DNA of 64,000 nt. Origin: Candidatus Poribacteria bacterium. Lineage in GTDB: Bacteria; Poribacteria; WGA-4E; PCPOR2b. A program made the position numbers and the translations under genes. The notes beneath the pieces were generated by a model, which was not told the origin of the DNA, ran no database searches, and was given only the letters and a program-made list of their open reading frames with translations. Location of the stretch: positions 2,978,777 through 3,042,776 of the forward strand of contig CBDCUX010000005.1 in NCBI GenBank assembly GCA_965222805.1, given 5' to 3'. Shown piece by piece: positions 1 to 64,000 of this stretch. Positions within the stretch are counted from its first letter, which is position 1. The number at the start of each line of letters is the position of its first letter.

Positions 1-800
1 GGTATCCATCTAGTGCTTATTTGATTGTCGAAATCTTCTACTGCATAATCTTCCATCTCAGAGACTAATATTTTTTTAGGAATTATTGCTTCTACAAAAG
101 GCACTGATGGTAGAAGTTTAATTGAAAAATCATACACAGGCTTGGGGTGTAAAAGACCTACAATTTCAGATTTGATTCTTGTATGTATATAAAATAGCAG
201 CACCGCTGAAATACTTTCTCGGCAAAAGACTATCCTCCCATTTTGAAATTCAAAAAATAAAGAGTCTTCTAAGTATGTTACATTATTTCCGCCTGGGACA
301 CTTAGTTTTGGTGGGCTTGTTAGTAACATTTTTGGTCCAAACGCGTCTTTGTCATGGAGAATATCTGCATACTCTGGGTGTTCACAGGCAATCACCAGAA
401 TTGTAGGACAGTCATATCCTGACATTTGCTTTGCTTTGTCAAATGCTTCATGTCGTATTTGACGAGCTACTCCATACAAATCCACGTGGTAACCTTTACC
501 TGATATGGGGCTCTCTGGGGCTCCAGAGCGTTTAGTAAAAGTTTCTTGAAGAATAGAAGTCACTTCAACTACAAAATCCGTATTTTCTGTTTGTACTCGA
601 AAGTCTACCCCGCCTCTACCCGGAATTTCCTCCACACGAATATCGTAACCATTCCACTTAAAAAAAGAGTATACGACTGCCTCAGCTCGCGCAGCTGCAG
701 GCTGATTATTACACCTTTGATGGAAAGAGTTAGAGTGTTCGGGCTGATTAGCATCCAGAAACTGTTTATATTCATCAAGTAAATTATCAACTGTTCTCAT
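1..800 (-). CDS. Hypothetical protein, N-terminal 266 aa; gene continues beyond window start
   Basis: Uninterrupted minus-strand reading frame from ATG at 800-798 to position 1. It is missing from the supplied ORF track because it has no stop inside the window. About 35% GC versus about 55% for the contig. The start overlaps the stop of the DUF433 gene (ATGATATGA arrangement). No recognisable family motif. Confidence 0.45.
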   Translation of the reverse strand, partial: MRTVDNLLDEYKQFLDANQPEHSNSFHQRCNNQPAAARAEAVVYSFFKWNGYDIRVEEIPGRGGVDFRVQTENTDFVVEVTSILQETFTKRSGAPESPISGKGYHVDLYGVARQIRHEAFDKAKQMSGYDCPTILVIACEHPEYADILHDKDAFGPKMLLTSPPKLSVPGGNNVTYLEDSLFFEFQNGRIVFCRESISAVLLFYIHTRIKSEIVGLLHPKPVYDFSIKLLPSVPFVEAIIPKKILVSEMEDYAVEDFDNQISTRWI

Positions 801-801
801 A

Positions 802-1011
802 TCATCGTTTTTTCCATGTATTAGCATAAGCGAGGCATGCTCGAATGTCTTTGATTACAATACCGGGGTAATTTTCGAGAATTTCTGCCTCGCTCCACCC
901 GCGCGCTAGTAGGTCAATAATGAACTCGACGGCTAAACGGGTGCCTTTAATAACAGGTTTTCCGGTCAGAATTGCTTCGTCAATAACGATTCGGGCTGTC
1001 CAATTTTGCAG
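802..1011 (-). CDS. DUF433 domain protein (antitoxin-like); start codon uncertain (no in-frame ATG, possible CTG)
   Basis: Translation ...IVIDEAILTGKPVIKGTRLAVEFIIDLLARGWSEAEILENYPGIVIKDIRACLAYA matches the conserved DUF433 core (KGTR..V..I......G.S.EEI...YP.L...DI.A.L.YA). Stop TGA at 804-802, in-frame TAG upstream at 1023-1021. Confidence 0.5.
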   Translation of the reverse strand: MQNWTARIVIDEAILTGKPVIKGTRLAVEFIIDLLARGWSEAEILENYPGIVIKDIRACLAYANTWKKR

Positions 1012-1076
1012 GGGTTCGGGCTACATACGTTTACAATCCTTCATCAGCCAAGAGAACTGAACCGTTACATAAACAT

Positions 1077-1295
1077 CGTTTTATACACATGTCGCCCCGC
1101 TGGGGCTTTAGTCACTTGGCTGCTCATTTTCTATAAACATGTCGCACCTCTGGTGCTTTAGGGGGTTTGGGTTAGGCATGTGCTGCTATACACATAGCAC
1201 TCCTCTGGAGTGTGGAGATTAGATGTATCGCTTTTCTATAGACATATCGCTCCGCTGGAGCGAATGGATTTTCAATACTTACCAACTTAGGTTAA
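1077..1295. repeat. Tandem array of four roughly 55-bp hairpin units (family C), ending in ATGGATTTTCAATAC
   Basis: Units share the pattern TATA-N-ACAT-N-TCGC-NCC-NCTGG-NGC. The stem sequences differ between units (CCCC/GGGG, CACC/GGTG, CACTCC/GGAGTG, CTCC/GGAG) while pairing is kept. A homologous array occurs at about 11286-11663. Confidence 0.6.
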
Positions 1296-1330
1296 TAAAT
1301 ATAGGTTACGAGCAGTGAATCATTCAGAAC

Positions 1331-1480
1331 CTAACCATCGAGCCACGCTTGTAGTTCCCGCGTTATCCGTTGATACACCTTGATCGTGTTTTCACTCACG
1401 CCAGACACAACCAACGCCTTCGTATCCTCACTGATAGCCAGTCCCATATCCTGTTCCTGTGTTGTAACCAATTCGTTCAT
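1331..1480 (-). pseudogene. Short ORF (49 aa) resembling the N-terminal core-binding (SAM-like) domain of a tyrosine recombinase/integrase; probably a gene fragment
   Basis: MNELVTTQEQDMGLAISEDTKALVVSGVSENTIKVYQRITRELQAWLDG. The segment SENTIKVYQRITRELQAWL resembles the XerC/XerD/phage integrase N-terminal motif (..NTLRAYRRDL..F..WL). Good RBS (AAGGAG, 7 nt upstream), but the ORF stops after 49 aa with no catalytic domain. Confidence 0.3.
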
Positions 1481-1495
1481 ATTGATGCACTCCTT

Positions 1496-2182
1496 TCATT
1501 CCACGATATAAGGACTGAACGTTTGAAAGCCTTCAATGCCGTTTGACAGCCTCCAGATCGCTGTTATCGAGTGTGAACCTTTCGGCAGGTTGACGACCGC
1601 AGACCACTCGGTAGACCACTCGTCTTTAGATTCAGTAGCAGGGATGCCATGAATGGTGGCATCAATGACATCTACATCGCCAGACTTGTCAGGCTTTATA
1701 AACTCTAATGAGAATCGCTGGTCTGACGGAATGATGCTGCCGGGGACAGGTTTTATTAAGACCCCCGAAAAAACACCAAAAGTCCAACCACTTAGTGGAA
1801 AGGGGTCAGAAAATTTCTTTTTCCCGCCATCCCACACAACACTTATGTCCTCGTCCCGTTCTTTGACGACTATACGCAGTTCTGCGCCTAACAAAGTATA
1901 TTCTTCGGCATTTGTAACCTGTAACGCCTGTGGCGGTTTGTCGAACCGAATCGTCCAATTTAGCATAACATCATCAATTGTGTCATAGTGTGCTGCGACA
2001 ATTTCATAGCTTGCTTCGAGAAACTGTGCAGGCATATGATCAACCATTTCCCCATGTTCGTGAGGCGGTATCTCATGTTCGTGGGAACAGCCTGCTATGA
2101 TGAGAAACTGCCCGATCCCGATTCCGACCGCCAGAACTGATGCTCCTAACGCCATATATCGCAACTTCGGCCTGTTATTCAT
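1496..2182 (-). CDS. Hypothetical lipoprotein
   Basis: Signal peptide followed by a lipobox-like LIIAGC, then HEHE/HEHG His-rich motifs. Complete 228-aa ORF. Confidence 0.6.
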   Translation of the reverse strand: MNNRPKLRYMALGASVLAVGIGIGQFLIIAGCSHEHEIPPHEHGEMVDHMPAQFLEASYEIVAAHYDTIDDVMLNWTIRFDKPPQALQVTNAEEYTLLGAELRIVVKERDEDISVVWDGGKKKFSDPFPLSGWTFGVFSGVLIKPVPGSIIPSDQRFSLEFIKPDKSGDVDVIDATIHGIPATESKDEWSTEWSAVVNLPKGSHSITAIWRLSNGIEGFQTFSPYIVE

Positions 2183-2273
2183 GACCTACTCCAGTTCCCC
2201 CCAGGGTGAACACCAACACGCCGGGGACAAAGCGTGAACAGCGATAACATTCATTAAACGGAATTATCGAACC

Positions 2274-3101
2274 TTAGAAAAAAGGATTATGTGCTTTTTC
2301 TTCGCCGACTGTTGTGGCGGGCCCGTGTCCGGGAAAGAGCTTTACGTCGTCGGGAAGCGAAAGCAGGTAATTTTTGACCCCGGAGAGCAGATCGGTATAC
2401 GAAATGTTCGCACCCCCGACCGACCCTGCAAATAGTGCGTCACCGACAATCACTGTGGAACGGGTGTGGAAGCTGCAACCGCCGGGCGTGTGTCCCGGTG
2501 TGTCGAGCGTTTTCACGGAGAGTTGACCGACCGACACGTCATCCCCATGATTGAGGAGCCGAAGCTGTTGGGTGCTACGCGGCTGTGGCTCCCGTGCGTG
2601 GATGTATGTCGGGCAGCTCGTCGCCCGTTCGATCTCCATCAAACCGTTCGCATGATCACCGTGTGCGTGCGTCAGCAGAATCATGGTCGGCTTGACGCCG
2701 GTCTCTTCCACCTTCTGCAGCACATCATCTGGATGCGCAGCGGTGTCGATGATAGCAGCTTCGTTGGTCGCTTTGCACACTAAGAGGTACGCATGAACGG
2801 GCCATCCACCGACATCGGCTGTGATGGTGACGACCTCCAGCGCGTCGTCGTATCCTGGTGGGACCGGTTCGGGGCCCCAGCGTTCCATCGCAATATCCGC
2901 CAACCTTTCGCCGTTGAGATTGAGGCACACTGCGATTTTGTGGACCTGTTCCTCTGTCGGTTTCAGCGTGTAGTCTTCCATCTGGGACAGTTGTGCCTCT
3001 GCGAGTCCTGCTTGGGTTGCAACTTCACCCACGCTCAGACCGTTCCCTCGCCTTGCTTTTCCGATGATGTCGCCAAATTCGTCTTCAAGTGTGTAAGCCA
3101 T
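2274..3101 (-). CDS. MBL-fold metallo-hydrolase with N-terminal XRE-type HTH domain
   Basis: N-terminal GLSVGEVATQAGLAEAQLSQME (HTH). C-terminal part carries the metallo-beta-lactamase motif LLTHAHGDHANG plus TPGHTPG. RBS AAGGAG upstream of ATG at 3101. Confidence 0.75.
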   Translation of the reverse strand: MAYTLEDEFGDIIGKARRGNGLSVGEVATQAGLAEAQLSQMEDYTLKPTEEQVHKIAVCLNLNGERLADIAMERWGPEPVPPGYDDALEVVTITADVGGWPVHAYLLVCKATNEAAIIDTAAHPDDVLQKVEETGVKPTMILLTHAHGDHANGLMEIERATSCPTYIHAREPQPRSTQQLRLLNHGDDVSVGQLSVKTLDTPGHTPGGCSFHTRSTVIVGDALFAGSVGGANISYTDLLSGVKNYLLSLPDDVKLFPGHGPATTVGEEKAHNPFF

Positions 3102-3126
3102 TGTTGATTATCTCCTTTGTTAGGGA

Positions 3127-3354
3127 TTATGGTAGATTTTAGAATTACTTAGACCCTCCCAATGCACAGCCAACCCCCTAAATCCCCAACTCCCCTGACA
3201 AGGGGACTCCCCCTGATAAGGGGGTAGGGGGGTTAGGGGAGCTTCTCCTCTTGTCTTTCCCCTCTTATCAGAGGGGTTCAGGGGGACTTTGGAAACTTCG
3301 CTAGGGTCGGAGTTATTGGCAAATGTCTACTTATTTCTCTAGTTCACCATAAAT
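3127..3354. repeat. MITE-like element, family A copy 1 (about 228 bp) with imperfect terminal inverted repeats
   Basis: Left end TTATGGTAGATTTTAGAA, right end TTCTCTAGTTCACCATAAAT (reverse complement TTTATGGTGAACTAGAGAA). Internal C-rich/G-rich hairpin modules CCCCTGACAAGGGG and CCCCCTGATAAGGGGG. Near-identical copies at 7463-7722 and 26177-26383, variant at 24848-24975. Confidence 0.8.
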
Positions 3355-3414
3355 AAAAAACCGAAGAAACCGAGTTTTGCCGAAAAAACTCGGTTTCTCT
3401 GAGCTGCTTTTCGC

Positions 3415-6261
3415 TTATTTTGGTTCACTCAACCCAGAAGTGTGCTCGTGTATGCGCTGACGCTCGAGATTCGCATATGGGTCAGCGCGACGGGTGATGC
3501 CGGTGATAGCATCAACGGATTCATCTGCCTTAAACCGCAGATACAGTTTCTGTTCCTTCGCAGCCATCACCTCATTTCTGAGTGCACGATAGCACAGCAT
3601 CATGTTGTAGTGAGCATCTAGATCCTCCGGATCGACCGCTAGCGTTTTCTGGAATTCGGTGAGTGCGGCTTCATACTTCCGCTGAAGGTAGAGCAGTCTG
3701 CCCATCTCGTTGCGAACCCGTCGATCTCGCGGGAATTGGAGAGTAGCTGCCCGCAGGTGTTCAAGCGCGTCGTCATATTTTCCGTACGCCTTTTGGACCA
3801 GTGCGTAGAGGTAGTGCACCTTCGCTCGATGCGGATTGTCGGGGGAAAGTTGTTTCTGGAGGGTCATCGCTTTTTCAAGCATCTCCTCAGCCCCGTTCAT
3901 ATCGCCCTCCTGAATGCGACACCGTGCGACGTTGACCCACCCGTCCATATAGGTCGGTTCAATCTCCGTGACCTTCAGGAATACCGCTTCCGCGCCCTTG
4001 AGATCGCCTTGAAGGAATAGCCCGATACCGTAGTCATTCCAACGTTCACGGTGGTTCGATTGCGGGTTCTCACCTGAACCTCCGATTGCCGGTTCATTTG
4101 GTTCACCCCGGTCGACCACCCGCAAGGTTGCTATATCCTCTGCCATGGGAATAATTGGCAGGTTAGGAATTTCCTTAATTTTCCCAGCGACATCCGATGT
4201 ATCTCCCGTGAAGACCCAACGCCCATTGTCATACCCTTTACCAACCTGAAAATCGGCATCCTCCGGATCTCGCACCCCTGCATAAGCCCACTGCGTATGC
4301 CACCAGTTGAATTTGCGGTAATTCAACTTTGCGTGCAGATGAACCTCATCCCCACAATCCGGTGGAATGAAGAGGCGGTAGTGGACGGTATCCGCAGCAC
4401 CGGGGGGAATGGTGTTCGCATAGAGGACAGTCCGCGCCGCCCACGCATTGCGTTTATTAATAAGATTTCCGTGTTCGTCCAACATATACGCCCGATAAAA
4501 GTGTGCCCCCGGATCAACGGGTCCGTTTCCATCTTCCGCTTCAATCCGCCCACTCCAGAAGATTACCTTTCCGTTTTCATCCGTCGCCTTCAATTCCAAC
4601 CAGATATCGAAGGCATCAATTGTACCGGCGGGGAATCGGTGCCCCACTTCCCTTGTACGAACAACTACATCAACCCGAACCTCCTCACCACGCTGAACCG
4701 TTGGGTTGGAACCGTTGATAGGTGCGACAAGCTTTGTTATGTCGGTTACCGTGCCGATAGCGTGCCCCTGATTTCCGCCATCCATCATGCTAAAGGTGCG
4801 GAGTTGAGAGCTGGAGGACGCGCTGACACCGCCTTCTAACCCACCATGGGATTGGATCGGTGTTGCGGGACTTAGCGCGAAAATATCCACGCTCACTTGG
4901 TTATTCTGGAGAAATTCAGTGGTCACCTTGAGTTGTTCGTCGTGCTTGTTCACGAAAGGAAGCGCCGTATTCGCCGCGGGAAAGCGGTGGCTATGAACCT
5001 TGCCGTCGATATTCGCCGCATCTTTCGAGGAAATTAGTGGCATGTGGCAATCGGTGCACTTCTTCGGTTCTTCAGGGTAGTAGAAAGACAACGCCCCCTG
5101 ATGAGAGACCCCGCTGGTCTGCCACTGATCGTAGTCGTCAAAGCCACGGAACCATCGGAAATTGTTGACCGGCACATCGAGGTGCACCTTGTGACAGGTG
5201 GAGCAAAACTCTGCGGTGTTCTGGCGATGGAATGGCTTGAGGAAACTTTTTTTGTGGGGTTCTGGATCTAGGCGGATAAGGTAATTATGGAGTGTGCGAA
5301 TTGCAGGATTTTCGCTAGCGGCCATCTCATGTAGGGGTGGGTACTTGATGACGTATCCGCTGTTTCCCATCGTATCTTTGACCTTTTCCATTGAGTGGCA
5401 CGCCGTACACGCGAGCCCGGCTTGGGCGGCAGGCGTATGCAAATTCTCCCGGATCGGTCGATCCATCACGCCGTTCAGCAAGATAGCAGGGTCGTGACAG
5501 CCACCGCACCATTTGGAGGGTTGAATCCCATTGACATCCTGCATATACATGATCGATTTGCGATACCACTGATTGTTAAAGGAGGCGAAGTGATGCGCCG
5601 ATTCGTGCCACTGTTTGTAGATGTCCGGGTGGCAGCCGCTTTCAGCACAGGTTTGGGAGGTCAAGAAGAAATCGGTGGGAATCAGATCGCCGGTATAGGT
5701 CTCGACGGAAGCGGGGAAGAACGGTCCATCGGTGCCGCCGCCTTCCTCATACATACTAGTCGGCGGAGAGAGTGGATTTTTTACGAGATAGTCGGGGTTG
5801 GGTCGATAGTGTTGGATTAATCTTGCCCCAACGGGAAACAGCAGGCTGATAAGGAGAACGATTCCGGCGATTTGCGCTGCTTTGCGTGAAAACTCCGTCT
5901 CCGCTCGTCTCCCCAAAATCAACAGGTGTCCGACAAATAGGATTGTACCGAGCGTCACTGCCACGATATGGAGGATGAGCAGCCAGCGGTTGGGGGTCGT
6001 GGCACCGACGAACATCAGGTACACGCCTGAAATCGCCCCGACTCCCAGAGAAACCACCCCGCCTTTGCCGATAATTGACATGCCGGCGAAGCGCTTGTAC
6101 AGATAAACAATAAACGGGATAATCAGTGCAGCCCCGAGGACGATGTGGATCAGGACGTTCCCGATATAAAATAGGGTCGGCTCTCCGAAGCTGATTAGAT
6201 ATGCACTGTTAATCAGCAGGATTAGGAAACCGAGCAGTAGGAGTTTTGTCCAGAGTCGCAT
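3415..6261 (-). CDS. Multiheme c-type cytochrome with N-terminal transmembrane segments and C-terminal TPR repeats
   Basis: Four canonical CxxCH motifs (CGGCH, CTACH, CSTCH, CTDCH) plus one CX4CH. Hydrophobic N-terminal 150 aa. C-terminal third has TPR-like helices (AHYNMMLCYRALRNEVMAAKE..). Confidence 0.7.
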   Translation of the reverse strand: MRLWTKLLLLGFLILLINSAYLISFGEPTLFYIGNVLIHIVLGAALIIPFIVYLYKRFAGMSIIGKGGVVSLGVGAISGVYLMFVGATTPNRWLLILHIVAVTLGTILFVGHLLILGRRAETEFSRKAAQIAGIVLLISLLFPVGARLIQHYRPNPDYLVKNPLSPPTSMYEEGGGTDGPFFPASVETYTGDLIPTDFFLTSQTCAESGCHPDIYKQWHESAHHFASFNNQWYRKSIMYMQDVNGIQPSKWCGGCHDPAILLNGVMDRPIRENLHTPAAQAGLACTACHSMEKVKDTMGNSGYVIKYPPLHEMAASENPAIRTLHNYLIRLDPEPHKKSFLKPFHRQNTAEFCSTCHKVHLDVPVNNFRWFRGFDDYDQWQTSGVSHQGALSFYYPEEPKKCTDCHMPLISSKDAANIDGKVHSHRFPAANTALPFVNKHDEQLKVTTEFLQNNQVSVDIFALSPATPIQSHGGLEGGVSASSSSQLRTFSMMDGGNQGHAIGTVTDITKLVAPINGSNPTVQRGEEVRVDVVVRTREVGHRFPAGTIDAFDIWLELKATDENGKVIFWSGRIEAEDGNGPVDPGAHFYRAYMLDEHGNLINKRNAWAARTVLYANTIPPGAADTVHYRLFIPPDCGDEVHLHAKLNYRKFNWWHTQWAYAGVRDPEDADFQVGKGYDNGRWVFTGDTSDVAGKIKEIPNLPIIPMAEDIATLRVVDRGEPNEPAIGGSGENPQSNHRERWNDYGIGLFLQGDLKGAEAVFLKVTEIEPTYMDGWVNVARCRIQEGDMNGAEEMLEKAMTLQKQLSPDNPHRAKVHYLYALVQKAYGKYDDALEHLRAATLQFPRDRRVRNEMGRLLYLQRKYEAALTEFQKTLAVDPEDLDAHYNMMLCYRALRNEVMAAKEQKLYLRFKADESVDAITGITRRADPYANLERQRIHEHTSGLSEPK

Positions 6262-6294
6262 GGCTGGGGCTTTCTTTCGACTTCAGTTTTCGGT

Positions 6295-6323
6295 TTGACA
6301 AGCGTTTGGAAGGGTTGTATAAT
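6295..6323 (+). promoter_or_regulatory. Sigma70-type promoter (TTGACA, 17 bp spacer, TATAAT) upstream of 6379 gene
   Basis: TTGACA at 6295-6300 and TATAAT at 6318-6323 with an exact 17-nt spacer, about 55 nt upstream of the start codon. Confidence 0.5.
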
Positions 6324-6378
6324 TTTATCAGGTTTTTCCGGCGGTTTCAACTGGAAAGTTTGTACGAAGAGATAAGCT

Positions 6379-6717
6379 ATGGAAAAAGCGGTAGCGCATC
6401 AGCAAGATCCGGATTTACTTGATGAATATGATTTCAGCGAAGGGATTCGGGGTAAATATACCCAGAAACACCTCATTAAACTATTCGATAGCGTTGCTCT
6501 CACAGACGATTTGCCTGAATATAATCTCAGGCGTGGGCAAGTCGGCACAGTAGTTGAAATTCTTGCAGATGGCAAAGCGTTTGAAGTTGAATTCAGTGAC
6601 CGTAACGGACGCACTTATGAGTCAGTTGGTTCGCGCCCTGATCAGATCATGGTACTCTACTATGAACCGATAAAAGTCCAGCCAATGTCTGCCGTGGAAC
6701 AGACATCCAATACCTAG
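6379..6717 (+). CDS. DUF4926 domain protein with N-terminal EYDFSEGIRGKY motif
   Basis: C-terminal two thirds (LFDSVALTDDLPEYNLRRGQVGTVVEILADGKAFEVEFSDRNGRTYESV) follows the DUF4926 pattern. The N-terminal motif YDFS.G.RGKY is typical of small antitoxin-like proteins. Confidence 0.5.
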   Translation: MEKAVAHQQDPDLLDEYDFSEGIRGKYTQKHLIKLFDSVALTDDLPEYNLRRGQVGTVVEILADGKAFEVEFSDRNGRTYESVGSRPDQIMVLYYEPIKVQPMSAVEQTSNT

Positions 6718-6780
6718 CCCGTTGTTGTAGTTGACAACGGGAGCTACCATTAGGTTAATGGCGTGAAGGAGCAATGAACT

Positions 6781-7272
6781 GTGTCTGATACACCCAAGTG
6801 GCGAATTCGGCAGGCTTTGCCGAGTGAAGTCGAGCATTTGAGTGAACTCGCATTCCGCTCCAAGTCATACTGGGGTTACTCGGATCGGTTTATGCAAGCA
6901 TGCGTTAAGGAGTTGGCCCTTGATCAGCAGTACATTGAGACCAATTCGACTTTTGTGATTGAAGTTGAGAGAAACATCATTGGATTCTATTCGCTGGAAC
7001 ATGTTTCCGCTTCCGAGGTAGAGCTAGGTTACCTATTTGTCGAACCCACGTTTATCGGAAAAGGCTATGGACGAAAACTAATGACACACGCGCAACAAGA
7101 GGCACGGCACCTCGGATACGACCAAATAATCATTCAAGGGGATCCAAACGCTGAACAGTTCTATCGCGCAGCGGGTGGTTCAGTGGTCGGCACAAGGAAG
7201 TCCACAAGCATTCCTGACCGTGAACTCCCTGTGCTCTGCATCGATCTGAGAGAATCAGAAGAAGAAACCTAA
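6781..7272 (+). CDS. GNAT family N-acetyltransferase
   Basis: 163 aa. Acetyl-CoA binding region LFVEPTFIGKGYGRKLM (Q/RxxGxG/A motif) typical of GNAT. Confidence 0.75.
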   Translation: MSDTPKWRIRQALPSEVEHLSELAFRSKSYWGYSDRFMQACVKELALDQQYIETNSTFVIEVERNIIGFYSLEHVSASEVELGYLFVEPTFIGKGYGRKLMTHAQQEARHLGYDQIIIQGDPNAEQFYRAAGGSVVGTRKSTSIPDRELPVLCIDLRESEEET

Positions 7273-7462
7273 CAAGCCGTTGCAGTCTTTTTAATCTCAA
7301 TTTATTGGGGTGACAGCTGACTCTCTTGGGTTTAGCAATGATGATAATCAAGGGTAGGTAACGTAAACTAAAAAGAGTGATAGAGGTCCGTTTATGTAGA
7401 TGGTTTTTCGGTAACGAATCCAAAACAGGCGGGGATGCTCCGACAAGCATCAGACCCGCATA

Positions 7463-7722
7463 CTATGGGAGATTTTAGAATTACTTAGACACTTCCAATG
7501 AACAGCCAACCCCCCTAAATCCCCCTTATCAGGGGGACTTGATAATTAATCCCCCAACTCCCCTGACAAGGGGACTCCCTCTGATAAGGGGGCAGGGGGG
7601 GTTAGGGGAGCTTCTCCCTTGTCTTTCCCCTCTTATCAGAGGGGTTCAGGGGGACTTTGGAAACTTCGTGAAGGTCGGAGTTATTGGTAAATGTCTACTT
7701 ATTTCTCTAGTTCACCATAAAT
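7463..7722. repeat. MITE-like element family A copy 2 (about 260 bp, carries an extra internal hairpin module)
   Basis: Same termini and core as 3127-3354, plus an inserted module CCCCCTTATCAGGGGGACTTGATAATTAAT shared with family B. Its right end abuts the RBS (AAGGAG) and ATG of the PhyH gene at 7741. Confidence 0.8.
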
Positions 7723-7740
7723 TACAAGGAGATAACCACT

Positions 7741-8613
7741 ATGCACTTGACAGAAGCTCAAATTTCCTCGTTCCACGAGGACGGTTACTTACGGTTGGAA
7801 AATGTGTTGGATACGGACGACTTACAGCCGGTCATTGACGAGTATTCTGATATTATTGACGGACGCGCACAGCAGCTGTACGCCGAAGGGAAGGTGAGTT
7901 CGCTGCATGAGGACGAATCGTTTACGCGGCGGTTACTGCTTCTAGCGAAGGAAGTTCCAGAAGTCGCTGGTAATCTGGATATTATGCAGGCGCGCGGCGA
8001 AGCAACCTTTAACTTCCTGAAAAACCCGAAGATTCTGGACGTGGCGGAATCGCTCTGCGGTTCGGAGATTGTGTGCAACCCCATCCAGCACATTCGGGCG
8101 GTCCTGCCGCACCGTGTGACCGGCGGGTCTCCGACCCACTTCCATCAGGACGTCGGCGTGTGTTGGCCCGATACCGACTCCTACTTTATGCTGACCGTCT
8201 GGGTTCCGGTTGTGGACGCAACGCTAGAGAACGGTTGTCTGGCGGTGCTGCCCGGCAGCCATAAATATGGTCTCCGGCAACATGCGTATACGCCCGGATT
8301 GGACGTGCCCCCGGAAGAACGTCCAGCCATCAAGTCTAAGCCGCTTCCCGTACCCGCAGGTGGGCTTATTCTATTCCACAACTACACGCTGCATCACGCA
8401 CTCGCCAACGAATCGGACGAAGTTCGCTGGAGTTTTGACCTGCGCTATCATGACGCCTATCAGCCGTCGGGACGCCCATTTTACCCGACGTTCCTCATGC
8501 GCAGCAAATTCCGTCCAGATGCGTTACAGACCGATTATGAGACGTGGTGTGAACGGTGGGAATTTGCACTGATGGCGGGGAAAGACGCCGTGCGCTATCG
8601 CTGGAAACGGTAA
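7741..8613 (+). CDS. Phytanoyl-CoA dioxygenase (PhyH) family protein
   Basis: 290 aa. PhyH-family 2OG-Fe(II) oxygenase hallmarks (HFHQD iron-binding region, C-terminal H...R). RBS AAGGAG 8 nt upstream. Confidence 0.75.
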   Translation: MHLTEAQISSFHEDGYLRLENVLDTDDLQPVIDEYSDIIDGRAQQLYAEGKVSSLHEDESFTRRLLLLAKEVPEVAGNLDIMQARGEATFNFLKNPKILDVAESLCGSEIVCNPIQHIRAVLPHRVTGGSPTHFHQDVGVCWPDTDSYFMLTVWVPVVDATLENGCLAVLPGSHKYGLRQHAYTPGLDVPPEERPAIKSKPLPVPAGGLILFHNYTLHHALANESDEVRWSFDLRYHDAYQPSGRPFYPTFLMRSKFRPDALQTDYETWCERWEFALMAGKDAVRYRWKR

Positions 8614-8646
8614 ATTTTCGCTTTACTAGGCGCATTTGAGACAGTA

Positions 8647-8741
8647 TTTTGGGCAACCACAACGGTTACCCCTATATTGGGTCAATTTCTCTAGGGGTTG
8701 GGTTTCCCAACCCCTAGGGCGAGGGAACCTCGCGCCTACAA
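8647..8741. repeat. Cluster of three REP-like palindromes ending in CTAT/CCTAC
   Basis: GGGCAACCACAACGGTTACCC-CTAT, then CTAGGGGTTGGGTTTCCCAACCCCTAG (12-bp perfect stem), then GCGAGGGAACCTCGCGCCTAC. Confidence 0.65.
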
Positions 8742-8830
8742 TAGAGAGTTATCGGCGAATTATGGACACGCCTCACATAAACGTCAACACGCCCTACATA
8801 CCTTAAATTTTTGTAAGGAGAACAGTAGAA

Positions 8831-10246
8831 ATGGGACCAGGGGACTCGTTTTTTGAACAGATTAATCTCAACTTCGACAGAGCCGCTCAGCTCACCGACT
8901 ACCCGCCCGGTCTACTTGAGCAGATCAAAATCTGCAATAGCGTCTGTCACATGACATTCCCGCTCAGAAGAGATGATGGAGAGATTGAAGTCATCCATGC
9001 GTGGCGAGCGGAACATAGTCATCACAAACAGCCGACAAAAGGTGGAATCCGTTACAGTACGTTGGTCAATGAGGACGAGGTGATCGCGCTCGCCGCCCTG
9101 ATGACATACAAATGCGCGATCGTCGATGTGCCGTTCGGTGGGGCAAAAGGGGGGCTTCAAATCGATATCAAGAAGTACTCCGCCGCGGAATTGGAACGCG
9201 TCACCCGCCGCTATACGTATGAATTGATTCAGAAGAATTTCATTGGTCCCGGGATAGATGTTCCCGCCCCGGACTACGGTACCGGGGAACGTGAAATGGC
9301 ATGGATTGCCCACACCTATAACTCATTCACTCCAGACAAGTTGGACGGCTTGGCATGTGTGACGGGGAAGCCGGTGGATCAAGGCGGCATTCACGGACGT
9401 GCAGCAGCAACGGGTAGAGGCGTGTATTTTGGCATCCGAGAGGTGTGCAGTTTCGCAGAAGATATGAAGGTGCTTGAGTTGACGCCGGGCCTAGAAGGTA
9501 AATCGGTTGTCATTCAAGGATTTGGCAACGTCGGGTACCACAGTGCCAAATTTTTAGAAGAAGGTGGGGCGGTGATTGTTGGATTAGCAGACATGAGCGG
9601 TGCCATCTACAACCCGAAAGGATTAGCTATCAAGGAAGTTTACCAGCATCGACAGGAAAAGGATTCTCTTCTCAATTTTCCCGGGGCGACTAATCTCCCA
9701 AACTTAGCTGATGTCCTCGAACTGGAATGTGACATCCTCATTCCAGCGGCACTTGAAAATCAGATTACCCGCGAGAACGCTTCTCGAATCAATGCCAAGA
9801 TTATCGCGGAAGCCGCAAACGGCCCAACAACCCCCGAAGCAGATGACATCCTCAAGGCGAACGGGGTGTGGGTTATTCCCGATGTGTATCTAAATGCGGG
9901 AGGCGTTACCATCTCTTATTTTGAATGGCTCAAGAATCTTTCGCATGTGCGGTTCGGTCAGCTGCAAAGAGGTTTTGAGGAAAATAGGGACAGAAATCTT
10001 TTGACGGCAATGGAAGGCGTGTCGGGTCAGCAGTTTTCAAATGCAGAACGGGATCGGTTGGCACATGGCGCTACGGAAGAAGATTTGGTGGATGCGTCAC
10101 TTGAGGAAACGATGGTGACTGCATACCATGAAATCAGAAGGGAATCAGAAGCACTTGGAAAAGAGGCGGACTTGAGAACCGCGGCGTTGGTCATCGCTAT
10201 CCATCAGATTGCTCGATCTTATATGCAATCAGGAATCTTTCCGTAG
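8831..10246 (+). CDS. gdhA: Glutamate dehydrogenase (Glu/Leu/Phe/Val dehydrogenase family)
   Basis: 471 aa. Catalytic motif VPFGGAKGG and Rossmann GFGNVG present. Colinear with bacterial GdhA/RocG. Confidence 0.8.
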   Translation: MGPGDSFFEQINLNFDRAAQLTDYPPGLLEQIKICNSVCHMTFPLRRDDGEIEVIHAWRAEHSHHKQPTKGGIRYSTLVNEDEVIALAALMTYKCAIVDVPFGGAKGGLQIDIKKYSAAELERVTRRYTYELIQKNFIGPGIDVPAPDYGTGEREMAWIAHTYNSFTPDKLDGLACVTGKPVDQGGIHGRAAATGRGVYFGIREVCSFAEDMKVLELTPGLEGKSVVIQGFGNVGYHSAKFLEEGGAVIVGLADMSGAIYNPKGLAIKEVYQHRQEKDSLLNFPGATNLPNLADVLELECDILIPAALENQITRENASRINAKIIAEAANGPTTPEADDILKANGVWVIPDVYLNAGGVTISYFEWLKNLSHVRFGQLQRGFEENRDRNLLTAMEGVSGQQFSNAERDRLAHGATEEDLVDASLEETMVTAYHEIRRESEALGKEADLRTAALVIAIHQIARSYMQSGIFP

Positions 10247-10283
10247 TACATGTTACTGTGAAAAGGGGATCGACAGCGCTTCA

Positions 10284-10316
10284 AACCACCCGAAGGTTTC
10301 GCACCTTGGGGTGGTT
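10284..10316. terminator. Hairpin between convergent genes (gdh and epimerase), likely bidirectional terminator
   Basis: AACCACCC-GAAGGTTTCGCACCTTG-GGGTGGTT, an 8-bp perfect outer stem. Confidence 0.4.
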
Positions 10317-10358
10317 CTCTCCATAGCCACTCAATATCTTTAGTCCGCAGAGAAACCA

Positions 10359-11276
10359 CTAATTCTCAAGCACACTTCGTTCAGGCACAAAGCCGAGTTC
10401 TTCCTCGATTCGGTTGATCTCGTACACTGGATCTCTTTCATGTCCGGGGCGTGTGTAGTGGGAAAGATCTATCTGATCGGCATCCGCACCATACCATCCA
10501 CGAATAATATCGGGGACAGTATCCTCGGCGCAGGCTTGTGCTCCCACCGCGTTCAGGATGCGAACCCCCGGTTTATGCGAGGCTTCGGCGGCAAGCGTCA
10601 AACAGCGCACCGTATCGCTGAGGTACATGTATGAAATCGACCCCATCGACCACTGTCCTACCGGTCCCACCTTTCTGGGAGTCAATTCACGGTCGTCGGG
10701 GGCAATGCTCGCTAGGCGGATGTTAATAAAGTCCAGATCCTCATTCTGACGCGCCAGATAGCGCGAGACCTCCTCCATCATATACTTCGAGAAGCCGTAT
10801 CCCACGCGATCGAGACAGGGGTGTTCGTCGGGCATCGGTAATTGCAGGGGTCTGAACAGGGGAGACTGAAATCCGACAGCTGCAATCGAACTGGCGAGAA
10901 CGAATTTCTTGCAGCCGCCATCCACAAAGTATCGCACGAGTTGGTGTGTGCCCATAACATTGACCCGGAGTTGTTCCGCTTCGGTTCCGCCCCCCGTTAC
11001 CGCCGCGAGATGAACTACGACATCAACCCCGTAGGGATCTAATTTCTGTAGGTCGTCGGGCGATGTAAAATCGCCTTGCACTGCTGTTACGCCCTCTACT
11101 TCTGTCTCTTGCCTAGAGATACAGAAAACTTCGTGGCCTTTCGCCATTGAACCCGCGAGTGCACACCCGATAAATCCGCTGGTGCCAGTGATTAGGACTC
11201 TACTCATCTTACACTCCTTCTTTTGAACTTGTTCAGGTTGCAGGGAGTCCGTAGGTCGAGTTTCCATACTCGACAC
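10359..11276 (-). CDS. NAD-dependent epimerase/dehydratase family (SDR) protein
   Basis: N-terminal ITGTSGFIGCAL glycine-rich NAD(P)-binding motif. 305 aa. Confidence 0.7.
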   Translation of the reverse strand: MSSMETRPTDSLQPEQVQKKECKMSRVLITGTSGFIGCALAGSMAKGHEVFCISRQETEVEGVTAVQGDFTSPDDLQKLDPYGVDVVVHLAAVTGGGTEAEQLRVNVMGTHQLVRYFVDGGCKKFVLASSIAAVGFQSPLFRPLQLPMPDEHPCLDRVGYGFSKYMMEEVSRYLARQNEDLDFINIRLASIAPDDRELTPRKVGPVGQWSMGSISYMYLSDTVRCLTLAAEASHKPGVRILNAVGAQACAEDTVPDIIRGWYGADADQIDLSHYTRPGHERDPVYEINRIEEELGFVPERSVLEN

Positions 11277-11285
11277 TTACTAGAG

Positions 11286-11663
11286 ATAACGCAAGTTGCT
11301 AGGCAATCTATAGCTCGCGTTTTGATACCCGACACCTATCAGAAATAATCAAATTTACGACACACCTGTTGCCCCTCTGGGGCTTTTTGGATCGGGCAAA
11401 TTTGAGAAGATCCCGTGCCCGGGGATGCCCGACCTACGGGAGTGGTGCGCTTTGATACACACGTTGCCCCGTTGGGCTTTATGACTTGGGTGAGACACCC
11501 TCTGCTATGCATATTGCGCTCCTCTGGAGCACGGAGACTGGGTATATCTGCATTCTATAGACATATTGCTCCGCTGGAGCGGAAGGTAGGGCACTTGACG
11601 GGCGGTGGGACCTCGCCCCTACAGTCAAATCGATGGATTTTCAATGCCTAGCAGCTTGAATTA
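11286..11663. repeat. Family C tandem hairpin-repeat array, copy 2, preceded by an inverted REP (GTAGGTCGAG..CTCGAC at 11259-11285)
   Basis: Units ..GATACCCGACACCTATCAGAAATAA.., ..TTGCCCCTCTGGGGC.., ..TTGCCCCGTTGGGC.., ..GCGCTCCTCTGGAGC.., ..TATAGACATATTGCTCCGCTGGAGCGG.. The last unit and the trailing ATGGATTTTCAATGC are near-identical to the end of the array at 1077-1295. Confidence 0.6.
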
Positions 11664-11671
11664 CAATAACA

Positions 11672-11842
11672 GGACTTACGCAAATTTAGTATGCGGCACG
11701 AGATTTTTCTGTTTTTAACCCCCTAAATCCCCCTTATCAGGGGGACTTGATAACTAACCCCCTAACCCCCCTGCCCCCTTATCAGGGGGAGTCCCCTTGT
11801 CAGGGGAGTTGCAGGGGACTTATGAACCAACTGCGTAAGTCC
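11672..11842. repeat. MITE-like element family B copy 1 (terminal inverted repeats GGACTTACGCA)
   Basis: Left GGACTTACGCAAATTTAG, right GAACCAACTGCGTAAGTCC (reverse complement GGACTTACGCAGTTGGTTC). The core shares CTAAATCCCC, CCCCCTTATCAGGGGG and CCCCTTGTCAGGGG modules with family A. Second copy at 37866-38006. Confidence 0.75.
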
Positions 11843-11849
11843 TAAATAA

Positions 11850-12863
11850 TCAATCTTCCGACCATCGTATGACCGCACCGACCACATCCTTGACGCTGTT
11901 ATTGTTGATAGCGTCATACAGGGCTGGTGATTCCTCCCCTTCGGCGCGATGTGTAATCGTATGAGACCACGGCAAGACACCTGTCGCCATGTTCTTGAGC
12001 ACCGCGCGTCGGCAAGGCGCGAAGCCGTCGTCGCACGGGTAGAACATCGTCAACCGTTTGCCGTGGGGCGGTGCAAATTGATAGGAGAGCGGGGCTGTGC
12101 CGTAATGCCCCTGAAGCACAAACTTACCGTGCCTCCTACACAGTTCAATTGCCGGATCGATACACGCAGGAACACCGGTGGATTCAAAGACCACATCGGC
12201 ACCGTCAGGCGCAATTTTCTGTAGTTCCTCCACCACGTTTTGGGTGGAACCGTTGATCAGGAAATCCGCGCCGAGTTTTCGGGCGACTTCCAGTCTGTTC
12301 TGTTCGAGGTCAACGGCAACGACGACGCAGCCCCGATGGCTGCAGGCAGCGATGACCCCCAACCCGACCAATCCTGCGCCGTACACCGCGACGACATCTC
12401 CCATCCGCGGGTTTGCTGTATCGACGCCGTTCAAGCCGACCGCCGGCATCACAAACAGGCTCGCAGCGTCGGTGGGAACACCTTCGGGCAGCAGTTCCAA
12501 GCCGTGCGTTGTTTGCGGGCGGACGACAGCAGCGGAACAATGAACACCGGCCGCGGCTGAAACCTTCGTCCCATCGGGCAGCTGCATCCCCTCCCGGTTA
12601 TCCCGGTAATAGACCTTATCGCCGACTTTGAACGCATCGACCTTATCGCCAACGTGTTCGACAACACCGACCCCTTGATAGCCGGTACACAGTGGATACT
12701 GCTGCCCAGCTATCTTGTTGCGGATCAGGGCAAACTCCGTTCCAATGCTAACCCCGCTGTACAACGCCCGTATCAGGAGATGTTCCGGTCCCGGATCGGG
12801 CAAGGTGATATCGGCATAGCTAAAGTTCTGATTTTCGTCACAGATAAGCGCTTTGGCGTGCAT
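11850..12863 (-). CDS. MDR-family (medium-chain) alcohol dehydrogenase-like oxidoreductase
   Basis: 337 aa. Rossmann VYGAGLVGLGV. GroES-like N-terminal domain. Confidence 0.65.
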   Translation of the reverse strand: MHAKALICDENQNFSYADITLPDPGPEHLLIRALYSGVSIGTEFALIRNKIAGQQYPLCTGYQGVGVVEHVGDKVDAFKVGDKVYYRDNREGMQLPDGTKVSAAAGVHCSAAVVRPQTTHGLELLPEGVPTDAASLFVMPAVGLNGVDTANPRMGDVVAVYGAGLVGLGVIAACSHRGCVVVAVDLEQNRLEVARKLGADFLINGSTQNVVEELQKIAPDGADVVFESTGVPACIDPAIELCRRHGKFVLQGHYGTAPLSYQFAPPHGKRLTMFYPCDDGFAPCRRAVLKNMATGVLPWSHTITHRAEGEESPALYDAINNNSVKDVVGAVIRWSED

Positions 12864-12888
12864 TTTTTAACACCTCATGTAAATATTT

Positions 12889-12916
12889 CGTCGAGATATA
12901 AATCTCGACCTACAGG
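12889..12916. repeat. REP-like palindrome GTCGAGATATAAATCTCGAC followed by CTAC
   Basis: Near-identical to 42388-42412 (GTCGAGATATGAATCTCGACCTAC). Confidence 0.6.
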
Positions 12917-12933
12917 TTCTGTTGACGTTTGAC

Positions 12934-15900
12934 TTAAAAACGCGGCAGTTCATGCGTCACGTGGCGTGTGTTGTATTCAAGTTGATAGCGGAGGTACGCG
13001 GGATCCTGTGGGTAATTTTCCGCATCGGGATACGGATAGACAGACATGTCGTGGAATGGTAGGGGTCCAACTGTCTGCGAAGACAGTGTATTGATATCGC
13101 CATCTTTATCCCATCCGTCGCTGTAGAGGATGAAATCTCGCTCCCAACCCTCTTCCAATGGCGGCAGGTTGTCGGCATCGAACTCGACAGTCATCTCGTC
13201 GCCTGCGTTCAAGATGACATACATATCGTCAATCTCCTCCAGCAGGGGTGTCACTTCTCCGTGCCGGGTGTAATACCCCGCCAGATCTCGCCACTGCTTC
13301 GTTGTTACAACTTCATTGTAATCAAACAGATGCGGCGCGTGAGGGGTCGGGCGATACATCTTAGAAAAGCCGCGGTAGTGGAGGTCTGCGTGATTCGGAA
13401 GCAGCGTCGTGATACGGGTCGGCACGTCCTGCTCGCCGATTGTGAAAAACGCTGAATCCCAGTAAATCTGCATATCGGTTGTAATTTTTACCTCCCGATC
13501 CTCCGACAGGAATTTGCCCGTTAGATCGATGCAGATAGTCTTGTTTTTACCCGCCGGAATGCCAATGGGGTCGATGACTGTCTGCCACTCTCCATTTTCA
13601 TCACGAACTTGTAGGTAAGGAAAAATAGGGTTAATTGATGGATTCTGCGAGAGTGCTACATTGATACTGGTATCAGTTGGGAAGATCCAGCCGGTGAGGA
13701 ATAAAGTTAGCTGCAGGTCATCACGCACGTCCCCTAAATCGAGAACGATGAAGTGGGGATCAACGACACCTTGGAATGCCCCCGGTTCGTGTTCAATCGC
13801 ATAGCGATAATCGGTCGCTTTGAGTGCATCGGAGATATCGTATCCATGGTGGTCGAGTGCCGTGTATGGACGATGAATCTCTTTCGCCGCGTAGATCTTG
13901 AACTCTGGAAACGGCGGTGGGGTATACTTCTCATCGACGAAGATTTGTGTCCCGGCGGGATGGTCTATGGCAAGCAGCTTGACCATATCAAAATAGGCGG
14001 TCTCCCAGAGTTCCTCTGTAATCTGAAGCGAATAGACTCCTGCCTTCGGCTTCATGAGTTCACCGGGAATTTTGACGTAATCTGCGGTTTCAGCGGGTGC
14101 GAGAAATCCCATTGGTGTGACCATCCCAAGCGGGCTGCGCCACAGCAGATCTGTTACGAACTGATAACCACCACCGTCATAAACGTAGAGGAATGGACAC
14201 GACCCTTTTAACACCTGCTTTTCGAGGATGCGCTGGTTTGACTTGGGGGTGATGACATTTTGTGGAACGCCGTTTGTCCAGACAACCCGCAGTACATCTG
14301 CCTGTTGCTCTTTTCCCAAACCGAAATGCGTTATCGGGTCGGTAATGTATTTTATCTGGTAGAGTTCCCCAACCTTGAGTTCCACTTTGGCACCAATACC
14401 GTCAATGTTGTTCTTGTTGTTACCGGCGTTGACACCCTCTAACTTCACTTGCAGCCAACTGTTTTGATCCCCACCCTCGTTGCGCAGCACTACCACTCTA
14501 CCATCGAGGTCAATCAGGAAGAGGTCAAGGTCTCCGTCGTTGTCATAATCGCCAACGGTCCCGTCACCGCCGCTCCGAATTGTATCAGGCAGGAGATTTG
14601 AGGCGTCGGTGAAGCGACCTGTCCCATCGTTCCGAAACAGGAAAACGCCACGCCCCTCCGCTTCTCGTGGCACACCGATAAGCCACAGATCCAAAAAACC
14701 GTCGTTGTCATAATCGAGGAAATGGACATCTGAACCGCGCACACCTTCTGCGGCGTTAATAGCCTCCTCAGACGAACGCACATCGGGGGCAAAGGTGCCA
14801 TCGCCGCGGTTTCGATAGAGCTGATGAGGAGTTTCACCATCGGTTGTTAGAACCAGGTCAATATCGCCATCGTTATCGTAGTCACCGACTGCAACCGCTG
14901 TGAAAGAATAGTTTTGGGATAACCCTATTTCATCGGTCAACGCCTCCATTTTTCCTTGACGTAGGTTTGTGTAGAGGGTACAGCCACTCCCGTCATTTAT
15001 GATCAGCAGGTCAGTATCGCCATCATCGTCAAAATCGCCGATCCCTGCATCCCGTGCACCGGGGCGTTCCGGTGGGATAAAGGTCTGATCGCTGACATCG
15101 CTGAAAACACCATCCCCATTGTTGCGACGCATTTCCACCCGGTCGTCCGTTGCGAACAGATCCAGATCGCCGTCATGGTCATAATCGACAAACAGGGTTG
15201 GTTTGCTGTTCTTTGAATCCTGATCCGGTTGGGCGACGGTAGACTCTGTCATCTCGGTAATTTCCGTGAAGCTGCCCGCTCCATCATTGCGGAGAAAGAT
15301 AGGTCCCTTGTCTCCGGACAGACAGAGATCCGGGTCGCCATCCTTATCGATATCAGCGAAGGCGGCGGTGCCTCCCCGGTGCCCGATTTGTGCAGCGGGG
15401 ACAAATTCTCCACCTTCGTTCCGAAAGAGATTAGGTGTAGCGTTTAATACAACGGAGGGGATATACAGATCGAGATCGCCCTCGTTATCGTAGTCTGTCA
15501 GGAGAATGTTGGAACGTTCTCCGTTCAGGTCGGCAAGCCCGATTTCCTGAGTCAAATCGGCAAAGCTAATCTCGATTGGTGGTGTCTGCTTTGCTTTCAC
15601 TCGTGCCTTGAACCCGGGGCTGAATTCTTCGATTGGATGCCCCAAGATGTTCGTCACTAACTCTCCGATCCCCTGTTGATAGCGGGGACTTCGCTTTTGG
15701 ACGTTCTCAAAAATTTGAATATATCGGGCTGCCCCTTTGGCGTCGCCTTGGTCTATCAAAACCAGCCCCTGTTTCAGATACTTCAGGAACTCTTCATCGG
15801 CGTCCCACAGCAGGGCATTCAGCTCCATGCAGATCCGCTTCGCTTCCTCAAGTTGTTCCCGCCGTAAAAGTGAATTTGCCAACTTGAGCACCACCACCAC

Positions 15901-16443
15901 ATTCGCTGGGGTCCTCCCACGCAACGCCCGCAGGTGGGAAATCGCTTTATCCGTTGCCTCCGGGCTATCCCGCTGACCCAGATAGTGGCGCACCAGTTCA
16001 TAGCGCACTTCGAGGTCGTCGGGTGCAAGTTTCACTGCCTCCAGAATAGCGGCAACTGCTTCCGCCGCTTTCCCTTGCGATTGATAGATCTCCGCCGAGA
16101 TGAAATGTAACCGGCTATCCATCGGTTCAACCTCAAGCCCATGTTTGACCCACGTTTCCGCTTCCTCACGTTGCTTGAGGCGTAGATGCGCGACGGCGAG
16201 GTTGCCGTAACCGATCGATTCGTCGGGTACTAAGTTGACAAGTCCCTGAAATTGCTCAATCGCTTGATGCGGTTGGGATTCTTCGAGATAAGCCAATCCA
16301 AGGTTCTGGTGACGAATCGCGGATGTGACGATTTCGTCAGCGGTCTGTTGCGAGTTGGCAGTTGGGATGCATAGGAGCAGTAAAACGTGAAGTATGAAAC
16401 ATGATAAGAGAAGATTGATTGGTTTAGGAGTAGAGAAGTTCAT
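12934..16443 (-). CDS. CRTAC1-family protein: signal peptide, TPR repeats, FG-GAP/VCBS repeats, ASPIC/UnbV C-terminal domain
   Basis: 1169 aa. Repeated DYDNDGDLDL / GDFDDDGDTDL calcium-binding FG-GAP-like motifs. N-terminal TPR helices. The C-terminal roughly 400 aa is beta-rich, as in ASPIC/UnbV. Confidence 0.7.
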   Translation of the reverse strand: MNFSTPKPINLLLSCFILHVLLLLCIPTANSQQTADEIVTSAIRHQNLGLAYLEESQPHQAIEQFQGLVNLVPDESIGYGNLAVAHLRLKQREEAETWVKHGLEVEPMDSRLHFISAEIYQSQGKAAEAVAAILEAVKLAPDDLEVRYELVRHYLGQRDSPEATDKAISHLRALRGRTPANVVVVLKLANSLLRREQLEEAKRICMELNALLWDADEEFLKYLKQGLVLIDQGDAKGAARYIQIFENVQKRSPRYQQGIGELVTNILGHPIEEFSPGFKARVKAKQTPPIEISFADLTQEIGLADLNGERSNILLTDYDNEGDLDLYIPSVVLNATPNLFRNEGGEFVPAAQIGHRGGTAAFADIDKDGDPDLCLSGDKGPIFLRNDGAGSFTEITEMTESTVAQPDQDSKNSKPTLFVDYDHDGDLDLFATDDRVEMRRNNGDGVFSDVSDQTFIPPERPGARDAGIGDFDDDGDTDLLIINDGSGCTLYTNLRQGKMEALTDEIGLSQNYSFTAVAVGDYDNDGDIDLVLTTDGETPHQLYRNRGDGTFAPDVRSSEEAINAAEGVRGSDVHFLDYDNDGFLDLWLIGVPREAEGRGVFLFRNDGTGRFTDASNLLPDTIRSGGDGTVGDYDNDGDLDLFLIDLDGRVVVLRNEGGDQNSWLQVKLEGVNAGNNKNNIDGIGAKVELKVGELYQIKYITDPITHFGLGKEQQADVLRVVWTNGVPQNVITPKSNQRILEKQVLKGSCPFLYVYDGGGYQFVTDLLWRSPLGMVTPMGFLAPAETADYVKIPGELMKPKAGVYSLQITEELWETAYFDMVKLLAIDHPAGTQIFVDEKYTPPPFPEFKIYAAKEIHRPYTALDHHGYDISDALKATDYRYAIEHEPGAFQGVVDPHFIVLDLGDVRDDLQLTLFLTGWIFPTDTSINVALSQNPSINPIFPYLQVRDENGEWQTVIDPIGIPAGKNKTICIDLTGKFLSEDREVKITTDMQIYWDSAFFTIGEQDVPTRITTLLPNHADLHYRGFSKMYRPTPHAPHLFDYNEVVTTKQWRDLAGYYTRHGEVTPLLEEIDDMYVILNAGDEMTVEFDADNLPPLEEGWERDFILYSDGWDKDGDINTLSSQTVGPLPFHDMSVYPYPDAENYPQDPAYLRYQLEYNTRHVTHELPRF

Positions 16444-16456
16444 ATTTCTATTGCCT

Positions 16457-16546
16457 GAGAAGGACGCAGATCCGCGTTCTCTACGAATTGCCTACGTTGC
16501 GCTAACCCGCTTAGACTTTGGGTCGGGCAAGATGTCCGACCTACAG
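16457..16546. repeat. REP-like palindromes (GGACGCAGATCCGCGTTCT-CTAC and GTCGGGCAAGATGTCCGAC-CTAC)
   Basis: Same CCTAC-terminated hairpin architecture as the other REP copies. Confidence 0.6.
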
Positions 16547-16647
16547 TATGGTGTTGGGTTACACTCAATCTATCTATAAGCGGGTGTTATCACAAAGCAC
16601 AGATTCTATTGTCATCAATCGGGATTCGCTTTTGCCGTTCAACCCAA

Positions 16648-17685
16648 CTATTTGCCTTCCAACTCGGCGCGGACGATACGCGTCCCGGCGACGAGATTTT
16701 GCAGCTTCAGACAGCAGAGCCAGCGCGGAAGCTGGAAGAAGCCACAGTCAGGCGAAATACTCAATCGTTCGGGGGGACAGTGTTGTAAAATTTGGCGGAT
16801 GCGGCTGGCAATCTCCTCAGGCGGTTCGTTCCAAAAACTCTTGATGTCCACGACGCCCGCCATAAAGTCGAACTTTCCCTCGAATCTACTGTAGATGTCG
16901 TGCTCAACCATTTCGCGGTTGGCGAATTCCATTGATAGGCATTCAACGTTCATATCCAGCAGTGCTGGGAACATCCAGTCGTACCGGCGTTTGCCACGGG
17001 GCCGTGATCCCAAATTGCCAAAGCAGATGTGCAGGTTCTTTCGCACCGATACCCCATCAAGAGCACGGTTGAGCAGTGCTACCCAATCTTCAAATTTGCC
17101 GGGGATGATGCCGAAGCTCGGCTCGTCAAGTTGGACTTCGGTACATCCCTCCGCTTCAAGGGCTTTCAATTCACTGTTGATGACTTCGGCAAACTCCCAT
17201 CCAAGTTCGACTCGATCTTTGTATGGGTCGCCTTCGCGGATTTGGATGTGCATGGTCAGCGTCAGGGGACCTGGGCAACACGCCTTGATCCGCTGCCCTT
17301 CGCCAGCGTTTGCTTTCAGGAATCGGAATTCATCCACAATCCCCAAGCCTGCGGGGATACTCACCTGATCTTCAATATAGTAACGTGGGACGCTGTCGTA
17401 GGCATACAGTCCGGCTTGGCGGAGGACCGGTCGTTCAATTAATCCCTCCATCCGTCCGTAGAAGTTTTGCACGAAGTACCAGCGACGCATTTCACCGTCC
17501 GTGATGGTATCGATGCCAGCTTCCTTCTGATCCCAGATTGCTAGCCGGACGGCATCATCGTAAACTTCTCTTTCGTCGGTGGGTCCATACTCACCACGTT
17601 TTTGTGCATCCATCGCGGTCCAAAACCAGCCCGGCATCGCATGGGAACCGATCACTGTAGTAGGAAGCAATTGTTCGTATGGCAT
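16648..17685 (-). CDS. Cobalamin-independent methionine synthase (MetE) C-terminal-domain-like protein (UROD/MetE-like superfamily)
   Basis: MPYEQLLPTTVIGSHAMPGW resembles the MetE catalytic-domain start (LPTTTIGSFPQ). Start placed at ATG 17685, which has GAAGGAG 6 nt upstream. The longer track ORF from 17757 lacks an RBS. Confidence 0.6.
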   Translation of the reverse strand: MPYEQLLPTTVIGSHAMPGWFWTAMDAQKRGEYGPTDEREVYDDAVRLAIWDQKEAGIDTITDGEMRRWYFVQNFYGRMEGLIERPVLRQAGLYAYDSVPRYYIEDQVSIPAGLGIVDEFRFLKANAGEGQRIKACCPGPLTLTMHIQIREGDPYKDRVELGWEFAEVINSELKALEAEGCTEVQLDEPSFGIIPGKFEDWVALLNRALDGVSVRKNLHICFGNLGSRPRGKRRYDWMFPALLDMNVECLSMEFANREMVEHDIYSRFEGKFDFMAGVVDIKSFWNEPPEEIASRIRQILQHCPPERLSISPDCGFFQLPRWLCCLKLQNLVAGTRIVRAELEGK

Positions 17686-17917
17686 GAATGCTCCTTCATA
17701 ATTAAGGTGTCTAAAGTGTATAGTGAGTTTTAGAGTTACGGTTTCTAACTTTAGCATATTTGACTTACTTTAGCAACACTTTATCACGGCTGCCTATGAA
17801 TTATCCCTTGACAATATCGCCGAATTAAGATAAATTGTTCACTGTTTATGAGCAGATTTATCCGCAAAAAAAATCAAAAACCCGTTACCATCTGCGGGAA
17901 AGTTACTGGAGGACTTC

Positions 17918-18670
17918 ATGAAATTTGTTCGATACTTATCTGATGGGAACGTAAGTTACGGAACACTTTCGGACAACACGATCAACGAATTAGATGGCGA
18001 TCCGATCAGTGGATATAGTGAAACCGGGAATACAGTCGCACTGGGGGCAGTAAAACTACTTGCGCCGGTCACACCGGGGAAAGTCTTAGCGGTTGGACTG
18101 AACTATAGGAGCCATCTCGACGGCGCGCCGGAGCCCGCGAATCCAGAGATTTTCATCAAGACACCGACTTGCCTAAACGATCCGGAGGAAGACATTGTGC
18201 TGCCCGCTGGCGACGATAACGTTCACGCGGAAGGCGAATTGGTTGTGGTCATCAAGAACCGCACCAAAGGAGCAACCCCGGAAGAAGCTGCAGCAAATAT
18301 CTTGGGTGTTACCTGCGGCAACGATGTGAGTGCTCGAACATGGCAAAGCAACGACATGCAGTGGTGGCGTGCAAAAGCCTCCGATACGTTTGGGCCCGTC
18401 GGTCCTGCCGTTGTGACCGGTCTCAACTACAATGCGCTCCAATTAGAAACCCGAATCAACGGTGAGGTTGTGCAGTCGCAGACCACCGGCGATCTGATTT
18501 TCCCGGTAGAGGCAATTGTCAGTTTCGTTTCGCAGGCAATGACGCTTGAACCGGGGGATGTTATCTTCACCGGAACCCCCGGCACAACATCAGCTTTAAG
18601 GGCGGGGGATGTGGTCGAGGTAGAGCTTGAGGGGATTGGTATCCTGAAAAACAGTGTCGTTGATGCGTAA
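17918..18670 (+). CDS. Fumarylacetoacetate hydrolase (FAH) family protein
   Basis: 250 aa. FAH-family blocks GLNYRSH, E..VVI, GTP.G. Confidence 0.7.
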   Translation: MKFVRYLSDGNVSYGTLSDNTINELDGDPISGYSETGNTVALGAVKLLAPVTPGKVLAVGLNYRSHLDGAPEPANPEIFIKTPTCLNDPEEDIVLPAGDDNVHAEGELVVVIKNRTKGATPEEAAANILGVTCGNDVSARTWQSNDMQWWRAKASDTFGPVGPAVVTGLNYNALQLETRINGEVVQSQTTGDLIFPVEAIVSFVSQAMTLEPGDVIFTGTPGTTSALRAGDVVEVELEGIGILKNSVVDA

Positions 18671-18776
18671 CGCAGCATATACGGGGCAACCAAAGAAGAT
18701 AAGCGAACCAAGTTGTATATTCCTGTAATCGCAGCGGACCTGCCAACTCCATTTCAGGGGTTGAGCAGCACCAATT

Positions 18777-19313
18777 ATGAACGACCTGAATTCAGCAAAT
18801 TCTTATTTTACTTTTCAGGACGATTTTGTCCCGGTGAAGATACTCGCTGGCAACCATATTTTTGAGCGGCTTGCGCCGCAGCGGACGGGTATCATCTTTG
18901 GGGTAACAGAGCTGCCGTGGGCTGTGGCTGCTTATCGGATTGATGGGCTCATTGTACAGCTAGAACCCAATCTAGACGAAGTGGACGCAATCGCTCTCGA
19001 AGATTCAGGGAAAGCACGACTTATCCGTGATAATGCAGTCATTTATGAGCTGGATTACATCATCCCGCCAGATATTACGGGACTGCACTCCAATTTCTTC
19101 TACCGTTGCCCCGAATGCAATGGGCATATCTACGAATGCACCCATCTCCGAATCGGTACTCACAATCCGCATGAACCGCCGTCCTTACCGTCTGTCGTTT
19201 CGGAGTTAACAGACTGCCCCACCTGTGGCGGCAAGATTCAGAACCTCGCATTGGGAGTGAGTTTTTGCCTCGACTGCGATTGGGAGCACGGCTTGGAACC
19301 GATTACCCGGTAA
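18777..19313 (+). CDS. Hypothetical protein with C-terminal zinc-ribbon motifs
   Basis: CPECNGH..C and CPTCGG..CLDC cysteine pairs. Confidence 0.45.
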   Translation: MNDLNSANSYFTFQDDFVPVKILAGNHIFERLAPQRTGIIFGVTELPWAVAAYRIDGLIVQLEPNLDEVDAIALEDSGKARLIRDNAVIYELDYIIPPDITGLHSNFFYRCPECNGHIYECTHLRIGTHNPHEPPSLPSVVSELTDCPTCGGKIQNLALGVSFCLDCDWEHGLEPITR

Positions 19314-19361
19314 GGCAAAATGACTGATAATCAGCTTTTGAAACGGAGGACACCATCGGTT

Positions 19362-20453
19362 ATGAAAATCACCCGCATCAAACTCTATATCGTCAATGTA
19401 CCTGAACGAAAATGGTGGTGGTCTGACGACTTTTACGGTCAGCCAACACATCAGCGATCGGAGCACGGCATCGCGGAAGTCGAAACCACTGAAGGATTGA
19501 CAGGTCTCACCCAGATAGGGCGTGGTACGCCAATGGCAACGATAGAGGAAACGTTAAACGGCTGGTTGGGACAGGATGTGCTAGGGATTAATCTTGCCAC
19601 CCCGACACCGCCAATGGTGGACGCGTTTGAACAGGCGATACTCGATCTGCGCGGTCAGGCACTCGGCGTTCCGATTTGGAGTTTGCTCGGCGGTAGACTC
19701 CGGGATCGCATCTTTGTCACTCAGTGCACCGGCTACAAGACGCCGGAGCATACAGGGGAAGATGCAGAGTGGGGCTGGGAACACGGCTTTCGCGCCTATA
19801 AGATGAAATGCATTACCAGCAGAGAAACGACGCCAGAGGAACGCATCCGCTATGTCACTGACCGTGTCGAAGCTATCCACAAAGCCCTGCCGGATATGGC
19901 GGTACGCCCCGATATTCGCTGGCGGCTTCAGGAGGTCTGGGTGGCACAAGAACTTGCCCGTCGCCTACAGGGACATCGGATGGAGAGCCTAGAGAGTCCA
20001 ATAACTAAACGCGCGGCAGGCGGCACCTTTTCCGAATGGCGTCGTCTACGGCAAACCATTCACCTACCTGTGGGGGACCACGTCTATAACAACGAAGATC
20101 TTATCCAGCGGTTCCAAGCGGAGGCACTTGATTACGCGATTGTTGGGGGTCAGAGTGCCTTTGAAACAATTAACCACTCACGCCTCGCTCATGAATTGGG
20201 CATGGGCGGCTGGTCACAAACGGTAGCGTACGGACCGGGTGCAGCTATGGGGTTGCATGTGGCTGCGTGCATGCCTCACCTAACTCAGCCTTACGATATG
20301 GTTGGACCTATGGCTTGGGAGGATACTTTGGTCAATGAGGACTTCCCGTTAGAAGATGGGTGTTTTCTGGTGCCGGATCGCCCTGGGTTGGGATATACTC
20401 TGAATCACGATGCAGTTAAAAGGTATTTGGTTACGGAACGAAATTTTGAATAA
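19362..20453 (+). CDS. Enolase-superfamily enzyme (mandelate racemase / muconate lactonizing enzyme family)
   Basis: N-terminal capping domain MKITRIKLYIVNVP plus C-terminal barrel. Start moved to ATG 19362. Overall MR/MLE pattern. Confidence 0.55.
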   Translation: MKITRIKLYIVNVPERKWWWSDDFYGQPTHQRSEHGIAEVETTEGLTGLTQIGRGTPMATIEETLNGWLGQDVLGINLATPTPPMVDAFEQAILDLRGQALGVPIWSLLGGRLRDRIFVTQCTGYKTPEHTGEDAEWGWEHGFRAYKMKCITSRETTPEERIRYVTDRVEAIHKALPDMAVRPDIRWRLQEVWVAQELARRLQGHRMESLESPITKRAAGGTFSEWRRLRQTIHLPVGDHVYNNEDLIQRFQAEALDYAIVGGQSAFETINHSRLAHELGMGGWSQTVAYGPGAAMGLHVAACMPHLTQPYDMVGPMAWEDTLVNEDFPLEDGCFLVPDRPGLGYTLNHDAVKRYLVTERNFE

Positions 20454-20522
20454 ACTATATCTACAACTCACCATCACTGAAAAATAGTATTACCCCAAAC
20501 GGAAGAAGGCAAAGACACATCA

Positions 20523-23500
20523 ATGAAATCTGACGAAAAAACTGAAAGCGGGAATCTCCCGTATTTGCGGCAGCCCTCCCTCTCACCGGATGGGAGTACA
20601 ATTGCTTTCTGTTATGCGGGGGATGTCTGGATTGTCCCTGCAGATGGCGGACAGGCTAACCGCATAACATCTCACTCAAGCAACGATTCGCACCCAATAT
20701 TCTCTCCCGATGGAACACAATTGGCGTTTGCCTCTGAGCGCACAGGCGGCGGAAATATCTATACTATCTCCCTCCAGTCGGATCGTCCGCCGAAACGCTT
20801 GACTTATCACAACGAATCAGTTCCACCCGCTTGTTGGTCCCCGGACGGGCAATGGGTCTACTTCACCTCCGATTATGATGGACTTCGCGGTGCGAGTTAT
20901 AAGGTTCATATTGATGGGGGCACACCAATCCAAATCGCTGGAGATCCGCGCGAAACACACTACAATTTAGCGATCTCTCCTGATGGCAAGACACTGGCTT
21001 TTAACAACAATGGGGGTCCATGGTGGCGGCATGGGCAGCATCCTCCTGGGCATTCCGATATCTGGGTGGTCAGTGAGGCAGTTGGAGCGAACGACCACCA
21101 TCGATTGACGCAATATCTGGGCAAAAATCTGAGACCGATGTGGAACGCTGGTGGCACTGGACTTTATTACCTGAGTGACCGCGATGGTGAGGAGAACATC
21201 TGGCATATGCCGCTAGCAGGTGATGCGGAACCTGAACAGTGTACTCACTTTGCCGATGGGCGGGTGCTGCGCCCCTCCATCTCTGCCGATGGGAATTGGA
21301 TTACTTTTGAACGTGGTTTTCAGATCTGGCGGCTGAATCTTGAAAGCCGAGCGGTTGAGCCGGTAGAGATTATCCTTCAGACTGACGAAAAATCGAATCC
21401 AATCCGGCATCATAGCTATACCTCTGGCATCAACGAATTTGAGCTTGCCCCTGACGGCAAGAAGGTCGCCTTTATTGTTCGCGGCGAGGTCTTCGCAGAT
21501 TTAGCGGACAAAGGGGATAAGATCAAAAAGGGAGGAGATTCGTTCAAGGTTACAGCCACGCCTTCTCGCGAGAGCCAGTTGCAGTGGCACCCGGAAAGCG
21601 AGCGTGTCGTGTACATCTCGGATCGGACAGGGCACAACGAGGTCTTTCAATATCACTTCCAAGAACGGGTGGAAACGCAACTGACAGATTCGCCGGAGCA
21701 GAAGTACACACCAAAGTTCTCGCCCAATGGAAAGTGGCTTGCTTACATTCAAGTTCCATTGCATTCGGATACAACCGGGGTCAAAGACGAAATCTGGCTG
21801 ATGGATACAGAAACGGAGGAGCAACGACCTTTCATTATCGATCAAGCTTTTATAGGTGTGCCCGAACCAACAGAGTTCGAGTGGTCGCCGGATAGCCAAT
21901 GGCTAGCGTTCATTGCAACGGATACTAACTTCTTCAGCAACCTCTATGTCCAACATATCGAATCGGATACCCCTAAGCAACTGACCTTTTTGAGCAACAT
22001 TAGCACAAATGATATCCTTTGGTCTCCCGACGGAAAATTTATCATATTTAACACGGGCCAGTATCGCACTGAGTCACAAATTGCGCGGGTAGACCTAAAG
22101 CCGATTCGACCGGTTTTCAAGGAAGATGATTTTGATCGGCTATTTCAGGTCGAAGCCCCGGGGAACGGAGAGGAAAAGCAGGACAAGTCGCAGCCGCCGG
22201 AAGCTGAGTCCAGCGAAACGGAGGAATCCGATCCAGCGACCGAAGACTCGGACGAATCAGAAAATGAACAGGACGCTGAGAGCAAAAAAGCAAAAGATAA
22301 GAAGCCCGAAAAGAAGATTGAGCCAGTTGAGATTGAGTTTGAAGGGATTAAACATCGACTCCGTTTCCTCACTGACTTCAAACTCAACGCTCGCGCTGAA
22401 AGCATTCGGCCGAACAGCAAGACCCTCATCTTTCGCGGTGTTACAACTGGGCAGCCGAACCTGTGGAGCATGTCCCTTGAGGAGGATAAGCCCGGTGAAC
22501 TCCCCAAGCAATTGACAGGAACTGCGAGTGGAAAAGGTAACGTGCATTTCATACCAAACGGCAAGAAATTTTATTATACTGATGGAGGACGCATCCATTC
22601 CGTGGGGATGGGTGAAGATGGAGCGAAGGAGGGGGAGGCAAAAGCGTTAGATACGAGAGCAGAAGTTGAGGTCAACTTTCATCTCGAAAAGATGCAAGCC
22701 TTCGACGAGGCGTGGCGGTTGATTCGGGATGGATTTTACGACCCACAATTCCACGGTTGTGATTGGGGACAGATACACCAAACGTTTCGTCCGATGGTGC
22801 AAGAAGTGCAAACGCAGGCGGACTTTCGCGAGCTTTTGAATCTCATGGTTGGAGAGTTGAACGCTTCCCACCTCGGTGCCGGCGGCTGGACTGACAACGC
22901 GCCGGATAGCTTTCTCGGTGCGGATTTCGATCGAGAGACATTGGAAAGGGATGGGCACTTCAAGATTTCCGAAATCATCCTTGACTCTCCATTAACGTTT
23001 CCAGAAGAATCCGCACAGGTTGGGGAATATCTGGTTGCTATTGATGGAGATACCCTCCACCGACAGGTCAACCTACCCGAACAGCTTCAGCGAAAACAAG
23101 GAAAACGGGTGATTCTGAAACTCAACGCTACGCCCCAACTTGAGGGTGCCCGAGAAATCATAGTTCAGCCCATTGACAGTGGCCAGCACCGAAACCTCCG
23201 TTACAAGGAATGGGTACGTTGGAATGAGGCGTACGTCCACGAAAAGAGTAGTCAACGGCTTGGATATGTTCACATCCGTGAGATGTCCTACGAAGCCTAC
23301 CTTCGGTTCATTGCCGACCTCGACACTGAAACGCACGATAGCGAAGGGGTTGTGATCGATGTCCGATTTAACCCAGGCGGGCATATCGCGCCGTTCATCC
23401 TTGATGTTTTGCACCGCAGAGCCTACACCCAATCGAATTATCGTGGTTTAATAAGTACGGCCGACACAAACCTCGCAGGCAATCGCATCTTAGAGCAGCC

Positions 23501-23834
23501 TGTTATCCTTATCACCAATGAACATTCTGGGAGCAATGCGGAGATGTTCAGCGAGGGTTTCCAGAAATTGGGACTTGGTAAAGTGGTCGGTATGCCGACA
23601 GCCGGGGCAGTCATCTGGACTTGGGGTTGGGGTTTACTTGATGGCACAGTCTTTCGTTTACCCCGGTTAAGGGTCTCAACCTTGGAAGGCGAAAATACGG
23701 AGGGCACCGCCCGTCCGGTTGACGTTCAGGTTGATCGCCCACTTGGAGAAGCTGCACAGGGCATAGATAGCCAACTCGACGTTGCCGTTGAGCAATTGTT
23801 GGCAGAAATTGCTGGCAATGGCGGGATCACATAG
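20523..23834 (+). CDS. Tricorn protease homolog (TolB-like beta-propellers + PDZ + S41 peptidase domain) with internal acidic low-complexity insertion
   Basis: 1103 aa. Repeated SPDG..IAF propeller blades. C-terminal S41-type region NEHSGSNAEMFSEGF. Architecture and length match tricorn core protease. Acidic segment at about aa 540-600 (SETEESDPATEDSDESENEQDAES). Confidence 0.7.
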   Translation: MKSDEKTESGNLPYLRQPSLSPDGSTIAFCYAGDVWIVPADGGQANRITSHSSNDSHPIFSPDGTQLAFASERTGGGNIYTISLQSDRPPKRLTYHNESVPPACWSPDGQWVYFTSDYDGLRGASYKVHIDGGTPIQIAGDPRETHYNLAISPDGKTLAFNNNGGPWWRHGQHPPGHSDIWVVSEAVGANDHHRLTQYLGKNLRPMWNAGGTGLYYLSDRDGEENIWHMPLAGDAEPEQCTHFADGRVLRPSISADGNWITFERGFQIWRLNLESRAVEPVEIILQTDEKSNPIRHHSYTSGINEFELAPDGKKVAFIVRGEVFADLADKGDKIKKGGDSFKVTATPSRESQLQWHPESERVVYISDRTGHNEVFQYHFQERVETQLTDSPEQKYTPKFSPNGKWLAYIQVPLHSDTTGVKDEIWLMDTETEEQRPFIIDQAFIGVPEPTEFEWSPDSQWLAFIATDTNFFSNLYVQHIESDTPKQLTFLSNISTNDILWSPDGKFIIFNTGQYRTESQIARVDLKPIRPVFKEDDFDRLFQVEAPGNGEEKQDKSQPPEAESSETEESDPATEDSDESENEQDAESKKAKDKKPEKKIEPVEIEFEGIKHRLRFLTDFKLNARAESIRPNSKTLIFRGVTTGQPNLWSMSLEEDKPGELPKQLTGTASGKGNVHFIPNGKKFYYTDGGRIHSVGMGEDGAKEGEAKALDTRAEVEVNFHLEKMQAFDEAWRLIRDGFYDPQFHGCDWGQIHQTFRPMVQEVQTQADFRELLNLMVGELNASHLGAGGWTDNAPDSFLGADFDRETLERDGHFKISEIILDSPLTFPEESAQVGEYLVAIDGDTLHRQVNLPEQLQRKQGKRVILKLNATPQLEGAREIIVQPIDSGQHRNLRYKEWVRWNEAYVHEKSSQRLGYVHIREMSYEAYLRFIADLDTETHDSEGVVIDVRFNPGGHIAPFILDVLHRRAYTQSNYRGLISTADTNLAGNRILEQPVILITNEHSGSNAEMFSEGFQKLGLGKVVGMPTAGAVIWTWGWGLLDGTVFRLPRLRVSTLEGENTEGTARPVDVQVDRPLGEAAQGIDSQLDVAVEQLLAEIAGNGGIT

Positions 23835-23848
23835 GGGGTGCCCGGTAA

Positions 23849-23872
23849 GGAACGCGGGTCCGCGTTCCCTAC
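23849..23872. repeat. REP-like palindrome GGAACGCGGGTCCGCGTTCC followed by CTAC
   Basis: 8-bp perfect stem, located between convergent genes. Confidence 0.6.
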
Positions 23873-23885
23873 TAGTCACACTTTC

Positions 23886-24647
23886 CTACCCAAGTGTCTG
23901 CCAAAAGAGCCGAATTGCAAATGCCGACACAGCGATAACAAGAACAACCCGAATCCACTTATCCCCTTTGGCAACTGCCCAATGACTACCGATCCAAGCA
24001 CCGGTGGCATTACCGACGGCAAGGGTCAATCCAAGAAACCAATTGACGTTTCCACTCTTAATAAAGACAATCAGCGCGATAAAGGTATAAAAAAAGACTA
24101 CAAACAGCTTGATTGCATTGGTGCGAACCAGATCGAAACCGTTCGTCGACGTCAGTGCTGCAATAATGATGAAACCTGCTCCTGCCTGAATAAAGCCACC
24201 GTAAATACCTACGAAAAAGAAGACAAGCATCCCGATGATTTTGCGAAATAGGCTAAGATTTTCAATCCCACTTTGCCATCTTTTGGTTGGATTAAAAAGG
24301 GTCAAAAGTAGCACTGCGAGCATGATGCCAGCGAGAACGCGGTTGAAGATTACTTCATTCATCTCAACAGCAATCTTCGCGCCGAACCACGCCCCGACAA
24401 GCGCGGGCAGGGTGAGGAGCGCACTATAGCCAAAATCAGAAACGCCTTTACGGCGGAATCCGATAATTCCGCTGGCATTCTGTACGAAAACCGCAACTCT
24501 GTTGGTACCGTTTGCTGTTGCCGGAGGTAAACCGAGAAAAATTAGAACAGGAAGGGTGAGTAGTGAACCACCGCCGGCAACGGTGTTGAGGAAGCCGGCG
24601 AAGACACCGGTAACGAGAATTAACGGGATTTCCCAAAGATTTTCCAT
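23886..24647 (-). CDS. Sulfite exporter TauE/SafE family membrane protein
   Basis: 253 aa polytopic membrane protein with duplicated G-rich TauE motifs (VAGGGSLLTLP). Confidence 0.7.
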   Translation of the reverse strand: MENLWEIPLILVTGVFAGFLNTVAGGGSLLTLPVLIFLGLPPATANGTNRVAVFVQNASGIIGFRRKGVSDFGYSALLTLPALVGAWFGAKIAVEMNEVIFNRVLAGIMLAVLLLTLFNPTKRWQSGIENLSLFRKIIGMLVFFFVGIYGGFIQAGAGFIIIAALTSTNGFDLVRTNAIKLFVVFFYTFIALIVFIKSGNVNWFLGLTLAVGNATGAWIGSHWAVAKGDKWIRVVLVIAVSAFAIRLFWQTLG

Positions 24648-24847
24648 GTGTTGCTTTTGTAACTCCTCGTTGGTTGGATTAAGAGACTATAACCACGATT
24701 ATATCAGTTTCCATTCAGTTGATCTAACAAAAAACTGAGGTCCTTGGGCACAAATTACGCAGGTTGACTTATTTGGGGCGAATGTGCTAAATTAAGGAGG
24801 TCTATTCTAGATTCACGCTATTTAGGATGAGCGGATGTAAATCCCGT

Positions 24848-24975
24848 TTATGGTAGATTTCAGAATTAATTAGACACCGTGGACAAGCGAGGTCAGTAAC
24901 CTTGTACGCAGAGTTACGGCACACGGAGTGTGCCTACTACTTTTAATGTCCATTTATTTTTAGAATTCACCATAG
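24848..24975. repeat. MITE family A variant copy (about 128 bp) with internal REP-like module
   Basis: Termini TTTATGGTAGATTTCAGAATTAATTAGACA ... TTTAGAATTCACCATAG match family A. The interior is replaced by GTTACGGCACACGGAGTGTGCCTAC, related to the 35178-35198 REP. It is followed at 24982-25006 by REP GGAACAACGATCGTTGTTCC-CTAC. Confidence 0.7.
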
Positions 24976-25071
24976 AAGCAAGGAACAACGATCGTTGTTC
25001 CCTACAGCCTCCCATCTTATTGGGGCGAATCCCTTGCTAATTGGTTGTTTTAGAAACAGGAGGAGAGATAT

Positions 25072-25542
25072 ATGTTAGCCGTTAAAGAACTGGGCCATGT
25101 GGGGATCTACTGCACCGACCTGCAACGGTCCAAAGATTTTTACACCCGTATTTTGGGACTCACAGTTACCGACGAAGACCCTGACGGTAACATCACCTTC
25201 CTTAGCGCGCAGCCGGATGAGGAACACCATGAAGTGGCTCTCTGTCCGGGCAGGGACGTGGCGCCAGGGGCAAAGGTTATTCAACAAGTATCCTTCATCG
25301 TGGAAGATCTGTCAACCCTGAAGCAGTTTTATCATCGGCTGAAGGAAGAGGAGGTGCGTTTCCGTAGTATTGTCAGCCACGGTATCGCCCTTGCCATTTA
25401 CTGCTACGATCCCGATGACAACGTTGTTGAGATCTATGCAAAGACGCCGTACAAGATAGCGCAGCCGCTCGCTGAGCCGGTCGATCTTGAGTTGTCGGAC
25501 GAGGAGTTGCTCGCCATCGCAGAAGGGGGTAAAAAATCTTAG
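25072..25542 (+). CDS. VOC family protein (glyoxalase/bleomycin-resistance/extradiol dioxygenase fold)
   Basis: 156 aa. N-terminal LGHVGIYCTDLQRSKDFY is typical of VOC. Confidence 0.65.
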   Translation: MLAVKELGHVGIYCTDLQRSKDFYTRILGLTVTDEDPDGNITFLSAQPDEEHHEVALCPGRDVAPGAKVIQQVSFIVEDLSTLKQFYHRLKEEEVRFRSIVSHGIALAIYCYDPDDNVVEIYAKTPYKIAQPLAEPVDLELSDEELLAIAEGGKKS

Positions 25543-25566
25543 TACCGCTACGAAAAGGAGAGTGTC

Positions 25567-26169
25567 ATGAGTTTAGAATATTCGTCGACAATTGCAGGTA
25601 TTGTACAGAAATTAGAAACCCGCGACCCCTTGCCGCCGCTCGCCCCAAGGGAGGAGTGGGACAGCGAACTGACCTATCGGATTAAAAATATTTCACTAGA
25701 GACACTCTTTGATGGTCAATCCATTGAGGATTCAACAATGGGAAACGCTATGCAGAGCGGTTTGCTGCTCTGGAACGATGCGCTTGATGTGTCACACACA
25801 ATCTCGCAGGATATCGAAAGCAAAACGGGCAGCTATTGGCACGGCATTATGCACCGCCGTGAGCGTGACTATGGCAACGCGAAGTACTGGTTTGGTCGCG
25901 TTGGGGTTCATCCCACCTTCCCTGAACTTCGGGAACGAGCGTTAGCACTGCTCCAAGAGCATTCGACTGAATCGGACTCGCTCGCGCATTATGCCGAGGC
26001 AATCGAGAAAGTGGAAGACTGGGAGGCCTTTGGGTTCGTTGACTGGTGTCAGGCTGCAGATGGGGATAGGTCAACGCCGGAAGCCGTGAAAGCGTTTTTA
26101 CAAGCTGTGCAGGTTGAAGAGATTAAACTGTTGCTGAATTACTCCTATCAACACGCACTCGCTCAATAG
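25567..26169 (+). CDS. Hypothetical protein
   Basis: 200-aa ORF co-directional with the VOC gene, 25 bp downstream. No recognisable motif. Confidence 0.5.
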   Translation: MSLEYSSTIAGIVQKLETRDPLPPLAPREEWDSELTYRIKNISLETLFDGQSIEDSTMGNAMQSGLLLWNDALDVSHTISQDIESKTGSYWHGIMHRRERDYGNAKYWFGRVGVHPTFPELRERALALLQEHSTESDSLAHYAEAIEKVEDWEAFGFVDWCQAADGDRSTPEAVKAFLQAVQVEEIKLLLNYSYQHALAQ

Positions 26170-26176
26170 AAGTGAC

Positions 26177-26383
26177 TTATGGTAGATTTCAGAATTAATT
26201 AGACATCCCCAATGCACAGCCAACCCCCTAAATCCCCCAACTCCCCTGACAAGGGGAGAAGATAAGAGGGGAGCTTCTCCCTTGTCTTTCCCCTCTTATC
26301 AGAGGGGTTCAGGGGGACTTTGGAAACTTCGCTAGGGTCGGAGTTATTGGTAAATGTCTACTTATTTTTCTAATTCACCATAG
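26177..26383. repeat. MITE-like element family A copy 3
   Basis: Same termini and core as 3127-3354. Its 5' end (TTATGGTAGATTTCAGAATTAATTAGACA) is identical to the variant copy at 24848. Confidence 0.8.
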
Positions 26384-26436
26384 TTACGCTATGTCATCGA
26401 AATATACCCCAATCAAATCGAACAGGAGGTATTACT

Positions 26437-27447
26437 ATGCGTTCTCACAATGACTTCCGCCGCTACCCCTTACTCATCGTGGTTGGTTGCATACTCACGA
26501 TGTTTTGCATCTCTTCCATCAATGCGGCTTCAATCAAGACCAGCTACAAGTATCAAGAGATTAAGCGGCTCCATAAAATGGTTGCCCAAAACAGTGAACC
26601 GGCAGGGATTAAGATGCTGATTCAGAAATCGCGTGCCTTTATCGCGGAGCATCCAAAATACAAACGGATTGATCAGGTCTACTACATCTTTGGTAATGCA
26701 CTGAACCAAGCAGGAGATACCGAGGAAGCGGCTAAGGCTTATCGACAACTTGTAGAGAATTATCCAAAAGCCACTTATTTCGCTGCTGCTCTGTTAGAGA
26801 TGGGATTAGCCTACGACCGGCTGGGGCAGCATGACAAAGCAGATGCAGCGTATCGTCAATTGGTTGAACACCCAAAATATGGCTCACGCGCGCCTGCGAA
26901 GACGGCGAAGCGGTTACTGGAACTAAAAAAGGAGGATCGTACCGGCGAGATTCATGCAAGATCCTCACCCAGAAATCGAGCGGATGGACTGGTTGGCAAA
27001 AAGGCAATCGCTTTTAACGTGACAGACCTCAACGGCAACGACCTGTCGTTGGAGAAATATCGCGGCGAGGTAATCTTGCTTGATTTCTGGGCGGTTTGGT
27101 GTGGACCGTGCATCGCTGAAATGCCTAACGTGAAACAGGTTTACGAGAAATATAAGGATGCGAACTTCCAAATTATTGGTATTAGCCTCGATCAGCATCG
27201 GAATACACTGGTGCGTTACCTAGAACAGCAGGGGATTACTTGGCCCCAGTTTTTCGATGGAAACGGCTGGCGGAATCAGGTGGCGGAGATGTATGGCATC
27301 AGTGCTATTCCACACACCTACCTCATTGATGGTGAAGGCGTGGTTCGTAAGGCAAATGTGCGAGGGAGAGCCCTTGAACCGGCGGTTGCCGAACTAGTCC
27401 GAGAAAACAACGCGAAATTGAAGGACGCCGATCCTACCGGGAAATAG
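26437..27447 (+). CDS. TlpA-family thiol-disulfide oxidoreductase with N-terminal TPR domain
   Basis: Signal peptide, TPR helices, then a thioredoxin fold with WAVWCGPC active site. Confidence 0.75.
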   Translation: MRSHNDFRRYPLLIVVGCILTMFCISSINAASIKTSYKYQEIKRLHKMVAQNSEPAGIKMLIQKSRAFIAEHPKYKRIDQVYYIFGNALNQAGDTEEAAKAYRQLVENYPKATYFAAALLEMGLAYDRLGQHDKADAAYRQLVEHPKYGSRAPAKTAKRLLELKKEDRTGEIHARSSPRNRADGLVGKKAIAFNVTDLNGNDLSLEKYRGEVILLDFWAVWCGPCIAEMPNVKQVYEKYKDANFQIIGISLDQHRNTLVRYLEQQGITWPQFFDGNGWRNQVAEMYGISAIPHTYLIDGEGVVRKANVRGRALEPAVAELVRENNAKLKDADPTGK

Positions 27448-27468
27448 TGTTAAAGAAAATCATAAATG

Positions 27469-28362
27469 CTAAGAACCTGTTTTAAAAAGAAAAACACTAC
27501 TCAAGCGTTAATGTTTACGTTTAATCATTGGAGGAGTCCATACTGACCCAATGAAAGGCATAAACATGACCCGAACAAACTATCCCACGGATTTGACCGA
27601 TGCCCAGTGGGAAAACCTATTACCCTATCTGCCAAAACCTTCACCATTAGGCAGACCTCTCAAGTGGGAGATGCGCTCAGTTATCAACGCTATGTTTTAC
27701 ATAGTCAAGTCAGGGTGTCAATGGCGAATGCTTCCTTATCAGATGCCACCGTGGCAAACGGTCTATTCCCACTTTAGAAAGTGGAAAGCCTTAGGTACAT
27801 GGCTTATGATTCATCAAGCACTTCATGAACAAACCCGTTGTGATATTGGCAAAGCACCCTCACCGACAGTAGCTATCATTGACAGTCAATCGGTCAAGAC
27901 GACTGAACTGGCAAATAGTAGGGGGTTTGATGCGCATAAGAAAGTCAAAGGCCGTAAACGTCATATAGTCACCGATACGATTGGCATTCCATTGGGAGTC
28001 GAGGTTACTGATGCCAATGTCAGTGATAACCAAGTCGCAATAGAGTTACTGACAGAAATCTTTAGTTGGCACATAACGATTCAGTTAGTCTGTGCTGATG
28101 CTGGCTATCGTGGCGAATTAGGCGACTATTTATACTTGACGCATCAGTGTCGATTGGAAATCGCTCCACCTCTTGGGCAATCGGGGTTTGTGGTTGTCCC
28201 ATTGCGCTGGATTGTGGAACGCACCTTTTCTTGGTTCGGTTGGTTTCGCCGATTGACTTTGGACTATGAACGCTCGGCTGAGACCGCTGAGGCGATGGTG
28301 TACATTGCTTCCATTTACTTGATGCAAAATCGTATCAAATGACTTTTAAAACAGGTTCTAAG
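27469..28362 (+). mobile_element. IS5-family insertion sequence (about 894 bp) with 19-bp terminal inverted repeats
   Basis: Left inverted repeat CTAAGAACCTGTTTTAAAA (27469-27487) and right inverted repeat TTTTAAAACAGGTTCTTAG (28344-28362) are exact reverse complements. Single transposase ORF inside. Confidence 0.8.
27551..28342 (+). CDS. IS5-family DDE transposase
   Basis: DAQWE..LLP...GRP.....V.NA..Y....GC.WR.LP, ..IDSQSVK.., ..ADAGY.. are conserved blocks of IS5/IS4-type transposases. 263 aa. Confidence 0.8.
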   Translation: MKGINMTRTNYPTDLTDAQWENLLPYLPKPSPLGRPLKWEMRSVINAMFYIVKSGCQWRMLPYQMPPWQTVYSHFRKWKALGTWLMIHQALHEQTRCDIGKAPSPTVAIIDSQSVKTTELANSRGFDAHKKVKGRKRHIVTDTIGIPLGVEVTDANVSDNQVAIELLTEIFSWHITIQLVCADAGYRGELGDYLYLTHQCRLEIAPPLGQSGFVVVPLRWIVERTFSWFGWFRRLTLDYERSAETAEAMVYIASIYLMQNRIK

Positions 28363-28406
28363 TGAATCATACCCTCAAAAATTTGTGTGCAGAGGAGATC
28401 TCACTA

Positions 28407-29489
28407 ATGAAATCGACCCAATTTCCCATACTAATTGTTTTGGTCCTTTCAATTGTAATAGTCGTCCTAGTTATTTTGACTATAGCTCGACCATCTCTAT
28501 TTCAGCCAGACATTTTCGTCCAAGATTCTCAGGAATTGAGTTTGCCTGAAGGTGCTAGAGCCCACCTCAGTAAGGGTGAAATAAATGAGATAGCCTATTC
28601 TCCCGATAGTAGTCGTCTCGCAGTTGCCAGTTCTATCGGGGTTTTGATACATGATGCACGAACCGGTGAAGAACTGAGGCGACTCAAGGGACATAGGGCA
28701 GAGGTCTATAGCGTCGCGTTTAGCCCGGATGGCAGCATCCTCGCCAGTGGGGCTGGAGACGATACCGTCCGTCTGTGGGATGCAGTCACGGGTAAGCACA
28801 AACGAACACTCAAAGGGCATTCAGCCTATAGTGTGGCATTCAGTCCAGATGGTAGCACGCTTGCAAGCGGGAGTGCGGACCAAACCAGCCGTCTGTGGGC
28901 TGTTCTGCGACAACTTCTCAGTTACAACGGGGGAATGGGTGCGGACCAAACCATCCATCTGTGGGATGTCGCCACAGGTGAATCCAAGGGGGTGCTCACA
29001 GGACATGCAGCACAAGTTACGAGCATCGCTTTCAGTCCAGATGGCGGGACTCTTGCGAGTGGGGGTAGTGACGGCAGAGTGCGGTTGTGGGATGGCATCA
29101 CAGGGGAGCATCTCAAAAATCTCACTGGTCATGGTCAGCTGTGGTTCATCTGGGACTTAGCGTTCAGTCCGGATGGCAGCACCCTCGCATGTGCAACCTT
29201 TGACGGGGTGAAATTCTGGGATGTTGTCACAGGACAGGCCACAACTTCATTTGCAGGGGAGGCTGTGATGGGTATTGCGTATAGTCCAAATGGCACTACC
29301 CTTGCAAGTGGGGGTGACGACGACGACCCCACCATCCGTCTGTGGGATGTCGCCACAGGCGTTCACAAGCAAACACTCACTGGTCATGGTCAGTGGTTCA
29401 TCTGGGACTTAGCGTTCAGTCCGGATGGCAGCACCCTCGCAAGCGGGTCACGGGACGGAACGTTGCTCCTGTGGGACTTGCACCGATAA
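28407..29489 (+). CDS. WD40-repeat beta-propeller protein, paralog 1 (N-terminal signal anchor)
   Basis: Repeated AFSPDGS.LASG..D.T.RLWD units. Start set at ATG 28407 (GAGGAG RBS), because the longer track ORF begins inside the IS right inverted repeat. Contains an in-frame partial duplication (GCGGACCAAACCAGCCGTCTGTGGG / GCGGACCAAACCATCCATCTGTGGG). Confidence 0.7.
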   Translation: MKSTQFPILIVLVLSIVIVVLVILTIARPSLFQPDIFVQDSQELSLPEGARAHLSKGEINEIAYSPDSSRLAVASSIGVLIHDARTGEELRRLKGHRAEVYSVAFSPDGSILASGAGDDTVRLWDAVTGKHKRTLKGHSAYSVAFSPDGSTLASGSADQTSRLWAVLRQLLSYNGGMGADQTIHLWDVATGESKGVLTGHAAQVTSIAFSPDGGTLASGGSDGRVRLWDGITGEHLKNLTGHGQLWFIWDLAFSPDGSTLACATFDGVKFWDVVTGQATTSFAGEAVMGIAYSPNGTTLASGGDDDDPTIRLWDVATGVHKQTLTGHGQWFIWDLAFSPDGSTLASGSRDGTLLLWDLHR

Positions 29490-29638
29490 AGGGCGTCAAC
29501 GAGGAGGGGATTATAAACCTCCTCGATTTTGGTGCTGTAATAACCCAAGCTGTTCTAACCTACACCCATTCACAATCGAAGTTGACTTACCCATTCCAAG
29601 TACCGGCGTGGCATTTTTGCGACGGCGGTGTAGCATAG
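29490..29638 (+). pseudogene. Out-of-frame remnant of dockerin-like repeat and T9SS-type tail downstream of WD40 paralog 1
   Basis: The frame after the stop reads GVNEEGIINLLDFGAVITQ..., homologous to DVNRDGVVNAQDLVIVAARFG of paralog 2. It is separated from the WD40 ORF by a stop codon. Confidence 0.4.
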
Positions 29639-29882
29639 TTTCGACATCCTCTTTGTAAATACAACCCTCCCTTTGAAATCACAACGCATGTCAAAAGTAG
29701 ATGCAAAGTTGCCCGGAGAGCGGATTTGCCGACACACGCGGTTTTTTGCACAATACGCTTCGCATGATTTAGGATAATTGTGGTATCGAAATTGCGTATG
29801 GTTAATGTACCAATTGAATTTCGCTCGGCAACGATTCGCGTTAATCTTATCCAGTGCCATTAAAATGTCAATAGGACCTATA

Positions 29883-31367
29883 ATGAAAACAATGCAATTT
29901 TCTATACTCACGCTTATCCTTGGGATGATCCTGTTTTTACCAAACACCTTTGCCCAAGATTACACGCGATGGGGTCTACCTGAAGGTGCCAAAGCCCGTC
30001 TTGGTAAAGGACGGATATCTGGTAATATTGCGTATTCTCCTGATGGTGCTCTGCTCGCTGTTGCCAGTAGTATCGGTATTTGGCTCTATGATACGGGGAC
30101 CTATCAAGAGGTTGCCCTGCTCACTGGGCATACGAATCGGGTCTATAGTGTTGCGTTTAGCCCGGATGGGAACACACTCGCAAGTGGTGGAGGGAGGCAG
30201 GCCATGACATCACTACGGCTGTGGGATGTTACTACAGGACAGTCCATAGCCACACTCACAGGGCATGAGTGGGTGATCTATAGCGTTGCGTTTAGCCCGG
30301 ATGGGAACACACTCGCAAGTGGGAGTGGGGACGATACCATCCGCCTATGGGATGTCGTCACGGGCGAACACAAGCAGACACTCACCGGGCATACGGGTTC
30401 GGTCAGGAGCGTTGCGTTCAGCCCGGATGGAAACACGCTGGCAAGTGGGAGTTCGGACGATACTATCCGTCTGTGGGATGTCGTCACAGGCGAACACAAG
30501 CAGACACTCACCGGGCATACGGGTTCGGTCAGGAGCGTTGCGTTCAGCCCGAATGGGAACACGCTCGCTAGTGGAAATACGGACGGAACTATCCATCTGT
30601 GGGATACCGTGACGGGGGCAAATCAACGGACCTTCACTGGACATACAAGGCTGGTCAGGAGCACCGCGTTTAGCCCGGATGGCACCACACTGGCAAGTGG
30701 GAATGAGGATGGCACGGTGCTTCTGTGGGAACTTAGCCCCACAGCGGCACCACAACTGCTCGGGGATGTCAACCGCGATGGTGTGGTGAACGCCCAAGAT
30801 TTAGTGATCGTTGCTGCGCGGTTTGGGCAGAGGGAACAGAATGGTGCTGATGTCAATGGGGATGGAGTTGTCAATATTTTCGATCTTGTCATGGTCGCTG
30901 GGCTGCTTAGCGATACGGCAGCCGCGCCTTCGGCGCATCCACAGTTACTGGCAAGGCTCACCGTTGCGGAAGTCGAGGATTGGATCAACCAAGCGCAGGG
31001 GTTAGCCCTCACGGATGCAACTTTGCAAAGAGGAGTTCTCTTTCTTGAACATTTGCTCGCGGCGTTGACCCCGACAAAGAATGCCCTGTTGCCTAACTAC
31101 CCGAATCCGTTCAATCCAGAGACGTGGATGCCGTATCAACTCGTTCACGCTGCCGATGTCCAAGTCACCATTTATGACACAAAGGGCGCGATGGTGCGTC
31201 AATTAGATTTGGGGCATCAGCCTGCAGGATATTACACGGATCGGTCAAAGGCGGCGTATTGGGACGGGTACAATGGGAGTGGTGAATCGGTGGCAAGCGG
31301 GGTCTATTTCTATCAACTCCGGGCGGAGGATTATTCAGCCACGAGACGGATGGTAATCGTCAAGTAG
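29883..31367 (+). CDS. WD40-repeat protein paralog 2 with C-terminal dockerin-type repeats and T9SS C-terminal sorting domain
   Basis: Signal peptide (MKTMQFSILTLILGMILFLPNTFAQ), WD40 repeats, two DVN(G/R)DGVVN..DL dockerin-like repeats, then NYPNPFNPETW...GVYFYQLRAEDYS..RRMVIVK matching the Por/T9SS C-terminal-domain consensus. Confidence 0.75.
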   Translation: MKTMQFSILTLILGMILFLPNTFAQDYTRWGLPEGAKARLGKGRISGNIAYSPDGALLAVASSIGIWLYDTGTYQEVALLTGHTNRVYSVAFSPDGNTLASGGGRQAMTSLRLWDVTTGQSIATLTGHEWVIYSVAFSPDGNTLASGSGDDTIRLWDVVTGEHKQTLTGHTGSVRSVAFSPDGNTLASGSSDDTIRLWDVVTGEHKQTLTGHTGSVRSVAFSPNGNTLASGNTDGTIHLWDTVTGANQRTFTGHTRLVRSTAFSPDGTTLASGNEDGTVLLWELSPTAAPQLLGDVNRDGVVNAQDLVIVAARFGQREQNGADVNGDGVVNIFDLVMVAGLLSDTAAAPSAHPQLLARLTVAEVEDWINQAQGLALTDATLQRGVLFLEHLLAALTPTKNALLPNYPNPFNPETWMPYQLVHAADVQVTIYDTKGAMVRQLDLGHQPAGYYTDRSKAAYWDGYNGSGESVASGVYFYQLRAEDYSATRRMVIVK

Positions 31368-31423
31368 AACCATCAAGGCTTACCTGAATGGTAAACAAAT
31401 TTTCAGAAAAGGAGCACTTTAAG

Positions 31424-33253
31424 ATGAAAACAGTTGTGGCTTTGTTTATTCTTTTTGTCCTATTTCATGCAAGCACTTTCGCCCAAGATTCCCCACAATG
31501 GAATTTACCCGAAGGTGTCAAAGCACGCTTTGGTAAGGGTAAGATATTTGAACTTCAATATTCGCCGGACGGTACTCTGCTCACCGTCGCTAGTGGTATC
31601 GGTATTTGGCTCTATGATACAACGACCCTTCGAGAGGTTAGCCTACTTACTGGGCATACGGGTTTGGTCAAGAGTATAGCGTTCAGCCCGGATGGACGGA
31701 CGCTTGCCAGTGGAAGTTCAGACAGCACAGTGCGCTTGTGGGATGGTGTGACGGGTAGACACAAGCGGACACTTAAAGGGCATACGGGTTCAGTTAATAG
31801 CATCGCCTTTAGCCCGGATGGGAAAACCCTTGCCAGTGGAAGTGGGGACGGGACGTTGCGATTGTGGGATGGCATGACGGGTATATATAAGCAAACGCTT
31901 ACGGGACATATCTCTGGGGTCAGTAGCATCGCTTTCAGTCCAGAAGGCACCACGCTCGCGAGCGGAAGTTCGGATAGCACAGTACGGCTGTGGGATAGTG
32001 TGACGGGTGAACATAAGCATATACTCACAGAGCATACGCGGAGAGTTACTAGCGTTGCGTTCAGTCTAAATGGGAAGACCCTCGTCAGTGGTGGGTATGA
32101 CACGGTACGGATGTGGGATGGCGTAACGGGTGAACACAAGCGAATACTCATAAGACATACGTGGGGTGGTACTAGCGTCGCGTTCAGTCCGGATGGAGAT
32201 CTGCTCGTTATTGGCGGGTCGGATGGCATAGTGCAACTACGGGTTGCTGCCACGGGTGTATACGATCAGACACTCAGAGGACATACGGAGGAGGTCAATA
32301 GCATCGCCTTTAGCCCGGATGGGAAGACCTTGGCTAGTGGGAGTGAGGACAGCACGGTGTGGCTGTGGGATGCTGCCACAGGGCATCCCATAGCTACGCT
32401 GATTGGACATACGGAGGAGGTCACTACTGTTGCGTTCAGCCCGGATGGGGACATACTTGCAAGCGGGAGCGTAGACAAGATGGTGAGGCTGTGGGATGTT
32501 GCCATGGGGTGGCACGAAGCCACACTTGCTAAGCATACAGAGGAGGTTTACGATATTGCGTTCAACCCGGATGGAGGCACACTCGCAAGTGGGAGCCGGA
32601 AAGGCGCGGTGCACCTGTGGGATGCTGTCACAGGACAACACAAAGCCACATACTGGAATCGAGGATTAGTTAAAACTATAACGTTCAGTCCCGATGGATA
32701 CACATTCACAAGTGGAGGCAGAGATGGCAAGAGGCACCTGTGGGACGCTGTCACGGGACGGTACAAAGCCCCACTCGGAAAACATATATCCCGTGCCTTC
32801 AGCATTGCGTTCAGTCCGGATGGCAGCCTCCTTGCAACTGGAAATAAGAACGGCACAGTGCACCTATGGGATACACGCACGGGGGCACGTCTCAAAACAC
32901 TCACAGGCGATGACCAAACGTCTTGGATCTATAGCCTAGCATTCAGTCCTGATAGCACTACCCTCGCAAGTGGGACCCATACAGGAGTGCATCTCTGGGA
33001 TGTCGTCACCGGACAGTCCACAGCTACATTTGCAGGGGGCAATGTGACCAGTGTTACGTTCAGTTCGGATGGCAGCACACTTGCAGCTGGAGGCTTTGAT
33101 GTGTGGCTATGGGACGTTGCGACGAAACAGCTCGTAACTACGTTCACAGGGCATACGGGCGTTGTCAACAGTGTTGCCTTCAGCCCAGATGGGGACATAC
33201 TTGCAAGTGGGAGTCGAGACGGTACAGTGCTCCTGTGGGATTTGCGTCGATAG
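31424..33253 (+). CDS. WD40-repeat beta-propeller protein, paralog 3 (signal peptide, about 14 WD repeats)
   Basis: Start ATG 31424 with AAAAGGAG RBS. Repeats of AFSPDG.TLASGS.D.TVRLWD. Downstream of the stop an out-of-frame DVNKAGVANVLDFSDV dockerin remnant is visible (33256-33330). Confidence 0.75.
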   Translation: MKTVVALFILFVLFHASTFAQDSPQWNLPEGVKARFGKGKIFELQYSPDGTLLTVASGIGIWLYDTTTLREVSLLTGHTGLVKSIAFSPDGRTLASGSSDSTVRLWDGVTGRHKRTLKGHTGSVNSIAFSPDGKTLASGSGDGTLRLWDGMTGIYKQTLTGHISGVSSIAFSPEGTTLASGSSDSTVRLWDSVTGEHKHILTEHTRRVTSVAFSLNGKTLVSGGYDTVRMWDGVTGEHKRILIRHTWGGTSVAFSPDGDLLVIGGSDGIVQLRVAATGVYDQTLRGHTEEVNSIAFSPDGKTLASGSEDSTVWLWDAATGHPIATLIGHTEEVTTVAFSPDGDILASGSVDKMVRLWDVAMGWHEATLAKHTEEVYDIAFNPDGGTLASGSRKGAVHLWDAVTGQHKATYWNRGLVKTITFSPDGYTFTSGGRDGKRHLWDAVTGRYKAPLGKHISRAFSIAFSPDGSLLATGNKNGTVHLWDTRTGARLKTLTGDDQTSWIYSLAFSPDSTTLASGTHTGVHLWDVVTGQSTATFAGGNVTSVTFSSDGSTLAAGGFDVWLWDVATKQLVTTFTGHTGVVNSVAFSPDGDILASGSRDGTVLLWDLRR

Positions 33254-33329
33254 AGGATGTCAACAAGGCTGGAGTTGCGAACGTCCTCGATTTCTCAGAC
33301 GTTATGCGGATGGGGCATCCTACCTCCTA

Positions 33330-34988
33330 CTAGTTTGATTTTACGTTCCCCTCTACCAACGTGAGAATTTGATTTGCTTCAATCGCTTCAAGCTGTTCCT
33401 GTAGACCGCTGGGCCAGTGGATTTCAATCCGATTGATTTGGCGGTGTTTCCCTAATCCAAAGTGCAACCGCATGTCATTCTGCGATAGGTAGCTTGAACC
33501 GCTCCGAACTTCCCGTATCTGTGTTAGGTTTCCGGTTGTGACCTTAACCCGTGCCCCAATCGCATCCCGATTGCTGCGCGTACCAATTAGTTTGAGGGTT
33601 AACCATGTATTCTGTCCTCCCCTATTCTCCAATAGGTCTGGCGTACCCTTCAGGTTCGTCACGAGCAGGTCGAGATCGCCGTCATTGTCGTAATCAGCGT
33701 ATGCGAAACCGCGACTAACCTTCTCCAAGCGCAGACCAGAACCTGAGTCGATAGCTATCTCGTCAAAGGTGCCATCTCGATTGTTGCGGAAGAATAGATT
33801 GGACTGTTCATAAAAGCCAGTCGGATTGAATGCCTGAACATTCTCGTCCAGATGTCCGTTGGCAACGAATAGATCCTGATAACCGTCGTTGTCGTAGTCG
33901 CAGAAACCCACCCCCCACGCCAAGTAGGGCAAACTCATTGTCCCAATCTTTGATGCATAGCTCACATCCGAAAATAGCCCATCCCGCTCGTTGTGATAGA
34001 GGGTGTTTGTCTGATCCTGGAAGTTGGTGACGATAAGGTCTAAGTAGCCATCGTTATCGTAATCTCCGAAGTCAGCGCCCATGCCGTTCTCTGCTTCCCC
34101 ATCTTCGCTGAACCCAACGCCTGCGGCCAAACTGACATCGGTAAAAGTGCCATCGCTGTTGTTGCGGTAGAGGAAGTTTTGGTCGGCGTCGTTGGCGATA
34201 TAGACATCCATGTCACCGTCGTCGTCGTAATCCCCCCAAGCGAGGGCGAGTCCGCGCCCTGTTGCCTCAGAAAAACCTGCGGATTCCGTCACATCGGTAA
34301 AGGTTCCGTCGCCGTTATTGTGATAGAGGATATCCAATTCCCCCTCATAGAGGCGCGGGTCACAGTAAACACGCACCCCTTTATCCATGCAGACCTGATC
34401 CGATTCGATTGCATACTTCACATAGTTTGTTATATAGAGGTCTAAAAAGCTGTCGTTGTCGTAATCGACGAAGGCGCAGCTTGCCCCCCAGCGCGTGTCT
34501 CCGGTGCCTGTGTGTGTTGTGACATCGGTCAACGTGCCATCCCCATTGTTACGGAAAAAGGCGTTTGCCCCGAAGTTTGTCACGTATAGATCGGGAAACC
34601 CGTTGTTGTCGTAATCTCCAACTGTGCACCCCATACCGTAGCCTGCATCGGCGACGCCTGCTGCGATTGCGACATCGGTGAACGTACCATCCCCGTTGTT
34701 GCGATAGAGCGCGTTCCGCGGTGGTTCGCTCCCATCTGATTGTCTCTCCGTAAGCGGAGAGAGTTCCGTCCCATTGACGAGGTAGATGTCTTGGAGTCCG
34801 TCGTTGTTGTAATCCAGAAACGCTGCGCCCGCACCGAGAGGTTCGATGAAGTATCGCTGCCCGCGCCCACCGTCGTGGTGTTTGAAGTGGATACCTGCTT
34901 CCTTTGTGACCGATTTAAACTTGATTGGGTCTGTGGAGGCAGCGCTGCTGATGAGAAGCAGTAGGAGAGATATAAAAAAAAGGTTCAT
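33330..34988 (-). CDS. CRTAC1-family protein (FG-GAP repeats + ASPIC/UnbV domain), secreted
   Basis: Signal peptide, repeated DYNNDG..D / GDYDNNGFPDL / DYDNDGYLDL motifs, C-terminal UnbV-like beta domain. Confidence 0.7.
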   Translation of the reverse strand: MNLFFISLLLLLISSAASTDPIKFKSVTKEAGIHFKHHDGGRGQRYFIEPLGAGAAFLDYNNDGLQDIYLVNGTELSPLTERQSDGSEPPRNALYRNNGDGTFTDVAIAAGVADAGYGMGCTVGDYDNNGFPDLYVTNFGANAFFRNNGDGTLTDVTTHTGTGDTRWGASCAFVDYDNDSFLDLYITNYVKYAIESDQVCMDKGVRVYCDPRLYEGELDILYHNNGDGTFTDVTESAGFSEATGRGLALAWGDYDDDGDMDVYIANDADQNFLYRNNSDGTFTDVSLAAGVGFSEDGEAENGMGADFGDYDNDGYLDLIVTNFQDQTNTLYHNERDGLFSDVSYASKIGTMSLPYLAWGVGFCDYDNDGYQDLFVANGHLDENVQAFNPTGFYEQSNLFFRNNRDGTFDEIAIDSGSGLRLEKVSRGFAYADYDNDGDLDLLVTNLKGTPDLLENRGGQNTWLTLKLIGTRSNRDAIGARVKVTTGNLTQIREVRSGSSYLSQNDMRLHFGLGKHRQINRIEIHWPSGLQEQLEAIEANQILTLVEGNVKSN

Positions 34989-35075
34989 GTTAAAAAATGA
35001 AACGAGGAGAGTGTGAAGCGTGATGCATGAAACGTGAAAAGCATTGGTTCATTAGTTCATTGGCACCGCAAGTTC

Positions 35076-35198
35076 GGGCGGGGGAACCCCGCCCCTACGG
35101 TTTCTGTGCGCGGTTTCTTGGCATGAGATACAACAATATGTAGGCATGTCCGTATGCCGCAATTTTCACAAGGGTTACGGCATACGGAGTATGCCTAC
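35076..35198. repeat. REP-like elements: GGGCGGGGGAACCCCGCCC-CTAC plus an inverted REP pair (GTAGGCATGTCCGTATGCCG ... CGGCATACGGAGTATGCCTAC)
   Basis: 8-bp perfect stem at 35076-35100. A roughly 20-bp arm inverted repeat at 35140-35198 with a GTAG head and CTAC tail. Confidence 0.65.
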
Positions 35199-35204
35199 GT
35201 GCGC

Positions 35205-35905
35205 CATGATGTAATGTAATATACAACAGACTTTGATTCTGTCATGGAAACTTACTCCATATGAGTCTTACCCTAACCGCGTTGCTGGAAACAGCAGGGT
35301 AAAAAGCAAGGGAAAATGGCTTAGAAAACAATGAATGTAGACATCGACTATGAGCCCGACTAAACTGGCATGGTGAGTCAACCAACTGATGTCTGAAGCC
35401 TCGTGAACTCCAAACAGGTGAATCTACAAAGGGGACAGGCTTGGAAACCTGTCTGACAAGCCTGTAGCCAAAAGGCATGAGCTGATGATACTACATTGTA
35501 GGTATGTAGTGTTAGTAAGTCAATCGCTTCGGGGTAAAGTCAGCACCTAATCCAGTTATTGTGTATTACATGAGAATCATGGAGTCCCTAAGTCGTCTCA
35601 TTTGAGAAGATAAGGGAGAGGAGGACAGGTAGGTAGCTGAGTCCGATACTCACCTGTGCGATATGTAATGTATTAAACAGTTTACCAAGCATGTCCAGTA
35701 TTGTATACAGCATGGCTTGTATCAGTAAGACAGCAACAGGCGAAAATACCAGAAGGCTGGGTCGCTTTTGTTTTACAACCAGCAAGGCAAACTCTATACA
35801 ATAGGGAAAGCCGTGTGCGGTGAAAGTCGAACGCACGGTTTGGAAGCAGGGAAAATGCCGTGAGGCATCTACCTATGCTTACTACTATAAAGTTATTGTG
35901 ACGCG
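35205..35905. other. Roughly 700-bp ORF-free, lower-GC intergenic segment with several stable hairpins; candidate structured ncRNA or decayed gene
   Basis: No ORF of at least 60 aa on the plus strand; the minus-strand ORFs have implausible sequences. Hairpins include UACCCU..GCUG-GAAA-CAGC..AGGGUA (GNRA tetraloop) at about 35268-35312 and GACAGG-CUUGGAAA-CCUGUC at about 35434-35454. Confidence 0.3.
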
Positions 35906-35907
35906 GG

Positions 35908-36666
35908 TTAATCAATCTTTACATACGTATGCGTCAACGGTTCCCAACCGAGCAGTCGCTTGGCTTTTGATAGATTAATTTCTTCCTGTTCCTCGTCACC
36001 GGCAATGAATACGGCGTCAAAGCCTGTATGCTCGACGGAAAGCCCCGCAAGATAAGCCCGCGCAAGGTCTTCCTCATCGGTTACCCAGATATGGACCTGA
36101 TCGGACCTAGGCTGCCCGCGTTGTTCAATCCACTGCTGGCGGGTCCTAGGACCGGTGATTCGTAGGGCGATGATCGACATACCGTGTTCACGGCAGAAGT
36201 ATCGACAGATCCGCTCCCCAAAACCTTTTGTCAAGCCGTACACACCGGGGTTATCAAGGGGCACCTCTTCCTCAGACGGAAATTTATTGCGTGTCCGTTC
36301 ATGGACGGTGAACGTGCTCGTGTGCACACCGTGGGTGATACCCTCTTCTTTCGCCGCGTGTAACAGGATATGAAGTCCCATTGTGTTGACTTGATAGTTG
36401 GCGATGACATCATCAAAATCTGCTGCTGATGAGGCGTGATCGGTGGGACGACGCATAACCATGTAGATAAATGCGTCCATTCCCTTAAGCGCCTGCTGGA
36501 CAATCTCCGGGTCGGTTACGGAACCTTCGACATATTCGACGGTTGAATCTTTGGGCGGAGAGAGGTCAAGGATGCGAAACTGGTGGTGTGGTTTCATGTA
36601 GGGCAGCGTCATGGTTCCAACATGCCCTGCTCCTCCAACGATTAATACTTTCATAGCGAGTCTCAT
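35908..36666 (-). CDS. NAD(P)-dependent epimerase/oxidoreductase (SDR family)
   Basis: VLIVGGAGHVG glycine-rich Rossmann motif at the N-terminus. 252 aa. Confidence 0.65.
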   Translation of the reverse strand: MRLAMKVLIVGGAGHVGTMTLPYMKPHHQFRILDLSPPKDSTVEYVEGSVTDPEIVQQALKGMDAFIYMVMRRPTDHASSAADFDDVIANYQVNTMGLHILLHAAKEEGITHGVHTSTFTVHERTRNKFPSEEEVPLDNPGVYGLTKGFGERICRYFCREHGMSIIALRITGPRTRQQWIEQRGQPRSDQVHIWVTDEEDLARAYLAGLSVEHTGFDAVFIAGDEEQEEINLSKAKRLLGWEPLTHTYVKID

Positions 36667-36667
36667 T

Positions 36668-37462
36668 CTATTTCTTCACAATCTCACTGAGCGGACGAGC
36701 ATTGATGAAGAGTTTGGCACCGTGGCTGACATCTGGGGTTGTGTCCACCCCACATAGCCAGTTCCATGTGCGCTGGCGACGCGCGAGGTCACGATAGGAT
36801 TCCACTTCGGTGACGTAGGAATGTCGCTCCCGGTTGGTGTAAGGCGGTATCTCCTCTGACTCTATCAGCCAGTCCCGCTTCGGTGACAAGTTTCGGAAGT
36901 ACGAAAATTTAATCATCCCACGACGCTTCGCGTTCAACTTTGGTCCCGCTTTGTGCCAGATGCCGTAGTGGGTCAAAACAACCGTTCCGGCGGGGACAGT
37001 CAAGGAGACTTGGCCCAGAATGTCGCCGTAATGGGCGATTGCCTCTCGATCGACCAATCGATGATGGGAACCGGGAAGCACCATTGTGGGACCATCTTCA
37101 AGTGTAACGTCTCGCGGGTAGTAGTAGCACTGCAGATGATTGACGCCGTAACCGTATTCGGAGAGACCATCGGAGTGCCATGTCTGTCCGGGGTGTGCAT
37201 CTTCATATAGGTGATGGTGTGCGGTTATGGGGATGAAGAAATTTCGTCCGAGCAGCGAGCGAGCGACGCCAGCGACTTCGGGGTGCAAAAGTACTTCTTC
37301 CCGAAATCCGGGTGTGCAAGCGAATTCGGCGATTCTGCCCCCCGGCAAAGTTTCGCATTGACGATTAAACTCATCAGAGACAACTCCTTCGAGAACCACG
37401 GAACCCCCTGAAACAAAATCCATCACCTGGCTGTCGTCCATGGTGGGTTGAATATCGATCAT
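36668..37462 (-). CDS. Phytanoyl-CoA dioxygenase (PhyH) family protein
   Basis: 264 aa. WHSD and H..G..VLTHYGIWH-type 2OG oxygenase motifs. The stop and start almost abut the downstream epimerase (operon). Confidence 0.7.
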   Translation of the reverse strand: MIDIQPTMDDSQVMDFVSGGSVVLEGVVSDEFNRQCETLPGGRIAEFACTPGFREEVLLHPEVAGVARSLLGRNFFIPITAHHHLYEDAHPGQTWHSDGLSEYGYGVNHLQCYYYPRDVTLEDGPTMVLPGSHHRLVDREAIAHYGDILGQVSLTVPAGTVVLTHYGIWHKAGPKLNAKRRGMIKFSYFRNLSPKRDWLIESEEIPPYTNRERHSYVTEVESYRDLARRQRTWNWLCGVDTTPDVSHGAKLFINARPLSEIVKK

Positions 37463-37474
37463 CGTTTCCTCCTG

Positions 37475-37843
37475 TCATAGGTCTAAAGTCGATTTTTCCA
37501 AGATGAATTCGTAGCCCAGATAAGCGTTGTCAATGTCCGAAAATTGGTAGAGTTCCGCCCTTGGAAATTGAACAATCCGCCATCCATCGTTGACCGCTTC
37601 GATAACTGAGTCGTATGGCGCGTCCTGTGACGGTAGTGTGGGTTCATAGGACACCGTTGGGTCATACAACGCCCAACTAGCAATCGCTGAACGCATGCTT
37701 GTCGACTTTGAATAGAGATACAGCACCATCTGTCTTGGCGCAGTCAGAAGTACCTCTAGCCGTTGAAAATCGGCTTCCGTGAAGTTTCCCGCTTGAAGTT
37801 TTTTGCGGTTTTCGTCCAGCCATCCTTTGACTGTAGTTTCCAT
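37475..37843 (-). CDS. Hypothetical protein
   Basis: 122-aa ORF, no recognisable motif. Confidence 0.45.
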   Translation of the reverse strand: METTVKGWLDENRKKLQAGNFTEADFQRLEVLLTAPRQMVLYLYSKSTSMRSAIASWALYDPTVSYEPTLPSQDAPYDSVIEAVNDGWRIVQFPRAELYQFSDIDNAYLGYEFILEKSTLDL

Positions 37844-37865
37844 TTTATTTATCCTTACCTCTTCA

Positions 37866-38006
37866 GGACTTACGCAAATTTAGGACGCGGCGCAAGATTT
37901 TTTTATTTTTAACCCCCTAAATCCCCAACCCCCCGGCCCCCTTATCAGGGGGAGACCCCTTGTCAGGAGAGTTACAGGGGGACTTATGAACCAACTGCGT
38001 AAGTCC
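37866..38006. repeat. MITE-like element family B copy 2
   Basis: GGACTTACGCAAATTTAGG ... GAACCAACTGCGTAAGTCC. Lies directly 3' of an MDR alcohol dehydrogenase gene, as does copy 1. Confidence 0.75.
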
Positions 38007-38020
38007 TACCCTTAAAATTG

Positions 38021-39025
38021 CTAATCCCAGTCGAATACCACTTTGCCGCATCTCGATTCGTCAGCGACGCGGAGTGCTTCGACACCGTCATCAACACGAA
38101 AATGATGTGTCACCGCAGGCTCAAACGTTAGTCCCGTCTGGGCGCAATACCTCACAAAATCCTTCAGCCATGCAATCGGAAATACAACGGATCCCATCAG
38201 GGTAATTCGGCGATAAACCATGTCGCCCGGATTGATAACCTTGTCATCGCTCCCGACACCGACAAGCGCGGCTTTCCCCTCACGACGGAGCGACGGGATG
38301 ATGCTGCTACGTCCGCCGGCGCTGCCGGAGGTTTCGACAACGTAATCAACACCTTCCGTTCCACTGAACGCGACCACAGCATCAACAGGATCTTCTGTTG
38401 CGGCATTGACGGCGGCATCCGCACCGCATTTCTTCGCGACCTCAATACGCTCCTCCATGACATCGACCCCGATAACCCGTGCCCCCATCGACTTTGCAAT
38501 GCGCACAGTGCTCAGCCCAACAGGTCCCAGACCGTATACGGCGATCGTCTGCGGGAAATACTGTTCCACCCCCAATCGCCTCAAAGCGGCATACGCTGTG
38601 GTTCCGACACAGGCGAAAAAGGGACCGTCGATGAAGTCTATCTGATCGGGAAGTACCACACAATTCCGCTCATTTGCCACGACATACTCACCAAATGCCC
38701 CACTGACCACCTTATCCTCCGGGCACCACACAAAATCTCCCAATGAACAGTAGTAGCACTGCCCACACCCTTGATGGTGATGGACGGTCACCCGGTCACC
38801 CACCTTGAGATTGGTCACATTCGGTCCCAATTTTTCAACAATCCCGGACGATTCGTGCCCTTGGACCCAATCTCTCGGTTCCGCAGGTCGATACACGTGG
38901 AGATCACTGCCACAGATCCCGGATACCTTCATCTGAATCCGAACTTCTCCATTTCCCGGTTCCGGGGTGGGGACCTCTTTGACAACACATCGGCTATTAC
39001 CTAAAAAGACGATACCTTTCATCAT
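38021..39025 (-). CDS. Zinc-dependent alcohol dehydrogenase (MDR family; threonine/sorbitol dehydrogenase-like)
   Basis: GICGSDLH, GHESSG, catalytic Zn ligands and the structural Zn motif C..C..C (GCGQCYYC) present. Start ATG 39025 with GGAG RBS. Confidence 0.75.
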   Translation of the reverse strand: MMKGIVFLGNSRCVVKEVPTPEPGNGEVRIQMKVSGICGSDLHVYRPAEPRDWVQGHESSGIVEKLGPNVTNLKVGDRVTVHHHQGCGQCYYCSLGDFVWCPEDKVVSGAFGEYVVANERNCVVLPDQIDFIDGPFFACVGTTAYAALRRLGVEQYFPQTIAVYGLGPVGLSTVRIAKSMGARVIGVDVMEERIEVAKKCGADAAVNAATEDPVDAVVAFSGTEGVDYVVETSGSAGGRSSIIPSLRREGKAALVGVGSDDKVINPGDMVYRRITLMGSVVFPIAWLKDFVRYCAQTGLTFEPAVTHHFRVDDGVEALRVADESRCGKVVFDWD

Positions 39026-39068
39026 AAATGCTCCGATCAATCCGTTGGTTTGTAGTAACCCAAGTAAA

Positions 39069-39091
39069 GGACAACGATCGTTGTGCCCTAC
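39069..39091. repeat. REP-like palindrome GGACAACGATCGTTGTGCC-CTAC
   Basis: Same family as 24982-25006 and 60524-60548. Confidence 0.6.
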
Positions 39092-39105
39092 AATTCTTTT
39101 CAAGA

Positions 39106-40521
39106 TTAAGTCGAGTTTGAACTGAGCCAGTAAGCGTAAAAACGCCCATTTCGCAGGGTAAAGCGGAGGCGGATGGTTCGTCCCAGAAATTGAGCGATAT
39201 TGCTCTCAGACCATGCAATCCGTGCAGCGGGGTAATCACCGTGAAGTCGGGCGGAGGCGGCGAGGGTATCACCATCGGTGGAAAGTATTTCAACGCCCAA
39301 CTCGCCGGTGGGCACATCGACATTGACGAAGAGCGAGTCGCCGGTCAGCCTAAAGGGCTGCGTGCAAATAACCCCAACTGCATTCCCGGCGTCAAGCGAG
39401 ATGAACCCATCACGCCGCAGCACCGCCAAACAGACCGCGCCGGTATCAGGATAGTAGTCGTCATATCCCGGCACTTCGCCGGAGGTGATGAAGGCATACT
39501 GTTTGGTGCCTGTGTAGTAGAACCATAGCTCGTCACCTCGCACGACAGCGTTGGAGGGACCGAGCAGCCCTTGCAAATCGTAAGCACCGCCACCCAACGT
39601 TGAGGTTTCGATGAACGGCTTGCGTTCACCAACGCGTATCCAGTTTTTCAAATCACGGCTACAGGCTACCTGAATGTTGTAGAAGCCGGTATAATCTCCG
39701 TACTGCCTAACACACTCCAGGATATATGGCGACAGGCGCAGCCTGTCAAAACCGGGCCAATCGGTAGGGACTTTGCCGGTGTGGTGGTACATGGACGGCA
39801 ATCCGATGTATATCCCTTCGTAGCGAAATACGCCCATATTGTAGATTTGTACGCTGTAATGTTCAGGTGTGTTGTATTCCGTTTGCCGGAGGTTGGGATT
39901 GGCGAGCCGTGCTTCGATGACATCTTTGCCCATTTCCTGATCCACTTCGTCGGCGTGAAAAACAACCCCATAGTCATCCCAGTTCTCAAAGTCCGTGCTA
40001 GTTGCCACGGCAAGCGACCTGCCGTAGGGACCGGAACGTTTCACTGTGTGGATGAATAAACCTTCCTTTTCGTTGTAGGAGAAGTTTCCTTCGTCTGAAC
40101 TTTGCACAGCGGGCACATTTAGTTTTGTCCAGTTCACGCCGTCCGGTGAGACCGCGAAACCCGCGTTGAGGAGTGCGGATTTATATCGCCTGCTCGGATC
40201 CGGATCGCTTGCGTCACGAACCGCCATTGGTCCCCCAATGTTTGGTCTGGGACCCGGCGTCCAGTGCAGCCCATCCGCACTGATGCGGTAACCATCGTCC
40301 GTCCCGATGACCCAGAACTTGTAAACCGATTCCTCCGGATCCCAAGTCGGTGCGGTGCGCGTTTGGATCGTCTGGTTCGGATCGGCACTCCGAACCACCG
40401 CGCCCCTCTTGGAGGGCTGGTGGAGCGTCCGGGTGAGGTTCTCCAAGCGTTCAATCCCGACATCGTCGAGAAATAGCTGCCGCTGGTCACACGGGATATT
40501 GAATTGCGCTGCATCGTTCAT
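39106..40521 (-). CDS. Putative glycoside hydrolase, beta-propeller fold (GH32/43/130-like)
   Basis: 471 aa. Start moved to ATG 40521 (AAGGAAG RBS). Asp/Trp-rich blocks (WDPEESVYKFWV, WDDYGVVF, GDELWFYYTG) typical of five-bladed propeller glycosidases. Family assignment uncertain. Confidence 0.45.
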   Translation of the reverse strand: MNDAAQFNIPCDQRQLFLDDVGIERLENLTRTLHQPSKRGAVVRSADPNQTIQTRTAPTWDPEESVYKFWVIGTDDGYRISADGLHWTPGPRPNIGGPMAVRDASDPDPSRRYKSALLNAGFAVSPDGVNWTKLNVPAVQSSDEGNFSYNEKEGLFIHTVKRSGPYGRSLAVATSTDFENWDDYGVVFHADEVDQEMGKDVIEARLANPNLRQTEYNTPEHYSVQIYNMGVFRYEGIYIGLPSMYHHTGKVPTDWPGFDRLRLSPYILECVRQYGDYTGFYNIQVACSRDLKNWIRVGERKPFIETSTLGGGAYDLQGLLGPSNAVVRGDELWFYYTGTKQYAFITSGEVPGYDDYYPDTGAVCLAVLRRDGFISLDAGNAVGVICTQPFRLTGDSLFVNVDVPTGELGVEILSTDGDTLAASARLHGDYPAARIAWSESNIAQFLGRTIRLRFTLRNGRFYAYWLSSNST

Positions 40522-40590
40522 GCAAAGCTTCCTTTCGTCCCTGCACATCGCAGGAGATCACAAAGAATAGATAACTCCACCTTCACACAC

Positions 40591-41580
40591 TTATGATGGA
40601 GATTCGTTAATCGCCTGCATCAACGCATGGATATAACCGAAGCAATACCCGAAACCGACGCCGCCGGGATTCTCACCGGAAATCCCTGGCACATGGTCTG
40701 GCATCACCATGTAGGGGTAGTCAACCTCCTTAAGGACACGCAACGCCTTGAGCATATTCACATCGCCCTCGTCTGGAAACACCTCGACAAAATCGAGGAG
40801 ACCGCCCTTGATGTTACGGAAGTGGATGTTAAACAGTTTCTTCCGCTCGCCGAAGTAGCGGATGACATCGTAGATATCTTGACCCGGATTCTCCAGCGAT
40901 TCCGACATCGTTCCGATACAGAAGTTCAACCCGTGGTAAGGGCTCTCGTGCATCTCAATGAATTTCTTGAAGCCTTCAACGGTGCCCATGACTCTGGCAA
41001 CGCCCCGATATAGCCGATCACCGATGCTCGGATCCTGTGGGTGGCAAGCCAATCGTACTTTGTACTCCTCAGCCACGGGGACAACCCGCGACAGGAAGTA
41101 GTCGATTCGCTCCCACATCTCGTCCGCATCGGCGGGCCCGTCTTCAAACTCGCTCAGCGTTTGGTCAAGTTTATGGTACTCAAACGACGACAAACTTGCG
41201 CCGCCCCGTCCAAACCGCCTTCCCGTGCGTAGATGACCAAGAATCGTGATGTTGTACCGTCCGGCTGGAATTCCTGCCCGCGCCATGTTGCGGAGCAGGT
41301 CGCAGATTTGGTCAAGCTCCCGGTCCCGTTCCGGACTGGGCCCGAGGAAGACGTGAGGTGCGCCTTGTGTCCTCGCGGGTCCTGACGCCAGCGGTAGGAT
41401 CATCATATCAAGTGAAATGTCTAGTGCTGCCAGTTTCTCCTTAAACTGCGATAGAACATCTACATCCCAATCCTGCCATTCGCCGGGGGGATTGGATGAA
41501 ACATGATTCACACCCAACTGAGGCAGTACCTTGTAAGCATCCCAGTTATCTCCTGAAAGGTTCTGTGTACCAACGTGCAT
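40591..41580 (-). CDS. uxuA: Mannonate dehydratase
   Basis: VVPVAEEYKVRLACHPQDP, NIHFRNIKG and MVMPDHVPG match UxuA conserved blocks ([34 protein letters not shown]). Confidence 0.75.
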   Translation of the reverse strand: MHVGTQNLSGDNWDAYKVLPQLGVNHVSSNPPGEWQDWDVDVLSQFKEKLAALDISLDMMILPLASGPARTQGAPHVFLGPSPERDRELDQICDLLRNMARAGIPAGRYNITILGHLRTGRRFGRGGASLSSFEYHKLDQTLSEFEDGPADADEMWERIDYFLSRVVPVAEEYKVRLACHPQDPSIGDRLYRGVARVMGTVEGFKKFIEMHESPYHGLNFCIGTMSESLENPGQDIYDVIRYFGERKKLFNIHFRNIKGGLLDFVEVFPDEGDVNMLKALRVLKEVDYPYMVMPDHVPGISGENPGGVGFGYCFGYIHALMQAINESPS

Positions 41581-41720
41581 TTTGAACTCCTTTGATTGTG
41601 GAAGATTCCGATATTATCGGGGTGGTTTCTGTAAATTCTGTACTCTTTGTAAGGGTGACCTCTTCATCAAATTGCACCAAAAACTAATAACTCATGGTGT
41701 ACTGAAAATCTCAAATCTTA

Positions 41721-42233
41721 TTACTTTCTATCTTTATTATTGAAACGTTGGACTACCCAATAGTCTCCATGATTTTTGGAAACTTCGGTTGATTCTTCGT
41801 AGTCCCCTGATGTATATTGTGCGATGACTTTTCTCCAAAACATTTGTGCGACTTTATGAGATAGGGCTTGCATCACTTCCCAATTCCCTCTAAATCGATC
41901 AAATATGTATTGGGCGACATATGTGCCAACCCCTTTACGTCTGCACTTCTGAAGGATAAAGAATTCGGCAATGTTATAATCCACCAAAGTGTTTACACCG
42001 ACGTTGTCGATAAGCACAAATCCGGCGAGGTGACGATCTACTCTTACGACAAAGGCATATTCGTCATCATCTTTCCAAAATCTAGATAGATCGCCGAATG
42101 CATATCCTTCAAATAATCCACTTTCCGGACAATTCCAATCTGTAACCGTTGATAGGTCATAGTAATACAATCGGAATAAATTGTTAACCACTGGTAAATC
42201 CTTTTTTTGAGCTTCTATAATTTCAATTCTCAT
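41721..42233 (-). CDS. GNAT family N-acetyltransferase (AT-rich, likely horizontally acquired)
   Basis: 170 aa. GNAT core FFILQKCRRKGVGTYV. About 38-40% GC versus about 55% in the flanks. Inserted between uxuA and the ManD-like gene. Confidence 0.65.
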   Translation of the reverse strand: MRIEIIEAQKKDLPVVNNLFRLYYYDLSTVTDWNCPESGLFEGYAFGDLSRFWKDDDEYAFVVRVDRHLAGFVLIDNVGVNTLVDYNIAEFFILQKCRRKGVGTYVAQYIFDRFRGNWEVMQALSHKVAQMFWRKVIAQYTSGDYEESTEVSKNHGDYWVVQRFNNKDRK

Positions 42234-42286
42234 CAGACAATTTCAGATTTCAGCGGTCTGCGACCTAGGAGTTTCGTCCGTATTTT

Positions 42287-42413
42287 GGGCAGGCACAAGA
42301 CCTGCCCCTACATTTGGTCCATTCCTATAGGGGCATCCCTTATGGTTGCCCTACTGTAGGTCGATTTTCCAAAATCGACAGTTTTGTGTCGAGATATGAA
42401 TCTCGACCTACTA
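42287..42413. repeat. Cluster of REP-like palindromes, including a head-to-head CCTACTGTAGG pair
   Basis: GGGCAGGCACAAGACCTGCCC-CTAC; CCCTACTGTAGG (two opposed GTAG heads); TCGATTTTCCAAAATCGA; GTCGAGATATGAATCTCGAC-CTAC. Confidence 0.65.
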
Positions 42414-42469
42414 GTCCTGTTGACATTTGATAGATTGAACTGCAAGCGAGAAGAATTGGTATCGGATGA

Positions 42470-43672
42470 TTAGGGACGCGTTGGGCTGCCATCCGGCAAG
42501 CGGGTCTGTGTCCACCACTCGACCTGATCCTCACACGGGTATTTCGCCGCCAAGTCCTCATTGATGTCGATTCCCAGCCCCGGTTTGTCGCTGGGATACA
42601 TGTACCCGTTGCGAACTTCTGGCGTACCGGGGAAGATTTCATACACATGTTCAGGGAAGTTACACCATTCCTGAATTCCAAAGTTCGGTGCCCATAGGTC
42701 TAAGTGCAGGTTTGCGGCGTGTCCCACCGGCGATGTGTCGCCGGGTCCGTGCCACGCGGTGCGGACGCCGTACATGTTGGCAAACGCCGCGACATGACGC
42801 GCGGGAGTCAGTCCGCCCATCTGGCTGACATGCATCCGGATAAAGTCGATTAGGCGATCGGCGATTAGTGGTTGCCACTCGCGGGGATTATTGAACAGCT
42901 CACCCATCGCGATTGGGGTGCAACACTGTTGGCGCATATTGGCGAACCACTCCAGATCCTCTGGCGCAAGCGGGTCCTCCAAAAAGAAAAGATTGAACGG
43001 CTCTACATCCTTGGCGAACTTGACCGCATCAATGGGATGCAGCCGCTCATGGATATCGTGCAACAGTTCAGCCTCATCCCCCACTTCGGCTCGAACATGC
43101 TCAATCATCCGCAACATATTTAACATGTACTCCCGTGGGTCGAAATACGCTCCGTCAGGCGCGCCTTCCGGTTTAACGATTCGGCTCGCTTCCCCACCAT
43201 AGCCGCCCATTTGAATCCGAATGTAGCGGTAGCCGTTTCCCATGAATTGCCGGACGCTGTCAGCGACGGCTTCGGGCGAGCTGCCTCCCGCATGACCGTA
43301 GACCGCAGCCCCCTCACGACATTTCCCACCCAAAAGTTCATAAACCGGCATCCCTGCCTGTTTCCCTTTGATGTCCCATAGTGCTTGATCGGCACCAGAG
43401 ATTGCGTTGCTCAGAACGGGTCCATTACGCCAGTAGCTATGCACCATCCCCATCTGCCAGACCTCCTCGATGCGGGAGACATCGCGCCCGATCAGGAAAG
43501 GTTTCAGATGTTTTTCCATCGCGGTGACAACGGCGTGGAATCGCTGTGTAAAGGTTGCACATCCCAAGCCGTACAGCCCTGGCTCCGAGGTGATAATTTT
43601 GACGATAACCAACCGTGAACCAGCCGGTTGGGTTGTGATTGTCTGAACATCTTTAATCGTTACTGTAGCCAT
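42470..43672 (-). CDS. Enolase-superfamily D-mannonate/D-galactonate dehydratase-like protein (ManD/RspA-like)
   Basis: 400 aa. N-terminal MATVTIKDVQTITTQPAGSRLVIVKI.. and C-terminal barrel typical of the ManD subgroup. Confidence 0.65.
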   Translation of the reverse strand: MATVTIKDVQTITTQPAGSRLVIVKIITSEPGLYGLGCATFTQRFHAVVTAMEKHLKPFLIGRDVSRIEEVWQMGMVHSYWRNGPVLSNAISGADQALWDIKGKQAGMPVYELLGGKCREGAAVYGHAGGSSPEAVADSVRQFMGNGYRYIRIQMGGYGGEASRIVKPEGAPDGAYFDPREYMLNMLRMIEHVRAEVGDEAELLHDIHERLHPIDAVKFAKDVEPFNLFFLEDPLAPEDLEWFANMRQQCCTPIAMGELFNNPREWQPLIADRLIDFIRMHVSQMGGLTPARHVAAFANMYGVRTAWHGPGDTSPVGHAANLHLDLWAPNFGIQEWCNFPEHVYEIFPGTPEVRNGYMYPSDKPGLGIDINEDLAAKYPCEDQVEWWTQTRLPDGSPTRP

Positions 43673-43707
43673 TTAAGTCCCTTCTCTCCACTTGGGGTAA
43701 GCGTATG

Positions 43708-43735
43708 GTAGGGAGCGCAGATCCGCGTTCCCTAC
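43708..43735. repeat. REP-like palindrome flanked by GTAG and CTAC (GTAGGGAGCGCAGATCCGCGTTCCCTAC)
   Basis: Both strands present the GTAG head. Confidence 0.6.
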
Positions 43736-43874
43736 CTTTACCTAGCGAACCTTTTTCGTGAAGACGTGATTTTTTATGTTGCCCAAGTTAGACAGATTTG
43801 CTAAAATTCTCTCACTACCGCACAATCATACTGCACCGAGAACAATAACACTACACCAAAGAAAGGAATGAGAT

Positions 43875-44939
43875 ATGTTGAGCACCCAATCGCTTCAATT
43901 CAAGTGTTTCTGTTTTGCGTTTGTCCCGATCGCTAGTTTCATCGTCACTACCGCGGCGATAGCTGACCAGCATTCGTCAATGCCGAGCGGAGATGCAAGT
44001 ATCGTCTCCCCAGATGCCAAGCTAGAGCTATTGTTTAGCGACGCGTTCTTCACAGAGGGAGCTGCTGTGGCACCGGATGGTAGCGTCTATTTCAGTGACA
44101 TTACCTTTACGCATGGGTCAGACATGCAGGCGGGACACATCTGGAGATATGACCCCAAGACCGGAACGGCTTCCGTTTATCGCTCACCAAGCGGGATGTC
44201 CAACGGCATCAAGTTTGACGCCCAAGGACGAATGATCGTCGCCGAAGGCGCGGACTTCGGTGGACGCCGCGTCACCCGGACGGACATGACGACAGGCAAA
44301 AGTGAAATCATCGCCGGTCTGTATGAGGGACAACCGTTTAATGCGCCCAACGACATCACCATTGATGAAAAAGGGCGAATCTATTTCAGCGACCCACGAT
44401 ATCTGGGGCATGAGCCGATAGACCAACCCATCATGGCAGTATACCGAATTGATCCGGACGGCTCGATTCACCGCATTATCACCGACGCGGGCAAGCCGAA
44501 CGGCGTAGCGGTATCGCCCGACCAGAAATCACTATACGTGGTCAGTAATGACAACGGGATGACCGGCATTGGTCGGATGCCCGACGATACGCCGCTTCAT
44601 AGAGGACGTATGGCGTTGCTAGCATACGATTTAGCGGCAGACGGAACTGCCACGTTTAGGAAAGTGTTGGTTGACTACACCCCACAAGATGGTCCGGACG
44701 GACTGGTCGTTGATGCTGAAGGAAACCTTTATGTCGCCGTGCGCGATACCACTCGACCGGGCATCTGCGTTTACTCACCCGAAGGGACGGAACTGGCGTA
44801 TATCCCAACGACGCCGGAACTCCCGACCAATGTTGCGTTTGGTCGTGGGGCTGAGAGCAAGACGCTGTATGTTACATCGGGAAACAGCCTCTACCAAATC
44901 AAGGTGATGAAGGACGGTTATCATCTGCCGTCAGAATGA
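43875..44939 (+). CDS. SMP-30/gluconolactonase/LRE-like region protein (secreted)
   Basis: Signal peptide. Six-bladed propeller blocks (PNG.A.SPD...LYV, DG..VD..GN.Y) typical of gluconolactonase. Confidence 0.65.
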   Translation: MLSTQSLQFKCFCFAFVPIASFIVTTAAIADQHSSMPSGDASIVSPDAKLELLFSDAFFTEGAAVAPDGSVYFSDITFTHGSDMQAGHIWRYDPKTGTASVYRSPSGMSNGIKFDAQGRMIVAEGADFGGRRVTRTDMTTGKSEIIAGLYEGQPFNAPNDITIDEKGRIYFSDPRYLGHEPIDQPIMAVYRIDPDGSIHRIITDAGKPNGVAVSPDQKSLYVVSNDNGMTGIGRMPDDTPLHRGRMALLAYDLAADGTATFRKVLVDYTPQDGPDGLVVDAEGNLYVAVRDTTRPGICVYSPEGTELAYIPTTPELPTNVAFGRGAESKTLYVTSGNSLYQIKVMKDGYHLPSE

Positions 44940-45051
44940 AGCGTGAAGCGTACTTCCACCGCAGAGACACGGAGAAAAACAATAACTCAAGTTGCTATTT
45001 ATCAAACCTGCTCGGCTTGGATAGACATATTCAAGCCGTCCTCGCAGATGT

Positions 45052-45075
45052 GCAGTGGATTTGTCAATCCACTGC
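45052..45075. terminator. Perfect 10-bp-stem palindrome GCAGTGGATT-TGTC-AATCCACTGC between convergent genes
   Basis: A near-identical copy at 52094-52116 sits in the equivalent convergent position. Confidence 0.45.
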
Positions 45076-45205
45076 GAGCATAAGTGGCAACTTGCGTAAC
45101 GATAATAAAAACTCTGCGTCTCTGTGGTCGGTTTTCCCGTTTTCTGCTTTTAGCGCGGGTCGGGTCTTTAGCGAAACGAGATCACGCCAGCAGGGTGATG
45201 CGTGA

Positions 45206-46705
45206 CTATCCAACTCCAAACAGTTTCCCAATCAACCCCCAGCCGCTGATTCCTGCGAAAACAATCAGAATCCCCGCCGACACAATCGCGCCGAGCAGCA
45301 TCGGAAACCGTGTCCGATAAGCGGCGGGCAGTTTGAAGTTCAAATATATCGCGCCAATCATCATCAGGGCAATTGATAGGTTCGCCAAGATAAATCCGGC
45401 AATCTGCGTGAGGATGTCGAACGGAATATTGAGCCAAACGATGACAAATGTGGTTATGAAAATATAGAGACAGACGTAGCGTCGAATTTTATCATAATCC
45501 CACTCCCGGTTGGGCCAAATTGCTTGGAAAAATTCCTGTGACACGCGGGCGTAGATTTCGGGGAGCGCTTGCAAAGTTCCCCAAAGTGCCGCGATAATGC
45601 AGATGTAATAGACCCAGATCAGCTTATCGTGGATTTCACTCCAGACATGGCGTTGCTCGGTGAGCAGGCTCCAGCCCTTAAACTCACTTTCCTTTGGGTA
45701 CAGAACGGCGGCACCGGATAACATAAACGCGGCCGTTACAATGAACAGAACAATTGCCCCCATGCCGACATCCCATCGCAACGGCGCGACAATTTTTCGC
45801 AATCGAGTGACCTGTTCCGGATCATCGGGCAGGTAGTCAATCTTATCGTGTGCGAAAGCGTGTTGACGGATCGCTTCAATTTTTTGGTGCCCCGTCATCC
45901 CCCAACGGTGGATTCCAACCCAGTTGGCATAGACAATGTACCCCATCACCGAACCGCCCACGTAAGCGAATGCCGTTGCCATCGTTAGGAGTGGGTTTTG
46001 AACGGTATCTTGAGGGGTCCACTCAGGAAACTCCGGCAATCGTCCAAAGCTAAGACTTCCGATAAACGCTTTTCCCAAATCTGGACGCACCATCAGGGTT
46101 CCGATGATAGTCCCCACAACAAGGATGGTGCAAATGATGAGCTGCTGTCTCTCTAACTTTTCAAACGAAAGTCGTAAGCCAAATCCGAGGGCAATGCCGA
46201 TGAAGCAGCAGGTGATAATGTTCTCATAAGTCACTTCCGAGATAGATGTCGGCAACATGCCACTGAGAAAAAGGTGGAACAGATCCCCGCACGGCTTTGC
46301 AATCGGCACCCAAGCCAGCGGTGCGCCGATCATCTCCATCAACATGATTGCAATCAGCAGCCAGCCGCGCGGTCCCGGCAGCCGCACAAGCCGATGCCCG
46401 ATATATTCGCCGCTGACCGCTGTGTATCGTCCGAGCAGGTAAGTAACGAAGACACCCTTAACCACGCAGCTCAAAAGCACAAGCCATAGCAGTCCATAGC
46501 GTGCCCACGCGCCTGCTCTGACGACGACAATCGTTTCACCGGCACCGATGCTGACCGATGCCACAATCGCGGCAGGTCCAAAAACGGCGAGCAATCCGAA
46601 CACTTTGTTCATTGACCACGGTTGAGAAAACACGCCGCTGACAGGTGGTACGCCAACTTTGCCGATATCTTCTTCGGGCTCCTGAACTGTTTCTCTATTG
46701 TCCAT
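45206..46705 (-). CDS. NRAMP-family divalent metal cation transporter-like membrane protein
   Basis: 499 aa, about 11 TM helices. FGPAAIVASVSIGAGE region resembles the Nramp DPGN/consensus transport motif region. Assignment moderate. Confidence 0.5.
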   Translation of the reverse strand: MDNRETVQEPEEDIGKVGVPPVSGVFSQPWSMNKVFGLLAVFGPAAIVASVSIGAGETIVVVRAGAWARYGLLWLVLLSCVVKGVFVTYLLGRYTAVSGEYIGHRLVRLPGPRGWLLIAIMLMEMIGAPLAWVPIAKPCGDLFHLFLSGMLPTSISEVTYENIITCCFIGIALGFGLRLSFEKLERQQLIICTILVVGTIIGTLMVRPDLGKAFIGSLSFGRLPEFPEWTPQDTVQNPLLTMATAFAYVGGSVMGYIVYANWVGIHRWGMTGHQKIEAIRQHAFAHDKIDYLPDDPEQVTRLRKIVAPLRWDVGMGAIVLFIVTAAFMLSGAAVLYPKESEFKGWSLLTEQRHVWSEIHDKLIWVYYICIIAALWGTLQALPEIYARVSQEFFQAIWPNREWDYDKIRRYVCLYIFITTFVIVWLNIPFDILTQIAGFILANLSIALMMIGAIYLNFKLPAAYRTRFPMLLGAIVSAGILIVFAGISGWGLIGKLFGVG

Positions 46706-47030
46706 GTCCTTCCTTTCATTTCAAAGGCAACGTTCCCGCTTCCTTCTTTTTCTTTTATTATGTAGAGAGAGTTTGCCTTGGGGATTTTGGAAAAAACGCT
46801 TGGCTATATTAGCATACATCCGAAACCGTGTCTATTAAAAAAGAATCCTGAGTCCTGTGTTGACAGGGTCAAGTTTTGGGGTCGATTTTAGGCACAGCTT
46901 GTGCTAAAATAGGGTTATTATTTGAGCATGTCCGGGTGAACCCTGTTCCCAGATAGCGCTTTCGGGGGTGGGCTAAACACGTGCATGGCGCATATCAAAG
47001 AACGAGCATTACACAGATAGGAGAAGATTT

Positions 47031-48131
47031 ATGAACTGTCCTACTTATGAATCGATTGGTGTGCGGCCACTGATCAATTGTCGTGGCACTTTTACAATTA
47101 TAAGCGGCTCGGTCATTCTTCCTGAAGTTCGCGAAGCAATGGTCCTCGCTTCACAACGCTATGTCAATATCGACGAACTGATGGAAGCTGTCGGGGCACG
47201 GATCGCTGAGTTGATGGATTGTGAATGGGGATTGATCACTGATGGCTGTGCTGCGGCGTTGTGCCAAGTGACAGCAGCTTGTGTGGCAGGGAGCGACCCC
47301 GAGAAGATGATTCGGCTTCCCGACACCGCCGGTATGAAAAACGAGGTTATCGTCCAAGCCTGTCATCGGAACGTCTACGACCACGCAATCCGTATGGTCG
47401 GCGTCAAGATGATTGAGGTTGACACGAAAGCCGAGCTCGAAGCGGCTCTCAACGATCGGACGGCGATGCTCTTCATTTTTGGAGATGCCGAAGAACGGGG
47501 TCAAATAACGACGAAGGAGATGGCTGATATTGGCCACGAACATGGCGTCCCGACCTTTGTTGACGCGGCAGCAGAACGACCCGATGTGCCCAACTGGTAT
47601 CTTGAGCAGGGTGCCGATGCCGTCGCCTATAGTGGTGGCAAATGCCTTCGAGGACCTCAAGCTTCTGGCTTGGTTTTAGGACGCAAGGATTTACTTCAGG
47701 CGGCTTTTCTCAATGGCGCCCCCCATCACGCGCTAGCGCGTCCAATGAAAGCTGGTAAAGAGGAAATTATGGGGATCTTGGCAGCGGTGGAGCAGTGGAT
47801 AAAAAGAGATCATAAAGCAGAATGGAAAGAATGGGAGCGACGGTTGGGAGTTATTACGGACACTGTGAAAGATTTTGACTCTGTGACGACTACAATCCGT
47901 GAACGTGGTAGCAGATCGAATGTCGCGCCGGTGCTTGAGATTAACTGGGATGTTGAGACAGTAGGAATCAGTGGCACAGCGGTCGCAAGTCAGTTATCGG
48001 CAGGTGAGCCGCGCATTGAACTCAACGGCAATGCGAACGGTATTTCTATTATGCCGTATATGATGGAAGGAGGCGACGATAAAATTGTCGCAGACCAGCT
48101 AGGTGCGATACTCAATTCATCGCAGAAATAA
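47031..48131 (+). CDS. SelA-like PLP-dependent enzyme (DgaE / L-seryl-tRNA selenium transferase-related family)
   Basis: AVAYSGGKCLRGPQASGLVLGRKDLL matches the SelA/DgaE lysine region (FSGDKLLGGPQAG.I.G.K.LI). Confidence 0.6.
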   Translation: MNCPTYESIGVRPLINCRGTFTIISGSVILPEVREAMVLASQRYVNIDELMEAVGARIAELMDCEWGLITDGCAAALCQVTAACVAGSDPEKMIRLPDTAGMKNEVIVQACHRNVYDHAIRMVGVKMIEVDTKAELEAALNDRTAMLFIFGDAEERGQITTKEMADIGHEHGVPTFVDAAAERPDVPNWYLEQGADAVAYSGGKCLRGPQASGLVLGRKDLLQAAFLNGAPHHALARPMKAGKEEIMGILAAVEQWIKRDHKAEWKEWERRLGVITDTVKDFDSVTTTIRERGSRSNVAPVLEINWDVETVGISGTAVASQLSAGEPRIELNGNANGISIMPYMMEGGDDKIVADQLGAILNSSQK

Positions 48132-48142
48132 GGAGCAGGACG

Positions 48143-48445
48143 ATGTATAATTTGAATGGTAAGTGGGATATGCGGATTCAATTCCTTTCGGGAGAGGCGC
48201 AGCACAGTCTACGATTCGAGCAGGAGGGTGAAGTATTAAGCGGAACTTATCGCTCTCAATACAGCGCGGAACCATTACAGGGAACTGTGCAGGGAAATGT
48301 AGTGCAGCTGCAAACAGACATTCGCTATGAGGGCCAGGGGGTGGGGTATCGCTTTGAAGGCATCGTCAACGGCGATGAAATTGAGGGAGACCTAGACCTG
48401 GGTGAGTATTGGCAGGCGTCATGGAAAGCCAAGAAGCGGGAATAA
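48143..48445 (+). CDS. Hypothetical protein (100 aa)
   Basis: Complete ORF, GGA RBS, no motif. Confidence 0.4.
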   Translation: MYNLNGKWDMRIQFLSGEAQHSLRFEQEGEVLSGTYRSQYSAEPLQGTVQGNVVQLQTDIRYEGQGVGYRFEGIVNGDEIEGDLDLGEYWQASWKAKKRE

Positions 48446-48480
48446 TTGTATCGGCAACACACTCAACGAACGAGGCTGCT

Positions 48481-49830
48481 ATGGTTGAACATCCACAACG
48501 TTTCATTTGGTTCTGTAGCACAGAATACGTTGCCCAACACCCTGATTCATTGAAAAAACTCAGGGATGAAATCGGGCTTACCACCATTATGCCGGAGAGT
48601 TCGGTTTGTCACACATCAGGATTTCGTGCGTCGGACGAGATCGTTCAGCGGGGACCGTTTGAAGATTGGCGCTCCCGCGGGGCGTTGTGGGAGAGGGCAA
48701 AAGACGGCATCTACCCGCCGGTAGCCGGCACGGTAGGCGGCTTTGATGACACGGCGTTGCTGCGTGTCATTGAAGCGTGCCGTGAGACTGGCATTGAGGT
48801 GTGGGGACATCTCGGTTTGTGGAGCTACGGTGGTGATGTCTATCCAGAATACGCCATGAGGGACATCTTTGGCAGGTCACTCGACATGCGGTACAAGCAG
48901 TGGGGCATCGGCCTATGTCCGAGCGGCAGACTGATCAACGAGTGGACCCGTGATTGCCTGGTGGACGTGATCCGACGCTATGACATAGACGGGTTTGACG
49001 TAGACCATGCGCGCTATCCCGCGCCAGCCAATATATCCGGACTTTTCGCATGTGCGTGCGAGGCGTGCGAAGAGGAGGCCGTCCGACTTGGCTACAATTT
49101 TCGTGCAATAAAAAAAGGGCTGCTCCAATTTCATCGAGCCTTGAATAGTCTGACGAAGGAGCAGTTGCTCGCGGCTTTGGACCTCAATCTGAGTTTCTGG
49201 GATTTCCTATCCTACCTTGGCGATGATTACGCGGTGCTGGACTGGCTGAGATTCCGTGCGGTTGTTTTGGCGGAGCGGATGCGGGAGTTTCGAGACGCGG
49301 TGCAGCGTGTCGCGGGACCAGAGAAGGTGTTTGGTAGCGATGTATTTCCTCCCTCTATCGCGCTCTTGGGTGGGCATCTCTACGCCGAATGGGAAGCTGC
49401 AACGGATTATCTCACCGGCGGAAGTTCGTTTGGCGGAGTCGTTGGGTGGGCGACAACGGTGACCAATCTAGCAACCGAATGGGCACCAGCATTATGTCAG
49501 ATCGTGTCGGGCTTGGAAGAGGGGGTAGCACTCCAATTGATCTATCAGATGTTTGGATATGACGATTTGGCGTTACCGCTTTCAGTTGCGGGGATTCAGC
49601 AGGAACCTCTGCCTCTGTTGGAGATGTACAACCGCGAGGTGACAAAGCTGAAGGTGCTGACTAGTGGTAAGACACCTCTCTATCCACCGGTGTCTGCTTC
49701 TGGAGATCCGCAATTGGTGCAGGAACTTTGCACTGTTGTTGTCGAAAACCGATGCGATGGTGCCCTGTTTACGTTGAATCCGGAGGGAGACGAGAACCTC
49801 AAGGTGATTCGGGAGGTTTTCGGTCAATAA
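48481..49830 (+). CDS. Hypothetical protein, possibly TIM-barrel glycoside-hydrolase-like
   Basis: Start moved to ATG 48481 (GAGG RBS). No confident family. Embedded in a sugar catabolic cluster. Confidence 0.4.
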   Translation: MVEHPQRFIWFCSTEYVAQHPDSLKKLRDEIGLTTIMPESSVCHTSGFRASDEIVQRGPFEDWRSRGALWERAKDGIYPPVAGTVGGFDDTALLRVIEACRETGIEVWGHLGLWSYGGDVYPEYAMRDIFGRSLDMRYKQWGIGLCPSGRLINEWTRDCLVDVIRRYDIDGFDVDHARYPAPANISGLFACACEACEEEAVRLGYNFRAIKKGLLQFHRALNSLTKEQLLAALDLNLSFWDFLSYLGDDYAVLDWLRFRAVVLAERMREFRDAVQRVAGPEKVFGSDVFPPSIALLGGHLYAEWEAATDYLTGGSSFGGVVGWATTVTNLATEWAPALCQIVSGLEEGVALQLIYQMFGYDDLALPLSVAGIQQEPLPLLEMYNREVTKLKVLTSGKTPLYPPVSASGDPQLVQELCTVVVENRCDGALFTLNPEGDENLKVIREVFGQ

Positions 49831-49896
49831 TGCGCCTCGCTGACAGAGGAGAGTCTTGCCTCCAACTTTCATCTTAACCTTCAGGGGGTCAATCCA

Positions 49897-50940
49897 ATGC
49901 ACGAGACAGATCAGGACCTGTGGACAGATTCGCGTTGTACTTTGCTTGCGAGTGAAAGGTTCGGACCGTTTATTAAGCTTGGCGACGGGAAGATTTTGAC
50001 GATTGAAGACAACGCAACTGTTATCAGTGCGGACAAAGGCGAGACTTGGTCGGCACCGCGCCCTATATACGATGGTTCAGGGCCCGGTAAACCTAGCAGT
50101 AGCGGGGTGATGGTTCGGACAAGCGAGGGTCCCATCGTTTTCGTTTACATGGATATGGAAGGTTTCAAGTGGACTTGGGATGACGACCTCCACCAAGCCG
50201 CCGAAGATGTGAACCTCAATGTGTGGGCAATTCGTAGCGAAGATGAGGGACTGACTTGGTCTGGACGGCAGCAGATTTTTGAGGGCTATTGCGGGGCACT
50301 GATCCATATAATTCAGACCTCCACCGGCGAGGTTGTTGTGCCGATTCAGCGACTGTTACGCGATCCGGACCAGCACGGTATCTGTGTTTACGTCTCCGCC
50401 GATAGTGGTGAGACGTGGTGTCACAGTAATATCATCGATCTCGGTGGACACGGGCACCACGATGGCGCAATGGAACCGACGTTGGTCGAACTTACCGATG
50501 GGCGATTGTGGCTACTGATACGGACCAATCTCGGCAAGTTTTGGTCGGCATATTCATCGGACAAGGGTTTGTCGTGGCGCGTGATAAAACCGACCGATAT
50601 TGACGCTAGCAGTGCGCCGGCGGCGATGCTTCGTCTTGCCAGCGGTAGATTGGCGTTGGTGTGGAATCGCTTTTACCCTGAAGGCGCGACAAGTTATCCA
50701 CTCCGCGGCGGTGACAACAATTTGTCCTCGGTATCAACGAGTTGGCATCGCGAGGAGGTGTCGCTTGCGTTTTCGGAGGATGAGGGTGAAACTTGGTCTG
50801 ATCCGGTCGTTATCCTACGTATGAAAGACAGAGGACCGTCGTATCCGCATATTTTTGAACCCGAACCCGGCGAACTTTGGGTGACGACGCAGTTCAGGGA
50901 TAAGACAGCGATACGCTTGCGAGAATCCGATTTTGTGTAG
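49897..50940 (+). CDS. BNR-repeat (sialidase/exo-alpha-sialidase-like, GH33) protein
   Basis: Five BNR/Asp-box motifs S-x-D-x-G-x-T-W: SADKGETWS, SEDEGLTWS, SADSGETWC, SSDKGLSWR, SEDEGETWS. Confidence 0.7.
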   Translation: MHETDQDLWTDSRCTLLASERFGPFIKLGDGKILTIEDNATVISADKGETWSAPRPIYDGSGPGKPSSSGVMVRTSEGPIVFVYMDMEGFKWTWDDDLHQAAEDVNLNVWAIRSEDEGLTWSGRQQIFEGYCGALIHIIQTSTGEVVVPIQRLLRDPDQHGICVYVSADSGETWCHSNIIDLGGHGHHDGAMEPTLVELTDGRLWLLIRTNLGKFWSAYSSDKGLSWRVIKPTDIDASSAPAAMLRLASGRLALVWNRFYPEGATSYPLRGGDNNLSSVSTSWHREEVSLAFSEDEGETWSDPVVILRMKDRGPSYPHIFEPEPGELWVTTQFRDKTAIRLRESDFV

Positions 50941-51019
50941 TGTTGTGCTATTATAAAAGTAAAAAGGATGGGGGTGACAAGCCCTTGTCTGAATCCCTTT
51001 AGTGAGGTGAGGAGAATAG

Positions 51020-52000
51020 ATGAACGACAATAGACCGACGCGCATCGCCGATGTAATTGGTGGGCACATTCATCCGGCGCTCTGTGGCACGCAGAGTGGG
51101 GCACTACTTGCTGTCTACAATAAAGAGGGCGGCGGTGGGAAGGAACTCCTATTAAGCCGCTCCACCGATGGCGGCGTGACGTGGAGTGATTCAGTCCCTA
51201 TTCCTGCTATCCGTAACTGCTCAATCTATCCCGGCTCGCTGGTGACATTAAGCGATGGACGGATTCTACTCAATTGGTCCTGCTATCACAAAGCGGGCGA
51301 GAAACTCTGGCGGGAACCTCAATTTTCGGTCAGCGGCGACGAGGGTGAAACTTGGTCCGAATCGAGGGACTATCCTATCACCGACCGCACCAACTATACC
51401 TGTATGCGCCACGCGCCGGTCGAATGGTCTACGGATACGTGGGTGTGTCCATTTTATGACCGCACCGTTCTGTACGATATGGGAGCGGATCAGATTACGA
51501 CTTTTGGGGATGGACGAAATCATGGCATGGTGCCGATTGTGCGCACATCCAAAGGAACGTTAATTAGCGGTGCCCCGCAGACGGTTGCACCCGTGCCCGT
51601 GGGTGTGCCGGGGAATATGGTAAGAGGGCTCCGTTCAACAGATGACGGTAATACTTGGCACGCGTTGAACGTCTTTCCGCACTTTGGGGTTGCTGGGTAT
51701 GATCTAACTGTGTTGACGAACGGGTGGATTGTTTTAACCTACATCGTCTACGGCGTCGGTGTCGATGGGGAGTTTAGCTACGAACTGGTTGTATCACGCG
51801 ATGATGGGGTAACGTGGGACCCCGAGGGCACAATTGAAGTCCACAATCCGGGCAGACGCATCATGGGGCGGGGTTGGCCCCGCACGGTGCAGATTGATGC
51901 CGAGACCCTTGGCACTCTCTTTTACGATCTCGATCAAGATCAGCCAGGAGGGCCGGGGGTGTTCTTTGTTCGGACACCATTGGCGCGATTGGGCGGTTGA
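51020..52000 (+). CDS. BNR-repeat (sialidase-like) protein, second paralog
   Basis: Asp-boxes STDGGVTWS, SGDEGETWS, STDDGNTWH, SRDDGVTWD. Confidence 0.7.
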   Translation: MNDNRPTRIADVIGGHIHPALCGTQSGALLAVYNKEGGGGKELLLSRSTDGGVTWSDSVPIPAIRNCSIYPGSLVTLSDGRILLNWSCYHKAGEKLWREPQFSVSGDEGETWSESRDYPITDRTNYTCMRHAPVEWSTDTWVCPFYDRTVLYDMGADQITTFGDGRNHGMVPIVRTSKGTLISGAPQTVAPVPVGVPGNMVRGLRSTDDGNTWHALNVFPHFGVAGYDLTVLTNGWIVLTYIVYGVGVDGEFSYELVVSRDDGVTWDPEGTIEVHNPGRRIMGRGWPRTVQIDAETLGTLFYDLDQDQPGGPGVFFVRTPLARLGG

Positions 52001-52159
52001 AGGCAACGGATCCGATCCCTGAATAACTCGGCTACCGGCATTGATGACCAAGCCTTGCTCGGCTTGCCAAATCCAAGTCATACCCTACTGTGTGCAGTGG
52101 ATTTGTCAATCCATTGAGAGCAATAATTTGCTCACTTTAGCTTCGGGACTGCCCATAAA

Positions 52160-52209
52160 ACACAAAAGCCGTAGAGACACAATATACTGTGCCCCTACGG
52201 CTTTCTTGT
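52160..52209 (+). terminator. Rho-independent terminator-like hairpin AAGCCGTAG..CTACGGCTT followed by TCTTGTTT
   Basis: 9-bp perfect stem and a T-rich tail. Lies between convergent sialidase-like and leuA genes, next to palindrome copy 52094-52116. Confidence 0.4.
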
Positions 52210-52224
52210 TTATGGATTTCTCTT

Positions 52225-53760
52225 TTACTCTTCGTAGCGCAGGTGGACAATCTTGTTGATGGCATCAATGTAGGCTTTCGCACTCGCCTCAATAATGTCC
52301 GTGCTTGCACCATATCCAACGATTACATTCCCGTTGTCCTGCACCTTGATCGTGACCTCACCGATGGCATCCTTCCCCTCGGTCACAGCCGTGATGCTGT
52401 AGTCTGTGAGTAGGAGGGGCAGCTTGGCGACGCGGTCAATTGCCTTGTAGGATGCATCAACAGGACCATCGCCGGTGGATGCTTCTTCAACGACGCCTGC
52501 TTCGGTACGGATGCCCACCGTCGTTGTTGGAGAGATTTTTGTCCCGCTGACCACCTGAATATACTCCAATTGGAAGGTCTCGGGAATAGAACGGACTTCG
52601 TCTCTCATGATCGCCTCAAGGTCGGCGTCGTGGACCTCTTTTTTCTTATCGGCAACTTCGAGGAATCGTGCATAGATTTTGTCAATCTGTTCCGGTGTTA
52701 CCTCATAGCCGAGTGCACCCAGACGGTGCCTGAGTGCGTTACGCCCGGATCTCGGGCTGAGGATAATCTGACTTTCCTGCCAACCGACATCTGCCGGATC
52801 AATAATCTCGAAAGTATTTCGCTGCTTGATAACACCATCTTGATGGATACCCGAACTGTGTGCGAAGGCATTAGCACCAACAATCGCTTTGTTCGGTTGA
52901 ACAGGTATTCCCATCGTCCGACTGACGCGGCGGCTAATCGGAACAATTTCTTTCGTATTGATGTCCGTGTAATAGTCGCTGAAATAGTCTCGACGGGTTT
53001 GGATTGCCATCACAACCTCTTCGAGTGAGGTGTTGCCAGCGCGTTCACCAAGTCCGTTCATTGTGCATTCGATCTGCCTTGCCCCATTCTCAACCGCTTC
53101 GAGACTGTTGGCAACAGCGAATCCGAGATCATTATGGCAGTGGACGCTGATGACTGCTTGATCGATGTTCGGGACATTCGCTTTGATATCTGCAATAAGT
53201 TTTCCGAATTCAGCCGGCACAGTCCAGCCGACCGTTTCGGGGATGTTCACAATCGTCGCACCCGCCGCAATCGTCGCCTCGACCACTTCATACAGATAGC
53301 TTAGCTCCGTGCGTCCAGCATCCATCGGCGAAAATTCGATAGCTGCACCGGGGTGTCCGGCGGATAGACTCTTCGCGTAGATGACGGCATCGATTGCCAT
53401 TTGCAGCGTCTCTTCGGGAGAGGTGCGTGTGATCCGTTCTCGGTGAATGGGTGATGTGCCGACAAATGTGTGAATACGAGGTTTCCGTGCGTCCTTAATC
53501 GCTCCCCACGCCGCGGTGATATCCTTCTCAATCACGCGTGAAAGTGCGCAAATTTCTGGTCCCTCGACTTCATTCGAGATGCGCGTCACTGCGTCAAAAT
53601 CGCCGGGTGATGAGACCGGGAAACCGGCTTCGATAATATCGACTTTTAGTTTAGCTAGATGTTTCGCTATTTCCAGTTTTTCTGCAAGGTTTAGCGCGGC
53701 ACCGGGTGTTTGCTCGGCATCTCGCAGGGTTGTATCAAAAATGTAAACTTTCTCAGGCAC
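52225..53760 (-). CDS. leuA: 2-isopropylmalate synthase
   Basis: KVYIFDTTLRDAEQ, VHCHNDLGFAVANSL (HxH) and a C-terminal LeuA-dimer regulatory domain. Start set at GTG 53760 (AAGGAG 9 nt upstream), giving 511 aa. The 61-codon in-frame upstream extension lacks an RBS. Confidence 0.75.
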   Translation of the reverse strand: MPEKVYIFDTTLRDAEQTPGAALNLAEKLEIAKHLAKLKVDIIEAGFPVSSPGDFDAVTRISNEVEGPEICALSRVIEKDITAAWGAIKDARKPRIHTFVGTSPIHRERITRTSPEETLQMAIDAVIYAKSLSAGHPGAAIEFSPMDAGRTELSYLYEVVEATIAAGATIVNIPETVGWTVPAEFGKLIADIKANVPNIDQAVISVHCHNDLGFAVANSLEAVENGARQIECTMNGLGERAGNTSLEEVVMAIQTRRDYFSDYYTDINTKEIVPISRRVSRTMGIPVQPNKAIVGANAFAHSSGIHQDGVIKQRNTFEIIDPADVGWQESQIILSPRSGRNALRHRLGALGYEVTPEQIDKIYARFLEVADKKKEVHDADLEAIMRDEVRSIPETFQLEYIQVVSGTKISPTTTVGIRTEAGVVEEASTGDGPVDASYKAIDRVAKLPLLLTDYSITAVTEGKDAIGEVTIKVQDNGNVIVGYGASTDIIEASAKAYIDAINKIVHLRYEE

Positions 53761-53945
53761 TGTGTGATTCTCCTTTTTAGTAATTGTGCGATATTCAGTC
53801 CTTTGTTCTAACGATGTCAAATTGTCTTCGGTATCACGTAAATCCGGTTCTTCGGTAACCGTCAACCCCACCTCCATCACCTCCTTTCGTGAAACGTGAT
53901 GGGTAACTTCCTTTTGACGCTTTGCCTTGCTTCTTTCAGACATAT

Positions 53946-54719
53946 TTATGTTTCATGCCGTTTTTCAGCCAAAACAATCATCCGCCTTGAATCCCATGTG
54001 TACTCGCTGCTATCATAATCGCCGAAGACTTGAATCGGCGTAAGACCAGCACAGTTGAGCATCTTTGCTAACTCAGGATAGAAATACAGCCGCCAAACTA
54101 GGTGAACTTCGCGCTTGCTTCCGTCAGGAGCGATGTAGGTGCGAAGTTCTTCGATGTTCCCCGTCAGGAGATTGTAGTCTCGTTTAGTGAGAACAGATGT
54201 CCCATCTGGAAGTTCTTCCCAACTTTGAGCAAGAAAATTACGAATTATCCGCAGGGTGTTGAGGAGATCGATGAGGAACTTACCTCCCGGCTTCAACGCT
54301 CTCGCGACGCCGTCAATGACTTTCTGATTCTCCGCATCGTCGTCAAAGTAGCCGAAAGCGGTGAACATATTGATGATCGCATCAAACTCAACTTCAAACG
54401 GAATCTCCCTCATATCGGCATGGACGAACCGAATTTGAAGATTGCGCGCTGCGGCAGCATCTTCCGCAAGATCGAGGAAGGTGGCTGAGAGGTCCTGTCC
54501 GACCATCGAATAGCCTGCTGCTGCGAGTTCAACTGTGTGCCTACCGTGCCCGCAGCAAAGATCCAAGATCCGTGCACCCCCGGTCGCATCGGGAGCAGCT
54601 TGTGGAAGATTCAACGTACTGCTGATGAAGTCCACTTCTCTCCGGGCTCGTTCAGGCGTAAGGCAGCTCGCATACTCCTTGAAATAGTTTTCATCAAAAA
54701 AGGTTTCATACCATGCCAT
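53946..54719 (-). CDS. Class I SAM-dependent methyltransferase
   Basis: Motif I ILDLCCGHGRH and post-I acidic residue. 257 aa. Confidence 0.7.
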   Translation of the reverse strand: MAWYETFFDENYFKEYASCLTPERARREVDFISSTLNLPQAAPDATGGARILDLCCGHGRHTVELAAAGYSMVGQDLSATFLDLAEDAAAARNLQIRFVHADMREIPFEVEFDAIINMFTAFGYFDDDAENQKVIDGVARALKPGGKFLIDLLNTLRIIRNFLAQSWEELPDGTSVLTKRDYNLLTGNIEELRTYIAPDGSKREVHLVWRLYFYPELAKMLNCAGLTPIQVFGDYDSSEYTWDSRRMIVLAEKRHET

Positions 54720-54762
54720 AAGGAGATGCTCCTTACCCCTTCCGAATGGTCTTTCAGATTAT

Positions 54763-55827
54763 TCAAGCTAGGCTTTTATGTCCAGCCTCAAGCAATGAAA
54801 CGGTTGTTTCCAAGTCGATACAACTATCGGTGATGGAAACGCCATATTCAAGCGTGGATTGATCGAACCCGGTTAAGTCGGAAGGTATTTTCTGGCTCCC
54901 AGCGTTAATATTTGATTCCAGCATAATCCCCACAATCCTATCATTTCCATCATGAATCTGTTTTAACACTTCCTCAAAAACGATGGGTTGCTTGCTGTAA
55001 TCTTTCTCCGAATTTCCGTGACTGCAATCTATCATAACATTCGGAGGCAGGTCCGCTTCCATCAGCATCGCTTGAACATCGTGAACGCTTTGAGAGTCAT
55101 AATTTGAACCTGTATTGCTTCCCCTTATTACAATATGGGTGTATGGATTACCCGTTGTTTTCACAACAGAGGGAGCACCATATCCATCGATTCCGAGAAA
55201 AGAGTGTTCACCATTTGCAGATAGGATTGCATTGACCGCGACGGAGATGTCGCCCTGAGTGTTGTTTTTGAAGCCAACCGGCATTGAAAGGCCCGAAGCG
55301 AGTTGTCTGTGTTGTGGCGACTCAGTTGTTCGCGCCCCGATTGCTGCCCACGAAACCAGATCAGAATTATATTGAGGTGTGAAAGTTTCAAGATATTCAG
55401 TGGCGCACGGCAACCCGATTTCAAGATTATCCATTAATATCCTTCGTGAGATATATAAGCCATCCTTGATATCACCTGCTCCATTTAGATGTGGGTCGTA
55501 GATTAAGCCTTTCCAGCCTAAATTGGTGCGCGGTTTTTCAAAATAAGACCTGACCATAACAACTAAGCGGTCTGAGACAGCATCTGCAACCTCTTTCAAT
55601 TTTGCCGCGTAGTCATGAGCGACCTCTACATCATGGATGGAACAAGGTCCAACAATGACAAATTTTCGTGGATCGGTGCCGTCCAAGATGTTTCTGATGC
55701 TTGTTCTGCCGTATTGGACTGACTGCGTCATCGCATCTGTCCTTGGAAGATCCGTTAGCAACTGTCTTGGACTCATCAAAGTTTGATAGTCTTTGACATT
55801 TCTATCAATCGTACCGTTGGTCTGCAT
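54763..55827 (-). CDS. aroG: 3-deoxy-7-phosphoheptulonate (DAHP) synthase, class I (AroG/F/H type)
   Basis: KFVIVGPCSIHD, VMVRSYFEKPRTNLGWKGL, GARTTESPQHRQLASGLSMPVGFKNNT are colinear with E. coli AroG. Start ATG 55827 with AGGAGG RBS. Confidence 0.8.
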   Translation of the reverse strand: MQTNGTIDRNVKDYQTLMSPRQLLTDLPRTDAMTQSVQYGRTSIRNILDGTDPRKFVIVGPCSIHDVEVAHDYAAKLKEVADAVSDRLVVMVRSYFEKPRTNLGWKGLIYDPHLNGAGDIKDGLYISRRILMDNLEIGLPCATEYLETFTPQYNSDLVSWAAIGARTTESPQHRQLASGLSMPVGFKNNTQGDISVAVNAILSANGEHSFLGIDGYGAPSVVKTTGNPYTHIVIRGSNTGSNYDSQSVHDVQAMLMEADLPPNVMIDCSHGNSEKDYSKQPIVFEEVLKQIHDGNDRIVGIMLESNINAGSQKIPSDLTGFDQSTLEYGVSITDSCIDLETTVSLLEAGHKSLA

Positions 55828-56119
55828 TACTTTGCTGCCTCCTATAGACAAAAAAAACGCCCACCATCGAACCTATTTCCGATGATGGGCATGAATGAAC
55901 AACCGAATGAGGGAAAATCTCTACATCTTCGATGTGAGGTCTACCCGCCCACCATCACAGCACAAATACAACAAAAAGAGATAGAGATAAAGGAAGTACA
56001 GCGGTGTTTGATGTGCGATGTGGGTGTGTGGTGGGTAGAAGCTTTTCATAATCCTCTTATTATGTTCCTATCTTGACATACTGTAAGCCTAAATAAGGGC
56101 ATTTCGTGTAATTTTAACA

Positions 56120-56160
56120 AATCCGTTGACAAGATGTCAAGGCAATTTTCGTTGACAACC
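56120..56160. promoter_or_regulatory. Palindromic operator-like site TTGACAAGATGTCAA flanked by additional TTGACA boxes
   Basis: CGTTGACAAGATGTCAAGG then CGTTGACAACC, about 120 bp upstream of the 56273 gene. A similar TTGACAGGGTCAA lies upstream of the 47031 gene. Confidence 0.3.
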
Positions 56161-56272
56161 TTTTTTCTGGGTGTTATAGTTATATTTTGGAACGTCGATG
56201 AAACAGATTTAATCGGGATTCGAGGATTAAAGAATCAGGAGAATCCGACAATCCTGATAAAGGAGCAGTCGC

Positions 56273-57688
56273 TTGAACGCTGAAGAAAAATGTCTATTCA
56301 TTAACAGTCAGATTCCCAAAGGGGGGCTCTTCACCGGCGAAAAGAAGACCCTTCACCCCGATAGCAACGTAACGTGGCGGATTTCGCCGGAGCCATTTTG
56401 GATTCTCCAAGAACATTTGGACTGGCTTGAGGAACTTGGGCCGCATCTATTGCGGTTCTACAAAGCCTGTAACTTGCTCTACTCGCAGAGCGTACGCGGC
56501 ATTCAGCCGGATTGGGTCGCAGCGTATCTTGATCAGGGAAAGCCTGAGTCTATAATAGAGCTCGGACGGATGAATCGGTTCAAGAGTCAACTGCCGCAAG
56601 TGATTCGTCCTGACATCTTGCCGACCCCCGAAGGCTTTACCATCACCGAGTTGGATTCTGTCCCCGGCGGTATGGGATTTACGGGCAGTCTATCAGCGCA
56701 GTATGCCAAATTGGACTACGACATTATTGGCGGCAGCAACGGGATGCAACTCGCTTTTGCGGAGATGGTCAGGTCGCTGGCGAAGGTTGAACACCCGACG
56801 GTAGCGATCGTTGTGTCCGATGAATCTGCGGATTATTGGGACGAGATGAAGTGGTTAGAATCGGCACTGCGAGAGGTAGGATTGGCTGCTTACACCATCA
56901 AACCCCGCGACGTGATCTTTACGGAAGATGCGCTGTTCCTTGAGTCGGACGAAGGAAGGGTCCAAATCGATGTCCTCTACCGCTTCTTTGAACTCTTTGA
57001 TCTGAAAAATATTCCCAAAGCCGAATTGATGCTCTACGGTGCCAAAAGGCGAACCGTGGTGATGACCCCGCCGCCAAAGACATATCTTGAAGAAAAGCTG
57101 CTATTTGCCCTGTTTCACCACCCATCTCTCCAACCCTTCTGGCAAAGAGAACTCGGGAAGAAAACCTACCAATTCCTACCGAACGTTATCCCACAGACAT
57201 GGCTGCTCGATCCGCGTGAACTGCCACCACACGCAGTCATTCCGGACCTTGAGATCGATGGACTGCCGGTCACAAACTGGGGGCAAATCACCTCTGTCTC
57301 GCAACGCCAACGTAAACTAGTCCTTAAGCCATCGGGATTCTCCGAATTGGCGTGGGGAAGTCGTGGGGTTTCAATCGGGCATGACATGCCCACTGAAGAT
57401 TGGGAGGCGGCGGTGGAAAACGCACTTACCAGTTTTGGTCAAACCCCCTATGTCCTGCAAAAATTCCACAGAGCGGAACGCCTCACCATGACCTACTACG
57501 ACTTCGAGCGGAGTGAAGTTCAAAGAATGCCGGGGCGAGCGATAATTCGTCCCTACTACTTCGCGATGGGCGACAAGGTGCGTCTTGCTGGAATTCAAGC
57601 GACCGTCTGTCCCGAAGACAAAAAAGTGCTACACGGGATGGTCGATTCGATTATCGCGCCGTGCGCGGTCAAACCGGAGACATGGTAG
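56273..57688 (+). CDS. Hypothetical protein (471 aa)
   Basis: TTG start with AAGGAG RBS 8 nt upstream. No family-defining motif recognised. Confidence 0.45.
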   Translation: MNAEEKCLFINSQIPKGGLFTGEKKTLHPDSNVTWRISPEPFWILQEHLDWLEELGPHLLRFYKACNLLYSQSVRGIQPDWVAAYLDQGKPESIIELGRMNRFKSQLPQVIRPDILPTPEGFTITELDSVPGGMGFTGSLSAQYAKLDYDIIGGSNGMQLAFAEMVRSLAKVEHPTVAIVVSDESADYWDEMKWLESALREVGLAAYTIKPRDVIFTEDALFLESDEGRVQIDVLYRFFELFDLKNIPKAELMLYGAKRRTVVMTPPPKTYLEEKLLFALFHHPSLQPFWQRELGKKTYQFLPNVIPQTWLLDPRELPPHAVIPDLEIDGLPVTNWGQITSVSQRQRKLVLKPSGFSELAWGSRGVSIGHDMPTEDWEAAVENALTSFGQTPYVLQKFHRAERLTMTYYDFERSEVQRMPGRAIIRPYYFAMGDKVRLAGIQATVCPEDKKVLHGMVDSIIAPCAVKPETW

Positions 57689-57724
57689 ATGTGTCCGATT
57701 TTTTGTCAGCACTGCTGCTTTGCA

Positions 57725-58660
57725 TTACTCCCTGCGATAAGGTAAGGCAAGCGCGGCGGGTGGTCTGGCCTGTCCGACAAATCCAGCCAACACAAGAAGC
57801 GTCAAAACATAGGGGAGCATTAGGAAGAATTGGTAGGGGATAAATCCGAGGTCCGCGATTGCCTGTAGACGGTCGGGCAGGGCATTGGCAAGCCCAAATA
57901 GTAGCGCTGCGCCACACGCCTTGACCGGATGCCACTTCCCGAAGATGACGATCGAGAGCGCGATAAAGCCGCGTCCAGCGGTCATCTCCGTGCTGAAGAA
58001 CGGCACGTCCACTAACGAGAGATACCCACCAGCAAGTCCCGCCATGAACCCGCCGAAGAGAACGCATCTCGCCTGTAACTGGAGCACGCTGACACCGACC
58101 GTATCCGCCGCCTTTGGGTGTTCACCGCAGGCTTGGATGGCAAGACCTTGATGGGTGTGAAAGAGATAAAAATAGACGGCGGGAACAGCGAGAAATGCGA
58201 AGTAGACTAGAAGATTTTGCTGAAACAGGATAGGACCGATAAACGGAACAGTGGACAGCAGCGGGATATGGAGCGGCTGGAAGATTGCCACCTTCAGCGC
58301 GTCCCCGGTTGCACCAAAGATGCGCCGGTACAACACTTCGACGAGCCCGAATGCCAAGAGGTTAATACCGGTGCCCGTCACCACCTGATCGGTCTTTAAC
58401 CACAAGATTAAGGTCGCAAAGATACTGGCTAAGATTACGCCACTCAATCCACCGCACAGGATACCGAACCATGGAGCAAGCGCGGGACTCATGCCTTGGA
58501 TGTAAAAAGACCCGAGCCAGCCGGTAAACGCCCCCAGAATCATCATGCCTTCCAACCCGATATTGATGACCCCAGCACGTTCAGCGATAATCTCTCCGAG
58601 AGCGACAAGCAGAAGCGGGGTTGCGTAGCGAACTGTTGCTTCGAGAATGTGTTCAATCAT
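57725..58660 (-). CDS. ABC transporter permease (BPD_transp_2 / branched-chain-amino-acid or simple-sugar type inner membrane translocator)
   Basis: 311 aa, about 8-10 TM helices. Typical LVALGE.I.ER.GV.NIG.EG.M N-terminal block. Confidence 0.65.
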   Translation of the reverse strand: MIEHILEATVRYATPLLLVALGEIIAERAGVINIGLEGMMILGAFTGWLGSFYIQGMSPALAPWFGILCGGLSGVILASIFATLILWLKTDQVVTGTGINLLAFGLVEVLYRRIFGATGDALKVAIFQPLHIPLLSTVPFIGPILFQQNLLVYFAFLAVPAVYFYLFHTHQGLAIQACGEHPKAADTVGVSVLQLQARCVLFGGFMAGLAGGYLSLVDVPFFSTEMTAGRGFIALSIVIFGKWHPVKACGAALLFGLANALPDRLQAIADLGFIPYQFFLMLPYVLTLLVLAGFVGQARPPAALALPYRRE

Positions 58661-58693
58661 GTTGCGTGAAATGTCCGTTAAGGTCGGAGCAAA

Positions 58694-59935
58694 CTACAAT
58701 TTCGAGGAGAGTACTTCGTCGATTTCCTCCTGATATTCGTAAACCTCACAGTTCTCCACCTCGCTTATTTGTACGGCTCGCCCGGCTCTGGCTGACTCAA
58801 ATATCGCGTAGAGCACTGCCACATCCTTCAATCCGCAGACGCCATCCACCTCAATCTCCCGTCCGTTGAGGATAGACTCCCCCAGTTCGTAGTATTCAAG
58901 CGCGATGAGTTTCCAGTCCACCGCAGGATCCCCAACAGAAACGCCCGACGGAAAGAGATATTCCGCCAGCGGCTCTAGAGAGAATCCATCTATGGATGCC
59001 AGAATCTCCTCTTGGTTCATCACTTCCTGCGCTCTCCGCTGCATGCTGATCCTGCCACCGCGTGTCCCAAAGCCGTTGATGGTCCCCCCATCACCGAAGA
59101 TGAGTTCGCCGCCGCAACTGCCGTGCCCCGCAAGACCGACCAGCCAGTTGACGGTCGCCCCGTTCTGCATTTTGAACATCGCCAGCGAGGTGTCCTCTGC
59201 CGTCGCTGGAACTTCCGCTTCCATCGCCTGAAAACGGTTCTGGTAGAAGGTGTAGGTGTCACCGATGCTTTTGGGCTTTCTCCTTACCGGTTCGACCAAC
59301 CGCACATCCCCGTAGACTTCTGCTATATCACCAAGTTGATACCGGATCATGTGGGTGAAGTGAACCGCCATGTCGAGGAGTGCTCCGCCGCGTTCTTTAA
59401 GGTGCCGCCAAGGTGTGATGAAGATTCCATCGCCCGGACTTAGCGCATGGAACAGCGCCATATAAGGTGTTCCTATCGCGCCTGTCTCCAACAGATAGTG
59501 GACGATTCGAGCGGAGGGATCTCGTCGGAAGTTCTCCGCCACCGACAGATGACGGTTGTTCCGTGCTGCGGCTTCGATCATTTGTCGGCACGCCTTTACG
59601 GTGATTGCCATCGGCTTTTCTACCATCACATGGAGCCCTAGGTCTAGTGCCTGACACACGACATCGTGATGCACCGACGGATCTGTCACCACGTCTACGG
59701 CGGCAAGGTCGGGTATGGCACGCGCCATCTCCTCCAAGTCGGTGAAAATTTCTGGGCGGATACCTATCAGTTTCTCCGCTTCTAGGGCGGCAAGCTCGGC
59801 ATTCTCCCGGCGAATGTCACACACAGCACAGAGTTCCACGTTGGAGAAAGGACTCTGCACCAACTCCCGCAAACCGTACAGGTGCCGCGTCCCCATCCCG
59901 CCGCAGCCGACCAGCCCAAGTCTAATTTTGTCCAT
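58694..59935 (-). CDS. Gfo/Idh/MocA family oxidoreductase
   Basis: IRLGLVGCGGMG Rossmann N-terminus. Start ATG 59935 with GGAGGA RBS. The 61-aa Arg/Gly-rich upstream extension in the track ORF is rejected. Confidence 0.7.
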   Translation of the reverse strand: MDKIRLGLVGCGGMGTRHLYGLRELVQSPFSNVELCAVCDIRRENAELAALEAEKLIGIRPEIFTDLEEMARAIPDLAAVDVVTDPSVHHDVVCQALDLGLHVMVEKPMAITVKACRQMIEAAARNNRHLSVAENFRRDPSARIVHYLLETGAIGTPYMALFHALSPGDGIFITPWRHLKERGGALLDMAVHFTHMIRYQLGDIAEVYGDVRLVEPVRRKPKSIGDTYTFYQNRFQAMEAEVPATAEDTSLAMFKMQNGATVNWLVGLAGHGSCGGELIFGDGGTINGFGTRGGRISMQRRAQEVMNQEEILASIDGFSLEPLAEYLFPSGVSVGDPAVDWKLIALEYYELGESILNGREIEVDGVCGLKDVAVLYAIFESARAGRAVQISEVENCEVYEYQEEIDEVLSSKL

Positions 59936-59949
59936 GTCTCCTCCGCGAT

Positions 59950-60471
59950 CTACGAGGTATAATTTCCCATATCCGGCTCGATGGCTAGTCCTTGCTCCAG
60001 ATCGAAATCGACTTCGACCGAATGGGCGTGATAGTCCTGATCGCCACGAACCGTTTGATAGACATCGCCCCCCTCCACGCAGATAGGCATGGTATGCCAG
60101 ACCTTGAGACCCAAACATACCCCCACGCTTCCGTCCGAATAGAAGGCGCGTACATCTTCAGCCTCTAGGGTGTCCTTGATAGGACCTACCAGAAACACTG
60201 TTGGTTGGTGCAGGCTTGGATAGAACGCCTGACCCGCGTCGGTATGAAAGGCGAAGTGCGCCCGTTGTAGCCCTTCAGAAAGCGGCGTTTTTTCGGGTTC
60301 GGAGCCTGCTGGCGCCTCAGAAAGATCTGCGGTCACGGGATACGCAGCTGAACGGAGTCCCCCTTTTGCTATCTCTGGTTCGGCTTCCTCAAACGATTCA
60401 ATGACTTCCCCGAATGGCGCGAAGGCTTCGGGGGTCAGCGGCTCAACTTCGACTTTGAAGCTTTTCCACAT
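59950..60471 (-). CDS. Ureidoglycolate lyase (AllA)-like cupin protein
   Basis: LTPEAFAPFGEVIE .. RAFYSDGSVGVCLGLKVWHTMP resembles AllA-family blocks (LS.EAF..YG.VIE, RAF...G..V.YH...WHH). Start ATG 60471 with GAGGAGGG RBS. Confidence 0.55.
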   Translation of the reverse strand: MWKSFKVEVEPLTPEAFAPFGEVIESFEEAEPEIAKGGLRSAAYPVTADLSEAPAGSEPEKTPLSEGLQRAHFAFHTDAGQAFYPSLHQPTVFLVGPIKDTLEAEDVRAFYSDGSVGVCLGLKVWHTMPICVEGGDVYQTVRGDQDYHAHSVEVDFDLEQGLAIEPDMGNYTS

Positions 60472-60523
60472 GGTTCTAACCCTCCTCAAATCATTAGCTG
60501 TTGATTATTGAAAATGGTAGGTA

Positions 60524-60548
60524 AGGAACAACGATCGTTGTTCCCTAC
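60524..60548. repeat. REP-like palindrome GGAACAACGATCGTTGTTCC-CTAC
   Basis: Perfect 20-bp palindrome identical to 24982-25001. Confidence 0.65.
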
Positions 60549-60556
60549 TGCCCTTG

Positions 60557-61564
60557 CTATAGCCGCATTGTTGGTGGTAAGCCAAATTCCTCGGCGATGT
60601 GGTTAAGTCGCTCGATATCTGTGGAGCTGATAGGCGCGCCATCGCGTTTGTATTCCTGTTCCCTGCGCGATTCGGGGGTTCCGGGCAGCGTCGCCTCATC
60701 ATAGCCCCGTAACGGTGCCATAGTCTCCCGGACTCCGCGCACCAAGTTATCGACTCCGGCGCGAAATTCTTCTGGATCGGCGAATAGCCCTATATCCATA
60801 ACCACAATCATACCGCCGGCTTGTCCGCGGGGCCATTTCTCTTTTACCGCTTTCGCCCGTGCACTGTCCGCGCCAACAAAGGGGCCACCGAGCCCTCTAG
60901 CGACACCGGTGTATCCCATAGATTTGAAGAAGGCAGCTGGAATCATTTCCTGCAAGGCATCAAATTCTTCACCGCGCTGGTAGTCGGCGAGGATGCAGGT
61001 TGCCATATCGGGGATAAGCGGGGGTTCGTCCCCACCGGGCAAGCCGAAGCAGAGTGGGGGATTGCCCCAATAGGCGGAAGGGGGGCGGTTGTTTGGATCT
61101 GGGGGACCAAATTCACTTGAACCGCCCTGAACGGAAAAGGCGGTACACCCATCCTGCATCGCTCGACGGACGTAGTGCCCTGCCGAACCGTAGTGGCCGA
61201 TGTGACAGGTCGCACCGACAGCCACGCCGCTCGCCTTCGCCTTGGTGATAGCACTTTCGGTCGCCATCATCATAGGCGCGTAGCCCAATCCGCCATCGCC
61301 GTCGATCAGGATAGCGGTAGCGGTTTCTTTGAGGACTTGACAATTGGGGTTGGGATTAATCAGTTTGTCTCGCAAACTCTCACAATAACCGGGGACCTGT
61401 CGGAGACCGTGGGAATGTATCCCTCGCAGGTCGGAGTTGGTCAATAACTGGGCGAGTTGCTCCGCGTGATCCCCGCGTAAACCTGCAGCTTTGAAACAGG
61501 CTCCAGCGAAGTCACGGAGCTGCGCTTCTGAAATACGTTTGGATTCTTGGGGTGGACGGTTCAT
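60557..61564 (-). CDS. Ldh_2-family oxidoreductase (malate/L-lactate/ureidoglycolate/sulfolactate dehydrogenase type 2)
   Basis: 335 aa. Conserved RGIHSHG block and overall Ldh_2 pattern. GGAGG RBS. Confidence 0.65.
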   Translation of the reverse strand: MNRPPQESKRISEAQLRDFAGACFKAAGLRGDHAEQLAQLLTNSDLRGIHSHGLRQVPGYCESLRDKLINPNPNCQVLKETATAILIDGDGGLGYAPMMMATESAITKAKASGVAVGATCHIGHYGSAGHYVRRAMQDGCTAFSVQGGSSEFGPPDPNNRPPSAYWGNPPLCFGLPGGDEPPLIPDMATCILADYQRGEEFDALQEMIPAAFFKSMGYTGVARGLGGPFVGADSARAKAVKEKWPRGQAGGMIVVMDIGLFADPEEFRAGVDNLVRGVRETMAPLRGYDEATLPGTPESRREQEYKRDGAPISSTDIERLNHIAEEFGLPPTMRL

Positions 61565-61575
61565 TACATATCCTC

Positions 61576-62745
61576 CTATCCCTCTTGCTCTTTCTCGTTT
61601 AGTATTTTCATAACTTGATGGTGCCCCATGCCCTGACTTTTCAGTTCGGCATAGGCTTTTTCGTCAATGGCGTCACGCTTGAGAAAGCCGCGGATATCGT
61701 AGCGACCTGGCTCTTCCACCGGCAGCTTCCCCTCATCTACCATCAACTCCAAGGGATGGCCCTCTTCCTGCAGGGGAAGGTTGACAACACGGTGCTGTCG
61801 AGCGGATTCGTAAAGCGCCATCATGATCTCCACAGTCGCGCGCGCTTTTTTGCCGGTGCCACGGTGTTCGGGACCGCCTTCGATCCAAGCGATAAGTTCA
61901 CGTACCTGTGCGGCGTTGGTCTGCCCACCGATTGCTTGAATCTCTTCTGCTTCTACGCGGAGGGGAACCTGTTCCCACCCATCGGAATTGGCGTTAAATA
62001 ATTTAACTTGGGCTTCGCTGACATCGAGCATACCCTCCGTGCCTCGGATGAGAAAGCCTCCCGCTGCTGCGCCCTCCGTGTACAGGTCCGACTGTATAAA
62101 GAGCTGCAGTCCACCTTCCATCTGCACCAGCGCCATGCAGCTGTCTTCGATCGGCGTATCCCTCTCATACCGATCTGTTCCTCGCTCTACCGCGCCCATC
62201 ACCCAGAGTGATTGCGGATCTCCCAAGACGAAGCGCGAGCCGTCGATCGCATGCGTGCCACAATTGAGCAATCCCTGCACGATCTTGCAGTTCACCCAGA
62301 GCGGATCGCCGATAGCCTTCTGTTGAATCAACTCACGCGCCTTCTCCCAACCGGGCGTAAAGCGTCGCTGATGGCTGATTATCAACTTAGTGCCGCTCGC
62401 GTCGCAGGCATCGACCATGCTGTTTGCTGCGCCTAAGCTGGTCGCCATCGGTTTTTCGCAGATCACGGCTTTGACACCGGCTTGCGCCGCTGCGATGGTC
62501 GGTGCTGGGTGCAGCGGATGCCAGGTGCACACACTGACGATGTCCGGCTGCGCTTTTTCTAGCATCTCTTCAACAGTGGGATAGCCCTGCGGAATGTCAT
62601 ACTTCTCCATATATTCCTCGCGGGCAACTAACAGTGGATCAGCGACTGCCACCACCTCCACATTGTCATTCAAACTATAGCCAGCCATGTGAGCATTGCC
62701 GATAGATCCACAGCCGACAATTGCTGCGGTATATTTTTTGGACAT
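61576..62745 (-). CDS. Gfo/Idh/MocA family oxidoreductase
   Basis: AAIVGCGSIGNAH Rossmann N-terminus. 389 aa. Confidence 0.7.
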   Translation of the reverse strand: MSKKYTAAIVGCGSIGNAHMAGYSLNDNVEVVAVADPLLVAREEYMEKYDIPQGYPTVEEMLEKAQPDIVSVCTWHPLHPAPTIAAAQAGVKAVICEKPMATSLGAANSMVDACDASGTKLIISHQRRFTPGWEKARELIQQKAIGDPLWVNCKIVQGLLNCGTHAIDGSRFVLGDPQSLWVMGAVERGTDRYERDTPIEDSCMALVQMEGGLQLFIQSDLYTEGAAAGGFLIRGTEGMLDVSEAQVKLFNANSDGWEQVPLRVEAEEIQAIGGQTNAAQVRELIAWIEGGPEHRGTGKKARATVEIMMALYESARQHRVVNLPLQEEGHPLELMVDEGKLPVEEPGRYDIRGFLKRDAIDEKAYAELKSQGMGHHQVMKILNEKEQEG

Positions 62746-62795
62746 CTATTGTTTCCTTTCTTTTTAGGGTGAGCACATCCGCTAATCTACGCTAA

Positions 62796-63548
62796 TTATG
62801 ATTCGCGGGAACACCTCGGTAGTTTCCGCATTAACCGTTTCTCACGTTCCGAAAGCCCTCTCCAGACATATTCAGGAATCGGGTTCTGTTCTCGGTGTTC
62901 TCGCTGCATCCAACCGCGGAGACAGGCAAATACCGCAACGGGACGTGGCGTGTCTGTGCGATTCGGTGTCCCTCGATGCAGACAGCGTGGGTCTCGGATG
63001 AGGACATCGCCAGCGTTCATCAACAGCGGTTCAAGCGGGATTTCACCATCTTCAATCCGACGCAACGCCTCCGTTTTTGGAAACAGATGTGTTCCGCGTG
63101 CAACTTCAAAGGGTCCGTGCGCCGGCGTGACATCAATAAACGGGAAGTTCACAGCAAGGATTGCGGGCGGATGTTGTAAATCGGGGTTTTCAGGGAAGAG
63201 GAGACCAACATCGCCGTGGATTTCTTGATACACCGAACCCTTGAGCGGTGTGTCGCTGGCATACTGGTCAATCACGAAATCCTCCCCTAGCACTTGGCTT
63301 GCGATGGCGATGATTGTATCGTCATCGAAGAAGCAGGGGTTATACAACGGCGGCTCGAAAGACAGTGTGATATAATGCCTCGACGGTCCGCGGTTCGGGT
63401 TGTCGGCATGTTCGGCGACATAATCACGCAGGATTGGTGCAAACGCTTCGTTGCAAGCCTCAATAGCAGATATAGGAAACCGATCTTGCAGAATGCAGAA
63501 ACCGTCTACCAGAATTTGCTCCACCTTTTCCTGAATATCCACCGACAT
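62796..63548 (-). CDS. Phytanoyl-CoA dioxygenase (PhyH)-like 2OG-Fe(II) oxygenase
   Basis: Start ATG 63548 (AAGGAG RBS). H..D iron motif region (YQEIHGDVG) and C-terminal RCLHRGTPN. Confidence 0.6.
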   Translation of the reverse strand: MSVDIQEKVEQILVDGFCILQDRFPISAIEACNEAFAPILRDYVAEHADNPNRGPSRHYITLSFEPPLYNPCFFDDDTIIAIASQVLGEDFVIDQYASDTPLKGSVYQEIHGDVGLLFPENPDLQHPPAILAVNFPFIDVTPAHGPFEVARGTHLFPKTEALRRIEDGEIPLEPLLMNAGDVLIRDPRCLHRGTPNRTDTPRPVAVFACLRGWMQREHREQNPIPEYVWRGLSEREKRLMRKLPRCSRES

Positions 63549-63579
63549 TGTGTGATTCTCCTTGTTCTCTGTCGTGCCC

Positions 63580-64000
63580 TCAGATCTGTGTCCGCCCTTG
63601 ATAGATGAGGGGATGAACGATCCCAATCTCCTCTATGGCAGCGTTGAGGTCGTCCGGAAGTGTTCCGCGGAGTGCAGCAGACAGATTCAATTCGACCTCT
63701 CGGAGATTACTGAAACCGACGACGATGGATTGTTGCCGTTTTTCTGAAAGCATCCAACGGATGCAGAGATCTGCCATAGGAATGCCAGCCTCCGCATGGA
63801 TATCAAGGAACCTGAAATAGGACGCCTTGAAAGTTTCGTCCATCCAATCGGGAGGACTCTCGCGCCACGCCTTTTGGGGAACGGCAAGCCAGCCTTTCAT
63901 CAGTGGCGCACCAATCACAACACCCACCCGCAGGTCCTGAGCGGTCGGAAACAGGAACTCAACGGCATTCCTAAAGACCGGGTTGAACTGATGCGCTGCC
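63580..64000 (-). CDS. Aldo/keto reductase, C-terminal part (gene starts beyond window end)
   Basis: The frame is open through the window end. The C-terminal FSNLREVELNLSAA..GTLPDDL matches the AKR tail (..EQLEENL.A....L..E). Confidence 0.55.
   Translation of the reverse strand, partial: AAHQFNPVFRNAVEFLFPTAQDLRVGVVIGAPLMKGWLAVPQKAWRESPPDWMDETFKASYFRFLDIHAEAGIPMADLCIRWMLSEKRQQSIVVGFSNLREVELNLSAALRGTLPDDLNAAIEEIGIVHPLIYQGRTQI

Follow-up and report, generated by a model that had tools for sequence, protein, structure and literature searches.

The window, by which we mean the whole 64,000-nt stretch of Candidatus Poribacteria DNA analyzed here, carries two arrays of short hairpin units, both intergenic and both placed between minus-strand genes. 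Array 1 is bordered by a 49-aa open reading frame (ORF; 1331-1480) and by a DUF433 ORF without a canonical start codon (~803-1018), and array 2 lies between the genes for a zinc-type alcohol dehydrogenase (ADH; 11850-12863) and a NAD-dependent epimerase (10359-11207). Each array consists of four units of about 50 bp arranged head-to-tail, and the unit cores of both arrays share the consensus TATAnACATrTnGC-nCC-nCT-GGn-GC. The four cores of array 1 follow one another at start-to-start distances of 50, 55, and 50 bp. The order of units is the same in both arrays, a B1-B2 dimer followed by a C-A dimer. A preliminary description of this DNA had reported four to six units of roughly 55 bp; the two arrays are real, but each holds four units, array 2 not six, and the unit length is about 50 bp. 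The positions of all features are collected in Table 1.

Table 1. Hairpin units, nested insertions, tails, and terminal inverted repeats (TIRs) in the window.
Feature	Position	Strand	Sequence or hairpin
Array 1, unit 1 (type B1)	1082..1106	+	TATACACATGTC then hairpin GCCCC-GCT-GGGGC
Array 1, unit 2 (B2 position, GCACC/GGTGC stem subtype)	1132..1156	+	TATAAACATGTC then GCACC-TCT-GGTGC
Array 1, unit 3 (type C)	1187..1212	+	TATACACATAG then CACTCC-TCT-GGAGTG
Array 1, unit 4 (type A)	1237..1263 (core to 1261)	+	TATAGACATA then 7-bp stem TCGCTCC-GCT-GGAGCGA
Array 1, tail at array end	1264-1278 (feature 1264..1294)	+	ATGGATTTTCAATAC
Array 1, degenerate right TIR	1279-1294		TAACCTAAGTTGGTAA on minus strand
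Array 2 element (377 bp, 11287-11663), left TIR	11287..11302	+	TAACGCAAGTTGCTAG
Array 2, unit a (type B1)	11359..11383	+	hairpin GCCCC-TCT-GGGGC
Nested insertion between units a and b	11391..11437	-	GTAG-tagged REP-like hairpin, GTAGGTCGGGCA...TGCCCGAT on minus strand
Array 2, unit b (type B2, degenerate)	11454..11477	+	stem GCCCC-GTT-GGGC, one base lost
Array 2, unit c (type C)	11505..11531	+	CTATGCATATTGC then GCTCC-TCT-GGAGC
Array 2, unit d (type A)	11556..11580	+	TATAGACATATT then GCTCC-GCT-GGAGC
Second nested insertion, between unit d and tail	11594..11622	-	GTAG-tagged REP-like hairpin, GTAGGGGCGAGGTCCCACCGCCCGTCAAG on minus strand
Array 2, tail	11633-11647 (feature 11633..11663)	+	ATGGATTTTCAATGC
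Array 2, right TIR	11648-11663		TAATTCAAGCTGCTAG on minus strand
Third element with the same TIRs (117 bp)	44983..45099	.	no hairpin units

The longer gaps between units in array 2 are nested insertions. The one between units a and b is itself interrupted by an insert of ~27 nt (11400-11426) and is missing in the orthologous array of locus L119; the second, downstream of unit d, is common to the window and loci L119, L026, L049, L070, and L113. Both arrays close with the tail ATGGATTTTCAATRC, which is matched with zero mismatches at both ends and has no other exact copy in the 64 kb. The common ending reported in the preliminary description is thus borne out, but it is not a separate motif: it belongs to a terminal inverted repeat end, of which it is the inner portion. 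A hidden Markov model of the unit matched at just the two arrays in the window, and Tandem Repeats Finder called neither of them because the units are too divergent. Centroid folds of the arrays contain the four hairpins, both as single-stranded DNA and as RNA. A unit resembles its counterpart of equal rank in the other array more closely than it resembles the other units of its own array, which indicates that the whole composite is the entity that was copied. A CRISPR array was rejected since the repeats differ from one another and the would-be spacers share a consensus, in agreement with the earlier judgment that the arrays resemble neither a CRISPR nor a simple satellite. We also rejected a Tn7/CAST-type end with multiple transposase-binding sites, as the two arrays have the same orientation and are homologous over their whole length.

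The further copies that the preliminary description had envisaged do exist. An exact scan of GTDB genomes (one per species) with the pattern TATANACATRTNGCNCCNCTGGNGC matched at least 118 stretches; among the matches listed, nearly all are in Candidatus Poribacteria MAGs and a few are in Acidimicrobiia, Acidobacteriota, Verrucomicrobiota, and Bacteroidota. For Bacteroidota and Verrucomicrobiota we noted single exact unit matches. The units are mostly extragenic, with 166 of 192 strong matches falling outside ORFs of at least 90 aa, and we estimate roughly one array per 20-30 kb. Spacing between neighboring units on the same strand peaks at 40-50 bp, and neighboring pairs are predominantly head-to-tail (129, or 84%, vs 25 inverted). 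Most units form direct dimers, which are either B1-B2 or C-A. In the larger arrays, tandem duplication has also occurred at a higher order, with periods of 102, 116, and ~190 bp. Each unit bears an unpaired tag, (TATAn)ACATrT, located 5' of a GC-rich hairpin of 5-7 bp with an nCT loop. Neither a GTAG nor a CGTC tag was found on these units, and the GTAG-tagged hairpins in the window are separate nested modules. A micro-element of 23-27 nt, CCCCGATAAATCGGGATTCAAAA, and another sequence (ATGAAGATTAA...) were repeatedly seen joined at the same loop position, between n and CT. These recurrent junctions with other elements hint that the position may be a reactive site.

Hairpin pairing was assessed on units sampled in a non-circular way, with the 5' anchor TATAnACATr as the only selector and the stem ignored. 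A hairpin with at least four of five pairs follows the anchor in 206 of 234 distinct sequences. Across 150 distinct anchor-selected 30-mers, 81.7% of stem cells were paired, compared with 69.6% in shuffles (0 of 500 reached the observed value) and 39-51% when the register was slid. The same units gave a covariation score of 0.370 vs 0.167. They also held 147 double-sided changes where 45 were expected (0 of 500 shuffles), confirming the earlier observation that stem substitutions are compensatory. Of the 161 exact matches listed, 158 have a Watson-Crick free stem pair (T-A 84, C-G 65, G-C 5, A-T 4). Stem mismatches of the G.T and A.C kinds occur at similar frequency (30 vs 47), and consequently no single transcribed strand is indicated.

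Comparison of the ADH-epimerase spacer among relatives bears on how array 2 came to its site. Since the window's exact epimerase is not on record, orthologues were reached through homologs, and the window protein is 89-91% identical to those on contigs of 6.3-6.6 Mb. The spacer measures 642 bp in the window and 462 bp in L119 (epimerase 89% identical to that of the window), with the insert in the same order in both and extra nested pieces in the window. It is 42 bp long in L120 and L121 (~89-90% identical) and 35 bp in L122-L125 (80% identical), the latter length being judged from the end position of the ADH gene in L123 and L124. The difference between the 642-bp spacer of the window and the 35-42 bp of L120-L125 identifies the array-bearing DNA as an insertion, and its absence from the relatives' spacer implies that the element is not a required regulator of the epimerase.

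The carrier begins with TAACGCAAGTTGCTAG and ends with ...AAACCGATGGATTTTCAA-nn-CTAGCAACTTGCGTTA, forming 16-bp TIRs. In the array 2 element, 13 of 16 bases agree between the two TIRs, whereas array 1 has kept the right TIR alone and a left one was not found. Of the 25 TIR-bounded elements in the DNA examined, 9 show a direct repeat of 3 bp precisely where element and flank meet, compared with 0-3 of 25 when the offset is shifted; the array 2 element itself has no clean 3-bp duplication (aga / caa). Array 1, array 2, and the arrays of L119, L028, and L015 align over the whole B1-B2-C-A-tail composite, and the length differences among these five are nested insertions. A TIR lies no more than 200 bp from just 24 of the 146 arrays, and so the units are not confined to the carrier. 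We found no autonomous element with these TIRs in ~1 Mb searched, where TIR pairs 700-3500 bp apart hold ordinary or housekeeping genes. At several other loci the tail includes the pattern TTGAAA-N17-TAnnnT, directed inward on the minus strand, which is intact in neither array of the window.

A candidate enzyme for the units comes from other loci. We searched the examined loci by tblastn, using an IS608 TnpA sequence as query, and obtained ORFs of 153-159 aa in L008, L021, L023, L051, L089, and L029; all of these loci apart from L008 rank among those with the largest arrays. The same search found no Y1 gene in the 64-kb window, so the link between units and enzyme is drawn from related genomes. 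The ORFs match the Pfam family Y1_Tnp (PF01797) at ~1e-28 (9.5e-28), and the closest solved structures are the TnpA proteins of ISDra2 and IS608. The protein carries the motifs PDHIHIL, SWQ, and YIENQxxHH. It passes the NCBIfam IS200 model NF033573 (73.7 bits vs a cut-off of 55) and fails the model for REP-associated tyrosine transposases, NF047646 (30-41 bits vs a cut-off of 80). Homologs with E<=1e-20 number at least 7984.

The units and the Y1 genes are arranged in a recurrent way. At L008 the order is A(-) C(-), gene(-), C(+) A(+), and the same layout is seen in L021, L023, L089, and L051. The inverted C-A dimers stand ~50-65 nt from one end of the gene; from its other end the distance is 75 nt in L051 and ~140 nt in the remaining four loci. 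Y1 genes with inverted flanking units were found in L008, L021, L023, L051, L089, L127, L128-135, and L136, and every Y1 locus examined has units within ~160 nt, mostly on both sides and inverted. Protein look-up retrieved Y1 paralogs that are ~70% identical, and each is inversely flanked by its own unit subtype: GCCCC/GGGGC dimers in L127, ACCGCTCC/GGAGCGG dimers in L128-135, and GCACC/GGTGC units in 50-bp tandems in L126. Four paralog lineages are thereby distinguished, with flanks of the C-A, GCCCC, ACCGCTCC, and GCACC kinds, respectively. One protein, P0170, recurs in identical form on 24 contigs that come from different samples, and has one place in a 5.72-Mb chromosome. Its context in every place shown is glycosyltransferase (GT4), Y1, polysaccharide deacetylase, methyltransferase, and BacA, and the unit copy number around it varies between strains. 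Beyond the phylum, an ACATG-tagged hairpin lies within 50-160 nt of homologous genes in an Acidimicrobiia MAG, an Acidobacteria contig, and two large contigs. The preliminary description had raised the possibility of a recombinase or RAYT partner and of a single-stranded DNA or recombination substrate; in related genomes the units do flank genes for Y1/IS200-like tyrosine transposases, a position that fits the substrate reading as well.

These flanks also bear on the meaning of the covariation. The stems of array 1 (GCCCC/GGGGC, GCACC/GGTGC, CACTCC/GGAGTG, and (TC)GCTCC/GGAGC(GA)) include the subtype flanking the L126 Y1 gene, in unit 2, and the type that forms the gene-proximal member of the C-A dimers around Y1 genes, in unit 3. 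Since each Y1 paralog has its own stem subtype, the four stems of a window array mostly represent four repeat subfamilies. The covariation reported earlier is real, but within one array it comes mostly from the presence of different REP subfamilies, each of which goes with a transposase paralog of its own, and not from drift in one conserved RNA structure.

Taken together, the data are best explained if the arrays are cargo of a small non-autonomous mobile element, in which REP-like head-to-tail dimers (B1-B2 and C-A) tied to Y1 enzymes sit inside a TIR carrier, and we consider this account probable. On this account the arrays are selfish repeat DNA and not a small-RNA array. By analogy with the TnpA of IS200/IS605 and the TnpA-REP of E. 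coli, a Y1 dimer would recognize the hairpin and its foot tag in single-stranded DNA. On the same analogy, the enzyme could cut and rejoin DNA beside hairpins, seeding and multiplying units or dimers. Such action would select for paired stems and would let subfamilies diverge alongside their enzyme, and tandem duplication could then expand the arrays. The TIR element, mobilized by a putative DDE-type transposase, may have carried the four-unit composite as a passenger to both sites in the window.

An unlikely alternative is a common MITE that has internal repeats at its core, the units being spread by the TIR element and by tandem duplication. The Y1 genes would then merely lie in repeat-rich spacers, and stems would be kept paired by quasi-palindrome self-correction (template switching). 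In its favor are the TIRs and the target duplications of 3 bp, the orthologous site that is empty in relatives, the higher-order tandem duplications with their three periods, and the conservation of the composite as a whole. It does not readily accommodate the 122 of 146 arrays that have no TIR nearby. Units accompany every examined Y1 locus, mostly on both sides and inverted, and their subtype is specific to each paralog, which would not be expected by chance with arrays only every ~20-30 kb. The occurrence of the same unit type next to homologous genes in other phyla also speaks against it.

We regard as very improbable the structured small-RNA array proposed in the preliminary description, and equally a leader or trailer of several hairpins acting to regulate or stabilize the neighboring mRNAs. 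Covarying stems and an RNA fold z-score of -2.9 are compatible with a role in RNA, and classical REPs are known to stabilize mRNA. The unit is antisense to both long flanking ORFs in 61 arrays and sense to both in 30, so that its reverse complement is more often co-oriented with the two genes. This is a bias of about 2:1 and no rule, however, and orientation to genes is variable, with a further 14 arrays lying between convergent and 13 between divergent genes. Rfam 15 gave no match at gathering score in the window and nothing relevant at E<=10 in the interval 800-1600, and promoter and terminator scans were at chance level. The symmetry of G.T and A.C mismatches, the lack of the element from the corresponding spacer of close relatives, the differing unit number among strains, and the insertion of other small elements in hairpin loops all argue against this proposal, which we find unsupported. 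Among more specific candidates, a cyanobacterial NsiR1-type tandem sRNA array, which WD40 repeats and G/C-rich palindromes had suggested, was rejected, given that Rfam returned nothing and that Poribacteria are the relatives. A series of intrinsic terminators or promoters in tandem was rejected on the chance-level scans and the lack of T-runs. Finally, a host-recruited array of DNA sites (nucleoid protein or gyrase sites, or a recombination hot spot), with the palindrome used as double-stranded DNA, would suit the almost exclusively intergenic, regular ~50-bp spacing and has a parallel in enterobacterial REP/BIME arrays, which bind IHF and other host proteins (PMC2817692), but presence/absence polymorphism and copy-number variation speak against a needed site and none of the tests run speaks specifically for such a role, making it extremely improbable as the explanation, though it would not exclude a mobile, Y1-linked repeat.

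For the mobile-element reading that we favor, there are practical consequences. A speculative RNA interpretation is replaced by a concrete and testable pair, a repeat family and a candidate enzyme. The units yield spurious small ORFs of the YKHVAPLGL type and fragmented assemblies in Poribacteria MAGs; a search of the literature on Poribacteria repeats and on the peptide YKHVAPLG returned nothing relevant. Variation in unit copy number at the strain level could serve as a typing marker.

Several known systems share part of this organization. As in MITEs, the 377-bp element that holds array 2 is bounded by 16-bp TIRs, some members of its family have 3-bp duplications, and the orthologous site is empty in relatives. 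Unlike in MITEs, the interiors of the family are highly variable (they measure 91-412 bp, may or may not hold units, and can lie in either orientation), and no autonomous partner was found in the DNA searched. Likeness to IS200/IS605 is seen in the Y1_Tnp fold, in the passing of the NCBIfam IS200 model, and in small hairpins near element ends; the head-to-tail dimer recalls a left and a right end placed together on the same strand, as in IS200/IS605 and their miniature PATE derivatives. The flanks of the gene are, however, mutually inverted here and not direct, the protein occurs in one fixed context, and there is no TnpB save for one strain-specific neighboring insertion in L130. Small dispersed repeats (SDR) of Nostoc punctiforme, reportedly described by Elhai et al. 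in 2008, are likewise very small intergenic hairpin repeats nested within one another, although their sequence families differ from ours. To our knowledge, no link to an enzyme has been proposed for them.

The closest parallel in layout is with the REP/BIME/REPIN repeats and RAYT (TnpA-REP) genes of Proteobacteria (Nunvar 2010, PMC2817692; Bertels & Rainey 2011, PMC3116915; Bertels 2017, PMC5581495). REP-associated tyrosine transposases are low-copy genes amid their own abundant repeats, with paralogs tied to different families (PMC5581495; PMC6006769). The units described here are also short extragenic hairpin repeats of high copy number with an unpaired tag at the hairpin foot. There are likewise several subfamilies per genome, each with its own Y1 gene, which lies between inverted repeats at a fixed locus and is not scattered as an insertion sequence would be. 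The layout of unit and Y1 gene thus resembles the REP/RAYT arrangement. The differences are that the tag is (TATAn)ACATrT in place of GTAG or CGTC, that stems have only 5-7 bp, and that the host belongs to Poribacteria and not to Proteobacteria. Inverted doublets (REPINs) or alternating BIMEs are the rule in REP/RAYT systems, and head-to-tail dimers have been described as negligible among known REP families, whereas 84% of neighboring pairs here are head-to-tail. The protein also departs from RAYT class 2, which has a Y---NP motif, in having Y---Q--HH and in scoring below the NCBIfam RAYT cut-off.

Judged by sequence, the Y motif YIENQxxHH places the predicted protein in TnpAY1 subclass 1.2, which Quentin et al. 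2018 (PMC6006769) described as lacking REPs and as occurring mostly in Cyanobacteria and Bacteroidetes. The DH[IV]H, WQ, and Y---Q--HH motifs, the size of ~150 aa, the low copy number, and the want of a tnpB partner are shared with that subclass. Unlike the subclass as described, the genes here have abundant hairpin units on their flanks, and their hosts are Poribacteria, Acidimicrobiia, and Acidobacteria. A search of later literature on the subclass returned nothing relevant. The small Y1 proteins of subclass 1.2 make up a very large group that evolves slowly and is not known to have a partner DNA or a role. The (TATAn)ACATrT hairpins may be the cognate DNA substrates of these proteins, forming a distinct cross-phylum REP-type system that spreads head-to-tail dimers and not inverted doublets, a proposal for which we see an even chance. 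If it is true, such a system would span Poribacteria, Acidimicrobiia, and Acidobacteria, and a widespread Y1 subclass described as having no DNA partner would possibly gain one. The account that we favor extends REP-type systems to a phylum of sponge symbionts, and the head-to-tail dimers, together with a tag other than GTAG, would broaden the definition of a REP system.

Many of the repeat units carry a micro-element of 23-27 nt, CCCCGATAAATCGGGATTCAAAA, which has a small hairpin of its own. Its insertion point is identical across units, at the loop position GCnCC-n^CT-GGnGC, and the micro-element looks like a site-specific mobile repeat of very small size. No copy was found within the 64-kb window. 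Other units are cut off at the loop and continue as ATGAAGATTAAGAA..., and because they end at this position and are joined to ATGAAGATTAAGAA in both orientations, the junctions suggest another element that uses the hairpin loop as its target. IS1397 and ISKpn1 target enterobacterial REPs at the hairpin loop, and the apparent targeting of the unit loop by the ATGAAGATTAAGAA element is similar to theirs.

Locations of features in the window and at related loci (L-numbers are loci in related or other genomes)
Feature	Location	Strand	Details
Micro-element	L024 ~4105-4130; L042 ~5808-5831, ~6171-6194; L028 ~3266-3292; L026; L084; L068; L090		
Loop-truncated units joined to ATGAAGATTAAGAA	L097 ~6234; L104; L128 ~2065; L066; L085; L008 ~6350		
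Second MITE-like family	window 11671-11843, 37865-38007		
Palindromes related to second family	window 3209-3275, 7521-7643, 26291		
Nested GTAG-tagged hairpins	window 11594-11622, 11391-11437	-	
GTAG-tagged hairpins elsewhere	L026, L049, L070, L113, L034, L091, L114		
DUF433 ORF adjoining array 1	window ~803-1018	-	
49-aa ORF, other side of array 1	window 1331-1480	-	
Unit-derived spurious ORF	window 1006-1161	+	
Unit-derived spurious ORFs	L051 7010-7336; L008 5970-6389		
Group II intron domain match	window 35806-35882	+	Rfam RF00029, 55.3 bits, E=4e-08
126-bp tandem repeats	window 30282-30709, 31645-31883		Tandem Repeats Finder
TnpB-like gene	L130 499-1710		OrfB_IS605 and Cas12f-like domains
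Inverted unit pairs around Y1 gene	L029 5400-7400		

A second family of small MITE-like elements, distinct from the carrier of the array and with TIRs AGGACTTACGCA and internal palindromes CCCCCTTATCAGGGGG, is also present in the window. One of its copies directly adjoins the array-2 element, and the same pairing of an array-2-type element with a second-family element is found in the orthologous ADH-epimerase spacer (L119). Nested within the arrays themselves are GC-rich, REP-like hairpins with a GTAG tag, of the forms GTAGGGGCGrGG...CCGCCCGTCAAG and GTAGGTCGGGCA...TGCCCGAC, which may be a separate canonical REP family of Poribacteria.

At the right ends of loci L002, L015, L017, L028, and L063, the minus strand of the tail, going inward from the right TIR, reads TTGAAA-N17/18-TAnnnT (e.g., TAAGAT, TATAGT, or TATCGT). 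Judged from its sequence, this motif would be a sigma-70-like promoter directed through the units. When the window sequence was scanned, the motif was not intact in array 1 or array 2.

Array 1 lies between two ORFs. The DUF433 ORF has no in-frame ATG, GTG, or TTG start, and the 49-aa ORF has no Pfam match; by eye, the latter resembles the N terminus of a tyrosine recombinase and may be a gene fragment severed by the insertion. The units also give rise to spurious ORFs with the recurrent peptides …YKHVAPL… and …APAERYVY…, which are likely annotated as hypothetical proteins in MAGs. Elsewhere in the window there is a group II intron domain match. The 126-bp tandem repeats probably encode WD40-type protein repeats; a WD40 protein was confirmed in locus L040 only.

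In one strain (L130), a TnpB-like gene is inserted beside the Y1 transposase gene with synteny otherwise kept. In an Acidimicrobiia MAG (L029), units with the stems GCGCC/GGCGC and GCTCC/GGAGC surround the Y1 gene in inverted pairs spaced at about 60 nt. The pairs recur roughly every 215 bp, a layout closer to REPIN doublets than the head-to-tail dimers of Poribacteria are.

Follow-up and report, generated by a model that had tools for sequence, protein, structure and literature searches.

Two families of MITE-like elements in Candidatus Poribacteria and the palindromic blocks in their shared hairpin module

Poribacteria are uncultured sponge symbionts. A 64,000-nucleotide stretch of DNA from Candidatus Poribacteria, analysed here as a whole and called the window, raises the question of what six short repeats are doing in it: whether they are mobile DNA or cassettes kept for the regulation of their neighbours, whether they form one family or two, and how similar G/C hairpins came to lie in elements with different ends. 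The first-pass annotation of this DNA had read them as composite MITE-like elements of two families, A and B, built from shared hairpin modules. A full-text literature search that combined Poribacteria with miniature inverted repeats returned a single paper, which, judged by title and abstract, concerns the cultivation of uncultured microbes and not MITEs. The reading we consider best, with a probability of about 0.8, is that the six elements are MITEs of two unrelated families moved in trans by different DDE transposases, that the blocks in their common hairpin module, M1, are secondary, and that the elements are selfish DNA.

Two element families in the window and among Poribacteria

All six copies, four of family A and two of family B, were confirmed at the places first proposed for them, with slightly refined ends (Table 1); judged from further copies and from the parent insertion sequence (IS), B1 and B2 truly end 2 nt further out on each side. 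Copies of the two families contain no real ORF and, at 97-256 nt, stay below the limit of about 600 bp usual for MITEs. The family-A left terminal inverted repeat (TIR), TATGGTAGATTTTAGAATTAATTAGAC, gave exactly 4 matches in the window with up to 3 mismatches allowed, against 0 in 100 shuffles. The four copies have the left end TATGGTAGATTTYAGAATTAMTTAGAC and the right end GTCYAYTTATTTYTMKARTTCACCATA in common, or TA-TGGTAGATTT / TA-TAGTGGAT when written with the target; they start TATGGTAGAT and read TATGGTAGATTTTAG. Distinct and imperfect TIRs had been claimed for both families, a description that suits family A, with its 28-nt arms at 71% complementarity (TIR length about 27-28 nt), and not family B, whose 12-nt arms AGGACTTACGCA / TGCGTAAGTCCT are 100% complementary and reach 13 nt with YA/TR.

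Table 1. Elements and inserted blocks in the window (positions count from its first nucleotide)
Feature	Description	Positions	Strand	Basis or remark
A1	Family A, 224 nt including the duplicated TA at each end	3128-3351	+	TIR match, empty site
A2	Family A, 256 nt	7464-7719	+	Empty site in syntenic contigs
A3	Family A, 126-nt subfamily	24849-24974	+	Same TIRs, unrelated core, no GC hairpins
A4	Family A, 205-nt form (base form + 71-nt block)	26178-26382	+	Size-variant comparison
B1	Family B, 175 nt	11670-11844	+	5-bp duplication AATAA (11665-11669 / 11845-11849)
B2	Family B, 145 nt	37864-38008	+	Flanks CTCTT / CCCTT
A1 block	In M1 hairpin; M2, then right part of 71-nt block	3188-3278	+	Base form has only CTTAT there
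M2 in A1	47 nt, AACTCCCC...GGGGGGTT	3188-3234	+	
M2 in A2		7556-7603	+	
M2 in B1	Inverted relative to A1/A2	11764-11810	-	Absent from orthologous B copy in L197-L199
M2 in B2	Inverted relative to A1/A2	37927-37973	-	
71-nt block	AACTCCCC...GAGGGGTT, in A4 M1 hairpin	26239-26309	+	
Extra segment in A2	31 nt; rest of intact M1 + linker	7525-7555	+	Absent from orthologous L200 copy

Scanning one genome per species with the family-A left end, we found the TIR in at least 111 genomic stretches from 33 MAGs; among the matches listed, all were from Candidatus Poribacteria, with up to 18 stretches in a single 6.7-Mb chromosome. A cyanobacterial identity, as Nostoc SDR or Nezha elements, had been considered with the G/C hairpins and WD40 genes in view and was rejected because the listed genome matches were all poribacterial. 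A BLAST search of plasmids with A1 gave no match, and viral contigs scanned with a degenerate family-A TIR gave 0 matches. From approximately 0.95 Mb of Poribacteria DNA we recovered 104 end-paired A copies with a mean pairwise identity of 75%, 49 of them 135-139 nt long (consensus TATGGTAGATTTTAGAATTACTTAGACACTCCCAATGCACAGCCAACCCCCTAAATCCCCCTTATCAGGGGGACTTTGGAAACTTCGCGAAGGTCGGAGTTATTGGTAAATGTCTACTTATTTCTCTAATTCACCATA); the base form has 138 nt. The same ends also enclose unrelated cores, in a 101-108-nt subfamily and in the 126-nt subfamily that includes A3 and was also found in L039, L063, L074 and L078.

Related contigs revealed loci with and without an element. The A1 site was empty, as GGGGT-TA-AATGAAAAG, in the syntenic contigs L197, L198, L200, L201 and L202, and the A2 site was empty as GTTTAC-TA-ACAACAAGGAG in L197, L199, L201 and L202 and as GCC-TA-ACACAAGGAG in L198; the PhyH encoded in contigs syntenic with these loci is 94% identical to that of the window. 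Another A site was filled in L083 and empty in L088 (GTT-TA-ATT), and a further element was filled in L202 and empty in L200, so that four filled/empty comparisons (A1, A2 and two other copies) document the TA duplication of family A. Both A3 and A4 were present in L112, a 99%-identical sponge-metagenome contig from ENA, and the window PhyH has relatives assigned to Poribacteria in their source records. A metagenome scan with a 200-aa neighbour protein retrieved only relatives of at most 68% identity, too distant for empty-site calls, and an exact-protein look-up of four window proteins retrieved no record.

Because TA is duplicated on insertion, we infer that the family-A transposase is of the IS630/Tc1-mariner type; a DDE enzyme of this kind would mobilize the element in trans, with insertion at TA and duplication of it. 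The first-pass annotation had guessed at an IS630/Tc1 partner, and the TA duplication of family A is what one would expect of it; a matching transposase was not found, and family B proved to be of IS701 type instead. Searches of the approximately 0.95 Mb of poribacterial DNA, of plasmids and of viral contigs yielded no autonomous partner of family A. Inverted A-TIR pairs 600-3500 bp apart, at 112 loci, enclosed ordinary genes only (MscS, beta-lactamase, PhyH) and no transposase, and clustering of multicopy ORFs recovered an IS5 element and no IS630-like gene. The IS5-family IS in the window (27474-28358) was rejected as the partner, as its TIRs (GAACCTGTTTTAAAA) and TAA duplication differ from those of family A. 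A 471-aa ORF at 8831-10246, missing in relatives, was likewise discarded as a transposase candidate: it is glutamate dehydrogenase.

Family B has a base form of 97-98 nt, (C)AGGACTTACGCAAATTTAGCACGCGGCGCGAGATTTTTTTATTTTTAACCCCCTAAATCCCCCTTATCAGGGGGACTTATGAACCAACTGCGTAAGTCC(TA), with TIRs YAGGACTTACGCA...TGCGTAAGTCCTR. Direct repeats of 5 bp flank 8 family-B copies, and the target-site duplications (TSDs) of copies other than those in the window include TCCAT, ACAAA, AATAA and ATGTT. The candidate parent came from outside the window. An element of 1452 bp in L074 has family-B ends, TIRs beginning TAGGAGTTACGCAGTT... and a 342-aa protein that scores 383 bits against NCBIfam NF049921 (IS701-family transposase; cutoff 250); relatives of this protein are very numerous. 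IS701-family IS copies of 1040-1045 bp carry TIRs TAGGAGTTACGCAGTTGAG.../...AACTGCGTAACTCCTA and 5-bp TSDs, and the approximately 1040-bp IS occupies three places in one poribacterial chromosome, occurs in other contigs and is present in metagenome samples that contain the close strains of the window. Of 18 positions in its right end, CCAACTGCGTAACTCCTA, 17 are identical in that of the MITE, CCAACTGCGTAAGTCCTA; TAGGACTTACGCAGTTGG at the MITE end corresponds to TAGGAGTTACGCAGTTGA at the IS end; and the target duplication in the IS copies L204, L208 and L211 is 5 bp, the same length as in the B MITEs.

Given this agreement in TIR and TSD, family B is a deletion derivative of the approximately 1040-bp IS and an IS701-derived MITE, which would be moved by the transposase of that IS, an enzyme other than that of family A. 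MITE and IS have in common a TIR of 13-18 nt and the 5-bp target duplication. In contrast, the interior of family B (an M1 hairpin and a T-rich stretch) cannot readily be traced to that of the IS, resemblance to the IS is weaker in the left TIR than in the right, and no transposition of B was observed. No empty family-B site was seen; B1 and B2 were fixed in all relatives examined, B2 recurring, only a few SNPs apart, in contigs of four near-identical strains (L193-L196). The proposed MITE-like identity is nevertheless borne out by copies beyond the window, target-site duplications and empty-site polymorphism: far from being restricted to the window, the elements have further copies elsewhere in Poribacteria, and A1 and A2 have empty counterparts. 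Families A and B are genuine MITEs of Candidatus Poribacteria.

Palindromic blocks at one position in the M1 hairpin

The two families have in common M1, a 32-nt hairpin module, AACCCCCTAAATCCCCCTTATCAGGGGGACTT, that lies in the same orientation in the A and B base forms. In the window, the G/C hairpin motif CCCCTKAYMAGGGG (up to 1 mismatch) gave 21 strand matches against 0.13 expected, all inside the six elements, and CCCTAAATCCCC gave 5 matches against 0.37 expected. Shared modules had been ascribed to all four A copies, which does not apply to A3, as this copy has the TIRs alone in common with the others and lacks GC hairpins. They had also been described as reversed in family B, and here the account divides: the 47-nt double-hairpin block M2 is inverted, and it is the only part that is, whereas CTAAATCCCC runs the same way in both families. 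M2 is a block of 47-48 nt that reads AACTCCCCTGACAAGGGGACTCCCCCTGATAAGGGGGYAGGGGGGTT in A1 and A2 and is inverted in B1 and B2; no M2 turned up in the remaining 0.88 Mb, outside the window. Turning M2 around between its M1 flanks is beyond a simple conversion from A to B, which counts against a conversion step.

In the M1-bearing A subfamily, every size variant departs from the base form at a single place, the part of the M1 hairpin bounded by TAAATCCCC and CAGGGGG. What occupies this spot are GC-rich palindromic blocks of 22-91 nt with the ends AACYCCCC...GGGGRGTT, in either orientation. They include a 22-mer, AACCCCCCTGTCAAGGGGGGTT, and the 71-mer AACTCCCC...GAGGGGTT; other variants at the same spot comprise 24-33 nt of another hairpin type (CCCGAT...ATCGGG), further nested inside. 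The 71-mer is reversed relative to A4, between the same flanks, in L005, L029, L032 and both L102 copies, orientation being that of the element (one L102 copy lies on the minus strand). All 11 blocks with AACYCCCC...GGGGRGTT ends were in M1, and no block was found outside M1 in the approximately 0.95 Mb; hairpins of this type lay inside A or B elements in 84 of 88 cases, and the other four were element fragments.

Orthologous copies indicate when the blocks arrived. B1, 175 nt long in the window, has an orthologue in L197-L199 that is an 88-nt base form, and A2, with 256 nt here, corresponds in L200 to a 205-nt form without the 31-nt extra segment and the second M2 hairpin. That 31-nt segment, common to A2 and B1 (11733-11763 in the latter), amounts to a second M1. 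Because the orthologous B1 and A2 copies are shorter in relatives, the blocks must have been added in situ, after MITE insertion, at these two sites. The modular recombination first envisaged for the elements therefore survives in spirit, with modules that are secondary and change in place, and not as a free mix, since the changes concern a single hot spot within M1, the hairpin that both base forms carry.

Alternative origins, gene context and orientation

In the reading that we prefer, GC-rich blocks have built up secondarily, after insertion, at the one M1 spot, and one copy may have passed them to another through template switching or gene conversion, with the palindromic C-run/G-run stems as the seed. 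Both strands of such a stem carry the same sequence, so either block orientation would be possible. Another way to obtain the same pattern would be for the blocks themselves (22-mer, M2, 71-mer) to be ultra-small mobile elements that insert site-specifically, in either orientation, into the M1 loop of either family. They do look like discrete units with conserved inverted ends, the 71-nt unit lies either way round between identical flanks, M2 is found in two unrelated MITE families in opposite orientation, and M2 was gained at pre-existing B1 and A2 elements since the split from the relatives with 94%-identical PhyH. Inversion between the outer CCCC/GGGG stems, tried as a source of the two block orientations, fails to give the observed junctions: those that it predicts (TG on the left, no CA on the right) were unobserved, and because the CA dinucleotide has not moved to the other side, the flipped unit is the block itself. 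Mobility of the blocks is, however, hard to square with their confinement to M1 throughout the approximately 0.95 Mb and with the absence of a target duplication or a candidate enzyme. Copies with a block lack the 5-nt CTTAT of the base loop, as would be expected of replacement and not of insertion; each block type could, moreover, be one rare event amplified through MITE transposition. We regard mobile blocks as a tentative possibility, and template switching or conversion as a more likely block source than free-living mini-transposons. REPs are linked to RAYT tyrosine transposases, and the repeats as a whole could in principle be mosaic palindromes of the REP/BIME kind, dispersed by a RAYT or an IS200/IS605-type single-strand transposase instead of being DDE derivatives. 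Such an origin would accommodate the mosaic of small palindromic units, the CCCGAT...ATCGGG hairpins dispersed in the same genomes and the strong local orientation concordance described below, which spread of this kind could explain; against this stand the clean TA (family A) and 5-bp (family B) duplications and the long TIRs, which are DDE hallmarks, the match of the family-B ends to an IS701 element and the fact that no Y1/HUH gene was seen beside the copies and no RAYT gene came to light in the DNA inspected. We consider it very improbable, and the target duplications largely refute it.

Position relative to genes bears on a different proposal, that the elements are kept as regulatory cassettes, with outward promoters in the TIRs for the genes at 3101 (minus), 7741 (plus) and 26437 (plus) and hairpins that act as terminators or RNA stabilizers 3' of alcohol dehydrogenase (ADH) genes. 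The reported nearness of family A to gene starts holds within the window: A1 lies 26 bp upstream of the ATG of a metallo-beta-lactamase-fold gene (2274-3101, minus strand), A2 lies 21 bp upstream of the PhyH ATG (7741), and 54 bp separate A4 from the ATG at 26437. At 21-26 bp before the start codons, A1 and A2 split the RBS from the former upstream region and leave the genes intact. Folding predictions give the elements very stable RNA hairpins (for A1, a long hairpin of -94.6 kcal/mol, z = -4.2), and Correia elements offer an analogy, as they bear promoters (PMC5039591). In contrast, a consensus scan of the element ends detected no sigma-70-like promoter that faces outwards, the same type of scan gave the gene upstream of A1 a separate terminator at 3364-3399, and no T-run comes after the M1 hairpin. 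In the wider sample, the A copies are mostly intergenic (98 of 104), and they divide among divergent, convergent and tandem intergenic regions much as the background does; distances to gene starts vary widely (median 131 bp, 10th-90th percentile 22-568 bp, about 100 copies), and orientation relative to flanking genes shows no significant bias (22 versus 35, 43 versus 29). An Rfam search over the window at the gathering threshold gave no match on the elements, its sole hit being a group II intron domain at 35806-35882. B1 and B2 do sit 5 bp and 12 bp past the stop codons of ADH genes, as first noted, and that position is as far as the association goes: identity between the two ADHs is only 27%, and B1 and B2 have different target duplications, so we reject ADH targeting by family B and take the association for coincidence. 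A regulatory function as the reason why the elements persist thus seems unlikely to us. Selfish DNA tolerated in intergenic regions is the most likely status of the elements, and any effects on neighbouring genes, through promoters, terminators or RNA structure, would be a by-product. Such side effects of A1 and A2 on their downstream genes are plausible, because these copies would have landed between the RBS and the earlier promoter of the gene.

Neighbouring A copies tend to point the same way. Among A pairs more than 300 bp apart in the same 8-kb stretch, 31 had the same orientation and 4 the opposite one, and 18 of 20 multi-copy A stretches were fully concordant (permutation p ~1e-5). All six window copies are on the plus strand across 35 kb, with flanking genes on both strands. 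Family-A orientation was not associated with 8-kb GC skew, and orientation patterns along chromosomes, among the matches listed, are suggestive only. Such co-orientation is unpredicted by an ordinary cut-and-paste, TA-targeting MITE. A bolder combination would make the 22-, 47- and 71-nt blocks mini mobile units, parasites of parasites that enter the M1 loop of two MITE families in either orientation without TSDs, and would ascribe the co-orientation of A copies to strand- or replication-coupled integration; we think this doubtful.

Relation to known repeats and meaning for Poribacteria

Correia elements (CREE or nemis, of Neisseria) duplicate a TA target, as family A does in this analysis. 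The likeness extends to a size of approximately 100-150 bp with TIRs of 26-27 nt, to hundreds of intergenic copies, often right upstream of genes, and to a cognate transposase that is not known. Some poribacterial A-type ends even begin TATAGTGGAT, which equals the first 10 nt of the Correia TIR, printed as tatagtggattaa... (PMC5039591). Nonetheless, the 26-bp Correia TIR, TATAGTGGATTAA(C/A)A..., was not found as such: the agreement covers its first 10 nt, in some poribacterial variants only, the TIRs diverge past that point, and the window copies start TATGGTAGAT. Poribacteria are, moreover, another phylum, and the cores show no relationship; Correia elements are established to carry promoters, bind IHF and undergo RNase III processing, whereas family A is distinguished by many subfamilies with unrelated cores and by the hairpin-block hot spot. 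We treat Correia as the closest functional analogue of family A and not as the same family.

The blocks recall other small palindromes. The SDRs of Nostoc and other cyanobacteria were reportedly presented by Elhai et al. in 2008 as tiny GC-hairpin units, nested in other repeats, whose presence or absence varies between otherwise identical sequences. SDR units measure about 21-27 nt and are scattered over many unrelated positions, in addition to those that lie within other repeats. Very small GC-hairpin units nested in repeats are common to both; in contrast, the blocks described here lie in the M1 of two MITE families only, in a non-cyanobacterial host, with none of the dispersal typical of SDRs (11 of 11 blocks in M1, 84 of 88 hairpins in A or B elements). 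BIME/REP of enterobacteria and BOX of pneumococci likewise combine conserved end modules with a variable number and orientation of inner palindromes, yet they are without TIR-plus-TSD signatures, whereas the duplications seen here are of the DDE type. The elements are real mobile DNA of known kinds, a TA-duplicating MITE and an IS701-derived MITE; what is unusual is the shared hairpin hot spot.

In uncultured Poribacteria, mobile DNA is accessible from sequence only. Being abundant, confined to this lineage and polymorphic among close strains, the two families can serve as strain markers and document how sponge-symbiont genomes have recently changed. Copies that sit 20-50 bp before start codons are relevant to the annotation of promoters and 5' UTRs in MAGs. 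The block hot spot offers a compact natural system for the growth of palindromic repeats, with template switching and mini-transposition as the candidate routes. If the orientation concordance of neighbouring A copies holds genome-wide, it would point to an unrecognized strand bias in the integration or retention of a TA-targeting element.

Orientation and neighbours of family-A elements

Neighbouring family-A copies, the TA-duplicating MITEs of the window and of Poribacteria loci L001-L111, share an orientation in 31 pairs and are opposed in 4, well above chance, and in 18 of 20 8-kb stretches holding multiple copies all are concordant (P about 1e-5). Neither gene direction nor local GC skew accounts for this co-orientation across the window, with all six of its MITE copies, and these loci. 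In syntenic contigs of relatives, the empty A1 site has a different family-A member, of a subfamily of about 105 nt with the end TATAGTAGATTTTAGAATTAATGAGAC, at a distance of roughly 85 bp. L198 holds a degraded copy of this member, and L200 (about 1445) lacks it, with the empty site reading GAAAG-TA-AAGATGG.

Features of the window and of syntenic contigs
Feature	Position	Details
29-nt palindromic repeat GGTAGGGAACGCGGATCCGCGTTCCCTAC	16456-16484, 23844-23872, 24977-25005, 43707-43735, 60520-60548	n=5, intergenic; a repeat family of its own
Small-hairpin clusters, type NNGCNCCTCTGGNGCNN	1140-1270, 11360-11590	e.g. CGCTCCGCTGGAGCG, GCCCCTCTGGGGC
IS5-family insertion sequence	27474-28358	terminal inverted repeats GAACCTGTTTTAAAA; target duplication TAA
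Glutamate dehydrogenase gene	8831-10246	between PhyH and epimerase genes (region 8614-10358)
Rfam group II intron match, RF00029	35806-35882	+ strand; 55 bits
Family-A member, about 105-nt subfamily	about 1657-1790	in L197, L201 and L202

Small hairpins, palindromes and a group II intron match

One copy of the 29-nt palindrome directly adjoins A3, and its hairpin is also found within B-type elements (IS701-derived MITEs) of other Poribacteria. The small-hairpin clusters build a 101-nt repeat, with 76% identity between the copies of the two window regions. A further hairpin family, CCCGAT-N3-5-ATCGGG, has inserted into the loops or stems of hairpins that belong to several subfamilies of MITE (L012, L024, L061, L062, L064, L086 and other loci), in some cases nested two deep; it has no copy within the 64-kb window. 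In contrast to the GC-rich palindromic blocks added inside the shared 32-nt module M1, 11 of 26 of these hairpins lie outside family-A and family-B elements. The group II intron match is intergenic and adjoins an epimerase-like gene (35908-36666).

Differences between close lineages and the IS5-family element

The gap between the PhyH and epimerase genes spans only about 165 bp in L197-L199, whereas the window carries the glutamate dehydrogenase gene there, which points to a 1.6-kb difference in gene content between close lineages. Upstream of the ADH gene adjoining B2, the near-identical strain contigs L193 and L194 have a phage-integrase-family gene, and at this position the window (39106-40548) and L195 carry one whose product is about 471-480 aa long, from a different gene.

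The IS5-family element contains an ORF (27551-28342; 263 aa) with matches to DUF4096 and DDE_Tnp_1 and a score of 226 bits to NF033580. Copies 89% identical to it are present in OZ252032.1 (L076, L078), and one copy splits a family-A MITE in L105. The strain contig L112, 99% identical to the window, lacks the element at precisely the corresponding position, so its insertion in the window is a recent event.

Follow-up and report, generated by a model that had tools for sequence, protein, structure and literature searches.

The window analysed here, a stretch of 64 kb of DNA, contains around 20 curated hairpins tagged with GTAG (CTAC on the other strand), nearly all of them intergenic, and these hairpins are very probably GTAG-tagged REPs, including double-foot forms and inverted pairs, that constitute the cognate DNA of a subclass 2.4 RAYT. 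An earlier note on this DNA had described abundant intergenic hairpins ending in CCTAC and had proposed a RAYT-associated GTAG REP system in the lineage. The hairpins proved real, and the proposed system is supported at the level of the lineage by RAYT genes in three loci of related Poribacteria (L116, L124, and L125).

The window is syntenic with Poribacteria chromosome OZ244950.1 at 92% identity and with the Poribacteria chromosomes OZ242315.1 and OZ242335.1 at 83-86% identity, and this synteny with public MAG chromosomes at 83-92% identity assigns it to Candidatus Poribacteria. Its 49 long ORFs, called heuristically, were subjected to family scans, 39 and, in addition, the ORF at 33330-34988 against Pfam, and nine against NCBIfam only. 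Scans for tRNAs and Rfam families yielded no taxonomic marker, and an exact-sequence search with one window protein had no match. The proteins include WD40, TPR, and FG-GAP repeats, a content that fits the lineage loosely. Proteins with these repeats are typical of sponge symbionts.

The typical hairpin is a GC-rich stem-loop whose last stem base is a C followed by TAC, giving CCTAC on the + strand, while the opposite strand reads 5'-GTAG and then the hairpin. Using a strict rule, slightly tighter than that of the tail count given next, 16 hairpins directly adjoining CTAC were counted in the window compared to 1.07 ± 1.05 (maximum 4) in 100 dinucleotide-preserving shuffles. In addition, CTAC is the commonest hairpin tail of all 256 tetranucleotides (18 occurrences, the mean for a tetranucleotide being 4.1), and the second and third commonest, CCTA and CCCT, are both register shifts of CTAC. 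The pentamer CCTAC by itself is scarcely enriched in the window (92 against 71.7 ± 8.8). A lack of enrichment over shuffled controls, which the earlier note had named as evidence against its reading, was thus not observed; the enrichment of hairpin plus tag in the window is strong. With a permissive rule, the window has 28 tagged hairpins, and 20 of them avoid the long ORFs, which leave just 14% of the window free; the genic matches are mostly weak, with mismatches or long loops, and a few look like chance. When 98 Poribacteria loci are added to the window, the number of tagged hairpins rises to 441, of which 392 do not fall in long ORFs, the non-coding share of the sequence being 17.7%.

Nearly all positions listed in the earlier note hold, and most of the hairpins do end in CCTAC as it had claimed, with exceptions given below. 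Units are on the − strand unless another strand is named, and no strand was assigned to symmetric elements. The stretch 8647-8741 comprises three tandem hairpins, of which the last only has the exact CCTAC, the first having CCTAT and the middle one CTAG...CTAG. The first unit (8651..8675; read and folded) is a class D-like REP (GGGCAACC acaac GGTTACCC) with a degenerate tag, CTAT on the + strand. The middle unit (8691..8717; folded, no strand) is the palindrome CTAGGGGTTGGGtttCCCAACCCCTAG with a perfect 12-bp stem and CTAG on both sides, while the third (8717..8739; tail count) is a class E REP (GGGCGAGG gaa CCTCGCGC + CTAC), a class with 16 further occurrences in other Poribacteria loci. Further along, a class C-like REP (GTAG+GTCGAGT ttccat ACTCGAC; tail count) occupies 11251..11274 on the + strand, where the earlier note had an offset position, 11259-11285, for what is a GTAG followed by a hairpin on the + strand. 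The class C REP at 12890..12913 (GTCGAGAT ataa ATCTCGAC + CTAC) has a stop codon 21 nt before it and the next start 27 nt after it, and folds with -7.5 kcal/mol (z -4.1). Two REPs follow at 16461..16484, a class A-like element known from the permissive listing (AGGACGC agatcc GCGTTCT + CTAC) that ends in TCTAC, and at 16522..16544, a class G element (GTCGGGCA aga TGTCCGAC + CTAC; tail count). Between convergent genes, a class A REP (GGAACGCGG gt CCGCGTTCC + CTAC) is found at 23849..23872 by tail count and fold. The class F REP at 24914..24937 (TTACG GCACAC gga GTGTGC + CTAC) was placed by locus comparison inside a 127-bp MITE (24849-24975), and next to it lies a class B REP at 24982..25005 (GGAACAACG at CGTTGTTCC + CTAC; tail count and orthologous sites).

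In the second half of the window, a class D REP at 35076..35098 (GGGCGGGG gaa CCCCGCCC + CTAC; tail count, fold) precedes an inverted class F pair at 35140..35198 (no strand), which is REPIN-like, has its GTAG tags at the outer ends, and forms a single long hairpin with -21.3 kcal/mol (z -7.0). A class B variant (GGACAACGATCGTTGTGCC + CTAC), read at 39069..39091, 15 nt past a stop codon, has an imperfect stem. The four-REP cluster at 42287-42411 begins with a class D2 unit (42287..42311; GGGCAGG cacaaga CCTGCCC + CTAC; tail count, fold), continues with a REP from the permissive listing (42328..42354; aTAG GGGCATCC cttat GGTTGCC CTAC) that lies tail-to-tail with a class C2 REP on the + strand (42356..42379; GTAG+GTCGATTTT cc AAAATCGAC; tail count), and ends with a class C REP (42388..42411; GTCGAGAT atga ATCTCGAC + CTAC; tail count). 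Between divergent genes, a double-foot class A REP (GTAG GGAGCGCAGATCCGCGTTCC CTAC) forms a 28-nt palindrome at 43708..43735 (no strand; -12 kcal/mol, z -5.5), and a class B REP with a degenerate left foot (GTAGGTAA GGAACAACGATCGTTGTTCC CTAC) is located at 60517..60548, 9 nt past a stop codon (tail count, orthologous sites). The inverted pairs of the earlier note are real but of different kinds: 42350-42360 is the tail-to-tail junction CCTAC-T-GTAGG, 35140-35198 is a pair with GTAG outside, and 43708-43735 is a single double-foot palindrome.

While the tag is constant, the stems differ and define seven or more classes (A-G) in the window, with the consensus GGAACGCGGrTCCGCGTTCC for class A, GGAACAACGATCGTTGTTCC for class B, and GCAyAC gga GTrTGC for class F. 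Every one of the classes A-G is found again in other Poribacteria loci, 776 kb in total and chosen for class B content only, and this recurrence indicates that they are genuine repeat families of the lineage. With stems of 6-12 bp and loops of 2-7 nt, the REPs are short palindromic stem-loops like those of the GTAG-tagged REP superfamily (Di Nocera et al. 2013; 20-40 bp, stems of 6-13 bp, short loops), and further features of that superfamily, namely an unpaired GTAG, an extragenic bias, and dimers or clusters, were found as well. Single-strand DNA folds leave GTAG unpaired, with energies between -6.9 and -12 kcal/mol and z values between -2.4 and -5.5, and the arrangements include a tail-to-tail pair (42328-42379), a head-to-head pair (35140-35198), and the clusters 8651-8739 and 42287-42411. 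A CRISPR array was considered and rejected, as copies of different classes are spread over 52 kb and the repeat search revealed no regular array. Likewise, the REPs are not MITEs themselves, being 19-28 nt long with unrelated flanks.

Many REPs follow a stop codon at a distance of 9-30 nt or occupy the gap between two genes that are co-directional or convergent. At 14 sites inspected over 12 nt on each side, no terminator-like T-run directly adjoins the stem on either strand, and the sole TTTT, located before 42287, is an A-run when read on the other strand; without a T-run, the window REPs do not qualify as classic intrinsic terminators. The orientation of REPs is unbiased relative to transcription (71 vs 58, p = 0.29). 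In the window, CTAC lies on the + strand 13 times and on the − strand three times with the strict rule, and 15 against three times in the curated list. Orientation relative to local GC skew gave a weak signal across loci (Fisher p = 0.014) that is confounded by gene orientation and for that reason is not relied on.

Comparison with syntenic loci showed that most of the testable window copies are old. Of the REP sites that such loci could cover, three of four are orthologous in other species. Two class B REPs show 100% conservation at their orthologous sites, the one at 24982 in two further species of Poribacteria and the one at 60525 in L002 and L048, while the intergenic DNA beside both REPs diverges and the species are 83-92% identical overall. 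The class A REP at 23849 has orthologous yet diverged copies in L107 and L038. The sole clear presence/absence difference concerns the class F REP at 24914, as the 127-bp MITE that carries it is absent from the orthologous site in L107 and L038. The ends of this MITE are common to three other copies, and the difference is explained by MITE insertion, not REP transposition. Conserved REPs at orthologous sites argue for ancient fixation rather than recent movement, and with three of four comparable sites conserved in other species, present activity may be low. Such long vertical persistence fits the picture drawn for REPIN-RAYT systems and leaves room for a secondary role in the host.

Three other explanations of the hairpins were weighed against this background. 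One is that they are host regulatory structures under selection, such as stabilisers of 3'-end or intercistronic RNA, weak terminators, or protein sites, to which the link with RAYTs is incidental or historical. Their frequent position 9-30 nt past stops or between co-directional genes speaks for this, as do the perfect conservation of the 24982 and 60525 copies beside diverging flanks and the similar placement bias that Di Nocera 2013 reports for REPs generally. Yet, the missing T-runs on both strands speak against classic intrinsic terminators, the orientation relative to transcription is even, and a host function alone leaves unexplained both an invariant GTAG across unrelated stems and the presence of REPs flanking and inside RAYT genes. 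As the whole explanation, a host function is therefore unlikely; as a secondary role, it is compatible with REPs that belong to a RAYT, and the many copies that are old and fixed probably have a further function as RNA/DNA structures at 3' ends or between cistrons, or are tolerated as such.

A second rival, very improbable, derives the hairpins from MITEs, as their cargo or remnants, with a DDE transposase such as the IS4/IS5 enzyme of the window (27551-28342) as the mover rather than a Y1 enzyme. The class F REP at 24914-24937 does sit inside a MITE absent from the orthologous site of two relatives, and all six class B 28-mers of Desulfobacterales are central in an inverted-repeat element of ~100 bp. 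However, most window REPs are just 19-28 nt long, have unrelated flanks, and lack terminal inverted repeats, the surroundings of class B in Poribacteria and Nitrospirales are non-homologous, and carriage by MITEs accounts for a minority of copies. Finally, chance palindromes in GC-balanced intergenic DNA could in principle end in CTAC, and both the mild over-representation of CCTAC alone (92 vs 71.7 ± 8.8) and the few random-looking genic matches with long loops or mismatches would fit such an origin. The probability of this is practically nil given 16 hairpins against 1.07 ± 1.05 in shuffles, the rank of CTAC as first of 256 tails, and the recurrence of the same stems in other genomes, and we regard chance as refuted. 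Recognition by a RAYT thus remains the preferred reading of the tagged hairpins.

A profile built from three Poribacteria-type RAYTs and run with hmmsearch detected no RAYT among the ORFs of the 64-kb window, and the Pfam and NCBIfam scans found no Y1 transposase among the 49 long ORFs, where the IS4/IS5 DDE enzyme is the sole transposase. Using phmmer, E. coli RayT gave one weak match (E = 0.005) among 4,679 ORFs of the window and the loci, and this match is the real C-terminus of a RAYT at the cut start of L011, on Poribacteria chromosome OZ242036.1. At E ≤ 1e-8, the family has 3,815 homologues, several of which are labelled "REP element-mobilizing transposase RayT" by their source. A RAYT gene flanked by inverted REP copies, as the earlier note had suggested looking for, is indeed found in related Poribacteria. 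Here, the metagenome contig L116 encodes a 181-aa RAYT (4875-5420) preceded by GTAGTAGGGAACAACGATCGTTGTTCCCTAT and followed by GACGGGAACAACGATCGTTGTTCCCTAC, i.e., inverted class B REPs on both sides in a REPtron-like arrangement, and a third full 28-mer lies in frame and is read as VGNNDRCSL. The RAYT ORF of L124, a locus of the complete chromosome OZ242036.1 of Poribacteria, contains the class B 28-mer, and a double-foot REP of class A lies 55 bp upstream of the gene; the classes of flanking and internal REPs are thus not always matched, as class A here lies upstream of a B-type gene. L125 encodes an A-type and a B-type RAYT in tandem, each with its own class inside and preceded by clusters of class B, F, and B. 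Among the other loci examined, the internal palindrome of the RAYT in L120, GAGACGCCATTTATGGCGTCTC, shares an identical 20-nt core with two REPs just downstream, and L119 gives a second case of unmatched classes, its RAYT having an internal class A and a class D-like REP downstream. No link to any RAYT was seen for classes C, D, E, and G among the loci examined. By analogy with these loci, the genome from which the window originates presumably encodes a RAYT as well, which would have moved the REP copies, and the system may still be active today.

The 181-aa protein of L116 has the motifs NHIH, WQ, and YIQNNP, which are invariant in an alignment of 38 sequences, and TnpAREP subclass 2.4 is defined by the motifs NH[IFV]H, WQ, and YIxNNP (Quentin et al. 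2018, Table 1, PMC6006769). Judged by these motifs, the Poribacteria RAYTs carry the signature of TnpAREP subclass 2.4, equivalent to Bertels Group 4. The sole family matches fall below the respective cut-offs, namely NF047646 REP_Tyr_transpos as the best NCBIfam match (E = 8.5e-15, 54.9 bits vs a cut-off of 80) and Pfam Y1_Tnp (21.8 bits vs a cut-off of 23), the domain being split by a REP-coded insert; precomputed PF01797 matches are recorded for many homologues. When a profile of 38 homologues was run against PDB sequences, the sole match was TnpAREP of E. coli, entry 4ER8 (E = 2.4e-4). In addition, AlphaFold was used to predict the RAYT structure (pLDDT 83), and the top Foldseek match of the model is 4ER8_A, with an rmsd of 2.5 Å over 159 columns and TM values of 0.58/0.63, while IS608 and ISDra2 TnpA match much more poorly (rmsd 5-10 Å). 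In the model, the REP-coded nonapeptide falls in a disordered loop (residues 89-109), which is followed by a 21-residue helix, alphaC.

In E. coli TnpAREP, alphaC occupies the minor groove along the lower part of the hairpin stem, 5'-GTAG is bound base-specifically and is needed for binding and cleavage, and the enzyme cuts at CT dinucleotides with strand transfer (PMC3479197). Homology of fold, motifs, and DNA architecture with E. coli TnpAREP leads us to infer the same mechanism for the Poribacteria enzyme. On this prediction, a REP would fold into a hairpin on transiently single-stranded DNA, and a monomeric HUH/Tyr nuclease would place alphaC on the lower stem and read the unpaired 5'-GTAG base-specifically. 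Single strands nearby would then be cut and rejoined, by which copies could spread and be maintained over evolutionary time.

The class B 28-mer GTAGGGAACAACGATCGTTGTTCCCTAC is read as VGNNDRCSL inside the RAYTs of L116, L124, and L123, while class A is read as VGNADLRSL inside those of L119 and L125. An in-frame REP inside a RAYT is not a novelty, as subclass 2.4 has already been described with double-foot REPs and with REPs inserted in frame between HUH and Tyr motif (Quentin et al. 2018, PMC6006769). In 113 scorable of 123 retrieved homologues, the class of the internal REP covaries with the adjoining helix segment, with the pairings VGNNDRCSL + RNMxLLPK (32), VGNADLRSL + DRSKMYLSK (24), VGNAYMRSL + RTKM (11), and VGNRHACSL + RQxQ (8). 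The type A cassette reads VGNADLRSL...DRSKMYLSKIVHGF and the type B cassette VGNNDRCSL...RNMELLPKIISQY, and the cassette includes roughly the first nine residues of alphaC. Outside this ~40-residue cassette, the similarity of Poribacteria proteins is about the same between A- and B-type (0.654) as within a type (0.657), and the nearest neighbour of a protein is often of the other type at 90-96% identity. It could be speculated, with more doubt than confidence, that a RAYT gene holds a seed copy of its own target, and that the in-frame REP and the start of alphaC form a cassette of ~40 codons exchanged as a whole between genes of 90-96% identity. The simplest cause of such an exchange would be recombination between tandem paralogues as in L125. 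If true, the linked "lock and key" would let a putative specificity switch in one recombination step, RAYT and REP could travel together between phyla, and this could explain the identical 28-mer in Poribacteria, Nitrospirales, Desulfobacterales, and a Gracilibacteria RAYT.

An exact scan for the class B 24-mer, with one genome per species, returned at least 114 stretches in at least 34 assemblies. Among the matches listed are 22 Candidatus Poribacteria MAGs, nine Nitrospirales/Nitrospira, of which three are complete chromosomes, and three Desulfobacterales; one Poribacteria assembly has at least 42 copies of class B. Four phyla share the identical 28-mer, and the Nitrospirales copies have flanks unrelated to those in Poribacteria. 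As a separate observation, the Desulfobacterales 28-mer is found in the centre of a ~100-bp inverted-repeat element in six of six copies. The identical 28-mer is also in frame in a RAYT of Candidatus Gracilibacteria, a protein just 52% identical. That all nine codons agree, synonymous positions included, speaks for constraint or re-insertion at the DNA level. Mis-binning was rejected as the cause of the cross-phylum sharing, given the three complete Nitrospirales chromosomes and flanks unlike those in Poribacteria. No class B 24-mer was found in viral contigs, and there is accordingly no evidence for a phage vector.

No publication on REPs or RAYTs in Poribacteria or sponge symbionts emerged from the literature searches, which returned false positives or unrelated reviews. 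The present findings extend GTAG-REP/RAYT systems to Candidatus Poribacteria, an uncultured phylum of sponge symbionts for which we found no earlier description. Poribacteria genomes appear to be rich in REPs, with ~20 copies in a stretch of 64 kb that represent at least seven classes, and this richness affects the assembly, binning, and annotation of MAGs, as REP-coded peptides occur inside and at the ends of called ORFs. The adjacent A-type and B-type RAYTs with their REPs provide a natural test bed for RAYT-REP specificity. Moreover, a 28-mer shared by co-habiting sponge symbionts of three phyla and a bacterium of the candidate phyla radiation bears on the strict vertical inheritance of REP/RAYT.

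GTAG REPs are known from more than 80 species in eight phyla, including Cyanobacteria and Planctomycetes (PMC3733652), and the Poribacteria system can be compared with several of the known relatives. It shares with IS200/IS605 the HUH/Tyr fold and, by analogy, the recognition of a hairpin and a tetranucleotide on single-stranded DNA, but the repeats are 19-28 nt long, are not IS ends, and come without tnpA/tnpB, and the Tyr motif is YIxNNP, not Y---Q. The inverted pair forming one long hairpin (35140-35198) and the persistence at fixed sites resemble Pseudomonas and its REPIN-RAYT systems with Group 3 RAYTs (Bertels and Rainey 2011), whereas the window copies are mostly singletons or mixed-class clusters and the RAYT belongs to another subclass. 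Like the REP/BIME system of E. coli with TnpAREP (subclass 2.2), the Poribacteria system has 5'-GTAG at the foot of a GC-rich hairpin (the E. coli REP ends in ...GGCCTAC), extragenic repeats in inverted pairs and clusters, a REP-flanked RAYT, and a predicted fold with an rmsd of 2.5 Å. However, the proteins are 18% identical in sequence, the E. coli motifs are DHLH and YIHYNP, E. coli REPs have a long stem with a bulge, and the E. coli gene has no internal REP.

The closest resemblance is to subclass 2.4/Group 4 RAYTs, which are known mainly from Cyanobacteria and Bacteroidetes and are associated with long and double-foot GTAG REPs (PMC6006769, PMC5581495). The features in common are the motifs, a length of ~180-190 aa, GT[AG]G at one foot of the REP or at both, REPs that flank the gene and sit in frame between the HUH and Tyr motifs, and about one to two copies per genome with a patchy distribution across phyla. 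The exchange of A and B cassettes was not encountered in the literature searched on REPs and RAYTs. In contrast to published subclass 2.4 systems, the host is Candidatus Poribacteria, a phylum not listed in the papers searched, and at least seven REP classes are co-resident. Finally, while the repeats of Group 4 are only modestly abundant, with 14 occurrences of a flanking 16-mer (Bertels 2017, PMC5581495), class B reaches at least 42 copies in one Poribacteria assembly.

The REP sites of the window, short hairpins with a GTAG tag, show a strong strand asymmetry, with CTAC on the plus strand in ~15 copies and on the minus strand in 3, and this bias is independent of the direction of the flanking genes. 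Across 98 Poribacteria loci, REP orientation was weakly associated with local GC skew (35:23 vs 28:45, Fisher p = 0.014). In related contigs, REP-associated tyrosine transposase (RAYT) genes carrying a class A or class B REP in frame (A-type and B-type) were located. For instance, locus L125 (1001-3850) encodes one of each in tandem (2501-3061 and 3089-3661), both embedded in a unit of REPs of classes B, F and B that is itself repeated, and the C-terminal ends of the called ORFs there also display REP-coded peptides. Two syntenic loci, L116 and L119, have a RAYT between a CBM9/DUF5916 gene and FUR; the L116 copy is an intact B-type; the L119 copy is an A-type with a disrupted reading frame close to its 5' end and is therefore probably a pseudogene.

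REPs also occur within larger elements. A MITE family with common ends (TATGGTAGATTTyAGAATTA... at one and ...TTCACCATA at the other) and variable cargo has four copies in the window (3127-3352, 7463-7720, 24849-24975 and 26177-26383), and one of them, 127 bp long (24849-24975), has a class F REP as cargo. Two related Poribacteria (L107 and L038) lack this copy in the orthologous intergenic region, so it is a lineage-specific insertion. In six of six Desulfobacterales MAG loci (L018, L026, L031, L053, L064 and L111), the class B 28-mer occupies the middle of an element of ~100 bp that is bounded by terminal inverted repeats (AGGAATrrGAATTTAATAAyrCC...), and the palindrome has probably spread in that lineage as MITE cargo.

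The sole transposase within the window is an IS4/IS5-family DDE transposase (27551-28342; DUF4096 and DDE_Tnp_1). Other repeats include three adjacent WD40 beta-propeller genes with DNA repeats of 126-nt period (28362-33253), FG-GAP/ASPIC repeat proteins sharing repeated segments (12934-16443 and 33330-34988), and a family of paired hairpins, CCCCCTTATCAGGGGG / CCCCTTGTCAGGGG, with a common 5' part CAGGACTTACGCAAATTTAG... (11670-11817, 37864-37980 and also 3170-3233), in which the GTAG tag is absent.

Finally, 35199-35882 is likely an ORF-less group II intron, with an Rfam RF00029 domain V/VI match (55.3 bits). The 5' end of this candidate, GTGCG, directly follows the CCTAC of the inverted class F REP pair at 35140-35198, and its 3' end, ...CTATGCTTAC, lies downstream of the domain V/VI match. 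A related copy at L084 (409-1097) likewise starts ~14 nt past a hairpin and TAC, a placement reminiscent of introns homing beside stem-loops.

Follow-up and report, generated by a model that had tools for sequence, protein, structure and literature searches.

The window analysed here is a stretch of 64,000 nucleotides of Candidatus Poribacteria DNA in which three genes encoding WD40 proteins are arranged in tandem on the plus strand, namely P1 (28407-29489, 360 aa), P2 (29883-31367, 494 aa) and P3 (31424-33253, 609 aa). In a Pfam search their products matched PF00400 with E-values of 2e-70, 3e-63 and 1e-131, respectively, while the numbers of blades, counted by 'SPDG' anchors, are seven, six and 14, and the pairwise identity amounts to 44–54 %. 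The array of three same-strand, secreted WD40 paralogues proposed in a preliminary description of this DNA is thus well founded. So is the homologous N-terminal region that had been ascribed to all three genes, the common motif of which, (A/V)QD..W.LPEGAKARLGKG.I..YSPDG..LAVASSIGIWLYD, is clear in P2 and P3 and more diverged in P1. By inspection, P2 and P3 begin with what looks like a classical signal peptide (MKTMQFSILTLILGMILFLPNTFA and MKTVVALFILFVLFHASTFA, respectively, each followed by QD); the hydrophobic leader of P1 is approximately 14 residues longer, includes a hydrophobic stretch of approximately 22 residues and is without an obvious A-x-A cleavage site. The seven blades of P1 are accompanied by a collapsed-blade scar, and the 14 blades of P3 would make up two propellers. 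Both proteins are tail-less; in P2 alone the blades are followed by a tail, in which a helical spacer connects a dockerin to an Ig-like C-terminal domain (CTD).

The array occupies a variable slot between two anchoring genes. On the left lies a plus-strand gene encoding a TPR and thioredoxin-like (AhpC/TSA, Redoxin) protein (26437-27447), assigned by Pfam, which is found at the equivalent position in 11 related loci, i.e. those with sequence reaching the left flank. On the right, a minus-strand gene encoding an FG-GAP/ASPIC-UnbV repeat protein (33330-34988), also assigned by Pfam, is convergent with P3, and its position is kept in related loci. An IS5-family insertion sequence (27474-28357, plus strand; NF033580, 225.7 bits; DDE_Tnp_1 and DUF4096 by Pfam) ends approximately 50 nt before the start codon of P1 and comprises a transposase gene (27551-28342), terminal inverted repeats (GAACCTGTTTTAAAA and TTTTAAAACAGGTTC) and a short target duplication. 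This element was absent from all syntenic loci compared and is confined to the window genome; in L001, the equivalent of window position 27473 abuts that of 28358.

The type I dockerin of P2 (30759-30899, plus strand) matches PF00404 with 40.6 bits (cutoff 22.9, E 2.9e-10) and contains two Ca-binding loops, DVNRDGVVNAQD and DVNGDGVVNIFD, of the form D-x-N-x-D-G-x-x-N-x-x-D, the D/N positions of which are invariant in 59 family members. The CTD (31098-31358, plus strand), which begins with LLPNYPNPFNPETW, is a predicted Ig-like beta-sandwich of the T9SS type A sorting/FlgD_ig type; it scores 32.4 bits against TIGR04183 (T9SS type A sorting domain, cutoff 23), 41 bits against PF13860 (FlgD_ig, cutoff 27) and 25.7 bits against PF18962 (Por_Secre_tail), just below the cutoff of 27. 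As PF00404, PF13860 and TIGR04183 all pass for P2, the earlier assignment of a dockerin and a T9SS-type tail to the middle gene only was correct. In the AlphaFold model of P2 (pLDDT 86), 25 strands between residues 36 and 283 correspond to six blades and an additional N-terminal strand, and most blades have a pLDDT above 90. A Foldseek search with the tail model (pLDDT 87.6) returned FlgD 7eha first (E 4.5e-5), followed by PorU 6za2 (2e-4), PorZ 5m11 (3e-4) and the T9SS cargo CTDs 8glk_D and 8gl6_D (2-4e-3). The predicted CTD fold thus appears to be no closer to T9SS CTDs than to the Ig-like domain of FlgD.

The WD40 family of the array is already known in Candidatus Poribacteria, a sponge-symbiont phylum. 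The combination of WD40 blades, dockerin and CTD was found in 142 of the 238 homologues retrieved, which carry NCBI names such as 'T9SS type A sorting domain-containing' or 'dockerin type I domain-containing' protein, and as far as sequence can tell it is the standard architecture in hundreds of proteins of this phylum. The architecture had been regarded as unusual, a view that is contradicted both by this frequency and by the publication, in 2014, of poribacterial proteins in which WD40 is combined with the C-terminal sorting domain of Por secretion (Kamke et al. 2014, PLoS One, PMC3909097). In a canonical member of about 830-860 aa, the Sec signal peptide and an N-terminal strand that is conserved would precede 14 blades forming two propellers and a short linker, after which a type I dockerin, a two-helix spacer and the Ig-like CTD (T9SS type A/FlgD_ig) would follow. 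One poribacterial family member combines WD40, cohesin, dockerin and CTD (PF00963, 35.3 bits, cutoff 24.1), and WD40 proteins that have a signal peptide but no tail occur commonly in this phylum (e.g. P0044, P0110 and P0211).

Out-of-frame remnants and the tail-less ends of P1 and P3

Both P1 and P3 stop after 'LLWDL' (TAA at 29487-29489 and TAG at 33251-33253, respectively), and a dockerin-like stretch then follows in the -1 frame. These remnants of a first dockerin repeat correspond to GVNEEGIINLLDFGAV in P1 (29492-29539, plus strand, non-coding) and to DVNKAGVANVLDFSDV in P3 (33256-33303, plus strand), the latter located in the 76-nt spacer ahead of the convergent FG-GAP gene. They keep only the first Ca-binding repeat, with one degenerate loop; no repeat 2, helical spacer or CTD was found downstream of the two stops in any frame, and neither remnant had a Pfam match. 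When scored with a dockerin-repeat HMM built from this WD40 family against 2327 six-frame fragments of the window, the remnants reached, as isolated peptides, 5.3 bits (P3) and 4.1 bits (P1), with E of about 2-4 at Z = 2327, which is not significant alone, and ranked fourth and seventh of the non-genuine matches among these fragments. The orthologous remnants did score significantly with the same HMM: APVEDVNEDGVVNFFDLIL, ending in a stop, in L010 (26.8 bits, E 3.5e-7) and GVNKDGDVNIFDFSDV in L007 (13.5 bits, E 0.005). It is therefore the comparison across genomes, and not the window by itself, that bears out the dockerin derivation suggested earlier for the post-stop stretches.

P1 and P3 have the same stop position and the same -1 offset, their DNA can be aligned without gaps through the stop, and their last three blades are collinear homologues with approximately 65 % nucleotide identity. 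All related assemblies examined in which P1 or P3 is present (L001-L007) show the truncated end, as does a gene of another species (L010) that is only approximately 67 % identical to P3. Since the lesion is shared and recurs in this way, one old event, inherited or copied, is favoured over two recent ones, and the comparison points to a truncation that is old, single and no error. The loss of the tails by recent frameshift or nonsense events, as initially supposed, does not agree with this distribution. The old event would have shortened the propeller-dockerin linker by a length not divisible by three; a stop codon would thereby have been created, and approximately 50 nt of dockerin repeat 1 would have been left in another frame. 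Between P3 and L007, approximately 20 % of the nucleotides of the remnant have changed, with six non-synonymous and two synonymous codon changes, a pattern that fits neutral decay.

Over 1,701 sites, P3 and its L007 orthologue show 72 non-synonymous and 84 synonymous differences, where the neutral expectation is approximately 3:1; the resulting dN/dS of 0.24, at dS 0.24, compares with 0.10-0.20 for the flanking genes. The orthologues in L002 and L007 are uninterrupted, likewise comprise 609 codons and have the same end, and in L010 the slot contains only one gene, which is P3-like, tail-less and 654 aa long. Judging by its substitution pattern, P3 is under purifying selection and is kept as a tail-less protein.

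Recombination and probable gene exchange in the slot

Two genes of sister strains with 14 blades each, gene A (855 aa) and gene B (820 aa), account for P2, which joins the 5' end of the former to the 3' end of the latter. Up to 30551 the window sequence follows gene A of L005, and from 30538 onwards it follows gene B, each with a single mismatch; the crossover interval (30538-30551, plus strand) is a 14-nt identity of both parents within AFSP(D/N)G codons. On the basis of this alignment, P2 is evidently a six-blade chimera arising from a deletion between the two 14-blade genes, and not the intact reference copy for which it had been taken. WD40 propellers usually have seven blades and a six-blade ring is unusual; P2 may be a crippled product.

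The in-frame partial duplication reported previously in P1 was recovered by repeat search as an exact 49-nt repeat at a spacing of 252 nt (29141-29441, plus strand); its two copies, 29141-29189 and 29393-29441, are 100 % identical and encode WFIWDLAFSPDGSTLA. The collapsed-blade scar reads 'SADQTSRLWAV LRQLLSYNGGMG ADQTIHLWDV'. An intact 360-codon P1 reading frame was present in six of the eight contigs compared (the window and L001-L005); the L007 copy has a 2-nt deletion, and the L006 copy, in which the start codon is gone and 1 nt is deleted, differs from P1 by 14 non-synonymous and three synonymous changes. P1 is probably a decaying copy, although this is somewhat in conflict with the intact reading frame in most contigs and with its spread between lineages. 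P1 DNA is approximately 99.5 % identical between lineages the flanks of which differ by 16 %, an observation that indicates recent lateral exchange. Correspondingly, dS is 0.006-0.02 for P1 as against 0.35-0.76 for flanking genes (0.006-0.011 against 0.35-0.66 for L007 alone), and the tract of identity extends, with sharp edges, from 28396 to about 29600. As delimited by this tract, P1 is a discrete 1.2-kb cassette, nearly identical in divergent lineages and apparently exchanged among them recently; it is missing from the slots of L008, L009 and L011.

Among 13 related loci, the slot between the thioredoxin-like and FG-GAP genes contains zero to four WD40 genes in at least eight architectures, three of which come from one sample. 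L002 carries an 861-aa A/B chimera, L004 represents a deletion between P1 and P3 with the crossover inside the remnant that follows P1, and gene A shows a mosaic pattern of identity along its length. In L005 (4x coverage) and L088 (2x), the splitting of genes by frameshifts may be due to assembly errors, and both loci count for the overall layout only. Homologous recombination would act between the WD40 units of approximately 126 nt and between paralogous tails, and would in this way account for both the variable gene number, from zero to four, and the variable blade number of related genomes. The rapid evolution attributed to the family in the preliminary description is supported at the structural level. 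Overall, that description was right with respect to paralogy, dockerin origin and fast evolution, and had to be revised as regards recent tail loss, sequencing error, unusual architecture and the role of P2. With a probability of about 0.72, the array is a tandem cluster that varies between strains, encodes secreted WD40 propeller proteins of the 'eukaryote-like' kind and has been shaped by an old truncation and by recombination. The copy number of the slot in related strains, the reshuffling by recombination and the old age of the tail-less copies are new here.

Other explanations of the array

Repetitive WD40 arrays collapse easily in assembly, and the stops of P1 and P3 together with the short P2 might accordingly be artefacts concealing three full-length WD40-dockerin-CTD genes. 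Besides the error-like split genes in the two low-coverage assemblies, it may count in favour of this explanation that the protein collection lacks the exact P3 protein, although it contains P1, P2 and the FG-GAP protein encoded on the same 6.76-Mb contig. However, the identical P1 protein occurs on six contigs from several samples, and P3 has the same length and end in L002 and in L007, the assembly coverage of which is 138x. No single-base correction could restore a tail, as nothing tail-like follows either stop in any frame, and after P3 the convergent gene begins only 76 nt away; at the P2 junction, hundreds of bases on each side of the 14-nt identity match one parent almost perfectly. An artefact is therefore very improbable, and sequencing error behind the stops, which had still been considered, is excluded for practical purposes by the agreement of independent assemblies. 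Even harder to credit is a programmed -1 ribosomal frameshift by which some of the P1 and P3 molecules would be extended with a short peptide of the Ca-binding, dockerin-like type. It would draw on the -1 offset conserved in P1, P3 and their orthologues, on a -1 frame that is open for approximately 150 nt upstream of both stops, on a possible hairpin just downstream and on the D-x-N-x-D-G-x-x-N-x-x-D pattern well kept in L010. Nevertheless, inspection of the sequence around both stops revealed no slippery heptamer of the X XXY YYZ type, and the hairpins did not exceed shuffled controls in stability (z-scores of +0.3 and -1.5). The extension would be one degenerate repeat, whereas a dockerin needs two; it ends after 17-50 residues, with a length varying by genome, and the substitutions in the remnant likewise speak against it.

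The possibility that P1 and P3 are both dead pseudogenes left by decay of the array, with function limited to the tail-bearing genes, is unlikely. The modules for sorting and anchoring, nearly invariant in the family, are missing from both; P1 in addition has the blade scar, the atypical leader, independent frameshifts in two lineages and the 14:3 ratio towards L006, and P3 has been lost from the slots of L004, L006, L008, L009, L011 and L088. Against this stand the 609-codon P3 reading frame that has stayed intact at the divergence from L007, the lone tail-less gene in the L010 slot and the frequency of tail-less, signal peptide-bearing WD40 proteins in the phylum; for P3, pseudogene status was rejected on its dN/dS and its retention in L002 and L007. 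It is also decidedly unlikely that the slot is a dedicated variation locus, in which, by analogy with pilS/pilE or vls, the truncated flanking copies would be silent cassettes acting as donors or anchors, with new surface propellers continually arising by unequal exchange. The number of architectures, even within one sample, the crossovers mapped inside repeats and inside the remnant, the mosaic gene A and the P1 cassette exchanged between lineages would all be in keeping with such a locus. However, the variants lie on backgrounds the flanks of which differ by 1-17 %, indicating differences between strains or species rather than switching within a clone, and neither an invertase or recombinase nor a dedicated arrangement of promoter-less cassettes was seen. 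Several products, namely propellers of five or six blades and genes cut off after the dockerin, have a damaged rather than a newly functional appearance, and ordinary unequal crossing-over in any tandem repeat family yields the same pattern.

Proposed export and likeness to known systems

Within the strain-variable cluster favoured here, tail-bearing members would be exported by Sec and then transferred to the cell surface under the direction of the CTD, as their domains suggest. The dockerin would bind cohesin modules, which are present in sister family members, and the result may be a propeller-decorated surface making protein-protein contacts with the host or host matrix; the tail-less P3 would remain periplasmic or be released without an anchor. 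None of the T9SS core genes (SprA/Sov, PorV, PorU and PorK/L/M/N) was found among the ORFs of at least 180 aa scanned in the 64-kb window, a set without the last three (58694-63626), and no cohesin gene was found among the scanned ORFs. Por/T9SS structural genes were likewise not found in poribacterial single-cell genomes (PMC3909097), so that the surface-sorting step would follow from domain homology.

The closest relatives are the poribacterial WD40 and Por CTD proteins of the same study, which share the phylum, the combination of WD40 with the TIGR04183 domain and the question of export, and to which P2 and its 14-blade relatives belong. That paper makes no mention of dockerin or cohesin modules or of locus-level dynamics (PMC3909097), whereas the present comparison adds closed genomes, variation in copy and blade number, crossovers located on the sequence and two tail-less derivatives of old age.

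T9SS type A cargo of Bacteroidota includes gingipains, RemA and NucA, and the CTDs of the latter two are bound in the SprA-PorV translocon. P2 resembles such cargo in its putative N-terminal Sec signal, seen by inspection, and in its predicted C-terminal beta-sandwich of approximately 80-90 residues that passes TIGR04183, the predicted fold of which superposes on PorU, PorZ and the 8glk and 8gl6 cargo CTDs. It differs in that its source organism lies outside Bacteroidota and that the Ig-like domain of FlgD is an equally good or better match to its CTD. With the type I dockerin-cohesin pairs of clostridial cellulosomes P2 shares two EF-hand-like Ca-binding loops, each with a helix after it, as well as the PF00404 match, and cohesin modules (PF00963) occur in sister proteins of its family. 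Unlike in cellulosomes, the cargo is a WD40 propeller and not a carbohydrate-active enzyme; the dockerin lies internally, ahead of a helical spacer and a CTD, and its cohesin binding is a prediction, no scaffoldin having been identified. The WD40 array shows no sign of regulated or programmed switching. It resembles tandem repeat-protein families subject to unequal crossing-over, such as bacterial surface repeat proteins and eukaryotic LRR clusters, in that recombination at short identities inside repeats alters copy and repeat number and in that chimeric genes and truncated end copies are found.

The WD40 array and the origin of its middle gene

Three WD40 genes lie side by side on the same strand in a slot that is delimited on the left by a TPR-thioredoxin gene (26437-27447) and on the right by a convergent FG-GAP/ASPIC gene (33330-34988, minus strand). 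These are P1 (28407-29489; 360 aa, 7 blade anchors), P2 (29883-31367; 494 aa, 6 blade anchors) and P3 (31424-33253; 609 aa, 14 blade anchors). Each protein gives a strong WD40 match, with 44-54% identity between pairs. P2 and P3 start with a classical-looking signal peptide followed by the motif AQD..W.LPEGAKARLGKG.I..YSPDG..LAVASSIGIWLYD, whereas in P1 the hydrophobic leader is longer and this motif has diverged further. Among the three genes only P2 has a tail, which consists of a type I dockerin (PF00404, 40.6 bits), a two-helix spacer and a C-terminal beta-sandwich. The latter matches the C-terminal domain (CTD) family TIGR04183 (32.4 bits, cutoff 23) and the FlgD_ig family PF13860 (41 bits), while its score against PF18962 (25.7 bits) is slightly below the cutoff of 27. 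The tail model (pLDDT 87.6) comprises the dockerin, two long helices and a beta-sandwich with ~8 strands, and in a Foldseek comparison the predicted sandwich fold resembled FlgD Ig-like domains, the CTDs of PorU/PorZ and cargo CTDs bound to the T9SS translocon. The predicted fold is thus compatible with a T9SS-type CTD, without discriminating among possibilities.

P2 was previously taken as the intact copy of the array, but comparison with sister strains identifies it as a recent deletion chimera of two 14-blade WD40 genes, A (855 aa) and B (820 aa). Against the related locus L005, P2 follows gene A from a point ahead of the start codon as far as 30551, and gene B from 30538 until beyond the stop codon, with one mismatch in each tract. 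A deletion, estimated at ~3.7 kb, therefore joined blades one to five of A to the final blade and the tail of B; its crossover falls within 14 nt that are identical in the two genes, in the codons for AFSP(D/N)G. The confident AlphaFold model of P2 (pLDDT 86) contains 25 strands, corresponding to six blades and an N-terminal strand. A homologous protein from elsewhere, P0101 (451 aa, 5 blades), looks like an independent deletion variant; two other short homologues, P0086 (488 aa) and P0039 (617 aa), were rejected as six-blade forms of independent origin, because each is only part of a gene that is split on a low-coverage contig.

P1, P2 and the FG-GAP protein, all from the 6.76-Mb contig that carries the array, are present in a collection of 15 billion proteins, but P3 is missing from it as an exact match, whichever start codon is used; P3 may have been annotated by the depositor as a pseudogene or under a different gene model. 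An exact-protein look-up of P2 (two start codons), the FG-GAP protein and the homologue P0002 gave no contig on record, and the array itself has no Rfam match. An IS5-family element (27474-28357), bounded by perfect terminal inverted repeats of 15 bp and flanked by a short target duplication, lies ~50 nt upstream of the P1 start codon. Its absence from all 13 related loci marks it as a recent insertion, which may alter P1 transcription.

Truncated ends and dockerin remnants of P1 and P3

P1 ends in ...LLLWDLHR-TAA and P3 in ...VLLWDLRR-TAG, and each stop is followed by a 48-nt stretch in the -1 frame that reads GVNEEGIINLLDFGAV (29492-29539) and DVNKAGVANVLDFSDV (33256-33303), respectively. 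The preliminary description was accurate in reporting the three-gene array, the tail in P2 only and these dockerin-like stretches; the recent loss of the tails that it proposed gives way to one old event shared by P1 and P3. From the final blade across the stop to the remnant's end, the two genes align gap-free at the DNA level, and their frame offset is identical. The last three blades are collinear at ~65% nucleotide identity and share idiosyncratic features, namely LTG(H/D)xQ..WI..LAFSPD and a short VVTGQxTxxFAG blade. Collinear end blades with only ~65% identity imply that the truncated end dates back a long time, either to an ancestral gene common to P1 and P3 or to copying from one to the other. 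Moreover, the same truncated ends are found in every related assembly with P1 or P3: P1 is 360 aa long in L001-L005 and ends in WDLHQ before the stop in L006, P3 is 609 aa long in L002 and L007, and the P3-like gene of L010 ends in WDLHR. The agreement of independent assemblies also supports the assembled structure. The distance from TGGGA to GATGTCAAC is 14 nt at the truncated ends versus 33 nt in intact paralogues, so the linker lost a length not divisible by three. The variable linker length of the family precludes reconstruction of the exact mutation.

The remnant peptides of P1 and P3 have no Pfam match, and as isolated peptides both scored 4-5 bits (E ~2-4) against a dockerin-repeat HMM built from 229 dockerin loops of the P1-P3 protein family; among 2327 six-frame fragments of the window, those bearing the remnants ranked 4th and 7th among non-genuine matches. 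Since the window remnants are weak alone, statistical support had to come from orthologues, and these settle the dockerin origin of the post-stop stretches. In L007 the orthologous stretch behind the P3 stop, GVNKDGDVNIFDFSDV, scored 13.5 bits (E 0.005), and the stretch after the P3-like gene of L010, from another species, APVEDVNEDGVVNFFDLIL followed by a stop, scored 26.8 bits (E 3.5e-7). A tblastn search with 115 family tails revealed no repeat 2, spacer or CTD downstream of the P1 and P3 stops, and dockerin repeat 1 is the sole surviving part of the lost tail.

Between the window and L007, ~20% of remnant positions differ (6 non-synonymous and 2 synonymous codon changes), a pattern that fits neutral decay. 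Programmed frameshifting or readthrough into the remnants was rejected, since no slippery site is present, the added peptide would be short and variable, substitutions follow a neutral pattern and the in-frame readthrough product contains no domain. Each remnant can form a hairpin followed by GATTT(T/C), as an intrinsic terminator would; nevertheless, this role was rejected as unsupported, since the hairpins fold no better than shuffled controls (z-scores of +0.3 and -1.5) and a consensus scan found no terminator there. According to Nei-Gojobori estimates between the window and L007, the flanking genes have dS of 0.35-0.66 and dN/dS of 0.10-0.20, and P3 has dS of 0.24 and dN/dS of 0.24, which indicates that it behaves as a conserved gene functioning without a tail. 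Tails are lost in this family, and tail-less forms can persist under selection.

Slot variation and exchange of the P1 cassette

The exact P1 protein occurs on six contigs, and syntenic loci were collected from metagenome assemblies and GTDB species genomes titled Candidatus Poribacteria, yielding 13 slot versions in addition to that of the window. The slot lacks a WD40 gene in L011 and holds P1 alone in L004, a single intact gene (833 aa) in L008, a single gene of 706 aa that ends just after the dockerin in L009 and a single P3-like gene (654 aa) in L010. In L088, whose left end is not covered, a full-length gene (split, 2x coverage) adjoins the FG-GAP gene. L006 combines a damaged P1 with a 683-aa gene that ends after the dockerin, L002 contains P1, an 861-aa A/B chimera and P3, and L007 a frameshifted P1, an 830-aa gene and P3, while L001, L003 and L005 contain P1, A, B and P3. 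In L004 a crossover within the dockerin remnant removed the entire array interior: the sequence is of P1 type to AAGGGCGTCAAC and of P3 type from AAGGCTGG on. The number of genes and blades changes by unequal recombination at identities down to 14 nt. Sample ERZ25067264 alone yields three slot architectures, and these stand on backgrounds with differing flanks and hence reflect co-resident strains, not switching within a clone.

A second, distinct type of tail truncation removes the CTD but spares the dockerin: in L006 (9034-11085) and L009 (11476-13596), the sole long WD40 gene of the slot stops immediately behind the dockerin (...NAASAP and a stop), with 45 nt separating it from the convergent FG-GAP gene. 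At the P1 position, L008 and L009 (11011-11230 in both) carry a ~60-nt palindromic element (GGCGATGAATTGGGCTAC ... GTAGCCCAATTCATCGCC) that could be a REP- or MITE-like hairpin.

P1 shows a blade scar and an atypical leader, and its few substitutions are chiefly non-synonymous. In L007 (138x coverage) it has a 2-nt deletion, and in L006 it has lost its start codon and carries a 1-nt deletion. Compared with the window, P1 reaches 99.5-100% DNA identity in lineages that show only 84-96% identity in the thioredoxin gene; for L006, the respective values are 95.7% and 83%. The near-identical cassette of ~1.2 kb extends from 28396 to ~29600 with sharp edges, is shared by lineages with dS of 0.35-0.76 in the neighbouring genes, and behaves as a presence/absence unit, P1 being missing from L008, L009 and L011. 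Such near-identity amid divergent neighbours indicates lateral exchange of a WD40 gene, and the simplest reading of these comparisons is that the 1.2-kb cassette was recently exchanged among co-resident Poribacteria via homologous recombination. A demosponge survey, which compared disparate lineages, found no lateral transfer in the WD40 class (PMC8163846).

Export, cohesin modules and repeat-protein context

The combination of WD40, dockerin and T9SS sorting modules, earlier regarded as unusual, is the norm for the phylum. A search with P2 retrieved thousands of homologues, the best being proteins of 820-865 aa, several of which are annotated as 'T9SS type A sorting domain-containing protein' or 'dockerin type I domain-containing protein [Candidatus Poribacteria bacterium]', and WD40 repeats with two dockerin loops and an NYPNPFNP CTD were present in 142 of the 238 homologues retrieved. 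TIGR04183 was previously described on poribacterial eukaryote-like proteins, 'especially WD40 repeats', by Kamke et al. 2014, who did not find structural genes for Por secretion and left the export route open (PMC3909097). This was the only relevant paper found on Poribacteria with dockerin, cohesin or T9SS, and none was found that mentions dockerin or cohesin modules in this phylum. What has been published tends to favour absence of the T9SS, but the single-cell genomes behind it are incomplete; among the scanned window ORFs of at least 180 aa, neither a T9SS core gene nor a cohesin gene was found. The delivery of such repeat proteins was likewise described as unknown by Robbins et al. 2021 (PMC8163846).

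A homologue retrieved with P3, P0216 (928 aa, Candidatus Poribacteria), combines WD40, cohesin (PF00963, 35.3 bits), dockerin and CTD in one chain, which shows that cohesin partners exist within the family. Similar sequence also occurs directly before the dockerin in roughly a dozen P2 homologues. This arrangement suggests that family members assemble head to tail via cohesin and dockerin, and with cohesin, dockerin and CTD co-occurring in one family, a self-assembling surface layer becomes a testable idea.

Among the factors by which sponge symbionts might interact with their hosts, WD40 and further eukaryote-like repeat proteins are the candidates discussed most, and their export and diversification are unknown (PMC3909097; PMC8163846). 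The locus gives a concrete view of WD40 diversification, resolved across closed genomes. The most far-reaching reading is that the slot is a recombinational diversification locus for surface propellers, with P1, P3 and their remnants as anchors or donor cassettes, P1-type cassettes sweeping laterally through co-resident Poribacteria that are 8-17% divergent elsewhere, and CTD-dependent export in a phylum in which no T9SS has been found. This reading is improbable as a whole (probability about 0.13); if true, it would imply selection on, or targeted exchange of, host-facing WD40 genes. The classification of the P1-P3 proteins is unchanged by the analysis, and the functional steps are inferred. 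The array is not a new kind of system and is of moderate interest for specialists; what is new is a well-resolved case of recombination-driven variation in copy and blade number, with lateral exchange of one cassette, in a host-facing family of sponge symbionts.

The window region is rich in repeat-protein classes that are reported to be abundant in Poribacteria. It encodes two FG-GAP/ASPIC-UnbV repeat proteins (12934-16443 and 33330-34988, both minus strand), one of them fused to TPR repeats, and TPR repeats are also present in the gene at 3415-6261. The search with P3 further retrieved many tail-less poribacterial WD40 proteins named sigma-70 family RNA polymerase sigma factor (P0184, P0210 and others, ~905-915 aa); these sigma-factor/WD40 fusions are a separate family with ~15 blades that ends in ...GSVLLWEINP. 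Between the FG-GAP gene and an epimerase gene, a stretch of ~677 nt (35199-35875) that is missing from syntenic L004 harbours a match to group II intron domain V/VI (35806-35882, plus strand; Rfam RF00029, 55.3 bits, E 4e-8) and is probably an ORF-less group II intron or an intron fragment. Finally, two adjacent BNR/sialidase-like genes (49897-52000, plus strand) follow a 473-aa ORF without a Pfam match, in a region whose strongly positive GC skew (0.14-0.17) resembles that of the WD40 array.
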